DNA of 64,000 bases from contig JAUXWS010000087.1 in assembly GCA_030685015.1 (NCBI GenBank), positions 24,822-88,821 on the forward strand, in the 5' to 3' direction. The translations under genes were made by a program, and so were the position numbers. Origin of the DNA: a bacterium (GTDB lineage Bacteria > CAIWAD01). Within the stretch, counting starts at the first letter, position 1. The number at the start of each line of letters is the position of its first letter. Of the stretch, positions 1-64,000 are shown in pieces. Below the pieces are notes generated by a model. It worked only from the letters and a program-made list of their open reading frames with translations. It ran no database searches and was not told the DNA's origin.

Positions 1-1038
1 GACATTGCGTTCGGTCATGTTCGAGGTGCGCATCTTGCGGCGGTGGCTGGAGGGCAGTTCGTAGACCGTGAATCCCTCCGGGATGTTGGCTTCCAGCCAG
101 TCCGCGAGCTTGGGGGCCGATGGCCGGTAGCGGGCGACCAGGCGGTCCAGTTGCTGCTGGGCGTCCTCCCGGGAGCTGCTGCTCCACACACTGCGCAGGT
201 CCTCGCCCAGGATGGCTTTCTGGCTCCGGCGCGGGCAGTGGTCCTGGGCGTTCCGGGACAGGTGCGCCTGACAGCGCTGCCAGCGGACACTGGGCAGGAC
301 CTTCTGGCGTGCCGCCTTCAGGCCGCTGTGGTCGTCGCTGACGATGTACTCGACGCCGTGCATGCCCCGCGCGCACAGGCTTTCCAGGAAGCCCCGCCAG
401 TGGACCTCGGCTTCGGAAAGGGCCACGCTCAAACCCATGACACGTCGGGTGCCGTCCTCCGTGACGCCGACTGCGGACAGCAGGGCGCAATCCACATAGG
501 CCCCGCCCATGCGGACCTTCTCGTAGCGTGCGTCCAGTTGCAGGTAGCGGACACGCCCCAGCCGGCGCTCACGCCAGGCCGCGAGTTCCTCGTCCAGCAG
601 CTTTGCGGCCCGGCTGACCTGGGTGGAGCTGACGGACATGCCCAGGCACTTCTCGAAGACCGCTGTCACCTTGCGTGTGGAGATGCCTCTGAAGTACATC
701 TCCCCCATGCAGGTCAGCAGGGCGCGCTCGCTGAGCAGCCCCTTCTCCAGGGCGGAAGGGTAGAAGGACTCCCCGCTGCCGTCGGTCATCACCGCCTGAG
801 GCACTGACACGGCCAAGGGGCCAAGCAGGGTGCGGACGGTCTTGGGTTTGTAGCCATTGGCCACGCCGCGGCGCTGGTCGCTGCGCTCATACAACCTGGC
901 CTGCAGATGGTTCTCCCGCTCGAACTGCATCGCAAGGTTCAGCAGCTGGGTCATCGTCTGGGCCATTTCCGCTGTGCCATGGGTCGAAACCAGATCCATT
1001 AGCAGGCCGAGTGTGGTAGTTTCGTCGTTGCGGGTCAT
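1..1038 (-). mobile_element. IS256-family (mutator-type) transposase gene, N-terminal ~346 codons; ORF runs off the left window edge
   Basis: Reverse-strand translation from the ATG at 1036-1038 gives MTRNDETTTLGLLMDLVST...YEKVRMGGAYVDCALL...YIVSDDHSGLKAARQKVLPSVRWQRCQAHLSRNA...RTSNMTERN, which matches conserved IS256 transposase blocks. It is absent from the ORF table because no stop codon lies inside the window. Confidence 0.8.
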
Positions 1039-1103
1039 GCGTCCTCCTGGTGTTTGTTGTGATTCACCAAGAATGGACAATTGGCCCGCGCTTTACTCCC
1101 GGG

Positions 1104-1157
1104 CCGTCTGGCGCGGGAGGGCTTTGTACAAATTTACGCTCCTCCCGCGCCAGACGG
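1104..1157. repeat. 17-bp perfect inverted repeat (stem-loop) just outside the IS256 transposase start
   Basis: ccgtctggcgcgggagg (1104-1120) and cctcccgcgccagacgg (1141-1157) flank an 18-nt loop containing ttgtacaa. No T-run follows on either strand. It may be an IS terminal or subterminal structure. Confidence 0.5.
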
Positions 1158-1210
1158 CGGGGCAGGAAAGTCCAGAAACGAAGTTACACCACCTGCGAAA
1201 GGCCTTGAAC

Positions 1211-1945
1211 ATGCAATACAGTTATGACCATTTGATACACGCCCTGGTCCACCAGGTGCAGTCGGTGAAGCGCTACATCCGTATGGACGATGGGATCGTT
1301 TTGGGCGCCCTCCCCGCGGACCGGGCCATCCTACGCTTCGACGTGGAGCGTGACTTGCCACACCATGTGGCCGTTGCACGGCACCTTGCCAAATTGGGCA
1401 TTCCAGCCAGCATGTACGTCCACACGCGACGGAACTGCTTCATGCCGGACCATTTGCGGGCCATTGCCGACCAAGGCCACGAGATCGGTTACCACCATGA
1501 GTGCTTGGATCGTTGCAGTGGCGACTTCCGCCAGGCCCGCGACCTATTCCTGCGCGAAGTGGAGCTGTTCGCCAAGGCCGGCTTTCCATTGCGCACGGTT
1601 TGCGCGCATGGCGAGGCGGGTCTACCCCGTCGCGGTTACCGCTCCAATGGTGATTTGCTCTTAAAATTTCCAGGGTTGCTGAAGGAAGCGGGCGTCGTAG
1701 CTGAGGTTTACGAATGGCGCGACCACCAACAGCTGTTGTATGCATCAGACACCTTTCGCAGTTATAATCACTTCTTCCCCACACTGGAAATGGTTGGGAC
1801 TCAGTCGCTCCCCATCATGATCCTAGTACATGTCCATCGATGGCGCAGCAACCCGTTCCGCATCGGTCTGGAGGCTGCGAGGGATGTGTACCAGAATGCG
1901 GCCAACCGCTTACTCAAGCGTCGCAGGTATCAGCTGGCCTACTGA
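1211..1945 (+). CDS. polysaccharide deacetylase (NodB/CE4-like) family protein
   Basis: ATG at 1211 (MQYSYDHLIHALV...). Motifs HTRRNCFMPDHLRAIADQGHEIGYHHE and TVCAHGE resemble carbohydrate esterase family 4. The upstream extension in the ORF table (857..) is high-GC read-through. Confidence 0.55.
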   Translation: MQYSYDHLIHALVHQVQSVKRYIRMDDGIVLGALPADRAILRFDVERDLPHHVAVARHLAKLGIPASMYVHTRRNCFMPDHLRAIADQGHEIGYHHECLDRCSGDFRQARDLFLREVELFAKAGFPLRTVCAHGEAGLPRRGYRSNGDLLLKFPGLLKEAGVVAEVYEWRDHQQLLYASDTFRSYNHFFPTLEMVGTQSLPIMILVHVHRWRSNPFRIGLEAARDVYQNAANRLLKRRRYQLAY

Positions 1946-3254
1946 TTAGATTTCGTGCGTCCGATGGTGGGGGCGTCTCTGCGCCTTTGTCGTCCTGGTC
2001 ATCCCGCTGCCGGCCGTGATAGATCATGGCGAACACCACTAACCGCAGCACGGCTTCCGCCACATTGCCGATGCAGATGGAATAAGCGGCACCGATCAAA
2101 CCCCATTTGGGGACCAGGCTGAACATCAGGACGATAATTAACAGCAGAACGCTGAAGTTGATTGTTGGAATCCAGGCCACTTTGGCGAATTTAGTGATCA
2201 GCGGCCGGACGAATGCGATCACGAAGTTCGCGGGTATCATCCAGATCAAAATGGGAAACAGGCCCACCGCACGATTGCCAAAGCCGGGGAACAGCAGACG
2301 CAACATCAACGGCGAGAGGAAATAGAAAAACAGCATGCCTCCCGCCCCAAGCGCAACCATCATACCAAGGATTAGTCGATAAGTGTTTCGTGAGATCTCC
2401 TTGACCGAGTTGTACTTTGAGATCATGCTTAAAAGAAGAGCGCCACTGTTGGATACCGGCGTGACAAACAGGTAGACGATTCCGGTGGCGGCGAACAAGT
2501 CGGCCACCGCTTCATTATCCCAAAAGATTCGCAAAACTATTCTGTTCAAATGTGGTCCGGCCTGCACTAACATGCCAGCCAAGGTCATGTGGAACCAAAC
2601 GCCCTTCAGCACGGTTGCCAGCTCCGCCTGCGGGGTGACGTGTGGTTCCCTGAATCGGCGTTGGGCGAGGAAGTACAAGAGATAGTTGCTCAGCATCATT
2701 CCCGCAGCCAAACCAACCACACCGCCAATGGCACAACCCACGACTCCCATAAACGCCGTCGCCAGCGAAGCGGCAAGATACCATAAGGATCGCGACTTGA
2801 ATTGACGTCTGAACCTAAGTGGGGTCATAACCAGCATTATTTGATTTTCCGCATATAACGACATTCCGAGAAAAATAACACATAAGTATGTTTTAACATC
2901 AAAAAATCGCTCGTAGTACATTATGGAAGAAATAAACAATAATGCAACGACAACCGCTATAATTAACTTACAGCTCAATCCCAGGGCCGTTCTCACCAAT
3001 TTACGCTGTTGATCCTCGCCATAACGTGACATATTCCTCAACAGCCCCACCGCAAGTCCATTAGCAGGATTGACACCTATGATCAGCACGGCACTTAGCG
3101 CGGTTGCAAAGAGACCGAACTCCCCTTTGCCGACTAGGTGTGCGGCGATGGGAAACAAGAGCAGCCGAGAGACACCTGTCACCGCTCCTTGTTCGACGAA
3201 ATTCCAAAAAAGGTTTGGAACCTGCCGTGTAAGTTGTTCGATATAGTGGCGCAT
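1914..3254 (-). CDS. Wzx-like oligosaccharide flippase (MOP/polysaccharide biosynthesis protein family)
   Basis: 446 aa, about 12 predicted TM helices, typical Wzx/RfbX architecture. AT-rich relative to the window. Confidence 0.7.
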   Translation of the reverse strand: MRHYIEQLTRQVPNLFWNFVEQGAVTGVSRLLLFPIAAHLVGKGEFGLFATALSAVLIIGVNPANGLAVGLLRNMSRYGEDQQRKLVRTALGLSCKLIIAVVVALLFISSIMYYERFFDVKTYLCVIFLGMSLYAENQIMLVMTPLRFRRQFKSRSLWYLAASLATAFMGVVGCAIGGVVGLAAGMMLSNYLLYFLAQRRFREPHVTPQAELATVLKGVWFHMTLAGMLVQAGPHLNRIVLRIFWDNEAVADLFAATGIVYLFVTPVSNSGALLLSMISKYNSVKEISRNTYRLILGMMVALGAGGMLFFYFLSPLMLRLLFPGFGNRAVGLFPILIWMIPANFVIAFVRPLITKFAKVAWIPTINFSVLLLIIVLMFSLVPKWGLIGAAYSICIGNVAEAVLRLVVFAMIYHGRQRDDQDDKGAETPPPSDARNLISRPADTCDA

Positions 3255-3301
3255 GCTTCAATCAGTCCAAATAAAGCTGATTGTTCGAGTCCTGCTTACT
3301 C

Positions 3302-4456
3302 TTACCCTGCCAATGATTGTTGGAGGAACGCCGTGGACGCGGCACGTTCCCGCGACAAGACCATATCGGTTTGAGCGAAATCAACATGCGGCACGATTTG
3401 CCTCAATTCATCCTGTTCATATAGAATGCGATGGGATAAGCCAATATTGCACAGAAAACTTGTCATGCGGCTATTGACTGCACCTCCCTTCCTGAGTATG
3501 GTATAGAATGGCTTGCGGAAATTGACAGCAAAGGCCGTGCCGTGGAATGAGGAGCTGATAATGAAGGCAGCACCCTGAAACAGGCCCAGGAACTCAGCCG
3601 GCCCGTTGCCGAAAGCGTAACTCACGCCGAATTCGAGACCCTCGCGGATGTGGCCGCGCGGAATGCGGATGATCCGCGCACCAAGGCTCTTGGCCACCCG
3701 CACGGCGACATCGTAGATGTACTTGGAGTAAACCCGGCTATAAATCACGACATATCGTCCTTCTGCGTACGGGCGAGCCACCTCCCGCCAACCATCAGGC
3801 GTGATGAGCAAGGTGGGGTCCAACACCACCTGGGCTTGGCGTCCGGTCAAGTCCCGGACGATTGCGACGCCCTCATTCTCACGCACGGAAATGTTCTGGA
3901 TGTTGGCCAGCCACCGTCGGTAATCCTCCCTCATGTCCTCGGGAAGCATGGTGATACCGAAGCTGGCCGCGTATGAAAACCGCTTCGATGCAGGCGGGGC
4001 GAAAGTGAGAAAGTATGGCTCTGGCGAAGTGATCCGAGTTTGCGGATTCCAGACTTGATCACTGCCGGTGACAAAGGTATCGTAATCAAGATCGATAGAA
4101 TAAAGATCGTCAACACAAGCGAACTTCTGCTGTGAGACAACTAAATGTTGTTCTTTAAATTTTTGAAAACCACGACGCGTCAGTCGCTCATTTTTGTACC
4201 CAAATAAGCGTTCCATTTTTTTATAGAGATAATTGTTGAGCTTTGTTTGGCTGCTGTGCATCCGGTGCGCGGCCTTTCGTGCGCTATATCTGACCGGTTG
4301 TCGCGCTTGGGGATCGTCCGGCGACAGCACATCTAGGATTTCGCAGGTATAACCCAGTGAAGAGATTTTTCGCTGCAACGCATATGCTTGCAATTCCGCA
4401 CCGAAATTCAATCGGTTAAAGAAGGTCAAGGTCGCGACTTTTCCTTTCGGCATCAT
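3302..4456 (-). CDS. polysaccharide pyruvyl transferase family protein
   Basis: N-terminus KVATLTFFNRLNFGAELQAYALQ is typical of the CsaB/WcaK-type pyruvyl transferase fold. 384 aa. Confidence 0.65.
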   Translation of the reverse strand: MMPKGKVATLTFFNRLNFGAELQAYALQRKISSLGYTCEILDVLSPDDPQARQPVRYSARKAAHRMHSSQTKLNNYLYKKMERLFGYKNERLTRRGFQKFKEQHLVVSQQKFACVDDLYSIDLDYDTFVTGSDQVWNPQTRITSPEPYFLTFAPPASKRFSYAASFGITMLPEDMREDYRRWLANIQNISVRENEGVAIVRDLTGRQAQVVLDPTLLITPDGWREVARPYAEGRYVVIYSRVYSKYIYDVAVRVAKSLGARIIRIPRGHIREGLEFGVSYAFGNGPAEFLGLFQGAAFIISSSFHGTAFAVNFRKPFYTILRKGGAVNSRMTSFLCNIGLSHRILYEQDELRQIVPHVDFAQTDMVLSRERAASTAFLQQSLAG

Positions 4457-4479
4457 TGTTTCCCCTGTTTGATCGTGAA

Positions 4480-5514
4480 CTAATCTGCCCTTCCTGCATT
4501 GGCGACTGGCATGATTAAAAAAGGAAGATAGTTTATTGTGCCCAACTGAGTTTCAACACGATGATCTATCATCCTTCCGGCAATCACGTCATCTTGTGTT
4601 GTTCCCCAGTAGTTCTCAGTGACATCAACAGTACCTGACACAACCTTTACAAAGTTCGCCTCGTTACTAATGTTGTTTTGCCTGATATTATTTCTACCAT
4701 ATAGCGCGCTATGAAAGTAAATAACATACCGTTCTTGTCCTGCGAAGTCGCAATATGTGATGTTTAGATCATTTCTTTGACGCTCATAGATATGGTAAAA
4801 ATTGGCGTAAAAATCTATATAAGTGGCATGCAAAAAATCCTCGCCATGACAATATAGGCCAACATTTGAGCAATGCGATATTTCTCCATTATCAATGATC
4901 ATTCCTGATCGAATATTATAAATTCCTATCTCACAGTTACTAATTGTGAATCTTGTCATAATCAATGAATCAACATTATTAGAGCAATACAGTCCATATT
5001 GGCTATTCATGATGGTCAAATCTTCAATTTCCGCCCTCGCCACGTTGTCGCAATAGATACTATAAATTTCGTTTTCATCCATGGTTAACCTGCTTAACAT
5101 CACCCGTTGAGCCGCACGGATCTCTAGGCCTATTTGTCCACCCTCGATGTCCACATTATCCAGCGCCAGCGTCCCTTCAGCATGCTCGTACTTTAAACTA
5201 TACCATGGCCCTGCACCCAAGCGCTTCACAACCAAGTGGGCATCGTCCTCCAAGAGTATCATAGGAGGCAACTTGCAAGTAGCCCCCTCAGCCAAGCGGA
5301 ATTCCACCTCGCCGCGGATCACCAATCCAGCGTCGTTCCCTTCATACAAAAACGCCAAATCACCTTCGATGGTTACGCGCTCGTTGGGGCCAAAGCTCGC
5401 CGCTGTGGTCTGATCGCCCAAGACGGTCACATTCCTCCACGTGGTTCCCTCATCCTTGTGACAGGCCATCGCAAGAAGCAGCAATGACAAGGGCATGATA
5501 TGACTGGCTCTCAT
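4480..5514 (-). CDS. right-handed parallel beta-helix repeat lipoprotein (pectate-lyase-like fold)
   Basis: Lipoprotein-type signal (LLLLAMAC) is followed by repeated N/D/G/I/Y-rich beta-helix turns (NVDIEGG, CDNVARAEIEDLTIMNSQYGLYCSNN...). AT-rich gene. Confidence 0.55.
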   Translation of the reverse strand: MRASHIMPLSLLLLAMACHKDEGTTWRNVTVLGDQTTAASFGPNERVTIEGDLAFLYEGNDAGLVIRGEVEFRLAEGATCKLPPMILLEDDAHLVVKRLGAGPWYSLKYEHAEGTLALDNVDIEGGQIGLEIRAAQRVMLSRLTMDENEIYSIYCDNVARAEIEDLTIMNSQYGLYCSNNVDSLIMTRFTISNCEIGIYNIRSGMIIDNGEISHCSNVGLYCHGEDFLHATYIDFYANFYHIYERQRNDLNITYCDFAGQERYVIYFHSALYGRNNIRQNNISNEANFVKVVSGTVDVTENYWGTTQDDVIAGRMIDHRVETQLGTINYLPFLIMPVANAGRAD

Positions 5515-6719
5515 AATCGGCTCCCGTGATTCATCTCGTCGCGCATTGTATTCTGCATTTGCGAGGCGCGCAAGACTCGGTTATAAAGCTGAAGTAGATT
5601 GAGCACCTGTCGATTCAGGTTGTAGGTCTCCAGCACTGTTTGGCGCCCCCGAGTGCCCATCGCCTGTCGACGTGATGGGTCGTCCAGCAATGTGATGATA
5701 GCCTGGGCGATGTCCCCTGGGCGGGAAGTGTCCACTACAAGGCCAGCTTGCGTATCGTTCAGGATCTTCACCAGCTCCGGAAAGTCCTGCGCTAGTACCG
5801 CCACCCCACAGAACATGTACTCGAAGATGCGGTTAGGGATGGTCACACGGTTGTTCACATTGTCTTCGTAAAAGACACAGCCAATGTGGGCGTTCATGAG
5901 GCGCATGAAATTATCCTTCCAGGGCAGCATGCCCTCCAAACATAGGTTCTGCTCCACACTAAGGTGGCGGGCCAGCTCCCGCAGCACCTGGTCGTATCCG
6001 GCTGGTTCATAACGGCCCACGAACGCGAACACCGTGTCCGGGTGTTTGGCCAATACCTCCGGCATAGCCTGGATGGTCTGGCGGCAGTGCCGATCATCCG
6101 AATGCGTGCCCGAAGTGTAGACAGTGGGCGGCAAGGGCTTGACCTCTGGAACCTCTACATCCACCAACCGCTTGATGTCCGGCACGTTCTGGACCAGAAC
6201 GCCATCTCGCCGCACGCCATCGGACATGGCCAGGATGCTGTCCGAAACGGCCACCACCCCCGCGAACTGGGCTATACACCAGCACTCTATGGCCGTGTAC
6301 ATGCCTCCGGCCAAGCGTGCCATCCATCCCGGCAAGCCCCACATGTGGAAGCGGACCACATGGTTTTCATGTTTGTCATAGATCACGGGTCGTCCCTGCC
6401 ACGCCAGAAGCACCATCCACGGTAACAAATCGGGGTCGTGGAAATGGTACACGTCAGCCTTCACGCGGCGGGCCAGACGCAGTGCATCCCAGCAACTGAG
6501 GATTCGGCGACGCAGGCCCCGCCGCTCGGGAATCGGCAGGATCTCCACGCCATTCAAGGTCTCGGCCTTGTCATGGGTAATGATAAGGGTTACGCGGTGG
6601 CCTATGCGCACCAAGGCCCGGCAGGTGCGCTCGTAGATCCGCGCATCGTACATGGGGTGCATGCTTGTGATCTGACAGATATGCAGGAGCGGGGTCACAG
6701 GGGAACGTTGTCCATTCAT
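5511..6719 (-). CDS. glycosyltransferase family 4 (GT1 superfamily)
   Basis: 402 aa. N-terminus ICQITSMHPMYDARIYERTCRAL...GHRVTLI. The C-terminal retaining-GT motif lies in the EX7E region. Confidence 0.75.
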   Translation of the reverse strand: MNGQRSPVTPLLHICQITSMHPMYDARIYERTCRALVRIGHRVTLIITHDKAETLNGVEILPIPERRGLRRRILSCWDALRLARRVKADVYHFHDPDLLPWMVLLAWQGRPVIYDKHENHVVRFHMWGLPGWMARLAGGMYTAIECWCIAQFAGVVAVSDSILAMSDGVRRDGVLVQNVPDIKRLVDVEVPEVKPLPPTVYTSGTHSDDRHCRQTIQAMPEVLAKHPDTVFAFVGRYEPAGYDQVLRELARHLSVEQNLCLEGMLPWKDNFMRLMNAHIGCVFYEDNVNNRVTIPNRIFEYMFCGVAVLAQDFPELVKILNDTQAGLVVDTSRPGDIAQAIITLLDDPSRRQAMGTRGRQTVLETYNLNRQVLNLLQLYNRVLRASQMQNTMRDEMNHGSRL

Positions 6720-7585
6720 GGCAGCATGGGTCCAAACACTTGGTGTATAGTCGAGCAGCGCGCCTCCGCGAGCAGCTTCCCCAGTTTACCTTCCGTCTGT
6801 TCCCGGTTGCGAAGCTGAGATCTGAAGACCCTCCGGATGGCGTGCTCCTCTGCACGGGATAGGTCGATGGGCATGCACCAAAAGGAGAACTGGCTGTCAA
6901 GTTCGTAAGGATGCAGGTAGATCACCGCCGGCCGCTGTTCGCGTTCCAAGCGGGCCAAGGCCCAGCGGCTGTATGCATAGGGAAGATGGCGGAAGTACCC
7001 GCCCCCCAAGGCCGGCAGGCGCAAGGGCCCCAACTGCACGACCGACAAGGGAATCTCTAACAGCTCCCCGCCGGACCCGACGGTCACTCGGTGGGCGCCC
7101 GGGGAAGCCTCTGGCACGCCATAGCGCGTTCCCCTGAAGGGGTATATAGAGCTGGAATAGCGAAACCCCGCCTGTGAGATCGCATCATAGGCCCACCACG
7201 TGGCCTTAGTAATGCTCATGGCCACGGCCCGGTAGCCCAGGACCTCCTGTCCGCTCAGATCCTGCAACAAGGCGCGTGCCCGGCGCAGGCTCTCGCCATA
7301 GACCGTGCGCTCCTGTTCAAAGACGCGGTGGTGGTGCCAGCCGTGGACGCCCAACTCGTGACCCTGCTCATGAATGCGCTTGACGAGGTTGGGAAAGGCC
7401 TCCGCCACTTCGCCAAGGACGAAGCACGTGCAGTGCACGCCCCTTTCCTCGAGTAGGCCCAGCATACGCTCCGTCAGGCGAACCACATCTTGGTGCGGGG
7501 GTACAATACGTCCACAAACGTGCAGCAGGCAACCAGACGAAAAGTCCTCCACATCCACCGACACAGCATGCAGCATTTGCGTCAT
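6716..7585 (-). CDS. polysaccharide deacetylase family protein (resembles the PEP-CTERM/EPS-locus subfamily)
   Basis: Start MTQMLHAVSVDVEDF (ATG 7585) overlaps the upstream stop by 4 nt. HELGVHGWHHHRVFE and ELLEIPLSV motifs. Confidence 0.7.
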   Translation of the reverse strand: MTQMLHAVSVDVEDFSSGCLLHVCGRIVPPHQDVVRLTERMLGLLEERGVHCTCFVLGEVAEAFPNLVKRIHEQGHELGVHGWHHHRVFEQERTVYGESLRRARALLQDLSGQEVLGYRAVAMSITKATWWAYDAISQAGFRYSSSIYPFRGTRYGVPEASPGAHRVTVGSGGELLEIPLSVVQLGPLRLPALGGGYFRHLPYAYSRWALARLEREQRPAVIYLHPYELDSQFSFWCMPIDLSRAEEHAIRRVFRSQLRNREQTEGKLGKLLAEARCSTIHQVFGPMLP

Positions 7586-8640
7586 AGAGTGTCCCAATCT
7601 GCAATGCTCTGGAACCAATGCTTCCGCTCCCTCAACTGCGCGAGGTCCTCTTCGCCCAGGCCTGGAGCCGGTCGATAAACGGTGTAGAAACGTTTAGGTG
7701 CGAGGCCTGGCGCTAGGACCCGCATGCCCAGGCGGCGCAACTGGGCCTGCTGGCTCTGGCTGGCTACCACCGCCATCACAAGGTCTGCGCCCAGGTCATG
7801 CAGCGCTGTCAGGAGATCTACACCGCAGGCGATGAGGGCGTCGTCATCCATGCCGAGCCAGTCGACCAAGTACCCCACCTGCAAGCCCTCGCGCATCTCC
7901 AAGGCGCCCACCGCCCAGGCGAGCCCCCTGCCCTGCAGATCGGTGGCCAAACGCACCAAATATGGCGGACGTCCCGGCGTGGCGTAGCGCCAGTGGAGCC
8001 ATACCTCATCTCGCTGCTGTACCAAGCCGGGCCAATGGGCTTGGTGGGCTATCGCCACTTCCGCCAAGCGGGGATCATCCGGCTCGGCCTGTTCAACTCT
8101 TGTCCCTTGCACTGACGGCAAGCGTCCAATCACGAAACGCAGTGACCATGCACATGTGGAAGCTAACCAACGGGGCGCACGCCGTCGCAGCATCGACTCC
8201 GGCCGCCGGCTCCATACATGCAGGCGGCGTTCCCCAGGCTCTAAATAGCCAGCTTTGATAAAGCCGCGGCGACTGCGATCATTGGGCATGGTCCACACCA
8301 AAGCCGCCCCCCGCCGCCACGCCTCCTCCTCGCAAGCCTGCACCAAGGCCGAGAAGATGCCCCGACGACGGTAGTCGGGGTGTACCATCACACCCGTCAG
8401 GACGCCTGCAGTGACGGCCCGTCCCCCCAGTAGATGGGTCGTCAGCTCCATTGGCTGCATGCCTACGAGGTGGTCACCATCCACGGCCACTGACATTCCC
8501 TGCGCTCCGTCGCCCAAACCGAAGTGCCAATGGTCGAAGGCCGCCTGGGTCACCCCCGCCGTGCCATAGCAGGCAACGACCAGGGCGGCGACACCTGCCC
8601 GGTCGGCATGGGGGTCGACGGCACGAATCCGCCATGTCAT
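7582..8640 (-). CDS. GNAT-family N-acetyltransferase (two-domain, 352 aa)
   Basis: VMVHPDYRRRGIFSALVQACEEEAWRRGAALVWTMPND is a canonical GNAT acetyl-CoA-binding motif. Confidence 0.6.
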   Translation of the reverse strand: MTWRIRAVDPHADRAGVAALVVACYGTAGVTQAAFDHWHFGLGDGAQGMSVAVDGDHLVGMQPMELTTHLLGGRAVTAGVLTGVMVHPDYRRRGIFSALVQACEEEAWRRGAALVWTMPNDRSRRGFIKAGYLEPGERRLHVWSRRPESMLRRRAPRWLASTCAWSLRFVIGRLPSVQGTRVEQAEPDDPRLAEVAIAHQAHWPGLVQQRDEVWLHWRYATPGRPPYLVRLATDLQGRGLAWAVGALEMREGLQVGYLVDWLGMDDDALIACGVDLLTALHDLGADLVMAVVASQSQQAQLRRLGMRVLAPGLAPKRFYTVYRPAPGLGEEDLAQLRERKHWFQSIADWDTL

Positions 8641-8703
8641 GGGGTCCCTCCGCGGCCGGCCAACACATGGCCCTCTATTGTGCGCCGGCCGGTAGCGTGG
8701 ATC

Positions 8704-10581
8704 TCAGCCCTGTACATTGCCCACGGCGTCCAATTGTACTGCCCTCCTCGACGGGCAGGTCACCAGCCAGGTGGCCTTCTGGCCATCCTCGAACACGACG
8801 TCCACGGGAATGCTGGCGTGCTCCAGGGGAGCCGTGCTTTCCACGCGCAGGCCCTCGGCTGCAAAGGCAATCTTCACGCTGGCACGGTCGCTTAGCACGT
8901 CCCGCCAGTAGACACCCAAACCGTACACCGTGTTGATCCAGAAATCACCCGAAAATGCGTGCAGGACGTGGCGCAGGATGGCCTCGGTGAGCCGTGGTCC
9001 CACCCACCCCGTGAACTGCCGCATGTGCTGGTGGCACATGAAGATTACGGGGATGGCCTTGCGCATGGCGCGGTGAATCCAGAACAGGTTCATCCAATAA
9101 TGGAAGATGTGCTCGGGATCGCCGGGATAACGTTTGGTTAGCTCCACAGCCTGTCGAGCGCCCGGCGCCCAATGCGGGGGCGGCTGCAGCAGGACATTAT
9201 GCTTGGTCCGCACGTCGGAATCGGACAGCACTTCGCAGCCCGCCGCTTCCATGGCCTTGGGTGTGAAAGCATCGTTGGTGCGGTCGGGCATGGCCCAAGA
9301 TTTCGGCGTGAACCCGAAATGCAATTCGCTCATGCGCCGCATCTCCAGTGCGTTGTCGCGCTGCTCCGCCAGCGAACCTTCATTGTCGCTCAGCCACCGG
9401 TAACGGCCAGCACCCATGCGGGCGTCCAGCTTCCATCCGTTCTCCTCCGCCGTCGCTGTGTCCGTACCGTAATGCAGGTGGCCGTGGTTGCCTAGCTCGA
9501 TTAGATAGGGCAGGGAACTGTCGAAGGGATAGCTGGCGCGGTGCCGCAGCTCCACGTGTTCATTCATCCACGAGATGAAGCGCGGGATCTGGTCCGCGCC
9601 ACGGTCGATGCCGTAGTACGCGGCCCAGCGGGTCGCCTCCTCTTCATCCAGCGACAGCCGGGACGAGAGGTACATGGTTTGCGGCATGCGGTAGCGTGAC
9701 GCTATGTCAAAGGTCAGGGTCAGCCCCTCGATGGACTGACACGTAGAGGTGTCGTAAATATCCATGTCGCCACGCCAGGCGAAGGCTGATGTGCAGGCTC
9801 CGGGCCAGCGGGTAACAGCAGCCGATGTAATCCGGGGTGCCCGTGCGAGGACGGCCTCGACAGCCAAGTTGGCGCGCCAAGTGCTCTCGCCCCATTCGCA
9901 GGTCAAGTCGATGTGTGAGCTGGCAGCGGCGGCCACCGCCTCGAAGTCAAGATCCACGCGATGGATCTGGCCGGTCTTTAGCACTCCCAGCTGTCGTTCA
10001 GCTTCCCCCAACAACTTCACGCCATCCCCCGTGGCCACCCGCAAGCGCTGGGCGGTCTGCGTAGGAGTAATGGTGTGGTTGCCCACGACGACCTGCACGC
10101 GCCAGCGGCGGCCCACCGCCATTGTGCCCATGGAATACGAGGGGCGCCGCTGAGTGAAGGGACCTATAATAGTAAAGGTCAACTGCGGATGCATTGAAGG
10201 GGCGGGATAGGCACGGGCCAACCCGCGGCTGCAAGCAGCATTCGTCGGTTCGGGGCCGATTGTGTCCCGGGTGTTCCAGACTTCGTTCATGAACCGCCGT
10301 TCTTGGCGGGTTAACTGAAGCGACCATACTAGCAGAACAACTGATAAGGCCAAGACGAACACTACATCTAATCCTCCCCACCATAGGGCCAAGAGGCCGA
10401 CCATAACCGCCGCAGTCTCGAAGCGGTGCCGGGGAACACCCAGCTTTTTGGGTCCCACCTCGCCCACGATGTTGGCAATGTAGAACAGCCAGCCCAACCT
10501 ACCAGGAGCCAGCCAAACGAGGCGCTGCACCACATGGAAGGCCACCAATGCGATGCCCAAAAGCAGTTGAATCATCCTCAC
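8704..10581 (-). CDS. membrane-anchored polysaccharide deacetylase-like protein (3 N-terminal TM helices plus large extracytoplasmic domain)
   Basis: GTG start overlaps the TGA of the upstream gene (GTGA). Motifs AWRGDMDIYD and LGNHGHLHYG resemble NodB/deacetylase active-site regions. Confidence 0.5.
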   Translation of the reverse strand: MRMIQLLLGIALVAFHVVQRLVWLAPGRLGWLFYIANIVGEVGPKKLGVPRHRFETAAVMVGLLALWWGGLDVVFVLALSVVLLVWSLQLTRQERRFMNEVWNTRDTIGPEPTNAACSRGLARAYPAPSMHPQLTFTIIGPFTQRRPSYSMGTMAVGRRWRVQVVVGNHTITPTQTAQRLRVATGDGVKLLGEAERQLGVLKTGQIHRVDLDFEAVAAAASSHIDLTCEWGESTWRANLAVEAVLARAPRITSAAVTRWPGACTSAFAWRGDMDIYDTSTCQSIEGLTLTFDIASRYRMPQTMYLSSRLSLDEEEATRWAAYYGIDRGADQIPRFISWMNEHVELRHRASYPFDSSLPYLIELGNHGHLHYGTDTATAEENGWKLDARMGAGRYRWLSDNEGSLAEQRDNALEMRRMSELHFGFTPKSWAMPDRTNDAFTPKAMEAAGCEVLSDSDVRTKHNVLLQPPPHWAPGARQAVELTKRYPGDPEHIFHYWMNLFWIHRAMRKAIPVIFMCHQHMRQFTGWVGPRLTEAILRHVLHAFSGDFWINTVYGLGVYWRDVLSDRASVKIAFAAEGLRVESTAPLEHASIPVDVVFEDGQKATWLVTCPSRRAVQLDAVGNVQG

Positions 10582-11828
10582 GCGAAAGGTTCCCAGCTAA
10601 GTAGTTCGTAGGCTTGGCCCCTGGCCACAGCTTCGATGACGCGGACATAGCGGCCTAGGATGTCAGGTAGCAGGAGATGCTCTTGCACGAATCGTCGCCC
10701 GTTGCCTCCCATGGTATCGCGGACAGTGGGGTCCGCCGCCAAGTCCAGGATCGCAGCGGCGAGGCCCTTGGCGTCAAAGGCCGGCACTACGCGACCGGCT
10801 TGGTGGGCGGCTATGATTTCCGCCTGTTGTCCGCCCATGGCCGCGACAATGGGCTTGCCGGACCCCATGTAGTCCATCAGCTTGTTTTCGAAGTAAATGT
10901 GGATTAGCGGACTCTCGAAGAGCGACATAAGGCAGATATCGGCCGCCGCGATCAACCCGGGTATCCTACCTTTTGGCACAGGATCGTGGAAGTACACGTG
11001 TTGCAGCCCCAGCTCACGAGCCAGGGCTATGGCCCTCGGCTTGGTCTGTCCGTATCCGACAAAGTCGAAGCGGATGCCCCTGTCTGCCGGCACATAGGCA
11101 GCAGCCCGCACTAAGGTGTCCACGGCCGTTACTTCTGTGTGGGTACCAGTAAACAGGCATACAATCGAGCTGTCCCAACCTAAGGCGCGCCGCTGCTCTT
11201 TGCGCTCGCCTTCCTCAACCTTGAACAAGTCTGGGTCGAAGCCGTTGGGAAACACGTCCACACGTCGCGGATCTAACCCCTTGCGCAGCAGCTCGACCTT
11301 GATGCCCGGTGTAATAGAAACGATGCGGTCCGCGCTGTTGTACAAGGAGTTGGCTAATGCATGGAGAGGCCTAGCCTGCCATGAACGGATGGCCCCCTTG
11401 ACCTCAAGGGCGTCGGGCCAAAGATCCCTTACCTCCAGCAGCCAAGGTACCCCGTACTTGCGGGCCACTCGCCGGCCGGCCCAGGCGGCAAACAGGGGTT
11501 GCACGGAAGCCAGCACAATATCCGGGCGAGGCAACGTCGCCGCCACTTGGAGAGCGGGTCTGACATAGCCGAGATAGTTCTTCAAACGGGCGGCTAGGCT
11601 CCTACGCAAGCCAGAATGTTCCTTCACGCGATGGACAAAAACGCCTCCTCCGCTGATGGTGGAGATAGCCTCCTCCGGCTCCGCCTGCTCACTGTAGACG
11701 TTGAGGTCGCTGGCCACCACATGCACGTCATGCCCCGCATCAGCCAAGGCGACCGACAGTTTGCGGGGTTGCATGCTGCCTGGCGCTGCCGGGCCAGTAT
11801 AGTATTGCTTATACACGTGGATGATCAC
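10578..11828 (-). CDS. glycosyltransferase family 4
   Basis: Probable GTG start giving VIIHVYKQYYTGPAAPG...LADAGHDVHVV. The longer ORF start at 12116 would overlap the upstream aminotransferase by about 290 nt. Contains an EX7E-type C-terminal domain. Confidence 0.7.
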   Translation of the reverse strand: MIIHVYKQYYTGPAAPGSMQPRKLSVALADAGHDVHVVASDLNVYSEQAEPEEAISTISGGGVFVHRVKEHSGLRRSLAARLKNYLGYVRPALQVAATLPRPDIVLASVQPLFAAWAGRRVARKYGVPWLLEVRDLWPDALEVKGAIRSWQARPLHALANSLYNSADRIVSITPGIKVELLRKGLDPRRVDVFPNGFDPDLFKVEEGERKEQRRALGWDSSIVCLFTGTHTEVTAVDTLVRAAAYVPADRGIRFDFVGYGQTKPRAIALARELGLQHVYFHDPVPKGRIPGLIAAADICLMSLFESPLIHIYFENKLMDYMGSGKPIVAAMGGQQAEIIAAHQAGRVVPAFDAKGLAAAILDLAADPTVRDTMGGNGRRFVQEHLLLPDILGRYVRVIEAVARGQAYELLSWEPFA

Positions 11829-12958
11829 CTGCGGCACTCCCCGAAGGTGCGGATGCGATCGATCACCCGATGAATGTCGGAGTCCGTCAAGGCACTTCCC
11901 GAGGGCAGGCAAAGGCCGCCTGCGAAGAGCTGCTCGGCCACGGTGCTGCCGAAGCAGCGACTGCCGCGGAAGACAGGCTGCAAATGCATGGGCTTCCACA
12001 CGGGCCGGGTCTCGATATCGTCCGTCTCCAAGTGCAGGCGCAAGGTCTCTGGATCCACACCAAACTTGTCGACGTCGATCTGGATCACGGTGAGCCAGCG
12101 GTTGTGACCAGCCCACGGAGCCTCGGGCATGAAAGTAATGCCCGGCACATTATCCAAGCCTAGGCGATAGGCTTCGAAGATCCGCCGCCGTGCGGCCACA
12201 CGCACGGGCAGCACACGCAATTGCGCCAAGCCGATGGAGGCCAACACGTTGCTCATGCGGTAATTGTAACCCCACTCCTTGTGCTCATAGTATGGCTTGG
12301 GCTCACGTGCTTGCTGCGATAAGTTACGGGCGCGGTCTATTAGGTCCCTATTCGCCGAACAGAGCATACCGCCGCCCGAGCTGGTGATGATCTTGTTGCC
12401 GTTGAAGGAGAAGATGGCGGCGTCCGCGTCCAGTCCCACAGGCCGTCCTTTGTATGTGGTCCCCACCGCCTCTGCGCAATCTTGTAACACGGGGATGCCA
12501 CGCTCGCGGCAAAGGGCCAGTATGGGGTCCATATCTGCAGGATGGCCGTACAAGTCCGTGGGAACTACGGCAGACACGCGACGCCCTTCCCGTTCACAGG
12601 TTGCTAGAGCCTCCGCAAGGACGTGTGAATCCATGCACCAGCTCTCTCGATCCGCGTCCACGAAGGCCAGCTCGGCCCCTTGGTACAAGGCAGAGGCGAT
12701 GCTGCCGATGAATGTAAGCGTGCTGGCTAGCACTGTGGTTCCCGGCCCCACCCCAACAAGGCGCATGGCTAGATGCATAGCGGCCGTGCCACTGCATAAA
12801 GCCAGTGCATTCCCATGATCAAGTAGTTCACAGAATTCAAGTTCGAAGGCGTCGACCATGGGCCCCAGGGGTGCAATGTAATTCGATTCAAAGGCCTGTT
12901 GAACCAGAGCCAGTTCGGTGCCATGCATATGAGGTGGCGAGAGAAATAGTCTAGCCAT
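11825..12958 (-). CDS. DegT/DnrJ/EryC1/StrS (PglE-like) PLP-dependent sugar aminotransferase
   Basis: 377 aa. FSFNGNKIITSSGGGML carries the PLP lysine. Motif EWGYNYRMSNVLASIGLAQL. Confidence 0.85.
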   Translation of the reverse strand: MARLFLSPPHMHGTELALVQQAFESNYIAPLGPMVDAFELEFCELLDHGNALALCSGTAAMHLAMRLVGVGPGTTVLASTLTFIGSIASALYQGAELAFVDADRESWCMDSHVLAEALATCEREGRRVSAVVPTDLYGHPADMDPILALCRERGIPVLQDCAEAVGTTYKGRPVGLDADAAIFSFNGNKIITSSGGGMLCSANRDLIDRARNLSQQAREPKPYYEHKEWGYNYRMSNVLASIGLAQLRVLPVRVAARRRIFEAYRLGLDNVPGITFMPEAPWAGHNRWLTVIQIDVDKFGVDPETLRLHLETDDIETRPVWKPMHLQPVFRGSRCFGSTVAEQLFAGGLCLPSGSALTDSDIHRVIDRIRTFGECRR

Positions 12959-12961
12959 GGT

Positions 12962-15304
12962 TCACCTTTTCACGTTATAACGATACTTGGGGAAGAAACT
13001 CTCAGGCACATCATCAATTCCGTGCACGATCTGGTTGCGCTCGCAAAGGGTTTCGTAGGCGGCCCCATCCACAACAATCCGTTGCGTGCTATACGGATAT
13101 ATCACTTGTGAGAAGCCAAGTTTGAATTGAAAAAGCTCGTCATCACGGCCACCCAATCCTCCTCCCAAGTTAAGCCATTCGGCACCAGATTCCGCATAAT
13201 ACTCAAAAGCTTTGTAAAACATGAGTTTCGATGGCGCCCAGTTGAGATGGTCATCCGTGGTGCCGCCAAGGTGATATTGGACAATACCGCCAGTTCGCAC
13301 GAATAGACCACCGGCGACGACCTTTCCCGCTGGGTTCAGAACCGATATCAAAGCGACATTCGGGCTCAGAACACGACGAAAATCATCGAAATATGCCCCA
13401 CTGAAGAAGTAATAGCGAGCCGCATTGACTCGGGTCATTGTCTGCGCGTATAGTTTTTGAAATACAGTATAATCTTCCCAGTGGTTAATTCGGACTTCGA
13501 AACCAGCCTTCTGGAGTTTTCGGATTGCACGTTTGTGGCTGTTCCGCATGCCCTGCTCAAAAGTGGCCAGATCTTGCCGAAGATTGATCATTACAGTGTT
13601 GCCATGCTTGAAGATCTCCCCCATGGCGCTGGCTGTCTCTGAGAAACAGCCCAGCAACGGGTGGTTGCGGAGAAATAGTGATACAATGTTATTCTGATAG
13701 CAGTAATGTTTTAGAGCCTTCATCAACTCATTCACTTGTGATTCGAAAACAGCATAGACTAGTGGTCCAGGATAGCCATATGGACTATATGCATCCCAAA
13801 GTCTATTTTCGGTAAGAGTCGTTGGTACGAGCCGCAGCAGAAGTGGAACGAACAATTCAGTTTCCCCCAATGTGATGTGCAGTGCAAGTGAACGAACTTC
13901 TTCTTCGCGTGCGCATAGCTTAAGATAGCCCGGCAGGTGATAGAAGTCATGGGGCAATCTTCCCAACACACGTTCCAGCTCCGCAGGTTGATCCAACAAA
14001 TCCCGAATCCTGCTTCGAATTCTTAAGGCGGGCACCCCGACTCGAGTTTCATATCCTTCACTGTCAACGATCTGCACGCTACCCGCTCCGAGTATTGTCC
14101 AGGGACGGATCCGCAGCTGAGGCAATACGCAGCATCCAACTCCTGCGAAAACACCCTCCTCAATATTGGCACCACCGCCCAAATGGACCCCAGGACACAA
14201 GTGGACATGATTCTTAATCAGGCAGTCATGGTCGACACTGCAGGAAGTGTTGAGAATCACGTTGCAACCGATAGATGCTCCAGTATTGACCACAACTCCG
14301 GCTGCAATGAAGGTGCCCATTCCTATTGGAACATCATCGGCAATGACCGCCGAAGGATGGATTACTGCTCGAACTTGCACTCCAGATTTAACCAACCAAT
14401 GAAACACTGTCATCCTTAATTGGTTGCTGCCAAAACCAATGATAACACAGTCGCAGCCACCTGCGCCAAACATAGTTGAAGCGATCGGGCCATACACTGG
14501 CCGGCCAAGGCAAGTCTGGCCATGTAACTGAACATCGTCATCTAGAAATCCGACCAGTTGCAGTTCTCCACCCGACTTCTCGGTGCACAGCACGGCATCC
14601 CCGATCACCCGGCCATGCCCGCCAGCCCCTAGCACCATAATCCTAGTCTTGGGCGAATGACCAATAAACTCGGGCATGGTGGCGTACCTTGGATGGCTGA
14701 TGCCCTCCCTTCTCACCACAAGAGAAACGGTCTTCCAAAGAATCCAAAAGTCAAGCATCAGGGAGTGGCGCTCAACGTACTCCACATCGTGCTCGAAACG
14801 CTCCTCCCAACTCAAGGAGTTGCGGCCTCGGATCTGCGCCAAACCCGTAATCCCGGGCTTCACCTCATGGCGACGGGCTTGGCGCGGGGAATAGCGTGGA
14901 ATGTACTCGACCATCAAGGGGCGCGGACCCACCAAGCTCATCTTACCACGCATCACCAACAGCAATTCAGGCAGCTCGTCAAGCGATGTGGAGCGCAGCC
15001 ACGCGCCAAACGGAGGAATGCGCTCCTCATCTGGCAGCAGGCGGCCCTGTGCGTCACGGGCGTCCGTCATGCTGCGGAACTTGACCAGTTCGAACAAAAG
15101 CCCATGCAGCCCCGGCCGTGTTTGCCTGAATAGAACCGGACGCCCTAGTTTAAATGCGATGGCCAGGGCCAATCCCATGAACATCGGCGCGAGCAACACA
15201 AGGGCGACCGCCGAGGCGCCGATATCAAACAAGCGTTTACCTGCCCGCCGGTATAGCCCTTGGCGCTCTAACCGCGCGGACGCCCAGCCGGAATCTGGAA
15301 TCAC
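12962..15304 (-). CDS. tri-domain fusion: bacterial sugar phosphotransferase (PglC/WbaP C-terminal type), NeuD/PglD-like hexapeptide N-acetyltransferase, and FemAB-related acyltransferase domain
   Basis: Domain 1 is KRLFDIGASAVALVLLAPMF...SLVGPRPL...PGITGLAQI. Domain 2 is MVLGAGGHGRVI...hexapeptide repeats. Domain 3 is ...AARYYFFSGAYFDD...VQYHLGGTTDDHLNWAPSKLMFYKAFEYYAESGAEWLNLGGG. The likely start is a GTG overlapping the upstream TGA (GTGA at 15301-15304). The long N-terminal extension in the ORF table overlaps the upstream gene. Confidence 0.7.
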   Translation of the reverse strand: MIPDSGWASARLERQGLYRRAGKRLFDIGASAVALVLLAPMFMGLALAIAFKLGRPVLFRQTRPGLHGLLFELVKFRSMTDARDAQGRLLPDEERIPPFGAWLRSTSLDELPELLLVMRGKMSLVGPRPLMVEYIPRYSPRQARRHEVKPGITGLAQIRGRNSLSWEERFEHDVEYVERHSLMLDFWILWKTVSLVVRREGISHPRYATMPEFIGHSPKTRIMVLGAGGHGRVIGDAVLCTEKSGGELQLVGFLDDDVQLHGQTCLGRPVYGPIASTMFGAGGCDCVIIGFGSNQLRMTVFHWLVKSGVQVRAVIHPSAVIADDVPIGMGTFIAAGVVVNTGASIGCNVILNTSCSVDHDCLIKNHVHLCPGVHLGGGANIEEGVFAGVGCCVLPQLRIRPWTILGAGSVQIVDSEGYETRVGVPALRIRSRIRDLLDQPAELERVLGRLPHDFYHLPGYLKLCAREEEVRSLALHITLGETELFVPLLLRLVPTTLTENRLWDAYSPYGYPGPLVYAVFESQVNELMKALKHYCYQNNIVSLFLRNHPLLGCFSETASAMGEIFKHGNTVMINLRQDLATFEQGMRNSHKRAIRKLQKAGFEVRINHWEDYTVFQKLYAQTMTRVNAARYYFFSGAYFDDFRRVLSPNVALISVLNPAGKVVAGGLFVRTGGIVQYHLGGTTDDHLNWAPSKLMFYKAFEYYAESGAEWLNLGGGLGGRDDELFQFKLGFSQVIYPYSTQRIVVDGAAYETLCERNQIVHGIDDVPESFFPKYRYNVKR

Positions 15305-16506
15305 CTCATGAACTCCATCAAGACGCCCACCACTTCCCGCTGCTGGTCTTCCCGCAGTTCCGGGTAGATGGGAATGGCCAGGGACTGGTTGGCGGCGCAT
15401 TCGCTGACGGTAAAGTCGCCCGGGCCGTGACCCAGGTTGGCGAAGCAGTCCTGCAGGTGGAAGGGCACGGGGTAGTAGACCTCGTTGCCGATGCCGCGCG
15501 AGTTCAGGAAGGCGCGCAGCTCGTCGCGGCGGTCCACGCGCAGGACGAACTGGTTGTAGATGTGGCGGTCGCCCGGCCGCGCCCAAGGCAGGATCACGCC
15601 CCTGCGCCCCGCCATGTCAAGGGTCGCCGGGTCCAGGCCGGCCGGATCCACCACCAACCCGGCTTCCGCCAGCAGGCGCCGGTAGCGCTCGGCGTTGGCC
15701 TGGCGGGCCGCCGTCCACTCGTCCAGCTTGCCCAGCTTGACTGTGAGCACGGCCGCCTGGATGGCGTCCAGGCGGAAGTTGCCGCCGATGACGCGATGGT
15801 AGTACTTGGGCTTGCCCCCGTGGACGCGGAGAATCTCCAGGCGGGCGGCCCGCTCCTCGTTCTGGGTGACCACCATGCCGCCGTCCCCCACCCCGCCCAG
15901 GTTCTTGGAGGGGAAGAAGCTGAAGCAGCCGTACTGGCCCAGGCCGCCCACGCGCCGGCCCTGATACTCCGTGCCGATGGCCTGGGCGCCATCCTCGATG
16001 ACCGTCACGCCATGCCGGGCGGCGATCTCCACGATGGGGGCCAAGTCCGCACTCTGCCCGTACAGGTGGACGGGAATGATCGCCTTGGTGCGCGGCGTGA
16101 TGGCCGCCTCCAGGCGCGCCGGATCCAGGTTGAAGCTGCGCGGCTCGATCTCGACGAAGACCGGCGTGGCGCCCAGGCGGACCGGACAGCCGGCCGTGGC
16201 GAAAAAGGAGTAGGGCGGCGTGATCACCTCGTCCCCGGGGCCGACCCCCTCGGCCATGAGGGCGATGAGCAGGGCGTCCGTGCCGCTGGAGACGCCGCAG
16301 GCATGGGCGGCGCCCACATAGGCTCCCACCGCCTCTTCCAGCTCCTTCACCTTGGGCCCCAGGATGAAGTGTTGGGACTCCAGCACCTCCAGCACCGCCC
16401 GGTTGATCTCCTCGCGCTGGGTGGCGTACTGCGCCTTCAGGTCGAGCAGGGGAACACCCATCCTCAGCTTCCTTTCCTGTGCTCCTGGTCCAATGGTTTC
16501 GCTCAA
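15301..16506 (-). CDS. DegT-family aminotransferase (WbpE-like UDP-2-acetamido-3-oxo-glucuronate aminotransferase candidate)
   Basis: 401 aa. LLDLKAQY...GGMVVTQNEERAARLEILRVHG...GGNFRLDAIQAAVL. The real start may be the internal MGVPLLDL. Confidence 0.8.
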   Translation of the reverse strand: MSETIGPGAQERKLRMGVPLLDLKAQYATQREEINRAVLEVLESQHFILGPKVKELEEAVGAYVGAAHACGVSSGTDALLIALMAEGVGPGDEVITPPYSFFATAGCPVRLGATPVFVEIEPRSFNLDPARLEAAITPRTKAIIPVHLYGQSADLAPIVEIAARHGVTVIEDGAQAIGTEYQGRRVGGLGQYGCFSFFPSKNLGGVGDGGMVVTQNEERAARLEILRVHGGKPKYYHRVIGGNFRLDAIQAAVLTVKLGKLDEWTAARQANAERYRRLLAEAGLVVDPAGLDPATLDMAGRRGVILPWARPGDRHIYNQFVLRVDRRDELRAFLNSRGIGNEVYYPVPFHLQDCFANLGHGPGDFTVSECAANQSLAIPIYPELREDQQREVVGVLMEFMR

Positions 16507-17195
16507 GCTGTCAGCCGCCCGCCGTGGACGATCTCGTCGTAGAAGCGGCCGCCGTTGCGCAGCTCGTCGGGCAGCGGCGCCTCCTCGTCGAAATCCAGGC
16601 AGCGCAAGACGCCCGCCTCCACTTCGCGGTAACGCAGGCCGCTTTCCGGACAGGAGTAGACCCCCTCGGCGTCGGGCTGGCCCAGCGGCAGGCCGTGGCG
16701 GCTCACCCAGCCGATGCGGCGGGCGGGCACGCCCACCATCAGGGCGTAGTCGGGCACGCTCTTGGCCACCACGGCGCCGGAGCCGATGAAGCAGTAGCGC
16801 CCCAGTTCGATGCCGCAGACGATGGTGGCGTTGGCGCCCACGCTGGCGCCGCGACGGATGATGGTCGTCTCGTAGAGGCTGTGGCGGTTGATCTCGCTGC
16901 GCGGGTTGGTGACGTTGGTGAGCACGCAGGAGGGGCCCAGGAAGACATGGTCCTCGAGAATCACTCCCGAATAGATGCTGACGTTGTTCTGCACCTTGAC
17001 GCCGTCACCGATGACCACCCCGCCGTCCACGTTGACGTTCTGGCCGAAGACGCAGCGCCGGCCGATCCTCGCCCCCGTCATCACATGGCTGAAGTGCCAG
17101 ATCTTGGTTCCCTCGCCGATCTCGCAGGGTTCGTCCACCACGGCGGTGGGATGCGCGTAGTAAAGCTTTTCCGCCACACTCCTCTCCTTCATCAT
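16503..17195 (-). CDS. hexapeptide-repeat N-acetyltransferase (WbpD-like)
   Basis: Start MMKERSVAEKLYYAHPTAVVD. Left-handed beta-helix repeats (IGDGVKVQNNVSIYSGVILEDHVFLGPSCVLTN). Confidence 0.75.
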   Translation of the reverse strand: MMKERSVAEKLYYAHPTAVVDEPCEIGEGTKIWHFSHVMTGARIGRRCVFGQNVNVDGGVVIGDGVKVQNNVSIYSGVILEDHVFLGPSCVLTNVTNPRSEINRHSLYETTIIRRGASVGANATIVCGIELGRYCFIGSGAVVAKSVPDYALMVGVPARRIGWVSRHGLPLGQPDAEGVYSCPESGLRYREVEAGVLRCLDFDEEAPLPDELRNGGRFYDEIVHGGRLTA

Positions 17196-17259
17196 CTCAA
17201 TTGCGCCGCGGAGCCGTGGATTGTAATGAAAGGTCGAACATAAAGCTTCGCCACACGCC

Positions 17260-18366
17260 TCAGACACCTGCAGTCGCTATGATGCGTCCAGCCATGCGTT
17301 CCACTTTCTCCCCCAGGACCCGGGCCGTGGTCCATTTTCCCCCAAAGACAGATAGCAGGCGGCCTTCCTGCTCCAGCACGTACTCGCGGGTCGTCCGCCC
17401 CGGATTGGCGCTGCCGACATCCACCAGGGGGCGCAGTCCGGCGAAGCGCTCCCTGATCTCCGTGGCGCGCGCCGCCTGAATGAAGGCCGAGGCATGCACG
17501 CCCAGCAGGTAGTTTTCCTCCTCGCCCGAGCAGGCGATGGGCTCGGCCAACCCCTGCCGCACCTCGGTCGTGCCCAGCAGGGTGCCTCCCCGCCAGGGCA
17601 GGGCAAAGCAGATGCGCTCCTCACCCGGAACCTGGAGAAAGAAGCCGTCCGCCAGCGGACGATCCAAGACGAGGTGGCTGCCCCGCACCAGGTCCAGGCC
17701 ATGCCGGGCCGGCACGCCGGAACGGTCCAGCAGGTCCCGGCACCAGGGTCCGGCGGCGTTGACGATCAGGTCGGCCTGCCGCTCCTTGCCCGCCAGGAAG
17801 CTGCCGTCGACCGCCAGCCGCTCCACCGGCACCCCCTCATGGATGGTGGCCCCGGCGGCGCGGGCCTGATCGGCGGCCCAAAGGCCCAGGCCCTGATCAT
17901 CCATCTGCACATCGTAGAACAGGAAGCCCCCCTGCAGGCCCTCCGGCCTCAAATCCGGGGCACGCCGGACCAGGGCGGCGCGGGACAGCCAGGCATGCCG
18001 TCCGAGGGTGCGCCGTCCGGCCATCAGGTCATAGAGCAGCAAACCCAGGCGCAGGAGGAGGCGGCTGCGCGACACGCCCCGGTAGATGGGCAGGATGAGG
18101 CCGAGCGGCCGGGCCAGGTGCGGCGCCTGGGCCAGCCACCAGCTGCGCTCGCGCAGGCTTTCCCGCACCAGCCCGAACTCGCCCTGCTCCAGGTAGCGCA
18201 GTCCGCCGTGGATGAGCTTGGTGGAGGCGCTGCTCGTCTCCCCCATCAGGCGGCCGCGCTCGAAGAGCTCCACCTCGTGACCGGCCCGGGCCAGCGCCCA
18301 GGCGCTCATCACTCCGTTGATGCCGCCTCCCACCACCGCGATGCGCGCCCTGCGCTCCTGTGTCAT
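17260..18366 (-). CDS. FAD-dependent oxidoreductase (GlpD / 2-hydroxyglutarate oxidase-like DAO superfamily)
   Basis: N-terminal Rossmann IAVVGGGINGVMSAWALARAGHEVELFER and LIHGGLRYLEQ motifs. 368 aa. Confidence 0.65.
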   Translation of the reverse strand: MTQERRARIAVVGGGINGVMSAWALARAGHEVELFERGRLMGETSSASTKLIHGGLRYLEQGEFGLVRESLRERSWWLAQAPHLARPLGLILPIYRGVSRSRLLLRLGLLLYDLMAGRRTLGRHAWLSRAALVRRAPDLRPEGLQGGFLFYDVQMDDQGLGLWAADQARAAGATIHEGVPVERLAVDGSFLAGKERQADLIVNAAGPWCRDLLDRSGVPARHGLDLVRGSHLVLDRPLADGFFLQVPGEERICFALPWRGGTLLGTTEVRQGLAEPIACSGEEENYLLGVHASAFIQAARATEIRERFAGLRPLVDVGSANPGRTTREYVLEQEGRLLSVFGGKWTTARVLGEKVERMAGRIIATAGV

Positions 18367-18371
18367 GGCGA

Positions 18372-19457
18372 TCAGTACTCCAGGGGCAGGGAGACTTTCA
18401 CACCGTCCCGCGCGGAGCGGTAGGCGGCAACCAGCAGCTCAAGCGAGCGCAGGCCTTCGCGCCCGTCCGTCTCGGGCTCCGCCTCGCCGCGCAGGGTCCG
18501 GATCACATTGTCGTAATAGAGCGGGTGCCCGAAGCCGTACACGGAGGTGGTCTGGTAGCTTGCATCCTTGATGGTGGCGTCCTCGGGGCGCTGGTCGGCA
18601 AACTCCCAGTGCTGGATCTCGTTGACGGCCATGCCCCCCACCCGCACCGTGCCATGCTCGCCCAGGATGGTGATCGACCCCTCCATGTTCCTGGGATAGG
18701 ACAGCATGGTCACATTGAGGGTGCCCAGGGCGCCGCTGCGCCACTTGATCGACATCACGCCGCTGTCCTCCACCTCGATGCGGCGGGCCAGGGTGGCCGT
18801 GTAGGCGAAGACGCTCTCCACTGGTCCGATCAACCAGTCCACGAGGTCGACATAATGGCTGGCCTGGTTCATGAAAGCGCCGCCGTCGAACTCCCAGGTG
18901 CCGCGCCAGGCCGCCTGGTCGTAGTATTCCTGGGGGCGCGACCAGAAGACGTTGATGTTGACCATGTAGATGCGGCCGAACCTCCCCTGGCGCACGGCCT
19001 GCTTGAGCAACTGCAGCGTGGCGTTGCGGCGGTTCTGCTTGACGATGAAAAGGCGCCGCGCCATCTCATCACAAACCTGCACCATGCGCTTGCCCTCGGC
19101 CCAGGAGGTGGCCATGGGTTTCTCGCTCATGACGTGGCGTCCGGCCCGCGCCGCCTGAATGGCCTGGCTGGGATGAAGGCCGCTGGGAGTGCACAACACT
19201 ACCACGTCGGCGGGGCCGGCCTTGAGCAGCTCCGTCAGTCCGGCATAGCCGGCCGCCCCCGTTCTCTCCACCGCGCGCGCCAAGGCGGCGGGGTCCGTGT
19301 CGCAGACGGCTGCGATCTCGGCATGAGCGTCATGCTTCTCGATGGCACCAAAGTGGTTGGCGGCGATGCGGCCACACCCCACCACGGCGAAACGTATGTG
19401 CCGATGGGTGATGATTGCGGGGCTGCGCTCCATGTAGCTTCCTTCCATTCCTCTCAT
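18372..19457 (-). CDS. Gfo/Idh/MocA-family NAD-dependent oxidoreductase (WbpB-like UDP-GlcNAcA 3-dehydrogenase candidate)
   Basis: RFAVVGCGRIAANHF...VVVLCTPSGLHP...SEKPMA are classic family motifs. First gene of the long reverse operon. Confidence 0.75.
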   Translation of the reverse strand: MRGMEGSYMERSPAIITHRHIRFAVVGCGRIAANHFGAIEKHDAHAEIAAVCDTDPAALARAVERTGAAGYAGLTELLKAGPADVVVLCTPSGLHPSQAIQAARAGRHVMSEKPMATSWAEGKRMVQVCDEMARRLFIVKQNRRNATLQLLKQAVRQGRFGRIYMVNINVFWSRPQEYYDQAAWRGTWEFDGGAFMNQASHYVDLVDWLIGPVESVFAYTATLARRIEVEDSGVMSIKWRSGALGTLNVTMLSYPRNMEGSITILGEHGTVRVGGMAVNEIQHWEFADQRPEDATIKDASYQTTSVYGFGHPLYYDNVIRTLRGEAEPETDGREGLRSLELLVAAYRSARDGVKVSLPLEY

Positions 19458-19651
19458 TGGTTCAGCAAATTACGTTGTTTTGTCAATGGTGCCGCCGCGA
19501 CCAGCGCCGGCGACGAACTCGAAGGCCCCGGTCGTATCGGCAGCGCGTCGCGGACAATCCAGCCCGGGCAGGCCATCAAGGCACCTTGGTGGCATGACGA
19601 TAGCATTTGACGATTGGGCCATTGTGTCTGGGACAAGATGGAAAGGACCTC

Positions 19652-20614
19652 ATGACGCGCATCCTGGTCACCGGCGCCGCCGGCTTCATCGGGTTTCATC
19701 TCAGCCTTTCCCTGTTGGAGGACGGCCACGAGGTGCTGGGTCTGGACAACCTGAACAGCTACTACGACCCCGCCCTCAAGGAGGCCCGTCTCGCCCGGCT
19801 GCAAGCGCGGAGCGGCTTCCGCTTCACCCGGACGGATCTGGCCGACCGCCCCGCCATGGAGGGCGTCTTCCGCGACTTCCGGCCGCAGCGGGTGGTCAAC
19901 CTGGCCGCCCAGGCCGGCGTCCGCCATAGCCTGACCCATCCTTACGACTACGTGGAAGCCAACCTTGTCGGCTTCCTCAATGTCCTGGAAGGGTGTCGGC
20001 ACACCCCGGAGGTGGAGGGTCTCGTCTACGCCTCCAGTTCGTCGGTGTACGGCGGTAACACCAAGGTCCCCTTCTCCGTCGAGGATCGGGTGGATCAGCC
20101 CGTCTCCCTCTACGCGGCCACCAAAAAGGCCAATGAGTTGATGGCTCATTGCTACAGCCATCTTTACGACATCAACACCACCGGCTTGCGCTTCTTCACG
20201 GTCTACGGCCCGTGGGGACGGCCGGACATGGCCTATTACTCCTTCACCAAGGCCATCCTGGCGGGGGAATCCATCCGCGTCTTCAACCATGGCCGGCTCA
20301 AACGGGACTTCACCTACATTGACGACGTGGTGGCGGGCATTCGGGCCGCGCTGGCACGCAACGGGCACTGCGAGCTGTATAATCTGGGCAATAATCGACC
20401 GGTGGAGCTGCTGGATTTCATCCGCGTCATCGAGGAGAGCCTGGGAAGAAAGGCTGTCCTGCAGATGGAGCCCATGCAACCCGGCGACGTGTTGGAAACC
20501 TGGGCCGATATCGACAGCAGCCGCCGCGACCTGGGTTACGAACCCCTCACACGGCTGGAGGACGGGATTCCACGCTTCACCGCCTGGTACGAAGACTTCC
20601 ACGGCGTGGCCTGA
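19652..20614 (+). CDS. NAD-dependent epimerase/dehydratase (UDP-glucuronate 4-epimerase-like), paralog 1
   Basis: MTRILVTGAAGFIGFHL...YASSSSVYG...YAATKKANELMAHCYSHLY. The reverse ORF 19454-20623 is an antisense artefact. Confidence 0.85.
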   Translation: MTRILVTGAAGFIGFHLSLSLLEDGHEVLGLDNLNSYYDPALKEARLARLQARSGFRFTRTDLADRPAMEGVFRDFRPQRVVNLAAQAGVRHSLTHPYDYVEANLVGFLNVLEGCRHTPEVEGLVYASSSSVYGGNTKVPFSVEDRVDQPVSLYAATKKANELMAHCYSHLYDINTTGLRFFTVYGPWGRPDMAYYSFTKAILAGESIRVFNHGRLKRDFTYIDDVVAGIRAALARNGHCELYNLGNNRPVELLDFIRVIEESLGRKAVLQMEPMQPGDVLETWADIDSSRRDLGYEPLTRLEDGIPRFTAWYEDFHGVA

Positions 20615-20637
20615 TCCGCGCACAAATCCGGACTCCC

Positions 20638-21600
20638 ATGCGCATCCTGGTCACCGGCGCCGCCGGGTTCATCGGCTACCACCTGAGCAAGTCCCTGCTG
20701 TGGGACGGCCACAAGGTGACGGGGCTGGATATCGTCAACGACTACTACGACCCGCGTCTCAAGGAGGACCGCCTGGCCCGGTTGGCGGAGTATCCGGCCT
20801 TCCAGTTGGAGCGCCGGGACGTTGCGGACCGGGCCGCCCTGGAACGGGTCTTCCAGACGCACCAGCCGGAGCGTGTGGTGCACCTGGCGGCCCAAGCGGG
20901 CGTGCGACACAGCATCAGCCATCCTCATGTCTATGGTGCAAGCAACCTGACCGGCTTCCTCAACATCCTCGAGGCCTGCCGCCACACGCCCGGCGTGGAG
21001 GGCCTCGTCTACGCCTCCAGCTCCTCGGTCTACGGTGGCAACACCAAGATTCCCTTCTCCGTGGAAGATCGGGTGGATCAACCCATCTCCCTTTACGCCG
21101 CCACCAAGAAGGCCAATGAGCTGATGGCCCACTGCTACAGTCACCTTTACGGCCTGCATGTCACAGGCCTGCGCTTCTTCACGGTTTATGGTCCCTGGGG
21201 CAGGCCGGACATGGCCCTCTTCCTCTTCACCAAGGCCATCCTGGCAGGCGAGCCCATCCGCGTCTTCAACAAGGGTGAGATGGCGCGGGACTTCACCTAC
21301 ATCGACGACATCGTGGCCGGCATCCGCGCCGCCATCGAGCGCAACCACCGCTGCGAGATCTTCAACCTGGGCAACCACAAGAGCGAGCGGCTGACCGATT
21401 TCATCGCCCTCATCGAGCGCCACTTGGGCCGGACGGCGGAGCGCATCCTGGAACCCATGCAACCGGGCGACGTGCCGGCCAGTTTCGCCGACATCGACCA
21501 TTCCCGGGAAGGGTTGGGCTACGAGCCCACCACCGACATTGATGTGGGCATCAAGCGCTTCCTCGATTGGTATCTGGACTATTACAAGGAGACCTGTTGA
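20638..21600 (+). CDS. NAD-dependent epimerase/dehydratase (UDP-glucuronate 4-epimerase-like), paralog 2 (tandem duplicate)
   Basis: About 60% amino-acid identity to the preceding gene, with long near-identical nucleotide runs. Confidence 0.85.
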   Translation: MRILVTGAAGFIGYHLSKSLLWDGHKVTGLDIVNDYYDPRLKEDRLARLAEYPAFQLERRDVADRAALERVFQTHQPERVVHLAAQAGVRHSISHPHVYGASNLTGFLNILEACRHTPGVEGLVYASSSSVYGGNTKIPFSVEDRVDQPISLYAATKKANELMAHCYSHLYGLHVTGLRFFTVYGPWGRPDMALFLFTKAILAGEPIRVFNKGEMARDFTYIDDIVAGIRAAIERNHRCEIFNLGNHKSERLTDFIALIERHLGRTAERILEPMQPGDVPASFADIDHSREGLGYEPTTDIDVGIKRFLDWYLDYYKETC

Positions 21601-21602
21601 AC

Positions 21603-22691
21603 ATGCGCGTTGTCGCCGTGGTGGGGGCCCGCCCCAACTTCATGAAGGTGGCCCCCCTCGCCCGGGCCTTCGCGGACAGCTCCGTGGACTTCAAGATCGT
21701 CCACACGGGCCAGCACTACGACCAGGCCATGAGCCAGAGCTTTTTCGACGAGCTGGAGATTCCCCGCCCCGACCTCAACCTGGAGGTGGGCAGCGCCAGC
21801 CATGCCGTGCAGACGGCGGAGATCATGAAGCGCTTCGAGCCCGCCTGCCTGGACCTGCGCCCGGACTGGGCGCTGGTGGTGGGGGACGTCAACTCCACGG
21901 CCGCCTGCAGCCTGGTGGCGAGCAAGCTGGGCATCCGCGTCTGCCATGTGGAGGCCGGCCTGCGCAGCCGCGACCGCGCCATGCCCGAGGAGATCAACCG
22001 GCTGGTCACGGACGTGATCAGCGACCTGCTGCTCACCACCTGCCATGAGGCGGACCGCAATCTGCTGGCCGAGGGCATTCCCGCCGGGAAGATCCACATG
22101 GTGGGCAACACCATGATCGACACGCTGGCTCTCATGCTGCCCAAGGCCGCCCGCCGCGGCACGCCGGCGCGCTTCAACCTGCGGCCTGGCGCCTACGGCG
22201 TGGTGACCCTCCATCGTCCCAGCAACGTGGACAACCCGGAAATCCTGGCCGACCTGCTGGGCACCCTGGAGATCGTGCAGCGCGAGCTGCCCCTCATCTT
22301 CGCCATCCATCCCCGCACCCGAAAGAACATCACTGCCTTCGGCCTGGAGGATCGCCTGGCCAGCATGCCGGGCTTGCAGCTCTGCGACCCGCTCTCTTAT
22401 CTGGACTTTTTGGACCTCTACCGCCAGTCCCGCCTGGTGCTGACCGACTCGGGCGGCATCCAGGAGGAGACCAGCTGGTTGAGGATCCCCTGCATCACCA
22501 TGCGGGAGAACACGGAGCGCGGCGTGACGGTGGACCTGGGCACCAACTACCTGACCGGCACGCGGCGGGACAAGGTGCTGGAAGCTTACACCGCCGTGAT
22601 GGAAGGCCGCGGCAAGCCGGGTGGAGAGATTCCCCTTTGGGACGGCCGGGCGGCGGAGCGGATCCGCACTCTCTTCGAATCCCTGGCCTGA
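21603..22691 (+). CDS. wecB: UDP-N-acetylglucosamine 2-epimerase (non-hydrolysing; WecB/WbpI-like)
   Basis: MRVVAVVGARPNFMKVAPL...HVEAGLRS...QEETSWLRIPCITMRENTERG. Starts 3 nt after the previous stop. Confidence 0.85.
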   Translation: MRVVAVVGARPNFMKVAPLARAFADSSVDFKIVHTGQHYDQAMSQSFFDELEIPRPDLNLEVGSASHAVQTAEIMKRFEPACLDLRPDWALVVGDVNSTAACSLVASKLGIRVCHVEAGLRSRDRAMPEEINRLVTDVISDLLLTTCHEADRNLLAEGIPAGKIHMVGNTMIDTLALMLPKAARRGTPARFNLRPGAYGVVTLHRPSNVDNPEILADLLGTLEIVQRELPLIFAIHPRTRKNITAFGLEDRLASMPGLQLCDPLSYLDFLDLYRQSRLVLTDSGGIQEETSWLRIPCITMRENTERGVTVDLGTNYLTGTRRDKVLEAYTAVMEGRGKPGGEIPLWDGRAAERIRTLFESLA

Positions 22692-22754
22692 AGGCATTTC
22701 CTACCTTGCGCCCCCGCGCGGGACGGCCCCGCGCGCGGAGCACCCTGGGATGGA

Positions 22755-23456
22755 TTGCCCATGTTCACTGGAATCTCCCACGCCGTGGAGCGCGCCATCC
22801 GCACCGGCCTGCACATGGCGCTGGACACCTGGCTTTTCGGCTACAACCGCGTCACCTACCACCGCCGGGAGCGCCTGCGGGAGGACCAACAGCAGATCAT
22901 CGTCTCCAACCACACCAGCCACTACGACGCCGCCGTGCTGCTCTCGGCCTTCCCTTTCCACTGCATGCACCGCGTGCATCCGGTGGCGGCCAAGGACTAC
23001 TTCTTCTCCAACCGCCTGAAGGGCCTTTTCTTCCGCCTCTTCATGAACGTGCTGCCCATCGAACGCTCGGCCAAGCTGCACGAGGCCTTCGTCCCCACTG
23101 AGGAGGCCCTCGCCCGCGGGCACAGCATCATCATTTTTCCGGAGGGGACGCGCAGCGTGGACGGGGAGATCAAGTCCTTCAAGGTGGGCGTGGGCTACCT
23201 GTCAGCCAAGTACGGCCTGCCCGTCCTGCCCGTCTACATCGACGGCGCCCACAAGGCCTTCGGCAAGGGCCACAACGTGCCCAAGGCCTTCAAGGTGAGC
23301 GTCGTCTACGGCAAGCCCCTGCGCTACGAGGGCGACCCCGCCGACCGGGAGGGCTGGGCGACCTTCGCCGAGCGCCTGCGCGGGGAGATCCAACGCCTGC
23401 AGCGTTCCTTCCAGCGGGCCCGGGACAACTTCAACCTCTTCCCGCCCCAGGCCTGA
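22755..23456 (+). CDS. 1-acyl-sn-glycerol-3-phosphate (lysophospholipid) acyltransferase, PlsC family
   Basis: HX4D motif (VSNHTSHYD) and FPEGTRS motif. Confidence 0.75.
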   Translation: MPMFTGISHAVERAIRTGLHMALDTWLFGYNRVTYHRRERLREDQQQIIVSNHTSHYDAAVLLSAFPFHCMHRVHPVAAKDYFFSNRLKGLFFRLFMNVLPIERSAKLHEAFVPTEEALARGHSIIIFPEGTRSVDGEIKSFKVGVGYLSAKYGLPVLPVYIDGAHKAFGKGHNVPKAFKVSVVYGKPLRYEGDPADREGWATFAERLRGEIQRLQRSFQRARDNFNLFPPQA

Positions 23457-23513
23457 ACCATCCACGGATCACGCCGCCTTGGATGGAAGCCCCCGCCTCC
23501 CGCCCGACCCCTC

Positions 23514-24374
23514 CTACTCCTCCCCGATGGGCTGGAAGCGGAACTCCCCCAGCACGCGCTCCAGGCGCCCCTCGAAGCGCTCCAGCCCGTGGTACTGGCG
23601 CAGGCTCCGCCAGACGGGCAGGCGCAGGCGGGGCTGCTCCAGATCCAGCTCCCAGGGGTGGACGTAGAGATGGAAGCTGCGTCCGCCGCGGTTCCAGTCC
23701 CGCATGTGGGACAAGTTCCAGGCCATGGGCAGGGCGCGCAGCCAGAAGCCGCCTCCCCAGGCCAGCGGTTGCCCCAGGATGCGACGGCCGGCCAGCGGAT
23801 ACTCGCGGATGGATCCGGAGGGAATCGTCACCTGATGGGGGCGGCCCTCCACCAGGTCGCGGCGGCGCTCCGCCGGGACGCCGGCCAGCAGGCGCGGGGA
23901 GAGGCGCGCCGCCATCAGGCTGCTCGACCAGGCGAAGCCGGCCGAGCGCAGCGCTTCATAATGGCTTTCGAGGGGCGGCAGGCTGAAATCCGGCGCCCGG
24001 TATCCAGGTCCTCCGCCCCAGGCCGCCTCCCAGGGCCGCAGCAAGGCCAGGCTCTCCGCCAGGTCCCGCTGGAAGTCGCCCAGGTCCTGCCGGAAGACGC
24101 GGCGGTGGCCCAGCCCGTGGGATGCAATGCGGTGTCCCGCCGCGGCGATCTCGTCGATGAGGGCGGGATGCTGGCGCGCCACCTCGCCCAGGACGAAGAA
24201 GGTGGCCTGGGTCTGGAACTGGTGGAAGAGCCGCAGGAGGCGCCGGGTGCCATAGACCACGCGCTGGCCCAACTGCTCCTTGAGCGGCCGGTCTTCCAGC
24301 CGCCGCAGCCGGGCTTGCAGATTGGCCGCGTGGTGGGCGCTCTCCAGGTCGACGCTGAGGAAATGGAACCGCAT
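23514..24374 (-). CDS. polysaccharide deacetylase family protein
   Basis: HFLSVDLES...TFFVLGEVARQHPALIDEIAAAGHRIASHGLGHRR is a NodB homology domain. Confidence 0.75.
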   Translation of the reverse strand: MRFHFLSVDLESAHHAANLQARLRRLEDRPLKEQLGQRVVYGTRRLLRLFHQFQTQATFFVLGEVARQHPALIDEIAAAGHRIASHGLGHRRVFRQDLGDFQRDLAESLALLRPWEAAWGGGPGYRAPDFSLPPLESHYEALRSAGFAWSSSLMAARLSPRLLAGVPAERRRDLVEGRPHQVTIPSGSIREYPLAGRRILGQPLAWGGGFWLRALPMAWNLSHMRDWNRGGRSFHLYVHPWELDLEQPRLRLPVWRSLRQYHGLERFEGRLERVLGEFRFQPIGEE

Positions 24375-24424
24375 AATGCTCCAAATGGTACCCTGACCCG
24401 TTCCTCCGTCGAAGATCCGCCGGG

Positions 24425-24632
24425 CCTGTCATTCTGCAGAACTGTCATCCTGAGGACTTGTCATCCCAGCGAAAGCTGGGATCCCATCCTTTTTTGACCA
24501 GCGCCACGCGTGGCACTTGGTGGCCCGCTATCCCGGCACCGGCGCCGTGAGGCGACGGGATGGGTGGTATGGATGATCCTCCCGCGGGATCCCAGCTTCC
24601 GCTGGGATGACATCAAATCTGAGATGACGGAC
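24425..24632. repeat. MITE-like module of nested inverted repeats in the 5' region of ychF
   Basis: A 26-bp near-perfect inverted repeat: gtcatcccagcgaaagctgggatccc (24461-24486) versus gggatcccagcttccgctgggatgac (24588-24613). Each copy is itself a hairpin (cccagc-GAAA-gctggg). Three direct TGTCATYC copies lie on the left (24428, 24444, 24460) and two GATGACA copies on the right. Confidence 0.6.
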
Positions 24633-24688
24633 CCTCCCCCTATATTGCATTTGCTCCTTTGGCATCGGCAAGCTCGCGGAAGGAATCC

Positions 24689-25774
24689 ATGGAAATCGGC
24701 ATCATCGGCCTGCCCCAGGCGGGCAAGACCACATTGTTCAACGCACTCACCGGCCTGGGGGTGGATCTGGGCTACGCCGGCGGCCGCAAGAGCGCCAACC
24801 GCGGCGTAGCCCGCGTCCCGGACGAGCGGCTGGAGCAGCTCTCCCGGCTTTTCAAGCCGCGCAGCACGGTCCACGCCACGGTCAACTACGTGGATCTGGG
24901 CGGCCTCTCCGGCGAGGGACGGCGCTCCAGCGGCTTTCCCGCCGACGTCCTGCAGGCGCTCAAACCCTGCGAGGCGCTTCTGCTGGTCCTCCGCGCGTTC
25001 GACGACCCGGCCCGCCCCCACCCCGACGGTCCGGCCGACCCGCAGCGGGACTTCCGCACCGCCCGCGACGAGTTCATCCTCTCCGACCTGGCCATCTGCG
25101 AGGGCCGCATCGAGCGGCTGGAGAAACAGATGATGAAGGTGAAGGAGAAGGATCAGGCCTTCGAGCTGGAGACGCTCAAGCTCTGCCACGCCGCGCTGGA
25201 GGAGGAGCGGCCCCTGCGCACCCTGGAGCTGGACGAGGCGCGCCGCCGGGTGCTGCGCTCCTACGCCTTCCTCAGCCTCAAGCCGCTCCTGGTCGTGCTC
25301 AACGTGCAGGACAACGCGGTGCGCGACGAGTCCCGGCTGGAGGCCCTGCGCCAGGCCAAGGCGGGCGGTGGTCAGCGTTTCCTCCAGGTGAGCGCCCGCA
25401 TCGAGATGGAGCTGGCGCAGCTGGACGAGGCGGAGGCCGGCGAGTTCCTGGCCGAGTACGGCATCCAGGAGCCGGCCCTTCATCGGGTGTTGCGGGAAAG
25501 CTTCGCCCTGCTCGACCTCGAGACCTTCTTCACCGTGGGCGAGGACGAGTGCCGGGCCTGGACCCTGCGCCGCGGCAGCACCGCCCCCATGGCCGCCGGG
25601 GTCATCCACAGCGACATCCAGAAAGGGTTCATCCGCGCCGAAGTGGTCCCCTCCGCCGAACTCCTGCGCCTGGGCAGCATGGCCGCCTGCAAGGAGAAGG
25701 GCAGCCTGCGCCTGGAAGGCCGCGAGTACCTGGTGCAGGAGGGGGAGGTTGTCCATTTCCGCTTCAATGTCTGA
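24689..25774 (+). CDS. ychF: redox-regulated ribosome-binding ATPase YchF (Obg family)
   Basis: MEIGIIGLPQAGKTTLFNALT Walker A motif and C-terminal TGS domain (GSTAPMAAGVIHSDIQKGFIRAEVV). Confidence 0.9.
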   Translation: MEIGIIGLPQAGKTTLFNALTGLGVDLGYAGGRKSANRGVARVPDERLEQLSRLFKPRSTVHATVNYVDLGGLSGEGRRSSGFPADVLQALKPCEALLLVLRAFDDPARPHPDGPADPQRDFRTARDEFILSDLAICEGRIERLEKQMMKVKEKDQAFELETLKLCHAALEEERPLRTLELDEARRRVLRSYAFLSLKPLLVVLNVQDNAVRDESRLEALRQAKAGGGQRFLQVSARIEMELAQLDEAEAGEFLAEYGIQEPALHRVLRESFALLDLETFFTVGEDECRAWTLRRGSTAPMAAGVIHSDIQKGFIRAEVVPSAELLRLGSMAACKEKGSLRLEGREYLVQEGEVVHFRFNV

Positions 25775-27539
25775 CCAGGCCGTGTTCCCATCCTCCTTCC
25801 GCGAGCACTGGCGCTGGCTGCGCCCCGCGGGCGAGCCGCCCGCGGACGGCCTCCTGCGGGCCTGGCCCGATCTGGGTCCCGCCGGTCGCTCGGCGCTGCT
25901 GTCGCTGCTGGCCGAGGCGCGCCGCCGCCTGGAGGAGCAGGCCGTCCCGGAAGCCGCTCCGATGGAGGCCGGCCGCCTGGCGCTGGCCCGACGCCTGCTG
26001 GACCGGGAGGAGGCCGCCCTGGCCCACCCGCCCGCTCGCGGCGAGGTGGTGGCGTTGGTCGCGGACACCCTGGAGTCGGATCTGGAGGCGGATCCCGCCC
26101 GGTGTCTGGAGCGGCTGCGGCGGCTGGACGAGCTGTCCCGGCCCCTCTTCGGCCCCGAGGCTCCCCCTTTGGGCGGGGACGGCGAGGAGGGACGCGCCGC
26201 CGCCCAGCGCCTGCGCGCCCTGGCCGCTCACCTGGGCCATCGTCTGCCCCGCCTGTCGGGCGGCGAAGCGGATCCCGCCCTGGGCCCCCTCGAAGAGCTG
26301 GCCCGCCGGGTGGAGGAGCTTCCCCCGACCCCCCCGCCCGCCGGTCCAGACAGGTGGGCGGAGATCGGGACCGAGGGTGGCTGGGAGCTGGCTCCCCTGT
26401 TGCAGCGGATCGAGGAGGAGCTGGGCCGCGTCCGCCGCGAGGCGGCGCGCCGCGCCCTCCTCCTCCGGCAACGCTTCCTGGGTTCGGCCGAGGCCCCCGG
26501 CGGCGACCTCCCCTGGATCCTGGCCCAGCTGGCCCTGGATCCGCCCCGCGCCGAGCACTGGCGCTGGCTGCACCAGCGGCTGGTCGGCGAGCTGGCCCGC
26601 CACCTGGACCGCCTGGGCCTTGCCGCGGGCCGCCTGGCTGTGCGGCTCTCGCCCGGCCTGTCGCCCGACCAGCCGGATCCCGCCTGTGACGGGTCGGGCG
26701 CGGCCCTCGGCCTGGCCGACCTCTCCCTGCTGGCGCCGGAGGAGCTGGAATCATTCCTGGAATCATGCGGCCACGCCCTCCTGCCGCTCCTTGTCGCCCG
26801 GGAAGGATTGCCCGGTCGCGCCTGGCGCTTGGCCGCAGCCCGGGAGGAAGGTGGTGACCCGGCGCGCGATGTGGTGGCCGTCCTTCTGCGCCCGGCGGAC
26901 CTGGAAGCCTGGGCCCGCTGGGCCGGGGACTGGGCCCTCCAGGCCGGCTGGCAGGCGGGCGACCTGCGTGTGCGCCTCTGCCAGGCCCGCCGCGAGGAGC
27001 TGGACTGGCTGCTGGCGCGCGCCGACCTGGAGCGCCGGCTGGGCAGTCGCGGCGAGGAGGAAATCCGCGAGCGCCTCTGCCGCGAGGCCGCCTTGTCCGC
27101 GCGGGCGGGCGAGGCCGCCTGGCGGCGCCTGGTCAGGGAGCCGGGCAGCCAGGCCGCCGCCGCCCTGCGTCTGCTCCATTTCCGCGAGGCGGGCCGCCGC
27201 TGGCGCCGTGCGCATCGGGAGGCCGCCTCGGCCGACTGGTTCCATCTGTTGGCAGCCTGCGCCCCCTTCCCGCTCGCCTGGCTGCGTCAGCATCTGCACC
27301 AGCTCCCGCCGCCGGGCCTGGCCTGGCGGCCACAGCCGCCCGCTCTCGTCAAGCCCGTCACGCCGCGGGGGGAGGGCCTGCTCAGCGAGATGGAGGAGCG
27401 GCTGGCCGCGCTGGGCCGCATCCGGCGCGAGGACCTGGAGGCCGGCCGCGAGTTCGACGGCGCCCCCGCCGGGCCGCCCACAGCCGATCCCCCGGGGCGA
27501 GATGGGTCGGAGGAAGAGGTCGATGCGTCAGCTGAGTGA
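25767..27539 (+). CDS. hypothetical protein, 590 aa, Arg/Leu/Ala/Glu-rich, no recognisable domain
   Basis: ATG overlaps the ychF stop (ATGTCTGA) and the 3' end overlaps the ABC exporter start by 17 nt. Very high GC3 codon usage in this frame is consistent with real coding. EHWRWL motif occurs twice. Confidence 0.55.
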   Translation: MSDQAVFPSSFREHWRWLRPAGEPPADGLLRAWPDLGPAGRSALLSLLAEARRRLEEQAVPEAAPMEAGRLALARRLLDREEAALAHPPARGEVVALVADTLESDLEADPARCLERLRRLDELSRPLFGPEAPPLGGDGEEGRAAAQRLRALAAHLGHRLPRLSGGEADPALGPLEELARRVEELPPTPPPAGPDRWAEIGTEGGWELAPLLQRIEEELGRVRREAARRALLLRQRFLGSAEAPGGDLPWILAQLALDPPRAEHWRWLHQRLVGELARHLDRLGLAAGRLAVRLSPGLSPDQPDPACDGSGAALGLADLSLLAPEELESFLESCGHALLPLLVAREGLPGRAWRLAAAREEGGDPARDVVAVLLRPADLEAWARWAGDWALQAGWQAGDLRVRLCQARREELDWLLARADLERRLGSRGEEEIRERLCREAALSARAGEAAWRRLVREPGSQAAAALRLLHFREAGRRWRRAHREAASADWFHLLAACAPFPLAWLRQHLHQLPPPGLAWRPQPPALVKPVTPRGEGLLSEMEERLAALGRIRREDLEAGREFDGAPAGPPTADPPGRDGSEEEVDASAE

Positions 27540-29259
27540 GATCTTCCGCCTGCTGGTCCGCTACCGTTCCCGCCTGCTGGTGGGCGCCTTCTTCGTGCTG
27601 GTCACCAACACCATCCTCATCTTCGGCCCGCGCGTGCTGGGCCTGGCCGTGGACGACCTGCGCGACGGCCTGGTGCGCCACTCCCTGGGCTGGTACCTGG
27701 GCTGGCTGCTGGCCATCAGCCTGGGCCAGGGCTTGGCCCGCTTCGCCATGCGCCGCATCCTCATCGGCACTTCGCGGCGGGTGGAGCGCGACCTGCGCGC
27801 CACCTACCTGGAGCGGTTGCTCGAGCTGCCGCGGAGCTTCTACGCCCGGCGCTACACGGGCGACATCATGAGCCGCGCCACCCAGGACATCGAGAACGTG
27901 CGCATGGCGGCCGGACCGGCCCTCATGTACTCGCTGGACACGATCCTGCTCAGCGCCTACGCCCTCACCATGATGCTGCTCATCCACCCCGCCCTCACCG
28001 GCATCGTGCTGGCCCTGCTGCCCGTCATCAGCGGCCTGGTCTGGTGGCTCTCCCACCGCATCCACCTGGCCACAATGGATGCCCAGCGCTGCTTCGGGCG
28101 CGTCTCCACCGTCGTGCAGGAGGCCCTCTCCGGCATCCGCGTCATCCAGGCCTACGTCCGCGAGGAGCATCAGGCCCGCCGCTTCGACGACCAGCTGGTG
28201 GAGTACCGTCGCCTGCAGATGCGGCTGGTGGGCCTCCAAAGCGCCTTCCGGCCGCTGCTCGGCCTGCTCTTCGCCCTGGGACAGGGCCTGGTTCTGTGGC
28301 AGGGCGGACGCCTCATCGTCGAGGGTGCCCTCACCCTGGGCGACTACGTGGCCTTCTCCACCTACCTGACCCTGCTGTCCTGGCCGATGGTGGCCACCGG
28401 CTGGAGTCTCAGCCTGCTGCAGCGCGGCAGCGCCGGCATGCGACGGCTCAACGAGGTGCTGGGCGCCTCCGTCGAGCTGGCCTGGGGCGGCGCCCGGCCC
28501 CGCCTGCAAGCTCGCCTGAGCGTGCAGGGACTGGGCTTCCGCTACCCGGACGCGGAGGCGGACGCCCTCCAGGACCTCAGCTTCGACCTGGAGCCGGGTC
28601 AGGCCATGGGCATCGTGGGCCTGACCGGCTGCGGCAAATCCACCCTGCTGCGCCTGCTGGCGAGGCAGGCCGATCCCGACCGCGGTCGCATCCTGCTGGA
28701 CGGCCATGACATCCGCAGCCTCGATCCCGGTCTGCTGCGCTCCATGATGACGGTCGTGCCCCAGGACGCCTTCCTCTTCAGCGCCACCCTGGCCGGCAAC
28801 GTGGCCTATGGGCGGCCCGACGCCCCCCGCGCCGAGCTGGAGCGCGCCGCGGCGGACAGCCGCCTCGAGCAGGACCTGCCCCAGTTGCCAGCCGGTTGGG
28901 AGACCCTGGTGGGCGAGCGGGGCGTGACCCTCTCCGGCGGACAGAAGCAGCGGGCCACCATCGCCCGCGCCCTGGTGCCCGAGGCCCCCATCCTCTTGCT
29001 GGACGATGCCCTCTCCGCCATCGACACGCGCACCGAGGAGGCCCTTGTCCACCGCCTGCGCGACGTGATGGCCCGGCGCACCGTGCTCATCGCCTCCCAC
29101 CGGCTCTCCATCATGCGGGAGGTGGACGTCATCATCGTGCTCGACCAGGGCCGCATGGTCGAGCGCGGCACCCATGACGAGCTGGTGAAGCGGGGCGGCC
29201 TCTACGCCGAGCTGTGGCGCCGCCAGGAGCTGCGCAGCGCCCTCGAGGAGGCGGCATGA
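27523..29259 (+). CDS. ABC transporter permease/ATP-binding protein (type I exporter half-transporter, subunit 1)
   Basis: Six-TM domain followed by Walker A (GLTGCGKST), signature (LSGGQKQRATIARAL) and Walker B (ILLLDDALSAID) motifs. Confidence 0.85.
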   Translation: MRQLSEIFRLLVRYRSRLLVGAFFVLVTNTILIFGPRVLGLAVDDLRDGLVRHSLGWYLGWLLAISLGQGLARFAMRRILIGTSRRVERDLRATYLERLLELPRSFYARRYTGDIMSRATQDIENVRMAAGPALMYSLDTILLSAYALTMMLLIHPALTGIVLALLPVISGLVWWLSHRIHLATMDAQRCFGRVSTVVQEALSGIRVIQAYVREEHQARRFDDQLVEYRRLQMRLVGLQSAFRPLLGLLFALGQGLVLWQGGRLIVEGALTLGDYVAFSTYLTLLSWPMVATGWSLSLLQRGSAGMRRLNEVLGASVELAWGGARPRLQARLSVQGLGFRYPDAEADALQDLSFDLEPGQAMGIVGLTGCGKSTLLRLLARQADPDRGRILLDGHDIRSLDPGLLRSMMTVVPQDAFLFSATLAGNVAYGRPDAPRAELERAAADSRLEQDLPQLPAGWETLVGERGVTLSGGQKQRATIARALVPEAPILLLDDALSAIDTRTEEALVHRLRDVMARRTVLIASHRLSIMREVDVIIVLDQGRMVERGTHDELVKRGGLYAELWRRQELRSALEEAA

Positions 29260-31076
29260 ACGGGATGGGCATGGGCGGGGGCATGCGCCATGGCCGCGCC
29301 TCCGACAGCGAGCGCGGACTGGACGGCCGCCTCCTGCGCCGTCTCACCGCCTACCTGCGGCCGCACTGGCGGGGAGCCCTCCTCGCCCTGCTCATGATCC
29401 TGGGCGCCGCCGCCCTGGAGACGGCCGTGCCCCTGGTGACGCGCCACGCCATCGACGTGCATGTGGCGGGGCGCGACCTGGCCGGGCTCTTCCGATCCCT
29501 CCTGGCCTTCCTGGGACTCTCCCTGGGCGCCTTCCTGCTGCGCTACGCCCAGCAGCTGACCACGGGCTGGATCGGCCAGAGCATCGTCCTCAAGCTGCGC
29601 GGCCGGGTCTTCGCCCGCGTCCTGCGCCTGCCCCTGGCCTGGTTCGACCGCCACCCCGTCGGTCAGGTGATGAGCCGCATCACCAACGACGTGGAATCCT
29701 TGAACGAGCTGTTCACGGGCGGCCTCATCCTCATCTTCCAGGACATCCTGCTGCTGGTCGCCATCGCCGCCGCCCTCCTCTGGATGGACTGGCGCCTGGC
29801 TTTGGTCCTCTTCGCCGTGGTGCCCTTCATCTTCCTGGCCAGCTTCCAGTTCAAACGGTTGACCCGGGCCGCCTTCCGCCGCGTGCGGGCCCTGGTGGGC
29901 GAAGTGACGGGCTTCCTGCAGGAGACGATCACGGGCATGGCCGTGGTCCAGCTCTTCCGGCGGGAGCGCGGCACCCGGGAGCGCTTCGCCCGCATGAACG
30001 ACGAGCTGATGCGGGAGAATGTCCGCACCATCTTCTACTTCGCCGTCTTCTTCCCGCTGATGGAGCTGCTGGGCAGCGTGGCGACGGCGGCCATCATCTG
30101 GGCGGCGGCGGGACGCCTGCTGGAGGGCAGCCTGAGTTTCGGCGCCCTGGTCGCCTTCCTGGCCTACGCCGATCGCTTCTTCCGCCCCATCCGCGACCTG
30201 GCCGAGAAGTACAACATCCTGCAGAGCGCCATGGCCGCCTCCGAGCGTGTCTTCGAACTGCTGGACGAGCCGGCCGCCCTGGCTGGTGGCCTGGTGGGCG
30301 CGCCCGGCGGTCCGCCCGCTCCGCCACGGCGGGGAGAGGTGGTGTTCGAGGGGGTCTGTTTCGCCTATGAAGGGGAGAACTGGGTGCTGCAGGACCTCTC
30401 CTTCCGCATTGAAGCCGGCACCAGCACGGCCCTGGTGGGCTGGACGGGCGCCGGCAAGAGCAGCGTGGCCGGCCTGCTGCTGCGCTACTACGAGTTCCAG
30501 CGCGGACGAATCCTGGTGGACGGCGTGGACATCCGCCAGTGGGATGCGGCCGCCCTGCGCGGGCGCATGGCCATCGTCCTCCAGGATGTCTTCCTCTTCT
30601 CCGGGACGGTGGCCGACAACATCCGCCTGGGGCGCGAGCTGCCGGTGGGGGCGGTGGAGGCGGCGGCGCGGCGCACCGGCCTGGACCGCCTGGCCGGACA
30701 GCGCGCCCTGGGCTATGAGGAGCCGGTGGGGGAACGGGGTCAGCTGCTCAGCGGCGGCCAGCGCCAGCTGGTCAGCTTCTCGCGGGCCCTGGCCGGGGAT
30801 CCGGCCATCCTGGTGCTGGACGAGGCGACCAGCAGCGTGGACTCCTTGTCGGAAGAGCTGATCCAGCAGGCCATCGCCCAAATGATGAGCGGACGCAGCT
30901 CTCTGGTCATCGCCCATCGCCTGTCCACCATCCGCGCCGCCGACCAGATCCTGGTCCTGCACCAGGGCCGGCTGGTGGAGCGGGGCCGCCACGACGAGCT
31001 GCTGGCGGCGCAGGGCTTCTACCATCGCCTCTGGCAGCTGGAGCAGCCGGTGGGGGAGGCGGACCGTGCAGCTTGA
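29256..31076 (+). CDS. ABC transporter permease/ATP-binding protein (type I exporter half-transporter, subunit 2)
   Basis: ATGA overlap with subunit 1. Walker A (GWTGAGKSS), signature (LSGGQRQLVSFSRAL) and Walker B (ILVLDEATSSVD) motifs. Confidence 0.85.
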   Translation: MNGMGMGGGMRHGRASDSERGLDGRLLRRLTAYLRPHWRGALLALLMILGAAALETAVPLVTRHAIDVHVAGRDLAGLFRSLLAFLGLSLGAFLLRYAQQLTTGWIGQSIVLKLRGRVFARVLRLPLAWFDRHPVGQVMSRITNDVESLNELFTGGLILIFQDILLLVAIAAALLWMDWRLALVLFAVVPFIFLASFQFKRLTRAAFRRVRALVGEVTGFLQETITGMAVVQLFRRERGTRERFARMNDELMRENVRTIFYFAVFFPLMELLGSVATAAIIWAAAGRLLEGSLSFGALVAFLAYADRFFRPIRDLAEKYNILQSAMAASERVFELLDEPAALAGGLVGAPGGPPAPPRRGEVVFEGVCFAYEGENWVLQDLSFRIEAGTSTALVGWTGAGKSSVAGLLLRYYEFQRGRILVDGVDIRQWDAAALRGRMAIVLQDVFLFSGTVADNIRLGRELPVGAVEAAARRTGLDRLAGQRALGYEEPVGERGQLLSGGQRQLVSFSRALAGDPAILVLDEATSSVDSLSEELIQQAIAQMMSGRSSLVIAHRLSTIRAADQILVLHQGRLVERGRHDELLAAQGFYHRLWQLEQPVGEADRAA

Positions 31077-31083
31077 GCCGATC

Positions 31084-32106
31084 ATGCTGCTGGCGGACGG
31101 GGTGACCGCCTCCTTCTGGGTCCTGCTCATGGCCGGCCTGCTGGGGGGGCTCACGGCCGGCCTCTTCGGCGTGGGCGGCGGCGTCATCGTCACGCCCCTG
31201 CTCATCTCCCTGGGCGTGCCGCCCCGCATCGCCGCCGGCAGCATGAACGTGGCCATCATCGCCAATGCGGCCGACTCGCTGGTGCACGACCTGCCGCGGC
31301 GCCGGGTCGACTGGCGGCTGGGTCTGTTCATGGGGGCGGCCGCCGTGGCGGGCGGGCAAGCGGGGACATTTTGGCTGGGCCGCCTGGGCAAGCCGGAATT
31401 GGTGGACCTCATGATCCGCGCCGGCTTCCTTGTCCTGCTGGCCTACATGGCCTATCACCTGCTGCGCAAGAAGCTGTCCCGCGGGGACACCGCCCGCCGC
31501 TGGCTCTTCCACATGCCCCTGCGCTACCAGAGTCCCTGGGAGGAGGCGCCGGTCAGCGCCCTGGGTCCCGTCCTGGCCTCGCTGGGGGGCGGCCTGGTGG
31601 CATCCTTGCTGGGAGTGGGCGGCGGCATCTTCTACGTGCCGGTCCTCCTGGCCCTCTTCCACCGCCCCCTGCAGGAGCTGGTCCCCGTCAGCCAGATCGC
31701 CGTCCTGCTGGGCACCTTGTCCGTCAGCACGGGCCATGTGCTGCACACGGGCTTCATCGATCCGCGCCTCTCCCTCATCCTGATCACGGCGGGCAGCGTG
31801 GGCACGGTGGTGGGCACGCGGCTCAAGTCGCACCTGGAGAGCCGGCTGTTGGAGCGCCTGCTCGCCCTGGTGCTCCTGGCCGCCGCGCTGCGCCTCGCCC
31901 TGCCCCTGATCGGGTTGGAGGCATCCCCCGCGCGGGCCGCGACGACCCTGGGGCGGGACTGGCTGCGGCCCTTCGCCGACTGGTGCGCCCGCGATCCGCT
32001 TCACCTTTGGCTGGGCACGGTGGGCGTGGCCCTGGGCATGGCACCGCTTCTCTCCTGGCTGCAGCATGCCCTCCTGGACCGCTTGCGCCGACGGAGCGCC
32101 ACCTGA
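31084..32106 (+). CDS. TauE/SafE (TSUP, DUF81) family anion-exporter permease
   Basis: Duplicated 4-TM halves each carrying a GVGGG motif (LFGVGGGVIVTPLL and LLGVGGGIFYVPVL). Confidence 0.75.
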   Translation: MLLADGVTASFWVLLMAGLLGGLTAGLFGVGGGVIVTPLLISLGVPPRIAAGSMNVAIIANAADSLVHDLPRRRVDWRLGLFMGAAAVAGGQAGTFWLGRLGKPELVDLMIRAGFLVLLAYMAYHLLRKKLSRGDTARRWLFHMPLRYQSPWEEAPVSALGPVLASLGGGLVASLLGVGGGIFYVPVLLALFHRPLQELVPVSQIAVLLGTLSVSTGHVLHTGFIDPRLSLILITAGSVGTVVGTRLKSHLESRLLERLLALVLLAAALRLALPLIGLEASPARAATTLGRDWLRPFADWCARDPLHLWLGTVGVALGMAPLLSWLQHALLDRLRRRSAT

Positions 32107-32132
32107 TGATCATCAGCAGCCCACGGGGACAA

Positions 32133-32338
32133 CCCCCGGGCAACCCCCGGGCAACACCAGGGCAACACCAGGGCAACACCAGGGCGGCACCAGGGCAACA
32201 CCAGGGCAACACCAGGGCAACACCAAGGCGACACCAGGGCAACACCAGGGCAACACCAGGGCGACACCAGGGCAACACCAGGGCAACACCAGGGCAACAC
32301 CAGGGCGACACCAGGGCGACACCAGGGGGCCAATTCGC
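32133..32338. repeat. 11-bp tandem repeat array, about 18 copies (consensus CACCAGGGCAA)
   Basis: Two cccccgggcaa units are followed by caccagggcaa units with occasional A-to-G or G-to-A variants. The array fills the whole gap between the TauE stop (32104-32106) and the reverse-strand stop at 32340-32342. It has no stop codon in any of the six frames. Confidence 0.95.
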
Positions 32339-32339
32339 C

Positions 32340-32624
32340 TCAGTAGCAGGCGTCGCGTCCAGTGCTGATGCTGAAAGCCGCCCGGTCTCGACCCTGGCGG
32401 TAATCCACCACCGCCTCCTCCACCCACTCCCGCTCCTGGGAATCCATCAGCACGAGGATCCCATTGACGTGAAGCTGTTTATCACTCTCCTGCGGCTCGT
32501 CCAGAGCCAGCCCCAGGCGGGGCCCGCCTCACCCGTGGCCGGCGATGGTGACACGCAAGCCCGCGCCGGGGTGTTCGGCCAGGATGGCCTGCAGGCGCTC
32601 CCGCGCCTTGTCGGTGATCTGCAC
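32340..32624 (-). CDS. IscA/HesB-like iron-sulfur cluster insertion protein with an in-frame TGA (candidate selenocysteine) at the conserved Cys position
   Basis: Reverse-strand translation from GTG 32624 gives (M)QITDKARERLQAILAEHPGAGLRVTIAGHG-TGA-GGPRLGLALDEPQESDKQLHVNGILVLMDSQEREWVEEAVVDYRQGRDRAAFSISTGRDACY*. It aligns to E. coli IscA [23 protein letters not shown] with the TGA (32529-32531) opposite Cys35. The hairpin GCCCC-gcct-GGGGC begins 6 nt after the TGA. Confidence 0.55.
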
Positions 32625-32688
32625 ATGGCCTCCCAGGATTCGCACAATCTGCTTCCACCCGCACAACCATGAGGGCGGGGCTGCCAGC

Positions 32689-32717
32689 TTGACGCCGCCA
32701 GACCGGCCACATAATAT
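32689..32717 (+). promoter_or_regulatory. near-consensus sigma70-type promoter (TTGACG, 17-bp spacer, TAATAT) overlapped by a 23-bp perfect palindrome
   Basis: The -35 element is 32689-32694 and the -10 element is 32712-32717. The palindrome AATATTTCATG-C-CATGAAATATT (32713-32735) covers the -10 and the predicted transcription start site. Confidence 0.5.
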
Positions 32718-32977
32718 TTCATGCCATGAAATATTTCAACAAGACCTTGGATTGTCACAAGTTCGACATGCTGACACATTGTTAGTTATGACGTATTCTG
32801 GCAGATTTGCGGGCGCCCTGTCGTATGTCAATACAAGCGGAACGGGCGGTTCAGCCTGGCTTTCCTTTGTCAATCAGGGTGCTGCGGTTTTTGCCGCTTC
32901 GGTGGCTTCGCGCGGACCATCCCGGGGCTTCGCCGGCGGATGCTCGCGGAAGGGACTCAACCATGTCAGGAGGATCC

Positions 32978-33796
32978 ATGTCGACCCGCATCTGGCTCTT
33001 GCTTGTCTGTCCGGCCCTGGCCTTCGGCTATGCCAGCGGTCCGCCCAACGGCCTCACGGGCGCGCCCGGCGAAGGCACCTGCATCCAATGTCATGACAGT
33101 TTCGGTTTGAACAGCGGCAGCGGCCTGCTCACCATCAGCGGTCCGGACGAGTATGAGCCGGGCCAGACCTATCCCATCACGGTCACGCTGGCCCACGCCG
33201 GCCAGTCCCGCTGGGGCTTCCAGATGACCCCCCTGGACTTGGGAGCGCTCCTGGTCACGGACTTCGTCAACACCCAGGGCAGCAGCACGGGCGGCAACAG
33301 CTACGTGAAGCACACCACGACCGGAACCCAGGCCGGCACGGCGGACGGCCCGGTGAGCTGGACCTGCGACTGGATCGCCCCGGCCACCGACGTGGGACCG
33401 GTCACCTTCTACGCCGCCGGCAACGCGGCCAACGGCAACTTCAGCAACAGTGGCGACTACATCTACACGGCCTCCTTCACGACGGAGTTCCCCACGGGCA
33501 TGGCGCCCGTCCTTGTCCGTGGCTTCGCCCTGCTGGACGCCTATCCCAACCCCTTCAATCCCGGCACCACCCTGCGCTATCGCCTCGATGTCCCCGGCGA
33601 AGCGCGGCTGGAGGTCTACGATCTGGCTGGCCGTCTGGTGGACCGGCTGGCCCAGGGCTGGCATGGCGTGGGCGAGTACACGGCGCGCTGGGCCGGATTG
33701 GCGCAGGGCGGCCGACCCGCCGCCGCCGGCGTCTATCTGGCCCGCCTGGAGTTGAACGGCGCGGCCGAGGTGAAGCGCCTCCTGCTGGTGAAGTGA
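32978..33796 (+). CDS. secreted protein with single CxxCH motif and C-terminal T9SS-type (Por secretion tail) sorting domain
   Basis: Signal peptide MSTRIWLLLVCPALAFGYA. CIQCH lies 25 aa after the predicted cleavage site. The C-terminus YPNPFNPGTTLRYRLDVPGEARLEVYDLAGRLV...GVYLARLELNGAAEVKRLLLVK matches the T9SS C-terminal domain consensus. The alternative ATG at 32963 is possible. Confidence 0.65.
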   Translation: MSTRIWLLLVCPALAFGYASGPPNGLTGAPGEGTCIQCHDSFGLNSGSGLLTISGPDEYEPGQTYPITVTLAHAGQSRWGFQMTPLDLGALLVTDFVNTQGSSTGGNSYVKHTTTGTQAGTADGPVSWTCDWIAPATDVGPVTFYAAGNAANGNFSNSGDYIYTASFTTEFPTGMAPVLVRGFALLDAYPNPFNPGTTLRYRLDVPGEARLEVYDLAGRLVDRLAQGWHGVGEYTARWAGLAQGGRPAAAGVYLARLELNGAAEVKRLLLVK

Positions 33797-33816
33797 GCCT
33801 CCGATTCAGTCCATGC

Positions 33817-33843
33817 AAAAGGGGAAGCACGGCCTCCCCTTTT
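33817..33843. terminator. bidirectional rho-independent terminator between convergent genes
   Basis: aaaagggga-agcacggcc-tcccctttt is a GC-rich stem flanked by A-runs and T-runs on both strands. Confidence 0.7.
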
Positions 33844-33866
33844 CGTGGCTTGTCGTGCTTGGCGGA

Positions 33867-34859
33867 TCAGCGATACTCGCGCAGGGCCTTCATGTAATTG
33901 GCCCGCTCGAAGGCGGCGGGATCCACCACCTTGCCCAGGCTCATGCTGCCCTTCATCTGGCGCAGGGACTCGTATTCGTGTTCCTCCATCCAGTGGCGGA
34001 TGGTCTCCAGCAGGCCGCGGGCGTGCTCGGGACCGTGGATGAGCAGGCTGGCGCAGAGCTGGCAGGCGTCGGCCCCGGCCATGGTCGCCTTGATCACGTC
34101 GCGCCCGGTGTGGACGCCCGTGGAGAGGGCGAGGCTGGCCCGCGTCACCACGGAGCGCAGGATGGCGGTCCAGCGCAGGGGCAGGCGCAGGCTGCCCGAG
34201 TTGCTGAGCCGGACCTCGGGCACCACCTCCAGGTTCTCGATGTCCATGTCCGGTTGGTAGAAGCGGTTGAAGAGGACGAGGGCGTCGGCCCCGGCCTGCT
34301 CCAGCTTGCGCGCCATGTTGGGCAGGCTGCTGAAGAAGGGGGAGAGCTTGACGGCGACGGGCACGCCGACCACCTTGCGCACCTGGGCGAGGTCGTCCAG
34401 GTAGAGCTGCTCCACGGCGGCGCCATCCAGATCGGGATGGGTTGGGATGGTGTAGATGTTGAGTTCGATGCCGTCGGCGCCGGCCTGCTCCATCTTGTGG
34501 GCCATGTCCATCCAGCCGCCCGGCGTCACGCCGTTGAGGCTGGCGATGACCGGGATGGAGAGGGCCTGCTTGAGGCGGCGGATCTGCTCCAGATAGCCAT
34601 CGGGGCCGGACTGGTAGTGACCCAGATCGGGGAAGTAGCCCATCGCCTCGGCGAAGCTCTCGCTGCCTTGCTCGAGATGGTGGAAAAGCTCCAGCTCGGC
34701 GTGGCGGATCTCCTCCTCGAAGAGGGAATACATGACGATGGCGGCGACGCCCGCCTCCTCCAGCCGCTTGACCGTGTCCAGTTCGCGGGAAAGGGGCGAG
34801 GCCGAGGCGATCAGCGGATTGGGCAACTGAAGCCCCATGTAACTGGTGGAAAGATCCAT
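33867..34859 (-). CDS. dihydroorotate dehydrogenase-like (PyrD/PreA-type TIM-barrel flavoprotein) family protein
   Basis: Start MDLSTSYMGLQLPNPLIASASPLS. Motifs IELNIYTIPTHPD and VKLSPFF. The ORF-table extension to 34934 is probably not translated. Confidence 0.65.
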   Translation of the reverse strand: MDLSTSYMGLQLPNPLIASASPLSRELDTVKRLEEAGVAAIVMYSLFEEEIRHAELELFHHLEQGSESFAEAMGYFPDLGHYQSGPDGYLEQIRRLKQALSIPVIASLNGVTPGGWMDMAHKMEQAGADGIELNIYTIPTHPDLDGAAVEQLYLDDLAQVRKVVGVPVAVKLSPFFSSLPNMARKLEQAGADALVLFNRFYQPDMDIENLEVVPEVRLSNSGSLRLPLRWTAILRSVVTRASLALSTGVHTGRDVIKATMAGADACQLCASLLIHGPEHARGLLETIRHWMEEHEYESLRQMKGSMSLGKVVDPAAFERANYMKALREYR

Positions 34860-35024
34860 CGAGATCTCCTCAAAGGCTCGTTTCAAGGTTTCTGTCTGAA
34901 CTGTTAAGGTACTGACAAGACGAAGGTGGTGCAAGGCGCGGCCGGACCTCGCTCACGCACACCGCCAGGTCCGCATCCCGGCCGGGCCGGCGGAAGCAAC
35001 AGCCGGGCCAACGTGGAGCCAGCC

Positions 35025-35426
35025 ATGGACCAGCCCCGACCCTTTGCCCTGCGCCTGCTTAGCCCCCTGCCCATGGCCGAGGTGGAGGCGCGCTGTCGCA
35101 GCCTGTTGGCGGACGAGGGTTTCGGCGTGCTCACCGAGATCGATATGGCCGCCACGCTCAAGGCCAAGCTGGGGGTCGATGAGGCGCCCTGCCTCATCCT
35201 GGGCGCCTGCAACCCGACCTTCGCCCACGAGGCCATGGGGCGCGAACCGGCTGTCGGGGTGCTGCTGCCCTGCAACGTGGTCATCCGCGATCTGGGCAGC
35301 CATCGTGAAGTGTGGGCCATGGACCCCGCCTTCATGGGAACCGTGGCGCCCACCCTGGCCGACCTTGGCCAGGCGGTCGGCGAGCGCATCCGCCGCGTGC
35401 TGGAGCGATTGGAAGCGGGGGCCTGA
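35025..35426 (+). CDS. DUF302 domain protein
   Basis: MDQPRPFALRLLSPLPMAEVEARCRSLLADEGFGVLTEIDMAATLKAKLGVDEAPCLILGACNP is characteristic of DUF302. The upstream part of ORF 34926 is discounted. Confidence 0.55.
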   Translation: MDQPRPFALRLLSPLPMAEVEARCRSLLADEGFGVLTEIDMAATLKAKLGVDEAPCLILGACNPTFAHEAMGREPAVGVLLPCNVVIRDLGSHREVWAMDPAFMGTVAPTLADLGQAVGERIRRVLERLEAGA

Positions 35427-35472
35427 CCAAGCCTGACCTGTTGCCAGCCTGTCGCGGCAAGAGGCGACGGTC

Positions 35473-35874
35473 TCAATCCGCCACCAGATCCGTGTAGATG
35501 CTCTCCGTCTCGTGGAGTCGCAGACGCACCACGCGGCAGCCCAGCTCCTCATCCACCAGCTGCAGCCGGATCCAGCGCAGCAGGTTCTCCGTGGAAGGCT
35601 GCCGGGTGGAGAACCAGTCGATGTCGGTGTCGATGCGGGCATGGTCCAGCACCCGGATGACCCGTTCCCGAACCACCGTCTTGATCCGCCCCAGATCCGC
35701 CACGAAACCCGTCCGCTCATCCAGCTCGCCGGTGAGAGACACGATCAGGCGGTAATTGTGGCCATGGAGGCGGACATCCTCCCCGAAGGCGGCGACGTTT
35801 TCCTCCTCGCTCAGGACAGGATTCCAGTAGCGGTGGGCGGCACAAAAATGGAAGACTTTATGCAAGATGATCAT
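35473..35874 (-). CDS. queD: 6-carboxytetrahydropterin / 6-pyruvoyl-tetrahydropterin synthase family protein (QueD/PTPS)
   Basis: MIILHKVFHFCAAHRYWNPVLSEEENVAAFGEDVRLHGHNYRL carries the Cys-His-His zinc site and catalytic motif of PTPS/QueD. Alternative start at 35922. Confidence 0.7.
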   Translation of the reverse strand: MIILHKVFHFCAAHRYWNPVLSEEENVAAFGEDVRLHGHNYRLIVSLTGELDERTGFVADLGRIKTVVRERVIRVLDHARIDTDIDWFSTRQPSTENLLRWIRLQLVDEELGCRVVRLRLHETESIYTDLVAD

Positions 35875-36182
35875 GGGGATCCGCCTGACAATGTTGGATC
35901 TTGCTGCCCGCAAAGTTATCATTCCAAACTTTCTTCGCGCGCCTGTGAGCCGGGAGGCCCCGCCTCGCGCCGGGCCGTGGATTCCCGACCAGCAGTCTGT
36001 CGGGCTTGGACCTTCAATGGGATTTGCGCCCAGATCGAGGCCGGTCCTTCGGAGATTTCGCAGCGCATACTGGTGGTATGTGCAAGAAATCTGTGAAAAA
36101 TCCGGGCCGATTGGGGCGATGAAGACCGCGCAGCGGCCAAGTCCGACTGGCTGCCAAGGCAGCTGCAACAAGGAGGCGATTC

Positions 36183-37268
36183 GTGCTGACAAGTTACGAC
36201 CCGCTCAAGGGGAAGATCCTGCAGATGCTGGATGAGTCCGGCCGGCTGGTCAAGGGCAAGCATCAGCCTCTGCTGGAGGGCGAGGCCCTGGTCGCCGCCT
36301 ACCGCCACATGCTGCGGGCCCGGGTTGCCGACGAGAAAGCCCTCCAGTTCCAGCGCCAGAAGCGCATCCACACCCTGCCCGTCAACAAGGGGCAGGAGGC
36401 GGCGGCGGTGGGCAGCGCCCTCGCCCTCGCCGCGGACGACTGGATGGTGCAGTCCTACCGGGAGCTGGGCGCCCTGCTGGTGAAGGGGGCCACCATCCGC
36501 AACCACCTGCTCTATTTCAAGGGGAGCGAATGGGGCGCCGTCCACCCCGGCCATCCCCGCATCCTGCCGCTGTCCGTGCCCATCGGCTCGCAGATCACGC
36601 ACGCCGCCGGCATCGGCCACGCCATCCGCTACCAGGGTGGGCGGGAGGTGGTGATCGTCTACTTCGGGGACGGCGGCACCTCCCAGGGGGATTTTCACGA
36701 AGGCCTCAACTGGGCCGCCCTCTTCGGCTGCCCCGTCATCTTTTTCTGCAACAACAACCAGTACGCCATTTCCCTCAATCGCCGGCGGCAGACCCTCACC
36801 CCCACCCTGGCCCAGAAGGCCGTGGCCTACGGCATGCCAGGCCTGCAGGTGGACGGCAACGACCTGCTCGCCGTCCATGCCGCCACCGCCGCTGCCGCCG
36901 ACCACGCCCGCACGGGCAAGGGGCCCGTCCTGATCGAGGCCCTCACCTACCGGATGGGTCCCCACACCACGGCCGACGATCCCAGCCTCTACCGCAGCCG
37001 CGAGGAGGAGCTGCAATGGGAGGCCCGCGACCCGCTCGTCCGGGTGCGCCGCCTGCTCGAGAGCCGGGGCCAGTGGGATGATGCCCGCGAGGAGGCCTGC
37101 CGGCAGGAGGCCGTGGCCGAGACCGACGCCGCCATGCGGGAGGTGGACGAGTTGCACGAAACGCCCGTGGACGAGGTCTTCGCCTTTCAATACGCCGATC
37201 GACCGGCCGAGCTGGTGCGCCAGCAGGCGGCCTTTGAAGCCTACCTGAGCTGGAAGGAGGCCCGCTGA
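36183..37268 (+). CDS. 2-oxoacid (pyruvate or branched-chain) dehydrogenase E1 component alpha subunit, TPP-dependent
   Basis: GTG start preceded by AAGGAGG. TPP-binding region YFGDGGTSQGDFHEGLNWAALFGCPVIFFCNNNQYAIS. Confidence 0.85.
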   Translation: MLTSYDPLKGKILQMLDESGRLVKGKHQPLLEGEALVAAYRHMLRARVADEKALQFQRQKRIHTLPVNKGQEAAAVGSALALAADDWMVQSYRELGALLVKGATIRNHLLYFKGSEWGAVHPGHPRILPLSVPIGSQITHAAGIGHAIRYQGGREVVIVYFGDGGTSQGDFHEGLNWAALFGCPVIFFCNNNQYAISLNRRRQTLTPTLAQKAVAYGMPGLQVDGNDLLAVHAATAAAADHARTGKGPVLIEALTYRMGPHTTADDPSLYRSREEELQWEARDPLVRVRRLLESRGQWDDAREEACRQEAVAETDAAMREVDELHETPVDEVFAFQYADRPAELVRQQAAFEAYLSWKEAR

Positions 37269-38251
37269 TGCCCGCCATGAACCTGGTCCAGGCCATCCAA
37301 TCGGCCCTGGATTTCAAGCTGCAGGACGACGGGCGGGTGCTGGTCTTCGGCGAGGACGCCGGGCACGAGGGCGGCGTCTTCCGCGTGACCCAAGGATTGC
37401 AAGCCAAGTACGGCGAGCGTCGCGTCTTCGACACGCCGCTGGCCGAGTCCGTCATCATGGGCGCCGGGCTGGGCATGGCCGTGGCCGGGCTGCGGCCGGT
37501 GATGGAGATCCAGTTCTGCGGGTTCATCTACCCCGCCATGAACCAGCTGGTGACCCATGTGGCCCGCATGCGCAACCGCAGCCGCGGCGTTTTCACAGCG
37601 CCCCTCACCATCCGCCTGCCCTACGGCGGAGGCATCCAGGCCCTCGAGCTGCACAGCGAGAGCATGGAGGCCATGATGGCCCACATCCCCGGGCTCAAGG
37701 TGGTCATCCCCTCCACCCCCTACGACGCCAAGGGCCTGCTCATCAGCGCCATCGAGTGCGAGGATCCCGTCCTCTTCATGGAGCCGAAAAAGGTCTACCG
37801 GGCCTTCCGGCAGGAGGTGCCGGAGGAGCCCTACCGCATTCCCCTGGGCAAGGCCAGCCTGGTGCAGGCCGGGGAGCGCGTCACGCTTGTCGCCTACGGG
37901 GCCATGATGCGCGTGGCGCGCCAGGCGGTGGAGCTGGCGGCGAAGGAGGGCCTTTCGGTGGAGTTGATCGACCTGCGCTCCATCTACCCGCTGGACACCG
38001 AAACCGTGCTCGAATCGGTGCGCAAGACCGGCCGCCTGGCCATCCTGCATGAGGGCCCCATGTCCTTCGGCGTGGCGGCGGAACTGGTCGCCCGCGTCAA
38101 CGAGGAGGCCCTGCTCTGGCTGGAGGCGCCGCCCCGCCGCATCTGCGGGTTCGACACGATCATGCCGCTGCCCATGGGCGAGCACCATTACATGCCGACG
38201 CCGGAGCGGGTCCTATACGAGCTGATCCAGCTCCACAGCTTTCCGGAGTGA
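37268..38251 (+). CDS. 2-oxoacid dehydrogenase E1 component beta subunit
   Basis: Transketolase-like pyrimidine-binding and C-terminal domains (FGEDAGHEGGVFRVTQGL...IPSTPYDAKGLL). Confidence 0.9.
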   Translation: MPAMNLVQAIQSALDFKLQDDGRVLVFGEDAGHEGGVFRVTQGLQAKYGERRVFDTPLAESVIMGAGLGMAVAGLRPVMEIQFCGFIYPAMNQLVTHVARMRNRSRGVFTAPLTIRLPYGGGIQALELHSESMEAMMAHIPGLKVVIPSTPYDAKGLLISAIECEDPVLFMEPKKVYRAFRQEVPEEPYRIPLGKASLVQAGERVTLVAYGAMMRVARQAVELAAKEGLSVELIDLRSIYPLDTETVLESVRKTGRLAILHEGPMSFGVAAELVARVNEEALLWLEAPPRRICGFDTIMPLPMGEHHYMPTPERVLYELIQLHSFPE

Positions 38252-39546
38252 CCATGGCCTACGTGTTCCATTTCCCCGACCTGGGCGAGGGCCTGACCGA
38301 GGGCAAGCTGCTGCAGTGGTACGTGCAGGAGGGCGCCCAGGTGAAGGAGGGCGACCTCATCGCCAAGGTGGAGACGGACAAGGTGGTGGCGGACATCCCG
38401 GTGCCACGCTCCGGCCGGGTGAGGAAATTGCACGGCCGGCCCGAGGAGATCCTGCTCGTGGGCAATCCGCTCATCGAGCTGGACACGGAAGGCCAGGCCT
38501 CGCCCCTGGCGGCGAAACCCTCCACCGCTGATTCCGCGGCCGGGGAAGCGGGACCGGGCGTGGTGGGCAACATCGAAGTGGCCACCGGTCCCGAGGTGAT
38601 GCCCGCCACGGGTGAGGGATTGGCTCCCGCCCCCACGTCCGGAGCAGCCCCCGGGCGCCGCGCGCAGGCCACACCCGTGGCGCGCCGCATGGCCATGGAC
38701 CTCCGGGTGGATCTCAACCAGGTGACGGGCAGCGGTCCCCAGGGCCGCGTGATGAAGGCCGACATCCAGCGCGCGTCCCAGGCTCCCGCCGTCCAGCCGG
38801 CGGACGCCCCGACCGCGCCGACGCCCCCCCTGGCGACGGAAACCCGCGGCGGCACGCGGGTGGAGCCGCTCAGCCAGTTGCGCAAGACGGTGGCGGCGCG
38901 CATGGTGCGGTCCAAGTTCAGCGCGCCCCACGCCACCACCTGCGAGGAGGTGGAGGTGGGCGCCCTGGTCGAGCTGCGCGACTCGCAGCGCCCCCGCTAC
39001 CAGGCAATGGGCCTGCGCCTCTCCTACATGCCCTTCATCTGCCGGGCCGTGGCGCTGGCCCTGCGCCGCCACCCCAAGCTCAACAGCCGCCTGGACATGG
39101 AGGCGGGAACCGTCACCTGGCACGACTTCGTGCACCTGGGCCTGGCCGTGGACACGCCCGACGGCCTGATCGTGCCGGTCATCCGGGACGCCGACACGCT
39201 CTCCATCCGCGAGCTGGCCATGCGCATCGCCGACCTGGCGGAGCGGGCGCGCACCCGGCAGATCCGCCTGGACGAGCTGCGGGGCGGCACCTTCACCATC
39301 ACCAACTACGGCGCCATCGCCGGCATCCACGGCGCCCCCATCATCAACACGCCGGAGTCGGCCATCCTGGGCGTCGGCCGACTGCGGGAGGTCCCGGTGG
39401 TGAAGGCGGGGGCCGTCCTGCCCGGCCATGTGCTGCCCTTGTCGCTGGCCGTGGACCACCGCATCATCGACGGCGGCGACGCGGCGCGCTTCCTGCGCGA
39501 GGTGATGGACCTGCTGGCCGATCCCATCGCCATGCTGATGGACTGA
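38248..39546 (+). CDS. dihydrolipoamide acyltransferase (E2) component
   Basis: N-terminal lipoyl domain (KVETDKVVADIP), Ala/Pro linker, and C-terminal catalytic domain with DHRIIDGGDAARF. Confidence 0.9.
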   Translation: MTMAYVFHFPDLGEGLTEGKLLQWYVQEGAQVKEGDLIAKVETDKVVADIPVPRSGRVRKLHGRPEEILLVGNPLIELDTEGQASPLAAKPSTADSAAGEAGPGVVGNIEVATGPEVMPATGEGLAPAPTSGAAPGRRAQATPVARRMAMDLRVDLNQVTGSGPQGRVMKADIQRASQAPAVQPADAPTAPTPPLATETRGGTRVEPLSQLRKTVAARMVRSKFSAPHATTCEEVEVGALVELRDSQRPRYQAMGLRLSYMPFICRAVALALRRHPKLNSRLDMEAGTVTWHDFVHLGLAVDTPDGLIVPVIRDADTLSIRELAMRIADLAERARTRQIRLDELRGGTFTITNYGAIAGIHGAPIINTPESAILGVGRLREVPVVKAGAVLPGHVLPLSLAVDHRIIDGGDAARFLREVMDLLADPIAMLMD

Positions 39547-39631
39547 ACCGGCGGGAGGCGGCTTTGTCGTCCGCCTGCGACCGCGACGAGGCCGGGCAAC
39601 TGGAAATGGACCAAATGAGAGCGGGTGGGAC

Positions 39632-40987
39632 ATGGCAGCCTTCGATTGCGTGATTGTCGGCGGCGGGCCGGGCGGTTATGTCGCCGCCATCCGCGCCGCC
39701 CAGTTGGGTCTCAAGACCGCGCTGGTCGAGCGCGCCCGGATGGGCGGCCAGTGCCTGAACTGGGGCTGCATCCCATCCAAGGCGTTGATGGAGAGCGCCA
39801 AGCTCTTCGATCGGATCGGCCGGGCCGGGTCCTTTGGCATCGACGGGATCGATCCGGCGGCGCTGCGCTTCAACTGGAGGAAGGCCTCGGCGCGCAAGGA
39901 CAAGATCGTCCTCAAACTGGTGCGCGGCGTCGAGTTCCTCATGAAGAAGAGCACGGTCGACGTGGTGCAGGGCGAGGCCGTCATCGAGGACGCGGGCCGC
40001 GTGCGGGTGGACGATCGTTTGCTGGAGACCCGGCACATCCTGCTGGCCACGGGCGCCGTGCCCGACGACAGGGCACTGGCCAGCCTGCCGGCGTCCCTGG
40101 TGGCCACCGTGCCCGCCTTCTTCGCGCGCCAGGACCTGCCGGACGAGATCCTGGTGTGGGGGGCCAACGGCGCCGCCTGCGAGATCGCCCTCATGCTGCG
40201 GCTTTCCGGCCATGCGGTGCGCCTGGCGGCGCCCGACCAGCACCTGCTCGGCTTTCTGGACCACGATCTGCGGGACTACGTCCACAAGCGCATGGTGAAG
40301 CTGGGCATTCCCCTCCACCTGGGTGTGGCGGCTCCCCATTCACCCGAGGCTGGCCAGCTTTCCATCGAGGGGGAGACCTTCCCGTGCGGCTTGGTGGTGA
40401 ACAGCGCCGACCGCCTCCCCGTGGTGCCCCGGTTGGGATCGCTCCACCCCGCCCGGGATGGGCGGGGCTTCCTTGTCGTGGACGGGCACGGGCGCACCAA
40501 CGTGCCCGGCCTTTACGCCGCCGGCGACGTGACCGGCCTGCTCTGGGCCCAGGCAGCCAGCGCCCAGGGAACGGCGGCGGTCAGCCACATGGCGGGCCGA
40601 GAACAGCCGGTGGACGTGGCCCGCATCCCGGTCAACCTCTACCTGGATCCCGAGATCGCCGCCGTGGGCATGACGGAGGAGCAGTTGAAGGAGCTGAATC
40701 TGCCCTACCGCAAAGGAGAATTCAGCCTCTCCGTCAACGGCAAGGCCCTGGCCGAGGGCAACACCGAGGGCTTTGTCAAGGTGCTCGCCACCGAGCCCTA
40801 CGGCGAGGTGGTGGGCGTGCACGTGGTGGCGGCCAGCGCCACCGACCTGATCAGCGAGGCGGTGGCCCACATGAAGCTGGAGGCGACGCTGGAGGACGTG
40901 GCCGGCGCCATCCATGCCCACCCCACCCTGAGCGAGGCCTTCTGGGAGGCCAGCGTCGACGCCCTGGAGCGCCCCCTGCACAAGTGA
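39632..40987 (+). CDS. lpdA: dihydrolipoyl dehydrogenase (E3)
   Basis: FDCVIVGGGPGGYVAA...GGQCLNWGCIPSKAL redox-active disulfide. C-terminal HAHPTLSEA dimerisation motif. Confidence 0.9.
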   Translation: MAAFDCVIVGGGPGGYVAAIRAAQLGLKTALVERARMGGQCLNWGCIPSKALMESAKLFDRIGRAGSFGIDGIDPAALRFNWRKASARKDKIVLKLVRGVEFLMKKSTVDVVQGEAVIEDAGRVRVDDRLLETRHILLATGAVPDDRALASLPASLVATVPAFFARQDLPDEILVWGANGAACEIALMLRLSGHAVRLAAPDQHLLGFLDHDLRDYVHKRMVKLGIPLHLGVAAPHSPEAGQLSIEGETFPCGLVVNSADRLPVVPRLGSLHPARDGRGFLVVDGHGRTNVPGLYAAGDVTGLLWAQAASAQGTAAVSHMAGREQPVDVARIPVNLYLDPEIAAVGMTEEQLKELNLPYRKGEFSLSVNGKALAEGNTEGFVKVLATEPYGEVVGVHVVAASATDLISEAVAHMKLEATLEDVAGAIHAHPTLSEAFWEASVDALERPLHK

Positions 40988-41155
40988 TGGTCGGGCCGGC
41001 CGGTCCGGCCAGCCCGTCGCGATGAATCCCGCCCGGCGCGGCGGCGCTCAACCGTCCGTCCCTGCCGTCCCGCTCTGCAGGCGAACGGAGCAGGCCGCGT
41101 TCCATGCCCCTGTCCCGCCCATGCTCTACATTGATTGTGTCACTCCCACCAGCCA

Positions 41156-42187
41156 ATGGCGAGGTTCATGATGGAATTCAAGGAAATCAACCTCGAAGCA
41201 GATTGGGGCGAATGGATGGACCGCCTGCGCCAGCGGGCCGGCCACCTGCTGGGCATCGTCCTGCTGCTCGTGCTGGCGCTCAGTTCCTGGTTCACGGTGG
41301 GCCCCGAGGAAGTCGGCGTCGTGCTGCGCTTCGGCGCCTACACGAGAAAGGTGGATCCCGGCCTTCATCTCAAGTTCCCCTTCGGCATCGAGCAGGTGAC
41401 GAAGGTGCCTGTCGAGCGGCAGTTGAAGGAGGAGTTCGGCTTCCGCACGGCCAAGGCCGGCGTCAACACACAGTATGCCAAGGGGGATTTCTCGGGTGAA
41501 TCCCTCATGATGACGGGCGACCTCAACCTGGCCGATGTGGAGTGGATCATCCAGTACCGGGTGGCCGATCCCTTCAAGTACCTCTTCCGCGTGCGGGGAC
41601 CGCGCGAGACCCTGCGCGACATGACCGAGGCCGTCATGCGGCGGGTGGTGGGCGACCGCAGCGTCAACGAGGTGCTGACGGTGGGACGCCAGGAGGTCTG
41701 CCTGGCCGTCGAGGAGGAGCTGCAGCTGCTCTGCGTGCAGTACGAGACGGGCATCAAGATCGAACAGGTCGTGCTGCAGGACGTCAACCCGCCCGATCGC
41801 GTCAAGCCCGCCTTCAACGAGGTGAATGAAGCCCAGCAGGAACGCGAGAAGCTGATCAACGAGGCCCGCAGCGAGTACAACCGCATCATACCGAGGGCCC
41901 GCGGCGAGGCGGAGCAGACCCTGCAGCAGGCCGAGGGCTATGCCATGGACCGCGTCAACCGCTCCCGCGGCGAGGCGACCCGCTTCAATTCCCTCTTCAC
42001 CGAATACCAGCGCGCGCCCGAGGTGACACGGACCCGCATCTACCTGGAGACGATGCGCGACGTGCTGGCCAAAAGCGGGCGCAAAGTGGTGCTGGACGAG
42101 GCGGCCAAGGGCCTGCTACCACTCATGCTCTTTGATGGACAGGCCGCCCCTGCGGCCACAGGGGCCGGCACGGGAGGTGCACGATGA
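41156..42187 (+). CDS. hflK: FtsH protease modulator HflK (SPFH/band-7 domain)
   Basis: Single N-terminal TM helix followed by an SPFH domain. The ATGA-type overlap with downstream hflC. Exact start (41135, 41156 or 41168) is uncertain. Confidence 0.85.
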   Translation: MARFMMEFKEINLEADWGEWMDRLRQRAGHLLGIVLLLVLALSSWFTVGPEEVGVVLRFGAYTRKVDPGLHLKFPFGIEQVTKVPVERQLKEEFGFRTAKAGVNTQYAKGDFSGESLMMTGDLNLADVEWIIQYRVADPFKYLFRVRGPRETLRDMTEAVMRRVVGDRSVNEVLTVGRQEVCLAVEEELQLLCVQYETGIKIEQVVLQDVNPPDRVKPAFNEVNEAQQEREKLINEARSEYNRIIPRARGEAEQTLQQAEGYAMDRVNRSRGEATRFNSLFTEYQRAPEVTRTRIYLETMRDVLAKSGRKVVLDEAAKGLLPLMLFDGQAAPAATGAGTGGAR

Positions 42188-43122
42188 AACTGGGCGTCAA
42201 GATCGGCATCGCCGCGGCAGGGCTCTTCCTGATCCTGTCGGCGATCTATCAGGTCAACGAGACGGAGCAGGTCATCATCACGCAATTCGGCCGTCCAGTG
42301 GGCGGCGCCGTGACCAAGGCCGGCCTCCATCTCAAGGTGCCGCTCATCCAGGAGGTGCATCGCTTCGACAAGCGCTTCATGGCCTGGGACGGGGATCCCA
42401 ACCAGGTGCCGACCCGGGACAAACGGTTCATCTGGATTGACACCTACGCCCGCTGGCGCATCGTCGACCCGCTGCTCTTCTACCAGCGGCTGCGGGATGA
42501 GCGCGGCGCCCACAGCCGCCTGGACGATATCCTGGACGGCGAGGCGCGCACGGCCGTGGCCCGTCACGACCTGGTGGAACTGGTGCGCACCACCAATCGC
42601 ACCCTGATCAGCGCGGAGGACGTGGATTCCCTGGCCGGGGAAGGGGCCGGCCCCATCAACACCGGGCGGCAAGTGATCAGTGCCGAGATCCTGGCCAATG
42701 CCCAGGCGCGGGTCAAGGACCTGGGCATCGAGGTGCTGGACATCCGCTTCAAGCGCATCGGCTATGTGGAGGAAGTGCGCCAGAAGGTCTACGAGCGCAT
42801 GATCAGCGAGCGGCGCCGCATCGCCGACCAGTACCGTTCCGAAGGCCAGGGCGAGGCCAGCCGCATCAACGGCGAGCGGGAGCGCGAGCTGAAGACGATC
42901 AGCTCCGAGGCTTACCGCAAGGCCGAGGAGGTGCGGGGCAAAGCCGACGCCGAGGCCACGCGCATTTATGCCGGAGCCTACAACCAGAACCAGCAGACCC
43001 GGGATTTCTACACCTTCATGCGCACGATGGAGAGCTACCAGGAAAGCTTCAACGGAGAGACGGCGCTCATTCTCTCCACTTCGAGCGAGTTCTACCGTTT
43101 CCTGTCGAGGGGGGGCCGCTGA
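42184..43122 (+). CDS. hflC: FtsH protease modulator HflC (SPFH/band-7 domain)
   Basis: MKLGVKIGIAAAGLFLILSAIYQVNETEQVIITQFGRP... is a canonical HflC N-terminus. Confidence 0.85.
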   Translation: MKLGVKIGIAAAGLFLILSAIYQVNETEQVIITQFGRPVGGAVTKAGLHLKVPLIQEVHRFDKRFMAWDGDPNQVPTRDKRFIWIDTYARWRIVDPLLFYQRLRDERGAHSRLDDILDGEARTAVARHDLVELVRTTNRTLISAEDVDSLAGEGAGPINTGRQVISAEILANAQARVKDLGIEVLDIRFKRIGYVEEVRQKVYERMISERRRIADQYRSEGQGEASRINGERERELKTISSEAYRKAEEVRGKADAEATRIYAGAYNQNQQTRDFYTFMRTMESYQESFNGETALILSTSSEFYRFLSRGGR

Positions 43123-43125
43123 CCG

Positions 43126-44040
43126 GTGGCCTTGGGTGCGATCCAGGCCCATGTGGGCCGCTGTGCCTTCCACCGCCTGCTCGATTCCGGCAATGGATAC
43201 CGGCTCGAGCAGTTCGGGGAGGTGTCGGTGGCGCGACCAGACCCCCATGCCCTTTGGTCGCCGCGCCTGCCGCGCGCGGATTGGGAAGCGGCGACGGCTT
43301 GGTTCCACCGCGAGCAGCGCTTCGGCACCAGCCACTGGGAGCGCCGCGCTCCCCTTCCCCAGCCCTGGCTGGTCCGCCATGGCGACCTCGCCTTCGAACT
43401 GGCCCTGACCCCTTTCAAACACACGGGCATCTTTCCCGAGCATGAGCCGAGCTGGTCTTGGCTGCAGGAAGGCCTGCGCGCCTGGCGGGAGCGCCATCCC
43501 GGCCGCGCCCCCCGCGTCCTCAACCTCTTCGCCTACACGGGCGCCGCCAGCCTGGCGGCGGCCGCCGCCGGGGCCGAGGTCTGCCACGTGGACGCCGCGC
43601 GGGAGGTGGTGGCCTGGGCACGGCGCAACCAGGCCCATTCCGGCCTGGGCGAGGCGGCCCTGCGCTGGATCACCGACGACGCGGGTGATTTCCTGCGCCG
43701 CGAGCTGAAGCGCGGCCGCCGCTATGACGGCATCCTGCTGGACCCGCCCGCCTACGGCCGGGACCCCAAAGGCCAGGTCTTCCGCTTCGAGACGCATGTG
43801 GGTCCGTTGTTGGCCGACTGCCGCCGCCTGCTGGGAGACGAGGCGGACTTCCTCCTGGTCCATGCCTACTCCCTGGGCTACTCGGCCACTGTCATCGGAC
43901 AGTTGCTGGCCGCCCACCTGCCGGAGGACGGAATCGAGCTGGGCGAGCTGCGCCTGGATGAGGAGGCCCGTCCGGGGCTGCCCTCCCGCCAGCTGCCCTG
44001 CAGCGTCTTCGCCCGCTGGTCGGCGCGGAGCGGGCGGTGA
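43126..44040 (+). CDS. class I SAM-dependent methyltransferase (RlmI/YccW-like)
   Basis: VLNLFAYTGAASLAAAAAGAEVCHVD SAM-binding motif and ILLDPPAYG motif. Confidence 0.6.
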   Translation: MALGAIQAHVGRCAFHRLLDSGNGYRLEQFGEVSVARPDPHALWSPRLPRADWEAATAWFHREQRFGTSHWERRAPLPQPWLVRHGDLAFELALTPFKHTGIFPEHEPSWSWLQEGLRAWRERHPGRAPRVLNLFAYTGAASLAAAAAGAEVCHVDAAREVVAWARRNQAHSGLGEAALRWITDDAGDFLRRELKRGRRYDGILLDPPAYGRDPKGQVFRFETHVGPLLADCRRLLGDEADFLLVHAYSLGYSATVIGQLLAAHLPEDGIELGELRLDEEARPGLPSRQLPCSVFARWSARSGR

Positions 44041-44780
44041 GTGGACTCGTCCGCCCAGTTCCCGAGCTGGACGGCGACCAGCCGGTGGGCGTCTGGCCAG
44101 GCAGCCCGCCCCGGGTCCTGTGGAGCGACGCCCGGCTCCTGATCCTGGTCAAGCCTTTCAACATGCCGGTGATGGAGGATGAGAGCGGCGACCTGGATCT
44201 TCTCTCCTGGGGTCGGGCCTGGGTGGAAAGGATTTACCACAAGCCGGGCCGCGCCTGGCTGGGCCTGATCCACCGCCTGGACCGCCCCGCCGCCGGACTT
44301 GTCCTGTTGGCGCGCACCTCGCAGGCCGCCGCCCGGCTTAGCGCCCAGTTCCGCCGCCGCACCGTGGGCAAGGTCTACCGGGCCTGGCTGCATGGGACCC
44401 TCGACCGCGCCGAAGGCCGCCTTGAGCACCGGCTGGCCAAGGAGCGAGACCGCAATTTCGTGCGCCTGGCCGACGCCGGGGATGCCGCGGGGCGGGAGGC
44501 CCGCCTGGCTTATCGCCTGCTGGAGCGCCGCCTCCTGCCCGGCCACGGCCCGGCCACTGAAGTGGAGATCCGCCTTGAGACTGGCCGCCCCCACCAGATC
44601 CGTGTCCAGTTCGCCGCCCTGGGGCACCCCCTCGTCGGGGACCTCAAGTATGGCGCCGCGTCGCCGCTGCCGGAGGGGCAGCTGGCCCTCTTCGCGGCCG
44701 GGCTGGCGGCGGCCCATCCGGCCGGTGGACGGCGCATGAGCTGGACGGCGCCCCTGCCGGCAAAGTGGGGCTCTTGGTAG
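44037..44780 (+). CDS. RluA-family pseudouridine synthase
   Basis: Catalytic HRLD motif (LGLIHRLDRPAAGLVLLART) and C-terminal GRPHQIRVQFAALGHPLVGDLKYG motif. GTG start overlaps the upstream stop. Confidence 0.8.
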   Translation: MSGLVRPVPELDGDQPVGVWPGSPPRVLWSDARLLILVKPFNMPVMEDESGDLDLLSWGRAWVERIYHKPGRAWLGLIHRLDRPAAGLVLLARTSQAAARLSAQFRRRTVGKVYRAWLHGTLDRAEGRLEHRLAKERDRNFVRLADAGDAAGREARLAYRLLERRLLPGHGPATEVEIRLETGRPHQIRVQFAALGHPLVGDLKYGAASPLPEGQLALFAAGLAAAHPAGGRRMSWTAPLPAKWGSW

Positions 44781-45298
44781 GCGGACGCGGCCCTGCCACC
44801 GGAGTGGCGGCTCTCCGCACCCGGCTGGAGACATGCCGGCGCCTGATCGTCCTCTGCGCCCCCGGCCTTTTCCCCGCCACCGGTCTCCCGAGCCCCGGCG
44901 CGACTATCGTCCTTGAGATGTCCCGCTTCTTCGAGGACGTCCTCCTGGTGGACGAGGAGAGCGGGGCGGCGGCCTGGCATGGTCGGCAAGGACTGCTACA
45001 AGGAGATGCGGGCAGCCTGGCCAAACGCTTCCTGACCCTGGGGGCGGATCTCTGCCTGGTGGCGGGCGCCCCCTGCCGGACCCCGGAAGTGGCGGCCGTG
45101 GTGGTGGCGGCCTGGCGGGCCGGCGTGCGGATCGTCGAGCTGGGTCCGGCACCCTCGGAGCTGGCCCCGCTGGCCGGGGAGCGGGTGGACGGGTCCACGG
45201 AGGAGCTGCTGGAGGACCTGTGGGATCGCTTTCTCGGGGATGGGGCGGATCATGCCTTGAACAAAGGGGTGGATCGACTGGGACGGCACACCCCATAG
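44765..45298 (+). CDS. hypothetical protein (no recognisable domain)
   Basis: GTG start overlaps the rluA-like gene by 16 nt. An alternative ATG lies at 44918. The coding call rests only on the high-GC3 frame. Confidence 0.3.
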   Translation: MGLLVGGRGPATGVAALRTRLETCRRLIVLCAPGLFPATGLPSPGATIVLEMSRFFEDVLLVDEESGAAAWHGRQGLLQGDAGSLAKRFLTLGADLCLVAGAPCRTPEVAAVVVAAWRAGVRIVELGPAPSELAPLAGERVDGSTEELLEDLWDRFLGDGADHALNKGVDRLGRHTP

Positions 45299-45539
45299 GG
45301 TCGGGCGTCCGCCCCTGCCCTGTCACCAGGACGACACATCCGGTCGGGGGTGGGTCCTGCAGGTTGCCCCAGCGTCCAGTCGATCAACGGTGGCGGACTG
45401 AATCCTGCGAAAAACACCCCACGGACCGGGAACCTGACCTGGAGCTTTTCCGTTTGGCGGCTCGCTCCCCATGACGCCCTTCGAAGGGCGGGTGGGGGGA
45501 GGTGGGAGGGCGCAAAAAAAAACTGTCTGGATGAGCGCC

Positions 45540-46424
45540 TCAGGGACTCGCCCCGGTCCCACCACGCGCCGCTTCGCTTCCACCACCCGGTGGCATAAGC
45601 CCGTAGCGCCGATCCGCCACGGCATCCAGCCCTGCGCGCTCCTGCCGCACCGCCGCCAGGTCCAGGTCCACCACCGCCCCCTCGCGATCATAGAGCGGTT
45701 CCAGGAACACATGCCCGTCCCCCATGCCATAGGCCGCGCTGCCGCCGTCGAAGGCGGTGTTGCCGCTGCGCCCCAGCCGGTTGGCTCCCGCCACCGTGAT
45801 GCCATTCTCCATGGCCCGGGCGCGCAGCAAGTGATGGAAGGCCAGGTGCCGTGCCCGCGGCCACTGGGCGGGGAGCAGCACCAGTTCGGCGCCGCGGGCG
45901 GCCAGGTCGCGGAAGAGCTCGGGGAAGCGCAGGTCGTAGCAAATGGCGAGACCCACCCGCAACCGCTTCCCGTCCATGACCAAATCGGCGACGCAAGGGG
46001 TGTCGCCCGCCCGCACCCACGCCGGCTCGCCCATGGGACCGAAGAGGTGCAGCTTGTCGTAGCGGGCCAGGATGCGGCCATCCTGGATGAGCCAGGTGCG
46101 ATTGGCCAGGGCCGGTGTTCGAGCGTCCCTCAATCGAAGGGGCAGTGACCCGGGGCACAGCAGCAGGCCCGGCCGCCGCGCGCTCCAGGCCAGGAGGGGG
46201 GACAAGGCCCCTTCGTCCTCCAGGGTCCCCCGGGCGAGGCGTCCGCCGTCGAAAGTCGCGTTCCAGAACTCGGGCAGCAGGATGACCCGGGCGCCCTGGT
46301 CCGCCAGGTCCTCCAGCCGGTCGGGCAGCCGGGCGAGCGGGGGGGCCTGCTCCGGATCCAGCTGGAGCACTCCCAGCCGCACGCTGGCAGCCGGTCCGTC
46401 CGGTCTTCCACTGGAATCAGCCAC
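45540..46424 (-). CDS. carbon-nitrogen hydrolase (nitrilase superfamily) family protein
   Basis: LGVLQLDPE...ARVILLPEFWN (Glu), YDKLHLF (Lys) and GLAICYDLRFPE (Cys) form the catalytic triad context. The real start is uncertain (ORF extends to 46469). Confidence 0.7.
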   Translation of the reverse strand: MADSSGRPDGPAASVRLGVLQLDPEQAPPLARLPDRLEDLADQGARVILLPEFWNATFDGGRLARGTLEDEGALSPLLAWSARRPGLLLCPGSLPLRLRDARTPALANRTWLIQDGRILARYDKLHLFGPMGEPAWVRAGDTPCVADLVMDGKRLRVGLAICYDLRFPELFRDLAARGAELVLLPAQWPRARHLAFHHLLRARAMENGITVAGANRLGRSGNTAFDGGSAAYGMGDGHVFLEPLYDREGAVVDLDLAAVRQERAGLDAVADRRYGLMPPGGGSEAARGGTGASP

Positions 46425-46478
46425 CCGAATCCTCCTCTTTGCCGTTTCCAGGATGCCCAACACCTCCACCCGACCTGG

Positions 46479-47840
46479 TCACACCACCCGCCGCATCCAG
46501 TCACCGCGCCGGTAGGCGCGCTGCAGGATCAAGGCGTAGGCCGTGAGATAGATCGCCAGCGCGGCGAAGCCTTCCAGGATGCCACCCTTGAAGCCGTAGA
46601 TGATGACAGCCGAGACGGGCAGGAAGACCAGCCAGTTGAGACCCACGTCCACGCGCATGACAAAGGCGGTCATCCCCGCGCCCTCCAGGCAGCCCGCCGT
46701 TGTCATGCCCAGGGCGTCCAGGGCCTGGAAGAGCCCCAGCAGCCGCAGGGGCCAGCGGGCGGCTTCATGCACGGCCGGATCGCTGGTGAAGAGCGACATG
46801 AGCGGGTCGGGCGCCAGGATGAACACAAGGCCCAGTCCGCTCATGAGCAGCATGCCCAGCTTCTGGGCCTCCCAGCCCGCCCGCTTCGCCTCCTCGGGCC
46901 GGCCCGCCCCCATCAACTGCCCGATCAGGGTGCTGGCCGCGATGCCGATGCCGAAACCCGGCATGAAGGAAAAGGACAGGATGGTGAAGACCACATTGGT
47001 GGCCGCCACCTCCACCATCCCCACGTGTCGCATCATGGCAATGAAGAAGGTGAAGCCCGCCAGCACGAGGAAGGCCTGGGCGGCGGCCGGCGCGGCCAGG
47101 CGCAGCAGGTGGGCGGGACCCTCCGCGGCATGGGCGGCGCGCCGCAGGACCATGCGCCAGTGGAATCCCCAGCGGTCCCGCAAACCGGTGCGGTAGGCCT
47201 GCCACAGGAAGAGGCCGCAGCCGGCGGTGGTGGCCAGCAGGGAGGCCAATCCCGCTCCCGGCGCCCCAAGGGCGGGGGCGCCCAGCCGGCCGAAGATGAA
47301 GATCCAGTTCAACGGGATGTTGAGCAGGTTGATGGCGATGGCCACGCGCATGTGCTGCTTCGTGTCGCCCACGCCGTTGTAGAAACCCCGCAACGCGGAG
47401 ATGACGACGAAGGGCACCAGGCCGCTGATCCGCCACAGCGAGTAGTGAAGGCAGGGCTGGTAGAGCGGATCTTCCGGCCCCTGCAGCACCAGACCGTAGT
47501 AGACAGGGTAGATGAGGAAGAGCAGGCCGGTCAGCGCCAGGGCCAGCGGCAGTCCCGCCTGGAGGGCCGAGGCGAGGGCCCGCCCCGCCGCCTGGTGGTC
47601 CTCCTGGCCCGTGCGGCGGGCCGTGAGGATCTGGGTTCCCGTGGCAAGATGCCCCACGGCTCCCATCACCATCCACACGGCGAGGCCGGCCAGCCCGGTG
47701 GCGCCGAGGGCCACCACGCCCAGGCGGCCCACCATCATCGTGTCGACCATGCCCACCACGGTCTGGCTGAGCTGGGAGATGACGACAGGGACGGCCAGGC
47801 GGATCACCTGGCGGGAGAGCGTGGGGTGCAGCAGGCTCAT
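46479..47840 (-). CDS. MATE-family efflux transporter
   Basis: Start MSLLHPTLSRQVIRLAVPVVISQLSQTVVGMVDTMMVGRLG. 12 TM helices. The N-terminal 118 codons of the ORF-table entry overlap the upstream gene and are discounted. Confidence 0.8.
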   Translation of the reverse strand: MSLLHPTLSRQVIRLAVPVVISQLSQTVVGMVDTMMVGRLGVVALGATGLAGLAVWMVMGAVGHLATGTQILTARRTGQEDHQAAGRALASALQAGLPLALALTGLLFLIYPVYYGLVLQGPEDPLYQPCLHYSLWRISGLVPFVVISALRGFYNGVGDTKQHMRVAIAINLLNIPLNWIFIFGRLGAPALGAPGAGLASLLATTAGCGLFLWQAYRTGLRDRWGFHWRMVLRRAAHAAEGPAHLLRLAAPAAAQAFLVLAGFTFFIAMMRHVGMVEVAATNVVFTILSFSFMPGFGIGIAASTLIGQLMGAGRPEEAKRAGWEAQKLGMLLMSGLGLVFILAPDPLMSLFTSDPAVHEAARWPLRLLGLFQALDALGMTTAGCLEGAGMTAFVMRVDVGLNWLVFLPVSAVIIYGFKGGILEGFAALAIYLTAYALILQRAYRRGDWMRRVV

Positions 47841-49200
47841 CGGGCCGAGAGGTCCATCTCCTGCCCGGGCAGCGCCTCCTCGACGACCAGGCCGGGATCC
47901 TGCTCCAGGGCGGCCCAGCCCAGGCGGCGGGCGGAATCCTTGCGCCCGGGCAGCATCACCAGGTGGGAAGGGGCCACGCGCCGCAGCATGTCCAGCAGTT
48001 CGGGCAGGCTGGAATGCGAGGAGAAGAGGTAGCTCTCGATGCGGCAATGGCGCGGCAGGGCCACGCCGGCGAAGTCCAGCTGCTCGCCGGGGGCGGACTG
48101 CAACACCTGCTTGGCGAAGCTGCCGCCCGCGGCATGTCCCACGAAGAAGATGGCGTGCAGCGGCAAGGGCAGCAGCTGGCGGGCCAGGCGCCAAGAGGCG
48201 CTGTGCGGCTGCATCATGCCGGAGGGCACCAGGAAGATGCGCGAGCCGGACAGGTCCACCTCATCCTCGTCCAGATCGAGGATGTCCACCATCGTCTCCA
48301 CGAACTGGAAGTCCGGCAGCAAGCGGCGGTCGTGGGCGGCGAACTGGTCGTAGAGCTGGGCGATCTCCCAGGCCCGGCGGCCCAGGTAGACGGGCAAGGG
48401 GGGGATGCGGCCCTTGCGTTTCAGGCTGTGCAGGATGTAGAGCAGTTCCTGGGCCCGGCCCATGTTGAAGACGGGCATGAGCAGGGAACCGCCCACGCCG
48501 GCCACCTCGCGGATGCCGGCGGCCAGCCGTTCGATCTCGTCCCGCCGGGAGAGGGTGGCGTGCTGCTTGCTCCAGGCCACCGTGCTCTCGCTGACCACCA
48601 CATCGGCGCCGGGCGGGTAGATCGCGCCCTGGATGACGCTTTGCGGCCGCCCGCAGATGTCCGCCGTATAGTAAAGGGATCGACCCTCCACTTCAATCAG
48701 CCAGCTGACGCTGCCCAGGATGTGCCCGGCATCCAGGGGCGTGAGGAAGAGGCCGGGATCGGCCGCCACGGGATTGATGCGCACGCCCTTTTCCACGAAG
48801 CGCAGGCGGTGGTCCAGGTCCTGCACGTCGGCTGGTCCGTAGAGCGGCTCCTCCGCGCTGTCGCCCGCCTCGCAGGCCTGGGCCCACAGGGTGGCGTGCC
48901 GGCACAGCTGGAGGCGGGTCAGGCGCCAGGTGGCCTCCGTGCACAGGATGACGGCCTCGGGCCAGCGGGCGGCCAGCACGGGCAGGGCGGCCATGTGGTC
49001 CACGTGGGCATGGCTGATCAGGATGGCGTGGACGGGGTAGTAGTCCTGGTGGCGGTCCAGCAGACTGAGGTCGGGCAGGGCGGCACGTCCCTCGATGATG
49101 GGATCCAGGCCGGCATCCAGCAACAGACCGGCCTGCCCCGCGCTCAAGTGGCGGCAATGGGCGGCATGGTCGCCGGCGGGTCCCAACAGCGTGAAATACA
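47837..49200 (-). CDS. MBL-fold metallo-hydrolase (beta-CASP-like RNA-metabolising family)
   Basis: Start MYFTLLGPAG. HxHxDH motif (ISHAHVDHMAALP) and later conserved Asp/His positions. Confidence 0.7.
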
Positions 49201-49397
49201 TGATGGAATGTAGCAAAGCTGACCATGCAGTCCGGTGAAGGCGCCGGATCGACAGGCCCAATCATGTGCGGGGAGACGGCGCCCCCCATCCCTCACTCAA
49301 GTTGTCCCACAGCTTTGCCGATGAGCACTTCGCCGGTGAGTCATGAAGTCACCGGTCACCCGGTCCTCTGCGGGGGATCGGTTACAACTGCTGCGAC

Positions 49398-49424
49398 GCC
49401 GGGGCTTGGCCCCGGCGTTTTCTC
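49398..49424 (+). terminator. rho-independent terminator-like hairpin with no annotated upstream plus-strand gene (possible sRNA 3' end)
   Basis: gccggggc-ttg-gccccggc followed by gttttctc. Confidence 0.4.
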
Positions 49425-49557
49425 ACATGGGCTGTGAATCAGGTGTGGCCAGACCTTGGGTGCCAGCATCCCGCTGTCCGGTGCTACAGGCATGGGGCAT
49501 CAGGTCGTCACCGGGTTTGTTGTGAATCCTATGGCCTGTGCCAGTCTGCGGACAGGT

Positions 49558-49790
49558 GTCCGACACTTCGTCCGACACCTGGCTAACCTTTGCCCCCCGA
49601 CCGGGGATGGGGGCGGCGCAAGCGCTCACTGACATGGACAGATCTGGCTTGACCAGGCCACTTCCTCCCCGGTCATCCATACATACATCCAGCTTACGAT
49701 CCATTCTCGGGGTGATTGATCGCGGTGATCATGGACTCAGGTCGTGGGATTGTCAAGATGCTGGGACAGGAGTCGGACGAAGTGTCGGAC
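49558..49790. repeat. MITE-like unit bounded by 19-bp perfect terminal inverted repeats
   Basis: gtccgacacttcgtccgac (49558-49576) and gtcggacgaagtgtcggac (49772-49790) lie 195 bp apart in a 650-bp non-coding gap. The left repeat contains a direct duplication of GTCCGACAC. Confidence 0.55.
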
Positions 49791-49845
49791 TCCCTGGTAG
49801 ATTCTGCCCACTTCCTGCAGGCAGGCCGCGGATCATCCCGGGGCA

Positions 49846-50361
49846 TCAGTCCGCCCAGGACGCCGCCATGCGGCGCATGACGCCGCGGTGCTCCGCCTCG
49901 TGCTGCAGCAGGTGCGTCAGGATCCAGTCCGGGGCCGCCGCCCCTTCCAGTCCCAGGACCAGCTCTCCCAGTCCATCCTCCCGCAGGCGGAGGCATTCCG
50001 TCACAAGCCGCGAGCGGGACTCCTCCAACGCCGCGAGCAATTCCGGCAGGGTGGCGGTCCCGGCCCGGGCCAGCCGTCCGTCCGGGTCCAGGACATCCGC
50101 GATGGGCAGCAGCGCCAGTGCCTCGGCGGGAATCTCCCGGCCCAGCAGGTCGCAGTAGAGCCAGTCCAGCTCGATGGCGGCCAAGTGGGCCAGGTGGGCG
50201 GCCAGACTGTTGGGGAACTGGGGCGAGGACCAATGCAGACGCTCGGGCGGCACCGCCGCCACGACGCGCAGGGTCCGTCGCCGGCCCTCCTCCAGTTGGG
50301 CCAGCAGCAGGCTGAGCCTGCCATCGCCCCCCGCCGCCGGCAAGCGAAAGGGATCTCTCAT
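49846..50361 (-). CDS. DinB/YfiT-like (DinB_2) four-helix-bundle metalloenzyme family protein
   Basis: Start MRDPFRLP. The LLQHEAEHRGVMRRM C-terminal His motif is typical of the DinB_2 family. The Arg-rich upstream extension is discounted. Confidence 0.55.
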   Translation of the reverse strand: MRDPFRLPAAGGDGRLSLLLAQLEEGRRRTLRVVAAVPPERLHWSSPQFPNSLAAHLAHLAAIELDWLYCDLLGREIPAEALALLPIADVLDPDGRLARAGTATLPELLAALEESRSRLVTECLRLREDGLGELVLGLEGAAAPDWILTHLLQHEAEHRGVMRRMAASWAD

Positions 50362-50837
50362 CCGGTCCGACCCTTGACGGGGCGGGCGGGCACGCCGGCC
50401 ACCACGGCGCCGTCGGGCACGTCCTTCGTCACCACGCTGCCCGCCCCCACCATCGCGTCCCGGCCGATCGTCACGCCGCAAAGGATGGTGGAACCAGTGC
50501 CGATGGAGGCTCCCGCCAGCACCCTCGTGCGCTCCAGGGTCCAGTCCTCCTCGGTCTGGGGCGAGCCGTCCGCCCGCGTGGCGCGGGGGCGCCGGTCATT
50601 GATGAAGGAGACGTTGTGGCCCACAAAGACGCCGTCGCCGATCTCCACCCCCTCGCAGATGAAGGTGTGGCTGCTGATCTTGCAGTTGCGGCCGATGCGC
50701 GCGCCCTTCTGGATCTCCACGAAAGCGCCCACCTTGCTCCCATCGCCGATCTCGCAGCCGTAGAGGTTGACAAAGCAGAAGATCCTGACCCCCTCGCCCA
50801 GCTTGACGTCCGGCGCGATCCTCGTATAAGCCTCCAT
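50358..50837 (-). CDS. hexapeptide-repeat acyltransferase (WbbJ/maltose O-acetyltransferase-like)
   Basis: Left-handed beta-helix repeats (VGHNVSFINDRRP...IGTGSTILCGVTIGRDAMVGAGSVV). Confidence 0.75.
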   Translation of the reverse strand: MEAYTRIAPDVKLGEGVRIFCFVNLYGCEIGDGSKVGAFVEIQKGARIGRNCKISSHTFICEGVEIGDGVFVGHNVSFINDRRPRATRADGSPQTEEDWTLERTRVLAGASIGTGSTILCGVTIGRDAMVGAGSVVTKDVPDGAVVAGVPARPVKGRTG

Positions 50838-50867
50838 CCGGCCATTCCTTTCTCCAGGTGAACTCCC

Positions 50868-51881
50868 CTACGACAGCTCAGCCAGCTCCACCCGGCGGCC
50901 GCCCTGGCGCAGGCTGTGCTCGGCGGCCTCCAGCATGCGCGTCACGCGCAGGGCGTGGGCCGGGCCGCAGAGGGGTTCGGCGCCCGTGCGGATGCCGGCC
51001 AGGAAGTCACGGGCCATGCCCGCCAGCGCCTCGCCGCCGTCCAGGCGCGGCGCGCGCATGTCCCCCGTGCGATAGCTGACCAGCGTGCGCCAGATCTCCT
51101 CGGGCCGGGTCAGTTCCACGCCGCGGTCGTACACCTTGATCTTCTCGCTGGGCTCCATGTCATCGTACACGACCATGTGGCGGTCGCCGCCGATGAGGAT
51201 GCGCCTCACCTTGACGGGGGCGATCCAATTGACGTGGAAGTGGGCGATGAGCTGGTCCGGATAGAAGACCGTCAGGTAGGCCAGATCCTCGTGCTGGTAG
51301 TAATGGCGGGCGCCGCAGGCCTGCACGGCCTGGGGCTCCACCCCCGTCAGGTGGTCGCAGATGCTGAGGTCGTGGGGCGCCAGGTCCCACACCACGTTGG
51401 TGTCGTGCTGGAAGAGGCCCAGGTTGACGCGCACGCTGTCGAAGTAAAGCAGGCGGCCCAGTTCGCCGCCGTCCACCAGCTCGCGGATCTTGCGCACGGC
51501 CCCGGTGTAGAGGAAGGTGTGGTCCACCATCAGGGTCAAGCCCTTGCCCCGGGCCAGTCCGATCAGTTCGCGGGCCTGGGCGGCGCTTTCCGTGAAGGGC
51601 TTCTCCACCAGCAGGTGGCAGCCCGCCTCCAGGGCCAGCCGTCCCAAGTCGAAATGGGTGGAGAGGGGCGTGGCCAGCGCCACGGCGTCCAGCCCTTGCC
51701 CGAGCATCTGCTCGAAGCCGGCGGCCACCCGTGTTCCGGGAAATCGCCGGGCGGCGGCGGTGCGGCGCCCCTCGTCGAGGTCGGTGATCCAGAGCTCCTC
51801 CACGTCGGGCAGGGCCTGGAAATTGCGCACCAGATTGGGTCCCCAGTAGCCGAGCCCCACCACGCCGAATCTCATGATCAC
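50868..51881 (-). CDS. Gfo/Idh/MocA-family oxidoreductase (second WbpB-like sugar-nucleotide dehydrogenase)
   Basis: MRFGVVGLGYWGPNLVRNF...EKPFTESAAQAREL. Confidence 0.75.
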   Translation of the reverse strand: MIMRFGVVGLGYWGPNLVRNFQALPDVEELWITDLDEGRRTAAARRFPGTRVAAGFEQMLGQGLDAVALATPLSTHFDLGRLALEAGCHLLVEKPFTESAAQARELIGLARGKGLTLMVDHTFLYTGAVRKIRELVDGGELGRLLYFDSVRVNLGLFQHDTNVVWDLAPHDLSICDHLTGVEPQAVQACGARHYYQHEDLAYLTVFYPDQLIAHFHVNWIAPVKVRRILIGGDRHMVVYDDMEPSEKIKVYDRGVELTRPEEIWRTLVSYRTGDMRAPRLDGGEALAGMARDFLAGIRTGAEPLCGPAHALRVTRMLEAAEHSLRQGGRRVELAELS

Positions 51882-51933
51882 CTCGCTGGTCGACCGGACA
51901 GTGTCACTCTTCTTCGCTATCGCTTTCGGTACT

Positions 51934-51966
51934 GATCTCGATATCGATATCGATATCGGTATCGAT
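51934..51966. repeat. hexanucleotide repeat block (ATCGAT/GATATC)n
   Basis: gatctcgatatcgatatcgatatcggtatcgat lies in the divergent promoter region. Confidence 0.9.
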
Positions 51967-52046
51967 TCCGGGTTCGGCCCTCAGACCAATGTCCATGCGC
52001 GAAGCCACTTATAGACTGTGAGTCTGACTGCAAGCCGAGAAACAAT

Positions 52047-52103
52047 CTCGATCACGATATCGATATCGATAGCGATAGCGATAGCGATAGCGATAGCGAT
52101 AAC
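52047..52103. repeat. hexanucleotide repeat block, GATATC x2 then (AGCGAT)x6
   Basis: tcgatcacgatatcgatatcgatagcgatagcgatagcgatagcgatagcgataa lies 115 bp upstream of the DegT-like start. Confidence 0.9.
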
Positions 52104-52217
52104 TGTGGTCAAGGTCGGATGAAGGCCCCGGTTTCTCCAAGCCGCGCCCAATCGCCACCTTTCCGCCTGCCCGAGCGGCCGGGGCGGCCGCCGGGGGACC
52201 ATCAGCACGGAGCTGTC

Positions 52218-53336
52218 ATGCCCGTCCCCTTCCTTGATCTGAAGATCCAATACCAGAGCATCAAACCCGAGATCGACGAAGCCATTGCCGGCATCCTCGC
52301 CCGGACCGAGTTCGTGACGGGTCCCACCGTCCGCGCCTTCGAGGAGGCCTTCGCCGCCGCCCACGGGGTCCGCTTCTGCGCCACCTGCAACAGCGGCACG
52401 GCGGCCCTGCATCTCATGCTGTGGGGGTTGGACATCGGACCCGGCGACGAGGTGCTCACCGCCGCCAACACCTTCATGGCGACGGCGGGCGGGATCAAGC
52501 TGGCCGGCGCCCGGCCCCGCCTGGCCGACGTGCGCGAGGAGGACTTCAACCTGGACCCGGAGCGCGTGGAGGCGGCCCTCACGCCGCGCACCCGCGCCCT
52601 CCTTCCCGTCCACCTCTACGGCCAGTGCGCCGATCTGGCCCCGCTCGCGGAGATCGCCCGCCGCCACGGCCTCCTGCTTCTGGAGGATGCCGCCCAGGCC
52701 CACCTCGCCACCTTCGAGGGCGGGCATGCCGGGCAGCATGGACGCGCCGCCGCATTCAGTTTCTACCCGGGCAAGAACCTGGGAGCCTACGGCGAGGGCG
52801 GCGCCGTGCTCACCAACGACGAGGACCTCTGGCGGCGCATCTGCCGCCTGCGCGACCACGGCATGCCCGAGAAGTACCTGCACACCGAGTGGGGCCACAA
52901 CTACCGGCTGGAGGGCCTGCAGGGGGCCGTCCTCGGCGTCAAGCTGCGCCATCTGGAAGCCTGGACGGAGGCCCGTCTCCAGGTGGCCGCCTGGTACCGG
53001 GAGGAGCTGGCCGGCCTGCCCGGCCTCCTTTGTCCGCAGGAGTTGCCCGGCCGCCGCCATGTCTACCACTTGTTCGTCATCCGCGTGACGCCGGAGTCCG
53101 GCATCAGCCGCGATGCCCTGATGGCCCGTCTGCAGCAGGCGGGAATCGGCTGCGGCCTGCACTATCCGCGCCCCGTCCACCTGCAGCCGGCGGCGGCGGA
53201 ACTGGGCTACCAGGCCGGGGACTTCCCGGTGACGGAGCGCCTCGCTGGCGAGATCCTCAGCTTGCCCATGTACGCGGAGCTGACGCGGGAGCAGGTGGCG
53301 GAGGTGGGTCGAATCCTGCGCTCAGCCCTGTCCTGA
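52218..53336 (+). CDS. DegT/DnrJ/EryC1/StrS PLP-dependent sugar aminotransferase (third copy in window)
   Basis: Start MPVPFLDLKIQYQ. FSFYPGKNLGAYGEGGAVL carries the PLP lysine. The upstream 33 codons in the ORF table are discounted. Confidence 0.85.
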   Translation: MPVPFLDLKIQYQSIKPEIDEAIAGILARTEFVTGPTVRAFEEAFAAAHGVRFCATCNSGTAALHLMLWGLDIGPGDEVLTAANTFMATAGGIKLAGARPRLADVREEDFNLDPERVEAALTPRTRALLPVHLYGQCADLAPLAEIARRHGLLLLEDAAQAHLATFEGGHAGQHGRAAAFSFYPGKNLGAYGEGGAVLTNDEDLWRRICRLRDHGMPEKYLHTEWGHNYRLEGLQGAVLGVKLRHLEAWTEARLQVAAWYREELAGLPGLLCPQELPGRRHVYHLFVIRVTPESGISRDALMARLQQAGIGCGLHYPRPVHLQPAAAELGYQAGDFPVTERLAGEILSLPMYAELTREQVAEVGRILRSALS

Positions 53337-54382
53337 TGGGAGCTCCCATCGTCAGCCGCAACCCGCCGGCCATCTTCCTGGTGGGATGCCTCCCCCCACC
53401 CGTCGGGGGCGTATCGATCCATGTGCAGAGACTGACGGCTCGACTGGAGGCCGAGGGTCATCGTTGGCGCCTGCTGGACGACGGCCGCATTCCACCCCGG
53501 CGCCTGCCCCTGCAGCTGGCCAAGGCCCTGCTTGCCGCCCGGCTGGCGGGATTCCGCCTGGTGCACGTGCATAGCGGCAATTGGCGCGTGCGCTTTCTTT
53601 GCGCCGTGCTGGGCCGCTGGCTCGGTCTGCCCGTCCTGCTGACCATGCACAGTTTCCGGGATCCCGGTAGCGCTCGCACTCGACGCCTGGCCCGGACGGC
53701 CCTCAAGTGGGCTTCGGGGATCGTGGCCGTCAGCGAGGAGGTGCGCAGCCGGTGCCTGGAGCACGGCGCCCCCGCCGCCCGCCTGCGGGTCCAGTACGCC
53801 TACCTGGACCCGCCTCGCGCTGAGACCGCCACCCTTCCGGACGGCGTCGAGGACTTCCTGCGCGGGCATGGACCGATCCTGGCGGCCAGCGCCTTCCGTC
53901 TGCGTATTCTGCAGGGGCAGGATCTCTACGGCCTGGACCTGCTCATCGACCTGATGCACCAGCTGCGCACCTGGCACACCCGGGCCGGCCTGGTCTTCGT
54001 CCTGCCGGAGACGGGCCTGCCGGACTATCTGGAACAATGCCAGGCGAAACTTGCCGACCTCGGTCTGGAGAGGGACCTCCTCATCGTGAGGGAGAGCATC
54101 GACTTCACGGCCCTGCTGCGCCGAAGCGACCTGTTGGTGCGGCCCACCACCACGGATGGCGACAGCATCTCCCTGCGCGAGGCGCTCCACGTCGGGTGCC
54201 GGACCCTCGCCAGCGACGCCGTGCCGCGGCCCGCTGGCGTGGCGACCTTCCGTTCGCGGGACCCTGCCCACCTCCTCCAGCGCTGCCGGGAGGTGCTCGC
54301 CGATCCCGCCCCGCCACCTCGTTCCGGCCAGGACGGATGGGCCGGCCTGGCGCAGGCCTACGCGACGGTCATGGATGGCTGA
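53336..54382 (+). CDS. glycosyltransferase family 4-like
   Basis: TGATG overlap with the upstream gene. Motifs IFLVGCLPPPVGGVSIHVQRL and later EX7E-type region. Confidence 0.65.
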   Translation: MGAPIVSRNPPAIFLVGCLPPPVGGVSIHVQRLTARLEAEGHRWRLLDDGRIPPRRLPLQLAKALLAARLAGFRLVHVHSGNWRVRFLCAVLGRWLGLPVLLTMHSFRDPGSARTRRLARTALKWASGIVAVSEEVRSRCLEHGAPAARLRVQYAYLDPPRAETATLPDGVEDFLRGHGPILAASAFRLRILQGQDLYGLDLLIDLMHQLRTWHTRAGLVFVLPETGLPDYLEQCQAKLADLGLERDLLIVRESIDFTALLRRSDLLVRPTTTDGDSISLREALHVGCRTLASDAVPRPAGVATFRSRDPAHLLQRCREVLADPAPPPRSGQDGWAGLAQAYATVMDG

Positions 54383-55805
54383 GAGTCTGCGCCAGCGAAG
54401 CCTGGCCGGACTGGGCTGGGCCTTCGGGCAGCAGGCGGGCAGCCAGCTCAGCCGTGTCCTCTTCTCCATCCTCCTGGCGCGCGTGCTGGCGCCGGACGAC
54501 TACGGCCTGCTGGGGCTTGGCCTGCTCTGCGTGAACTTTCTGCAGATCCTGGCCACCTTCGGGCTTGGCGACGGCCTGATCCAGGCCGGCCGCCGGGCCT
54601 CGCCCGGGGAGTTGTCCACTCTCTTCCGCCTGCACGCCCTCCTGGCCAGCAGCGCCGCCTTGACCCTCCTGTTGGCCGCGCCGGCCATCGCGGCCTGGTA
54701 CCGGCTGGACGGCCTGTCCGACATCCTGCGCCTCCTGGCCCTGACCTTCCTCTTCTCCATCGGCATCGTGGTGCCGCGCGCGGCCCTGGAGAAGGATCTG
54801 CACTTTGAAATCGTCGCCCGGCGGGCGGTGCCCGCCACGGTGGTGAGCGGGCTGCTGGCCCTGGCGGCGGCCCACGCCGGGTGGGGTGTCTACAGCCTGG
54901 TGGTCCTTTCACTGGCGGAACCGGCCATCCTGGCCCTCAGCCTGCTGCCCTGGATCCCGCGCCACCGGCCGGCTCCGCTGCGGCAGGTGCTTCCTGTGAT
55001 GCGCTACTCGTGGAAGCTGGCCTTGGCCGGGGTGGTGGGTTTCGCCGGCAAGAACATCGACGCGGTGGTGATCGGCCGCTGGATCGGCGCGCGGGATCTG
55101 GGGCTCTACCAATTGGGCTTCCGCCTGACCCGCCTGCCCAGCCAGAACCTGGCCGCCGTGCTGGACCGCGTGCTCTTTCCCGCCTACGCCAGCATCCAGG
55201 ATGATCCGGCCCGCGTGGCGCGGGCCTATGCGCGGGTGCTGCGCGGCATGTCCTGGCTGATGTTCCCGGTCATGACCCTGGTCGCCGCCTCCTTGGAGTG
55301 GGTGGCGCCCCTGCTCTTGACCCACCGCTGGGACGGGGTGGTGCCGGTGATGCAGGTCTTTTGCGCGCTGGCGGTGGTGCAGACCATGGGCCGCAGCATG
55401 AACGCGGTCATTCAAGCCCTGGGCCGCAGCGATGTGGTGCTGGCCTGGGTCTTTCTGGCCGCGCCGCTCAACGTGGCCGCCGTGGCCATCAGCGCCCGCT
55501 GGGGCATCCTGGCGGTGGCGGGGGCCTTGGTGGCGACCCGGCTGGTCATCCAGCTGGGGCAGCAGCACGTCCTCGCCCGTCTGCTCGGAGTGCCCCACGG
55601 CCGCTTGCTGAAAGCGGAGTTTGCCGGCCTGCCCCTAGCCCTGCTGCAGGGGTCCTTCTTTGCGATGGGCGCATGGGCCGGCTGGCACCCGCTGACGTTG
55701 AGCGCACTGGCGGCCGCGGTGGTCCTGATGCCGGCGGGCAGGCTGGTGGCCCGGCGCGGAGTCCGCGGGGCGCTGGCCTGGCTGACCGGGGACTTCAGCT
55801 CGTGA
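54375..55805 (+). CDS. Wzx-like polysaccharide flippase (MOP superfamily), second copy
   Basis: ATGGCTGA 8-nt overlap with the upstream stop. 476 aa with about 12 TM helices. Conserved N-terminal region [22 protein letters not shown]. Confidence 0.75.
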
Positions 55806-56370
55806 GGCGGGTCTTGCCCCGTCGCAGCCGCAGGGCCACCTTGCCGTCCGTCCCCGATCGCGCCCAGGCGGACACCGTCTGGCGGATCGCGCCCTCGTCC
55901 TCCGCTTCCAGCACGCGTCCGGGTTGGGAGTACTCGGCCAGGTAGTCCTCAACGGAGCAGATCACCTTGGCGGGCACTCCGCCCACCACGCTGTCCGGCG
56001 GCACGTCCCGGGTGACCAGCGCCCCCGCCGCCACCACGCTGCCTCGTCCCACGCGCACCCCTGGCATGATCACCGCCCGCGTGCCCACGAACACGTCGTC
56101 CTCGATGACGATGCGTCCCACCACATTGACCAGGTCCGTGCGCCCGGCCCGGTTGAGCATGGCGATGGCCCCGTCGTGGTTCAGCAGCAGGGTCCCCGCC
56201 GTGAGCCAGACGTTCTCACCGATCTCCGTCAGATGGGGCTCGGCGATGCTGGCGTTGAAAACGGGAAGCCAGGCCGGCGCGCGCAGACCCCGGCGGCGGT
56301 AGCGCTCCAGGGGGGTGAAGCGCAGGCGCTCCCAGGCGGCGGAGGCCCGCTTCAACAGGCGTGTCAGCAT
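55795..56370 (-). CDS. hexapeptide-repeat acetyltransferase (WcaF/NodL-like)
   Basis: Hexapeptide repeats [18 protein letters not shown] and [27 protein letters not shown]. Its 3' end overlaps the convergent flippase by 11 nt. Confidence 0.7.
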
Positions 56371-58502
56371 GACTCCTCCTCTCCCACGCCGTCCAGCCAG
56401 TCCTGCAGTTCGATGGCGATGCGGGTGGCGCCCAGGGCCTCCTCCGGTGACATGGCGGGCGGGGCTTCTCCCCGGGCGGCCTGCAGGAAGGCTGTCAGCC
56501 CCGCCGCGTGGCCTTTGTCGGCCTGCTCCCAGCTGCGCGCACCTCCCTTGGCGTCGTGGTGGACCAGGCGGTGGAAGTCCTCGAGGATCCAGCTCGTCGC
56601 GCCGGCATGCACTTCAATGCGTTCCTTCTCCAGGCCGGGGCCGCCTTCGCTCAGGTATTGGATCTGGGCCAGGCTGCCGTCGGGATAGGACAGCGTGAGC
56701 GCGAACTGGTCGACCACACCCGGACTGGCCGCCAGGGCGGGCAGGGCGCGGACCGCGGCCTCCTCCGGCTGTGCGCCGGCCAGGAAGGAGCAGAAATCGA
56801 TGAAGTGGCAGCCCTCGCCGATGAGGCGGCCGCCTCCTTCGCCGCGTTGCTGCACCCAGGAGGCGGGCGGAATGCGGCCGGCATTGATCCGGTAGGTGAT
56901 GAAGAGGGGTCCGCCGCGTGTCAGGATCCCGTCGCGCAGGCGTCGTGCCAATGGAGCGAAGCGCCGGTTGTAGCCCACCTGGAAGACCTGCTGGCCGGGA
57001 GCAAGTGCCCTCTCCAGCGCCTCGACCTCCTGCCGGCGGATGGCGGCGGGTTTCTCCACGAAGACATGCTTGCCGGCCGCCAGCGCTTGCAGGCAGAGCT
57101 CGGCGTGGCTGTCATGGCGCGTGGCGATGAGCACGGCCTGGACCCCCGCGTCGGCCAGCAGGGGGGCAGGGTCCGTTCCCGACCAGGGCACCTTGAATTC
57201 GGCGGCCAGCTTGCCGGCGGTGAAGCCCCCGCGGGCGACCAGACCGCGCAGTTCCACCTGGGACAGGGCGGCCAGCACGGGCAGATGGACGCGGGCACAG
57301 AAGCCCCCCGCCCCGATCACGGCCAGGCCCAGCCTCCCCTCCCGCGCCACCACCATCGGCAGCGGAAGAGGGTCCTCCGCCGCGAGCGCCGGGTATTGCA
57401 ACAGCACGGCCAGGTGTGTCTCCGGTTCGCCCTTGATGCCGTCGAAGGCCTGCACGGCCTGCTCCACGGGGTAGACGCGCGGCTCCAGCAGGTCGGGGCG
57501 CAGGCGTCCGGAGCGCATCAGCTCCAGCACGGCCTGCAGGTTGCGGTTTTCCGTCCACCGGGCATGGGCCGGGGGATAGTCGCGACCGCGCTGCTCGTAA
57601 TCCGGGTCGTAGCGGCCGGGTCCGTAGGAGCAGGCGATGCGCAGTTCCACCTCCTTCTCGTAGAAGGGGCTGCGCGGCACATCCATCCCCACCGCGCCCA
57701 CCACCACCACCCGACCACGCTTGCGCACCAGCTCCATCGCCTGGGCCAGCGGGCGGCTCGAGGACGTTCCTGCCGCAAGCAGCACGAGATCCGCGCCCAG
57801 GCCTCCGCTCAGACGCCGCACGGCCTCCGCCACGCCCGCGTCGTCGGCGGGCAGGGCCAGCTCCGCCCCGCAGCGCAGCGCCGCCTCCAGGCGGCTGGGC
57901 AGCAGGTCCAGCCCCACCACGCGGCAACCGTTGGCCGCCAGCAGTTGCACGGCCAGCAAGCCGATGAGGCCCAGGCCCGTCACCACCACCACCTCGCCCA
58001 GGCGCGGCCCGCCCTGGCGGATTCCCTGCAGCGCGATGCTGGCCACGGTAGTCCAGGCGGCGTCGCGGGTGGGAACCCCCTCGGGCACCGGCGCCACCAG
58101 GAGGCGCGGCACGGCCACCACCTCGGCGTGGGCGGCGATGCCCGATCCGGCGCAGGCGACCCGGTCCCCCGGCCGCAGGTCCTGCACACCCAGGCCGACG
58201 GTCAGCACACGGCCCGCGCTGCTGTATCCCACCGCCTGGGCGATGTTGTCCACGTGGGCGGCCTTGCGCCAGAGGTCGCGCAGGCTGTTGTTGCGCACAG
58301 CCTTGAGTCCCTTGCGCAGCAGGTCCCGACGCACCTGCAGCTGCCCGCGCAGGTCGCCGGGCAGCACCAGGCCGCCGGTCTCCGTGCCCGCGCTGATCAG
58401 GCTGAACTCGTTCAGCACCAGCACCTGCCCGGCATCGACCCGCGGGCGGGGCACCTCGCGCACCACCATGCGCTGCTCCTTGGTCTTGAAGACCTGCTTC
58501 AC
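56364..58502 (-). CDS. bi-domain oxidoreductase: N-terminal zinc-type MDR alcohol dehydrogenase-like domain fused to C-terminal Gfo/Idh/MocA domain
   Basis: Residues 1-340 have an MDR fold ([43 protein letters not shown]). Residues 370-712 carry a Gfo/Idh/MocA motif ([16 protein letters not shown]...EKPAA). Confidence 0.7.
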
Positions 58503-59689
58503 ACGCGTTCCTCCAGGTGGTAAGTGTCACACGACAGGGGCAGGGGCAAAGCGACGAAGCGACCACGGGCCGTGTCCCGCACGCGGTGGACCTGTCCGTC
58601 TCTGCCGCGCAAGGCGGCCAGGCGGGGATTCCGCACTTCCAGCTCCAGACGATCCAGCCGGTCAACGGCAGACCCTTCCAGGCGCAGCGTGCCGGCCATG
58701 AGGTGCAGGCGCACCCGCTCCCTCAATCGCCAGTGGTCGGCGATTTCGCTGGGATGTGCGTGCCAGTGGGATCGATTCGCCAGCCGCCGCAACAGCCAGG
58801 TCACCGCGGATTGGTCGTCCTGCAGGTTGTTGCGCTGGCGGCGACCGTCCTCGCGACTGGGGGCGATGTGCTCCTGGATGGTGAGTGGAAGCCCGGCCTC
58901 CTCCAATTGGAGGCATTGCCGCAGCCAGGTGCGCCGCAGAACTTGTCTCTGCCGCCAGCGCAGGGGCCAGCGCTCCATCTCCTCCCGCAAGTAGGGAGGC
59001 AGCACGTTCCCGGCCAGGGTGGTGGGCAACTCAAGCCACGCCCCGCCGGCCCGCCAGCCGGGTGTCAGCTCGGAGCATTGGGTGTCCGTGTCCTGGATTT
59101 GGGAGCGGTTGAACCGTGGGCACCACCAGCGAAATCCACAGGCGGCCACGGCCTCGTCGGAGTGCTCGTTGCTGGCGTAGCCCGGGTACTTGCCGCCCAC
59201 AGGCGGACGCATGAACACGCGGTCCCAGATCTCCAGCCCGCGGCGCGTCTCCGCCACCGCCTCCTCCACGCTGGAAAAGGTGCGGAACTCCTGATCACGG
59301 GCAGCGCCTTCCCCGCGGAAGTGGTCCTTGCCGTGGTAGCAGCACTCCACCCGGGGGTGGGCCTCCAACCCGCGCAGGAATTCCACCATCTCCGGCCGCT
59401 GGGCGATGGAGTGGAAGCGCGACCCCGCCGGCGGGGACGCGAGGGGCTGGCGATTGACCGGGATGAAGAGGCTGATGCGCAAGTCCGGGAAGGGCTCCAG
59501 CAGGGTGCGCTCCACAAAGCGCCAGGCCGAATCTGGACCACGGCCCAGGTTTCCCCAGTCCCGCTCGCGGCCACGGCAGCCCGGCGCCGGGATCCACACG
59601 TCCGCCAGGTCGTCCACCATCAGGTTGAGGGGCGCGGCGGCCCCGCCGGGCCAGCGGGCCACGCGCAGCGCGGTCAGAGCTTCCATGCG
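58499..59689 (-). CDS. polysaccharide deacetylase-like (putative carbohydrate esterase) protein
   Basis: Start MEALTALRVARWP. Motifs NLMVDDLADVW and CCYHGKDHFRGE are suggestive of a deacetylase/DUF2334-type fold. Assignment is tentative. Confidence 0.4.
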   Translation of the reverse strand, partial: RMEALTALRVARWPGGAAAPLNLMVDDLADVWIPAPGCRGRERDWGNLGRGPDSAWRFVERTLLEPFPDLRISLFIPVNRQPLASPPAGSRFHSIAQRPEMVEFLRGLEAHPRVECCYHGKDHFRGEGAARDQEFRTFSSVEEAVAETRRGLEIWDRVFMRPPVGGKYPGYASNEHSDEAVAACGFRWWCPRFNRSQIQDTDTQCSELTPGWRAGGAWLELPTTLAGNVLPPYLREEMERWPLRWRQRQVLRRTWLRQCLQLEEAGLPLTIQEHIAPSREDGRRQRNNLQDDQSAVTWLLRRLANRSHWHAHPSEIADHWRLRERVRLHLMAGTLRLEGSAVDRLDRLELEVRNPRLAALRGRDGQVHRVRDTARGRFVALPLPLSCDTYHLEERV

Positions 59690-60753
59690 GCCTTCATCCG
59701 TCCCAGGGCCCGCACTCCGTCGCGCAGGGCGTTCACCGGCCCGGGACGACGGTGGCGCAGGCGCCACATGCCGCGCACCTCCGGATTCCACTTGAGCTTG
59801 TAGTCCTCCTCGCCGGCCATGAAATCCAGGCGGGTCACGCCCCGGCGGCACAGATCCTCCACCACATCCCAGAGCATCAGCTTGCCGATGGAGAAGGGAA
59901 AGAAGGCCGGGTCGTAGCTGGTGATCCAGTCGAAGAAGGCACCCCGGTGCAGAAAGCCCAGGCGGTAGGCCACCAGCCCGCCCTCTTCCCGGCAGGTGTA
60001 ACACGCAAAGGCGCCCCGCTCCGTGGCCAAGCGCCCCACCTTCCCGATGAAGGCGCGGCGGGCCGGATCCAGCAACGAACTCTTGTGGCCCTCGGCCTGG
60101 AAGCGCAGACGCGACAGCTCCGTCAGCCCGGCCAGGAGCGTCGTGTCGCAGCAGGTCTCCAGCGTCAGCTCCACCACGTGCCCGACCTCCGCCAGCCGTC
60201 GCTTCTTCTTGGCCACATCGTGGCGCAGGTTTTTGCCCACCGCTCTCTCCAGCGCCTCCCAGCCAGGGGAGAGGTCGAGGAGCGGATTGCCCTCCACCCG
60301 CTGCCGCTCCCAGCCCCGGCCTGCGAGCCGCTCCGCCAGGGGAAAGGAGGCCGTCCCTTCGATGAGGGGCAGGAGCCGGGCTTCATGGACACGCCGGGAC
60401 GCGTCGTCCAACCAGGCCGCCACCTGCTCCATCGCCTCGCCGTCGCCGTCCCGCACCAGCAAGGGCAGGGCGTCGGTGAAGCCGTCGCCCGCGGGGCTGA
60501 GCACCCGGTGCGAGACGGGGGAGCGGGGGTCACGCTCCCGGCGCTCCCACATCGGCAACAAGGCGCGCACGTCGCGATCCCGGCGGAAGGCCAGCACCCG
60601 GACCCCGTCCGAGGCGAAGTGCTCCAGCCAGACCTCCACCCACCACCGGGTGGTCTGGATGTGGGGGTGCACACCGTCCTCCGCCAGACGATCCCAGGCA
60701 TCCGCGCAATCCCCGGCCAAGGGCAGGGGCCACTCCTCACAGATCCAGCTCAT
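59674..60753 (-). CDS. FemAB-related / CelD-like GNAT acyltransferase (EPS-locus associated)
   Basis: Start MSWICEEW. C-terminal YRLGFLHRGAFFDWITSYDPAFFPFSIGKLMLWDVVEDLCRRGVTRLDFMAGEEDYK. The upstream part of the ORF-table entry is an alternative frame of the neighbouring gene. Confidence 0.6.
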   Translation of the reverse strand: MSWICEEWPLPLAGDCADAWDRLAEDGVHPHIQTTRWWVEVWLEHFASDGVRVLAFRRDRDVRALLPMWERRERDPRSPVSHRVLSPAGDGFTDALPLLVRDGDGEAMEQVAAWLDDASRRVHEARLLPLIEGTASFPLAERLAGRGWERQRVEGNPLLDLSPGWEALERAVGKNLRHDVAKKKRRLAEVGHVVELTLETCCDTTLLAGLTELSRLRFQAEGHKSSLLDPARRAFIGKVGRLATERGAFACYTCREEGGLVAYRLGFLHRGAFFDWITSYDPAFFPFSIGKLMLWDVVEDLCRRGVTRLDFMAGEEDYKLKWNPEVRGMWRLRHRRPGPVNALRDGVRALGRMKAAWKL

Positions 60754-61327
60754 GCCACTCCACGGGCCGGCGGCGCACCATGCGCCAGCCCAGCACCTTG
60801 ATGATGGTGATGCGCTCCAGGGCCCGGGCCCCCGCCGCCCGCTGGGCACGCAGCGCGGGCGCGTTGCCCAGGTGGACCAGTCCGTCCAGGGGAGCCAGAC
60901 CCAGCCGCGCCGCCTCCGCCAGCCGGCGCTCCAGCATGCGCCCATGCAAACCGCGGCCCCGGTGCTCCGGTGCGGTCCACGAGTCCAGCAGCACGCCGCC
61001 GCCGGGGCCGGGGTCCAGCCGAAGGCCCGTGTTGGGCTCGTCGTAGGCCCCGCGCCAGATCCAGGTGTCGTAGACCAGGCCGTCGCCGCAGCGGACGCCC
61101 AGCCCGGCCTGGCGAGGGTCGGCCAGCCGCTCGGCCACACGCCGGTTGCGTCGGGCGTAGTCCCGATAGCCGCCACGCAGTTCCTCACCGCGCACCTCGT
61201 GGTAGCCATCCGGCAGCGGCTGCACCGCCGGTGGCGCTCCCTCGTGCCGGATGTATAGCCACAGCTGGCGATCCACCACCCGGCGCGCCGCGTGACACAA
61301 CTTTCCCCAGATGGACTTCAGGGCGCT
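60737..61327 (-). CDS. GNAT-family N-acetyltransferase
   Basis: Start MSALKSIWGKL. VLLDSWTAPEHRGRGLHGRMLERRLAEAARLG is a GNAT motif A. The first 345 codons of ORF 60737-62362 are an alternative frame of the glycosyltransferase gene. Confidence 0.6.
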   Translation of the reverse strand, partial: SALKSIWGKLCHAARRVVDRQLWLYIRHEGAPPAVQPLPDGYHEVRGEELRGGYRDYARRNRRVAERLADPRQAGLGVRCGDGLVYDTWIWRGAYDEPNTGLRLDPGPGGGVLLDSWTAPEHRGRGLHGRMLERRLAEAARLGLAPLDGLVHLGNAPALRAQRAAGARALERITIIKVLGWRMVRRRPVEWHELDL

Positions 61328-62562
61328 CATGGTCTCCCCACCGCCCCTCTCAGCACGCCGTCCAGCGTCGCCAGAATGGCCTCCCGGCGGTAGTCCCGCT
61401 CCAACAGCGCTCGTCCCCGGGATCCCATGGCCGCCCGCTCCTCCGGGGACAAGGTGGCGAAGGCGGTCACCATGGCGCGAATCTCCTCCACGCGACCCGG
61501 ATGGGCGGTCAGTCCCAGCCCCTCGTCCGCCACCACGCGTTGCAACTCCCCGCCGGCGACGGCGAGGATGGGCTTGCCCGCCGCCAGGCAGCTCTGGAAC
61601 TTGGAGGGCACGGTCAGCCGAAAGATGGGCTGGTCGTCCAGACTCACCAGCAGGCCGTCGCTGGCGGCGTAGACCGGCCCCATCTCCGCCGCCGGGATGC
61701 GGCCATGGAAGTCCACGCCGGGCAGTCCCTCCCCCTCCACGCGCCGGCGCAGGTGGGCGGCGTGGGAGCCATCCCCCACCAGATGCAGGCGCAGGCGCGC
61801 CGCCGTGGGTGCCGGCAGGCCGGCCCAGGCGTCCAGCAGGCGGTCCAGGTTCTGGACCTTGCCCAGGTTCCCGGCGAAGACGAGGTGCAGGCGGTCGTCC
61901 CGCGCCCAGGGTCGGGGTTCGGTCCGGGCGGGGGGCTCGTCGGCCCAATTGGGGACGAACTCCGCCTGCCGTCCCGCCGGCAGGAAGGGGGCCAGCGCGT
62001 CGCGGAATCCCGCGCAGGAGACCAGCACGCGGGCGGCGGGTCGGTAGCAGAAGCGAACGAAGGCGTTGAGCAGCGCGGCCCGCGGCGCGCTGCGACGAAA
62101 GCCGTAAGCCCAGACGCTGTCCGGCCACAGGTCCTGCGTCCAGATGACAAAGGGCACGGCGCGCCAACGGGCCAGCAGCACGGCCGGCAAGGCGCTGGTC
62201 AGGGGGCCGGTCTGGAAGGAGAGGACGACATCCGGCCGCGCACCGGCCAGGGCCGCCCGACTGCCGCGCCAGGCAAAAGCCAGGTAGTTGAGCAGCTTGC
62301 GCCGCAGGCTGGCCTCGTAGCCGGTCACGGTGGGCACGCGCGTGACCCGCGCCCCCGCCCAAACCTCGCCGTCCACCCCGCGGTTGCGCCAGCCGTCGAA
62401 GACCCGGCCGTGGGGATAGCTGGGGATCTGGGTGAGCACGCGCACCTGGTGGCCGCGCCCCGCCAGATGCCGCACCAGGTCGTTGACGCGGAACTCCTCC
62501 GGGTGGAAGCGCTCGCTCACGACCAGGATGTGCAGGGGGCTACTGGAGGTCCTGGACTTCAA
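61327..62562 (-). CDS. glycosyltransferase family 4 (WcaI-like)
   Basis: HILVVSERFHPEEFRVNDLVRHLAGRGHQVRVLTQIPSYPHG is a WcaI-type N-terminus. Probable TTG start at 62562; the ATG at 62628 would overlap the upstream gene by 88 nt. Start is uncertain. Confidence 0.7.
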   Translation of the reverse strand: MKSRTSSSPLHILVVSERFHPEEFRVNDLVRHLAGRGHQVRVLTQIPSYPHGRVFDGWRNRGVDGEVWAGARVTRVPTVTGYEASLRRKLLNYLAFAWRGSRAALAGARPDVVLSFQTGPLTSALPAVLLARWRAVPFVIWTQDLWPDSVWAYGFRRSAPRAALLNAFVRFCYRPAARVLVSCAGFRDALAPFLPAGRQAEFVPNWADEPPARTEPRPWARDDRLHLVFAGNLGKVQNLDRLLDAWAGLPAPTAARLRLHLVGDGSHAAHLRRRVEGEGLPGVDFHGRIPAAEMGPVYAASDGLLVSLDDQPIFRLTVPSKFQSCLAAGKPILAVAGGELQRVVADEGLGLTAHPGRVEEIRAMVTAFATLSPEERAAMGSRGRALLERDYRREAILATLDGVLRGAVGRP

Positions 62563-63670
62563 TGCCGTTCCACCGATGCAGGAGGGGCGTGAGGCCGGTG
62601 ATGATGCGCGCCACGCGTTCCGAGACATCGCGCACCTGGTAGGCCTCGGGCACCTGGCGTCCCGGGGCGGCGCCGGCATCCGTCACCAGGCGCAAGGCCC
62701 GCAGCACCACATCCTCCTCCAGGCCGCAGAGCACGATGTTGCCCCCGTCCAGGGCCTCCGGCCGCTCCATGGAATGGCGCAGCGTCACCGCCGGGAAACC
62801 CAGCAGCGCCGCCTCTTCGCTGATGGTTCCGCTGTCGGACAGGACACAGAAGGCCCCCTCCTGCAAACGGACATAGGCCGGAAAGCCGAAGGGCCGGTGG
62901 GTCCGCACGCCTTCCGGCAACGCGCCGCCGCCCAGCTGTTGCAGGCGTTTGGCCGTGCGCGGATGGGTGGAGAGCAGCACAGGGCGCCCGAATTCCCGTG
63001 CGGCGGCCCCCAATGCCGCCAGGGCACCTTCCAGGCCGCGACGGTTGTCCACGTTCTCCTCGCGGTGCAGGCTGGCCAGCAGGTAGCCGCCGGGCGTCAG
63101 GCCCAGTTCGTCCAGCACGGGACTGGCCTCGATCAGCGGACGATAGTGCTCCAGCACCTCGAGCATGGGGCTGCCCGTGAGCAGCACCTGGCGTGGCGGC
63201 AAGCCCTCGGCCAGCAGGTTGCGCCGGGCGTGTTCGGTGTAGACCAGGTTGACGTCGCAGACATGGTCCACCAGCCGGCGGTTCACCTCCTCGGGGACGT
63301 TGAGGTCGAAGGAGCGGTTGCCCGCCTCCATGTGGAAGACGGGAATGCGCAGGCGGCGGGCCAGCACGCAGCACAGGGCGCTGTTGGTGTCCCCCAGGAC
63401 GAGCAGGGCGTCCGGCCGCTCCCGGCGCAGCACCCCCTCGAACTGGATGAAGAGGGTCCCGATCATCCGTCCCAGGCTGGAAGGATCCGTCGCCAGGAAG
63501 TGGTCCGGGCGGCGGAGGGCCAGCTCATCGAAGAAAATCTGGTTCAGTTCATAGTCATGGTTCTGGCCCGTGTGCACCAGCACGTGGTCCAGACAGGCGT
63601 CCAGGCGGACGATGACCCGGGAGAGGCGGATCAACTCGGGCCGCGTGCCCACCACGGTCATCACTTTCAT
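62540..63670 (-). CDS. UDP-N-acetylglucosamine 2-epimerase (non-hydrolysing), second copy
   Basis: MKVMTVVGTRPELIRLSRV...HTGQNHDYELNQIFFDEL...HMEAGNRS. Confidence 0.85.
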   Translation of the reverse strand: MKVMTVVGTRPELIRLSRVIVRLDACLDHVLVHTGQNHDYELNQIFFDELALRRPDHFLATDPSSLGRMIGTLFIQFEGVLRRERPDALLVLGDTNSALCCVLARRLRIPVFHMEAGNRSFDLNVPEEVNRRLVDHVCDVNLVYTEHARRNLLAEGLPPRQVLLTGSPMLEVLEHYRPLIEASPVLDELGLTPGGYLLASLHREENVDNRRGLEGALAALGAAAREFGRPVLLSTHPRTAKRLQQLGGGALPEGVRTHRPFGFPAYVRLQEGAFCVLSDSGTISEEAALLGFPAVTLRHSMERPEALDGGNIVLCGLEEDVVLRALRLVTDAGAAPGRQVPEAYQVRDVSERVARIITGLTPLLHRWNGIEVQDLQ

Positions 63671-64000
63671 CGCAGCAGCTCCCCGCCCTCGGCCAGCGGC
63701 ACCTCGCCGTCCAGGAGCAGTTGGTTGGCCCCCAGGATCTCCACCACCCCGTCCAGGCCGACGGGCGTCGCGCCGCTGCTGTACTCGCCGTCCAGGGCGC
63801 GGGTGAAATCGCCCTCCCGGCGCAGCTCCGGCAGCATGGGCAGGATGGCGTAGTAGGGGCCGCGCCGCACCGTGTGGTGGGACTCCTCCTCGCTCACCAT
63901 GATCTCGTGGACCTTCTCGCCCGGCCGGATGCCCGTCACCCGCACGGGATTGCCGCGGTCCCCGACCAGGGCGCGCGCCAGGTCCTCCATGGTGCAGGAC
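63667..64000 (-). CDS. CapD/PseB-like polysaccharide biosynthesis nucleotide-sugar 4,6-dehydratase, C-terminal part; gene continues beyond the right window edge
   Basis: C-terminal ...VTGIRPGEKVHEIMVSEEE... is typical of CapD/FlaA1. The frame stays open from 63990 to the window end. Confidence 0.6.
   Translation of the reverse strand, partial: SCTMEDLARALVGDRGNPVRVTGIRPGEKVHEIMVSEEESHHTVRRGPYYAILPMLPELRREGDFTRALDGEYSSGATPVGLDGVVEILGANQLLLDGEVPLAEGGELLR

What the first reader, a model, noticed from the sequence alone, without database searches (positions are those of the whole stretch)
51934..52103. Hexanucleotide simple-sequence repeats in the divergent promoter between two glycan operons
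Two blocks flank the 337-bp region between the reverse-strand Gfo/Idh/MocA-AT-DinB operon and the forward-strand DegT-GT4-flippase operon. The first is (ATCGAT/GATATC)n over about 33 bp. The second is GATATC x2 followed by (AGCGAT) x6. Short tandem repeats in promoters of surface-polysaccharide genes are classic contingency loci. Repeat-number changes would alter promoter spacing or regulator binding and could phase-vary the glycan. The units are also GATC/ClaI/EcoRV-type palindromes, which are potential methylation targets.
Basis: partly seen in the sequence, partly recalled or inferred. Interest (0 to 1): 0.55.

Follow-up and report, generated by a model that had tools for sequence, protein, structure and literature searches.

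The report
Variable hexamer repeats in glycan-operon leader
Two short six-base repeat tracts between two sugar-coat gene clusters of an uncultured bacterium are real and differ in copy number between almost identical strains, but they lie outside the likely promoter, so they are more likely a slippage-prone, hairpin-forming stretch of the messenger's leader (a possible fine-tuning knob) than a classic on/off switch.

Summary
Two hexamer arrays (51916-51966 and 52050-52103, units GATATC/GATAGC) lie in the 342-bp gap between a Gfo/Idh/MocA-acetyltransferase-DinB operon (-) and a DegT-GT4-flippase operon (+), and none of 100 shuffles reaches their match counts. The arrays are inverted copies of each other. 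Contigs from other samples are about 99.8% identical in the flanking genes yet carry four left-arm alleles (8, 10, 11, 11 hexamers) and two right-arm alleles (9, 8), so the tracts are hypermutable. An unrelated 11-mer array between convergent genes at 32130-32327 varies just as much (12-22 units), so polymorphism alone does not show selected phase variation. In about 80%-identical relatives (one named Candidatus Delongbacteria) the only conserved intergenic sequence is a compact back-to-back promoter-like module. In the window it sits at 52111-52162, entirely on the DegT side of both arrays. The arrays therefore cannot change -35/-10 spacing. They are predicted to be the first ~200 nt of the Gfo-operon leader, folding into one long hairpin. 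Three relative lineages carry GA(G/T)WWC-type hexamer arrays just upstream of start codons in this operon, one pair again with inverted arms. Verdict: a real hypervariable repeat locus, with a tuning role plausible and an on/off switch unsupported.

The parts
51916..51966 (.). Left hexamer array (arm 1): GCTATC GCTTTC GGTACT GATCTC GATATC x3 GGTATC GAT.
   Evidence: Has 8, 10, 11 or 11 hexamers in four alleles from other samples.
51967..52049 (.). Non-repetitive core between the arms. It is identical in all same-species contigs that cover it and always in the same orientation.
   Evidence: On its own it is not significantly structured (z = -1.1).
52050..52103 (.). Right hexamer array (arm 2): GATCAC GATATC x2 GATAGC x5 GATAAC. 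It is the reverse complement of arm 1.
   Evidence: Has 9 hexamers in the window and 8 (with a GATATC interruption) in other strains. Several contigs break inside it.
52111..52162 (.). Conserved bidirectional promoter-like module. On the - strand: TTGGAG (52140-52135), 18 nt, GACCTT (52116-52111), reading towards Gfo. On the + strand: TTTCTC (52132-52137), 18 nt, CACCTT (52156-52161), reading towards DegT. The TCGCCAC box at 52152-52158 is invariant.
   Evidence: It is the only intergenic sequence conserved in relatives L012, L063, L080, L081, L087, L088 and L091. It holds the only matches to TT[GT]NNN-N16-19-NANYTT in the gap. Promoter function is inferred, not shown.
51876..52104 (-). Predicted 5' leader of the Gfo-acetyltransferase-DinB mRNA (about 228 nt). 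Arms 2 and 1 pair into one long hairpin. The Shine-Dalgarno sequence GAGGTGA lies at about 51884-51878.
   Evidence: RNA fold -97.1 kcal/mol, z = -5.5, 0 of 200 shuffles as stable. Alleles L002 and L003 fold to -103.5 and -107 kcal/mol with the same fold around the ribosome-binding site. The transcription start is inferred from the module's position.
50868..51875 (-). Gfo/Idh/MocA sugar-nucleotide oxidoreductase gene, first gene of the leftward operon.
   Evidence: Pfam. Best NCBIfam hit is UDP-GlcNAc 3-dehydrogenase, below the curated cut-off.
49846..50837 (-). Hexapeptide acetyltransferase gene (50358-50837) and DinB-family gene (49846-50361).
   Evidence: Pfam. Gene calls in the same-species contigs.
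52218..55805 (+). Rightward operon: DegT aminotransferase (52218-53336), GT4 glycosyltransferase (53336-54382) and Wzx-type flippase (54375-55805).
   Evidence: Pfam. Gene calls in L001.

Best explanation
The finding is a pair of slippage-prone hexanucleotide microsatellites arranged as the two arms of an inverted repeat about 190 bp long overall (51916-52103). [quoted passage not shown] Shown: the arrays are real, mutually complementary, and change copy number far faster than the flanking DNA mutates. They lie outside the only conserved intergenic block. Three ~80%-identical relative lineages (L036; L087/L092; L088) carry hexamer arrays of the same GA(G/T)WWC type just upstream of start codons in this operon, at the Gfo gene or at the acetyltransferase gene. 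Inferred: the conserved block is the promoter pair. Leftward transcription then starts at about 52103, so both arrays are transcribed as the first ~200 nt of the Gfo-operon leader and pair into one long, nearly continuous RNA hairpin. Copy-number changes lengthen or shorten this stem. They also move the core DNA relative to the DegT promoter, whose -35 box is 28 bp from arm 2. Any effect on glycan-gene expression would be graded, for example through leader stability or double-strand RNase processing. It would not be an on/off switch by promoter spacing. The variation may be largely neutral.
For: Reality and excess over chance. Inverted symmetry, including non-palindromic GATAGC units on the right and GCTATC units on the left. 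Hypermutability: 4 and 2 alleles against about 0.2% flank divergence. Breaks of Logan contigs inside arm 2 in the window's own sample suggest mixed lengths within that sample (inference). Conserved module: invariant AA-GTGGCGA...GG-TTGG..AA in 7 lineages, 47-56 nt from the DegT ATG in most of them, while the distance to the Gfo ATG ranges from 37 to about 690 nt. In relatives whose gap is only 128-139 bp (L080, L091), both promoters must lie in this module. The only loose -35/-10 matches in the window's gap are the two in the module. Leader hairpin: z = -5.5, kept in three alleles. [quoted passage not shown] L087 and L092 differ by one unit and have inverted GTTCTC/GAGAAC arms. The window's proximal leader GAAGAAGAGTGA is homologous to GAGATGAAGTGA in L036 and L088.
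Against: No transcription start is mapped, and the promoter type of this candidate phylum is unknown. The tool's sigma-70 scan finds nothing anywhere in the gap, and a second promoter in the core is not excluded. The hairpin follows almost automatically from two arrays built of palindromic units, and the core adds no structure, so structure alone does not prove function. Arm lengths do not co-vary (8/9, 10/8, 11/8). The predicted fold around the ribosome-binding site is the same in all alleles, so no direct translational effect is predicted. An array with no possible promoter role is equally polymorphic.
Confidence: 0.5

Rival explanations
1. Neutral variable-number tandem repeats. The leader is a permissive site where slippage creates and destroys arrays, and neither repeat number nor the hairpin affects expression.
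For: The 11-mer array between convergent genes varies as much (12-22 units). The gap length in relatives ranges from 128 to 775 bp, showing tolerance of insertions. Relatives L063/L012/L089, L080 and L091 have no array here. The array edges are decayed units. One haplotype is stable across five samples.
Against: Hexamer arrays of one sequence class (GA[GT]WWC) recur on the same strand just upstream of start codons of this operon in three further relative lineages and nowhere else in about 400 kb of other loci. The inverted-arm architecture occurs twice independently.
Confidence: 0.3
2. Classic contingency locus. Repeat-number changes switch one or both glycan operons on and off by changing promoter geometry, the binding of a regulator to the arrays, or methylation of the palindromic units.
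For: The tracts are hypervariable and sit beside surface-polysaccharide genes. Arm 2 ends 28 bp upstream of the putative DegT -35 box, where activators bind in other systems (general knowledge). Contig breaks in the arrays suggest heterogeneity within samples. Known precedent: the (TA)n tract in the divergent hifA/hifB promoter (PMC2651432).
Against: The arrays lie outside the conserved promoter module, so -35/-10 spacing and inter-promoter distance are untouched. A 6-bp period does not keep one helical face, so it fits poorly with simple repeated operator sites. No regulator, methyltransferase or recombinase was found among the roughly 40 neighbouring genes scanned. GATC is not in the repeat unit.
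Confidence: 0.14
3. Invertible promoter (inverton). The two arms are the inverted repeats of a DNA segment flipped by a site-specific recombinase, as at Bacteroides capsule loci.
For: Inverted repeats of 50-55 nt flank an 83-88 bp core upstream of polysaccharide genes in a member of the FCB superphylum.
Against: The core has the same orientation in all 9 same-species contigs that contain it. The arms are variable microsatellites rather than a fixed recombinase site. No recombinase was found in the scanned neighbours. The conserved promoter-like module lies outside the would-be invertible segment.
Confidence: 0.03
4. A small upstream ORF encoding an acidic dipeptide-repeat leader peptide: minus strand 52008-51904, MASRMDIGLRAEPGIDTDIDIDIEISTESDSEEE. 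Gene callers predicted it in other contigs, and its length would change in frame.
For: An ORF is called in most same-species contigs, as 34 or 36 aa in different contigs (my stop-to-stop translations for the three haplotypes are 34, 38 and 40 aa). The GAK-WWC units read as Asp/Glu-X codons. Its stop lies in a motif shared with L036 and L088.
Against: No Shine-Dalgarno sequence precedes the GTG or the internal ATG. The 19-nt super-period in L036 rotates the reading frame. The ATGA overlaps seen in relatives are trivial. No peptide is conserved across lineages.
Confidence: 0.03

Closest known systems
Moraxella catarrhalis uspA2 AGAT repeats in the 5' untranslated region (Attia and Hansen 2006, as summarised in PMC4679880)
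   Same: A strain-variable tandem repeat lies between the promoter and the start codon of a surface-structure gene, and copy number tunes expression rather than shifting a reading frame.
   Different: That case is a single tetranucleotide array with 6-23 copies and an experimentally mapped leader. Here two hexamer arrays in inverted orientation would form a long hairpin, the leader position is only inferred, and no expression data exist.
Haemophilus influenzae hmw1A/hmw2A 7-bp repeats (PMC2424069; PMC2651432)
   Same: An upstream repeat with a unit longer than 4 bp varies between and within isolates and gives a graded, stepwise change in mRNA level.
   Different: That case is a single direct array of 9-28 units in a host-adapted pathogen. 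Here there are 5-9 units per arm with palindromic units, in an environmental uncultured lineage.
H. influenzae hifA/hifB (TA)n in overlapping divergent promoters (PMC2651432)
   Same: Simple-sequence repeats lie in a divergent control region serving two surface-structure operons.
   Different: The (TA)n tract lies between -35 and -10 and changes their spacing. The arrays here lie outside the conserved promoter module, so the defining mechanism is not met.
Intergenic TAACTGA heptamer direct repeats upstream of start codons in Beggiatoaceae, Cyanobacteria and some Bacteroidetes (PMC4679880)
   Same: These are lineage-typical short tandem arrays in environmental bacteria, oriented with the downstream gene and placed just before start codons. 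They differ between close strains by whole-unit indels, and their function is unknown but proposed to be post-transcriptional.
   Different: Those are one heptamer sequence dispersed at about 170 sites per genome, often replacing the ribosome-binding site. Here the hexamers differ between lineages (GATATC, GAGAAC, GAGTAC), have been seen only in this operon so far, sit upstream of a normal ribosome-binding site, and are paired as inverted arms.
Bacteroides capsular-polysaccharide invertons (own knowledge; Jiang et al. 2019 was not consulted here)
   Same: Inverted repeats flank a short segment upstream of polysaccharide loci in the same superphylum.
   Different: No inverted orientation was seen, no recombinase was found, and the arms are variable microsatellites.

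Membership tests
SSR-mediated contingency (phase-variable) locus | A tandem simple-sequence tract long enough to slip | tested here: met
   5.5 and 7.8 copies of a 6-bp unit, far above chance.
SSR-mediated contingency (phase-variable) locus | Repeat-number differences between otherwise near-identical strains | tested here: met
   4 left-arm and 2 right-arm alleles against about 0.2% flank divergence.
SSR-mediated contingency (phase-variable) locus | High-frequency, reversible length variation within one clonal population | not testable with these tools
   Only consensus contigs are available. Contig breaks inside arm 2 in SRR13727517 and two JGI samples, and inside arm 1 in SRR12926096, are suggestive only. 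One haplotype is identical in 5 samples.
SSR-mediated contingency (phase-variable) locus | Tract placed so that a unit change disables a promoter (between -35 and -10) or a reading frame | tested here: not met
   The arrays are non-coding with a 6-bp unit. Both lie outside the conserved promoter-like module at 52111-52162. The promoter assignment is comparative inference, not mapping.
SSR-mediated contingency (phase-variable) locus | Variability that is special to the locus rather than shared by any repeat in the genome | tested here: not met
   The control 11-mer array between convergent genes shows 12, 17, 19, 19 and 22 units in the same strains.
Leader/upstream 'volume-control' repeats (uspA2, hmwA type) | Repeat lies between the transcription start and the start codon | tested here: inconclusive
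   This follows if the conserved module is the promoter. No 5'-end data exist.
Leader/upstream 'volume-control' repeats (uspA2, hmwA type) | Expression level changes stepwise with copy number | not testable with these tools
   Needs reporter or RT-qPCR data.
Invertible promoter (inverton) | Inverted repeats flanking a short segment | tested here: met
   Arms of 52-55 nt, 78-83% complementary, 70-90 nt apart.
Invertible promoter (inverton) | Both orientations present in populations | tested here: not met
   9 of 9 contigs have the same orientation. Reads were not available.
Invertible promoter (inverton) | Site-specific recombinase encoded nearby | tested here: inconclusive
   None was found among the roughly 40 ORFs scanned with Pfam. 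Some ORFs (for example 58.5-61.3 kb) were not scanned.
Curated structured RNA families (Rfam 15) | Match at or above a family's gathering score | tested here: not met
   No hit in the whole window. Only sub-threshold plant miRNA-precursor hits (36 bits against 110 and 200) appear, reflecting a generic long hairpin.
Dispersed palindromic elements (REP/MITE type) | Many copies of the same element in one genome | tested here: inconclusive
   No second copy of the arrays in the 64-kb window. The rest of the genome was not available.

The most novel reading that the evidence does not exclude
The arrays belong to a clade-specific class of cis-elements in Delongbacteria-like bacteria. These would be hexamer (GA[G/T]WWC) repeat tracts, often paired as inverted arms, kept by selection in the leader and intercistronic spacers of this acetamido-sugar operon. 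They would act as an evolvable RNA-level rheostat, as a double-stranded processing or stability stem whose length mutates by slippage, or as a platform for a repeat-binding protein. That would give uncultured environmental bacteria a heritable but rapidly adjustable setting for surface-glycan output.
Probability: 0.2. Interest if true: 0.6.

Novelty: new member of a known kind. Interest (0 to 1): 0.36.

Why it matters
Repeat-driven variation of surface structures is documented almost entirely in host-adapted pathogens. This locus is a hypervariable repeat site beside polysaccharide genes in an uncultured environmental lineage, in a clade whose nearest named relative is Candidatus Delongbacteria. 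The natural alleles are already in public metagenomes, so the effect of repeat number can be tested directly with synthetic constructs. The comparative result also carries a practical caution. Repeat polymorphism next to glycan genes is not enough to call phase variation, because a control repeat with no regulatory position varies equally. The analysis also yields a candidate bidirectional promoter consensus for a phylum with no experimental promoter data.

Tried and rejected
(1) Sigma-70 promoter and intrinsic terminator consensus scans of 51700-52400 found nothing, so the hairpin is not followed by a T-run and is not an intrinsic attenuator.
(2) Rfam gave no family at gathering score.
(3) Inverton: no flipped core in 9 contigs, and none for the other inverted-repeat pair at 49555/49767 in 5 contigs.
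(4) Upstream ORF or leader peptide: inconsistent across lineages.
(5) I tested whether AC[CT]TTG is a genome-wide -10/-7 box. There were 11 non-coding hits against about 10 expected by my own rough estimate, so there is no enrichment, and I dropped it as evidence.
(6) Core palindromy beyond the repeats is not significant.
(7) Scans of genome contigs and metagenome contigs with the Gfo protein returned no relative between 82% and 100% identity, so the age of the arrays within the species lineage could not be bracketed.
(8) NCBIfam naming of the pathway enzymes gave only hits below the curated cut-offs. The 'acetamido-sugar' assignment is therefore an inference from the oxidoreductase, aminotransferase and acetyltransferase trio.
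(9) Literature searches for the sample accessions and for the relative's NCBI genus name gave nothing useful.
(10) One relative (P0004, with a 376-bp gap) had no retrievable DNA.

Full report
**1. Observation**

The gap between the Gfo/Idh/MocA gene (50868-51875, minus strand) and the DegT gene (52218-53336, plus strand) is 342 bp. GC content drops there to 47-55% against about 70% in the flanks. Tandem Repeats Finder reports two period-6 arrays, at 51934-51966 (5.5 copies) and 52055-52101 (7.8 copies).

Pattern searches give 15 and 17 matches where 0.6 and 2.5 are expected. No shuffle reaches those counts.

In hexamer register the arrays read as follows:
- Left: GCTATC GCTTTC GGTACT GATCTC GATATC x3 GGTATC
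- Right: GATCAC GATATC x2 GATAGC x5 GATAAC

- Leftward: oxidoreductase, hexapeptide acetyltransferase and DinB.
- Rightward: DegT aminotransferase, GT4 glycosyltransferase and Wzx-type flippase, with more glycan genes out to 64 kb.

**2.

The two arrays are reverse complements of each other, with arms of 52-55 nt that are 78-83% complementary and 70-90 nt apart. This is more than a side effect of palindromic units. The non-palindromic GATAGC units on the right are mirrored by GCTATC units on the left.

As single-stranded DNA or RNA the gap folds into one long hairpin (z = -6.0 and -4.5). Rfam sees only this generic hairpin, as sub-threshold miRNA-precursor hits. The 88-nt core alone is not significantly structured (z = -1.1).

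**3. Population evidence**

An exact-protein look-up found 19 contigs encoding the identical Gfo protein in JGI and Logan assemblies. The flanking genes differ from the window by 0-1 SNP in 2030 bp and 6-10 SNPs in 2165 bp. The core and proximal leader are identical.

| Haplotype | Left arm (hexamers) | Right arm (hexamers) | Loci |
|---|---|---|---|
| Window type | 8 | 9 | window, L006 (+ L001) |
| H2 | 10 | 8 | L002, L004, L007, L008, L009 |
| H3 | 11 | 8 | L003 (L011 has the same left arm; its contig ends inside the right arm) |
| H4 | 11, with different interruptions | incomplete | L005 |

The gap lengths are 342, 348 and 354 bp.

Several contigs end inside an array: L001, L005, L006 and L011 inside arm 2, and L010 inside arm 1. 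With a 31-mer graph, the window's five-unit GATAGC run would assemble without a branch. The break in SRR13727517 therefore suggests mixed lengths within that sample. This is my inference from how Logan contigs are built, not a measurement.

Against very fast switching, haplotype H2 is identical in five samples.

**4. Control**

The window holds another array, 17-18 copies of an 11-mer at 32130-32327, between the 3' ends of convergent genes. No promoter role is possible there. In the same strains it has 17, 22, 19, 19 and 12 units. Copy-number polymorphism is thus a general property of tandem arrays in this organism. It cannot by itself be read as selected phase variation.

**5. Comparative evidence on the promoters**

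No relatives exist between 82% and 100% protein identity. About ten lineages sit at 79-82%, and NCBI names one of them Candidatus Delongbacteria. They keep the divergent DegT/Gfo layout, but the gap ranges from 128 to 775 bp.

Only one block is conserved in all of them and in the window. On the Gfo-direction strand it reads AARGTGGCGA-N7-8-GGCTTGGRRAAR-N13-15-nACYTT(G).

It reads as two back-to-back promoters whose -35 boxes overlap on opposite strands:
- Towards Gfo: TTGGRR, 17-18 nt, nACYTT.
- Towards DegT: TTTCYC, 17-18 nt, CACYTT.

In L080 and L091 the whole gap is 128-139 bp, so both promoters must lie in this block. The block is 47-56 nt from the DegT start in six of seven lineages. Its distance to the Gfo start varies from 37 to about 690 nt.

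In the window the block is at 52111-52162. It contains the only loose -35/-10 matches in the gap. Both arrays lie on the Gfo side of it. This is inference, since nothing is mapped and the tool's sigma-70 scan is negative. It is nevertheless the best available placement of the promoters.

**6. Consequence for mechanism**

Repeat changes cannot alter -35/-10 spacing or the distance between the two promoters. The leftward transcript is predicted to start near 52103. In that case arm 2, the core and arm 1 form the first ~200 nt of a 228-nt leader. That RNA folds into one long stem (-97 kcal/mol, z = -5.5).

The stem is kept in the other alleles (-103.5 and -107 kcal/mol). The fold around the ribosome-binding site is unchanged. 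Any effect would therefore act through leader length, stability or processing of a long double-stranded stem, or through DNA upstream of the DegT promoter. It would be graded rather than all-or-none.

**7. Recurrence in relatives**

Across about 70 loci from other species (about 400 kb), period-6 arrays occur only in the ~80% relatives' copies of this operon:

| Locus | Units | Position |
|---|---|---|
| L036 | GAGTAC/GAGACTC, more than 15 units | ends about 25 nt before the Gfo ATG |
| L087 and L092 | GAGAAC/GATTAC, 5 versus 6 units | ends 17 nt before the Gfo ATG |
| L088 | GAGGAC/GAGAAC | just upstream of the acetyltransferase ATG |

All are on the Gfo-operon strand and share the form GA(G/T)WWC with the window's units.

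L087 and L092 also carry the inverse units (GTTCTC) near the promoter module, so inverted hexamer arms again flank an insert there. In that case the insert is a 23S_rRNA_IVP gene.

The window's proximal leader GAAGAAGAGTGA aligns with GAGATGAAGTGA in L036 and L088.

Several relatives also have hairpins with repeated CACGAAG-type arms in the spacer between Gfo and the acetyltransferase gene.

This recurrence is the main argument that the arrays are not pure junk. Other relatives lack them (L063, L012, L089, L080, L091), so they are not essential.

**8. Rivals**

- Neutral variable repeats remain a strong alternative (0.3).
- The classic promoter switch, regulator array or methylation reading is possible but lacks its defining geometry (0.14).
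- An inverton is unlikely: 9 of 9 contigs have one orientation, no recombinase was found, and the promoter-like module lies outside the segment.
- A repeat-encoded leader peptide is unlikely.

**9. Comparison with known systems**

By position the closest experimentally studied cases are the uspA2 AGAT repeats in a 5' untranslated region and the hmwA 7-bp repeats, both of which give graded control (PMC4679880, PMC2424069).

That paper also found no link between hexanucleotide repeats and phase variation in H. influenzae.

The nearest environmental parallel is the TAACTGA heptamer arrays upstream of start codons in Beggiatoaceae, Cyanobacteria and some Bacteroidetes. Their function is likewise unknown (PMC4679880).

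**10. Verdict**

This is a real, hypervariable, hairpin-forming pair of hexamer repeats in the likely leader of a glycan operon. It is a new member of the known class of intergenic variable repeats near surface-structure genes. A tuning role is plausible but untested, and the specific on/off promoter mechanism is not supported. Interest is moderate (0.36). It would rise if read-level heterogeneity and allele-dependent expression were shown.

Noticed in passing
window 32130-32327: An 11-bp tandem repeat (GGCAACACCAG, with GGCGACACCAG and GGCAACCCCCG variants) of 17-18 copies lies between the 3' ends of the TauE gene (31066-32106, +) and a minus-strand small gene. Copy number is 12, 17, 19, 19 and 22 in different samples, and gene callers sometimes extend TauE through it (433 or 457 aa).
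   Followed up: yes
window 32342-32666 (minus strand): A HesB/IscA-like gene has an in-frame TGA at 32531-32529 (...VTIAGHG-TGA-GGPRLGLALDEP...), followed at once by the GC hairpin GGCGGGCCCCGCC. With Cys substituted for the TGA, the read-through product matches Pfam Fe-S_biosyn across both halves (E = 3.6e-08). This is a candidate selenocysteine-containing HesB-like protein.
   Followed up: partly
window 24426-24612: The divergent gap between genes ending at 24428 (-) and starting at 24623 (+) holds three direct TGTCATCC boxes. It also holds a 27-nt inverted repeat (24459-24485 / 24586-24612, 96% complementary), each arm of which is itself a small hairpin (CCCAGC-GAAA-GCTGGG). This could be a regulator binding array or a REP-like element.
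   Followed up: no
window 49555-49581 and 49767-49793: A 27-nt inverted repeat (93% complementary, 185 nt apart), with the internal direct repeat TCCGACAC, lies in the 584-bp gap upstream of the beta-CASP/metallo-beta-lactamase gene. The orientation of the enclosed segment is the same in 5 other contigs.
   Followed up: partly
window 1900-16500: A second polysaccharide cluster lies on the minus strand: flippase, pyruvyl transferase, GT4 x2, deacetylase, GNAT, DegT and a Bac_transf-PglD fusion. Its GC content is much lower (47-63% against about 70%), which suggests a horizontally acquired or variable glycan island.
   Followed up: partly
L087 2506-2702; L089 2506-2708 (= L012 ~3103-3130); L091 1636-1801; L092 1664-1870; L080 3006-3178: In the ~80% relatives the spacer between the Gfo and acetyltransferase genes (120-200 bp) carries a long hairpin whose arms are themselves short tandem repeats: CACGAAG/CTTCGTG types, CACGAATGA in L091, GCAGATGAC in L080. 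The window has only a 30-bp spacer and lacks it.
   Followed up: partly
L087 931-1356 and L092 1-510: A 23S_rRNA_IVP (four-helix-bundle) gene sits inside the Gfo leader, flanked by inverted hexamer arms, (GTTCTC)n and (GAGAAC)n, about 550 nt apart. The layout resembles the stem-flanked intervening sequences in which this gene family was first found.
   Followed up: no
L063 4706-4893 and L012 4170-4360: Downstream of the DinB gene the relatives carry mini-arrays of 8-mers (CACAGAGN x3-4, CGAAGACT x3) arranged as two direct copies of about 40 nt. This is further evidence that short tandem arrays are common in intergenic DNA of this clade.
   Followed up: no
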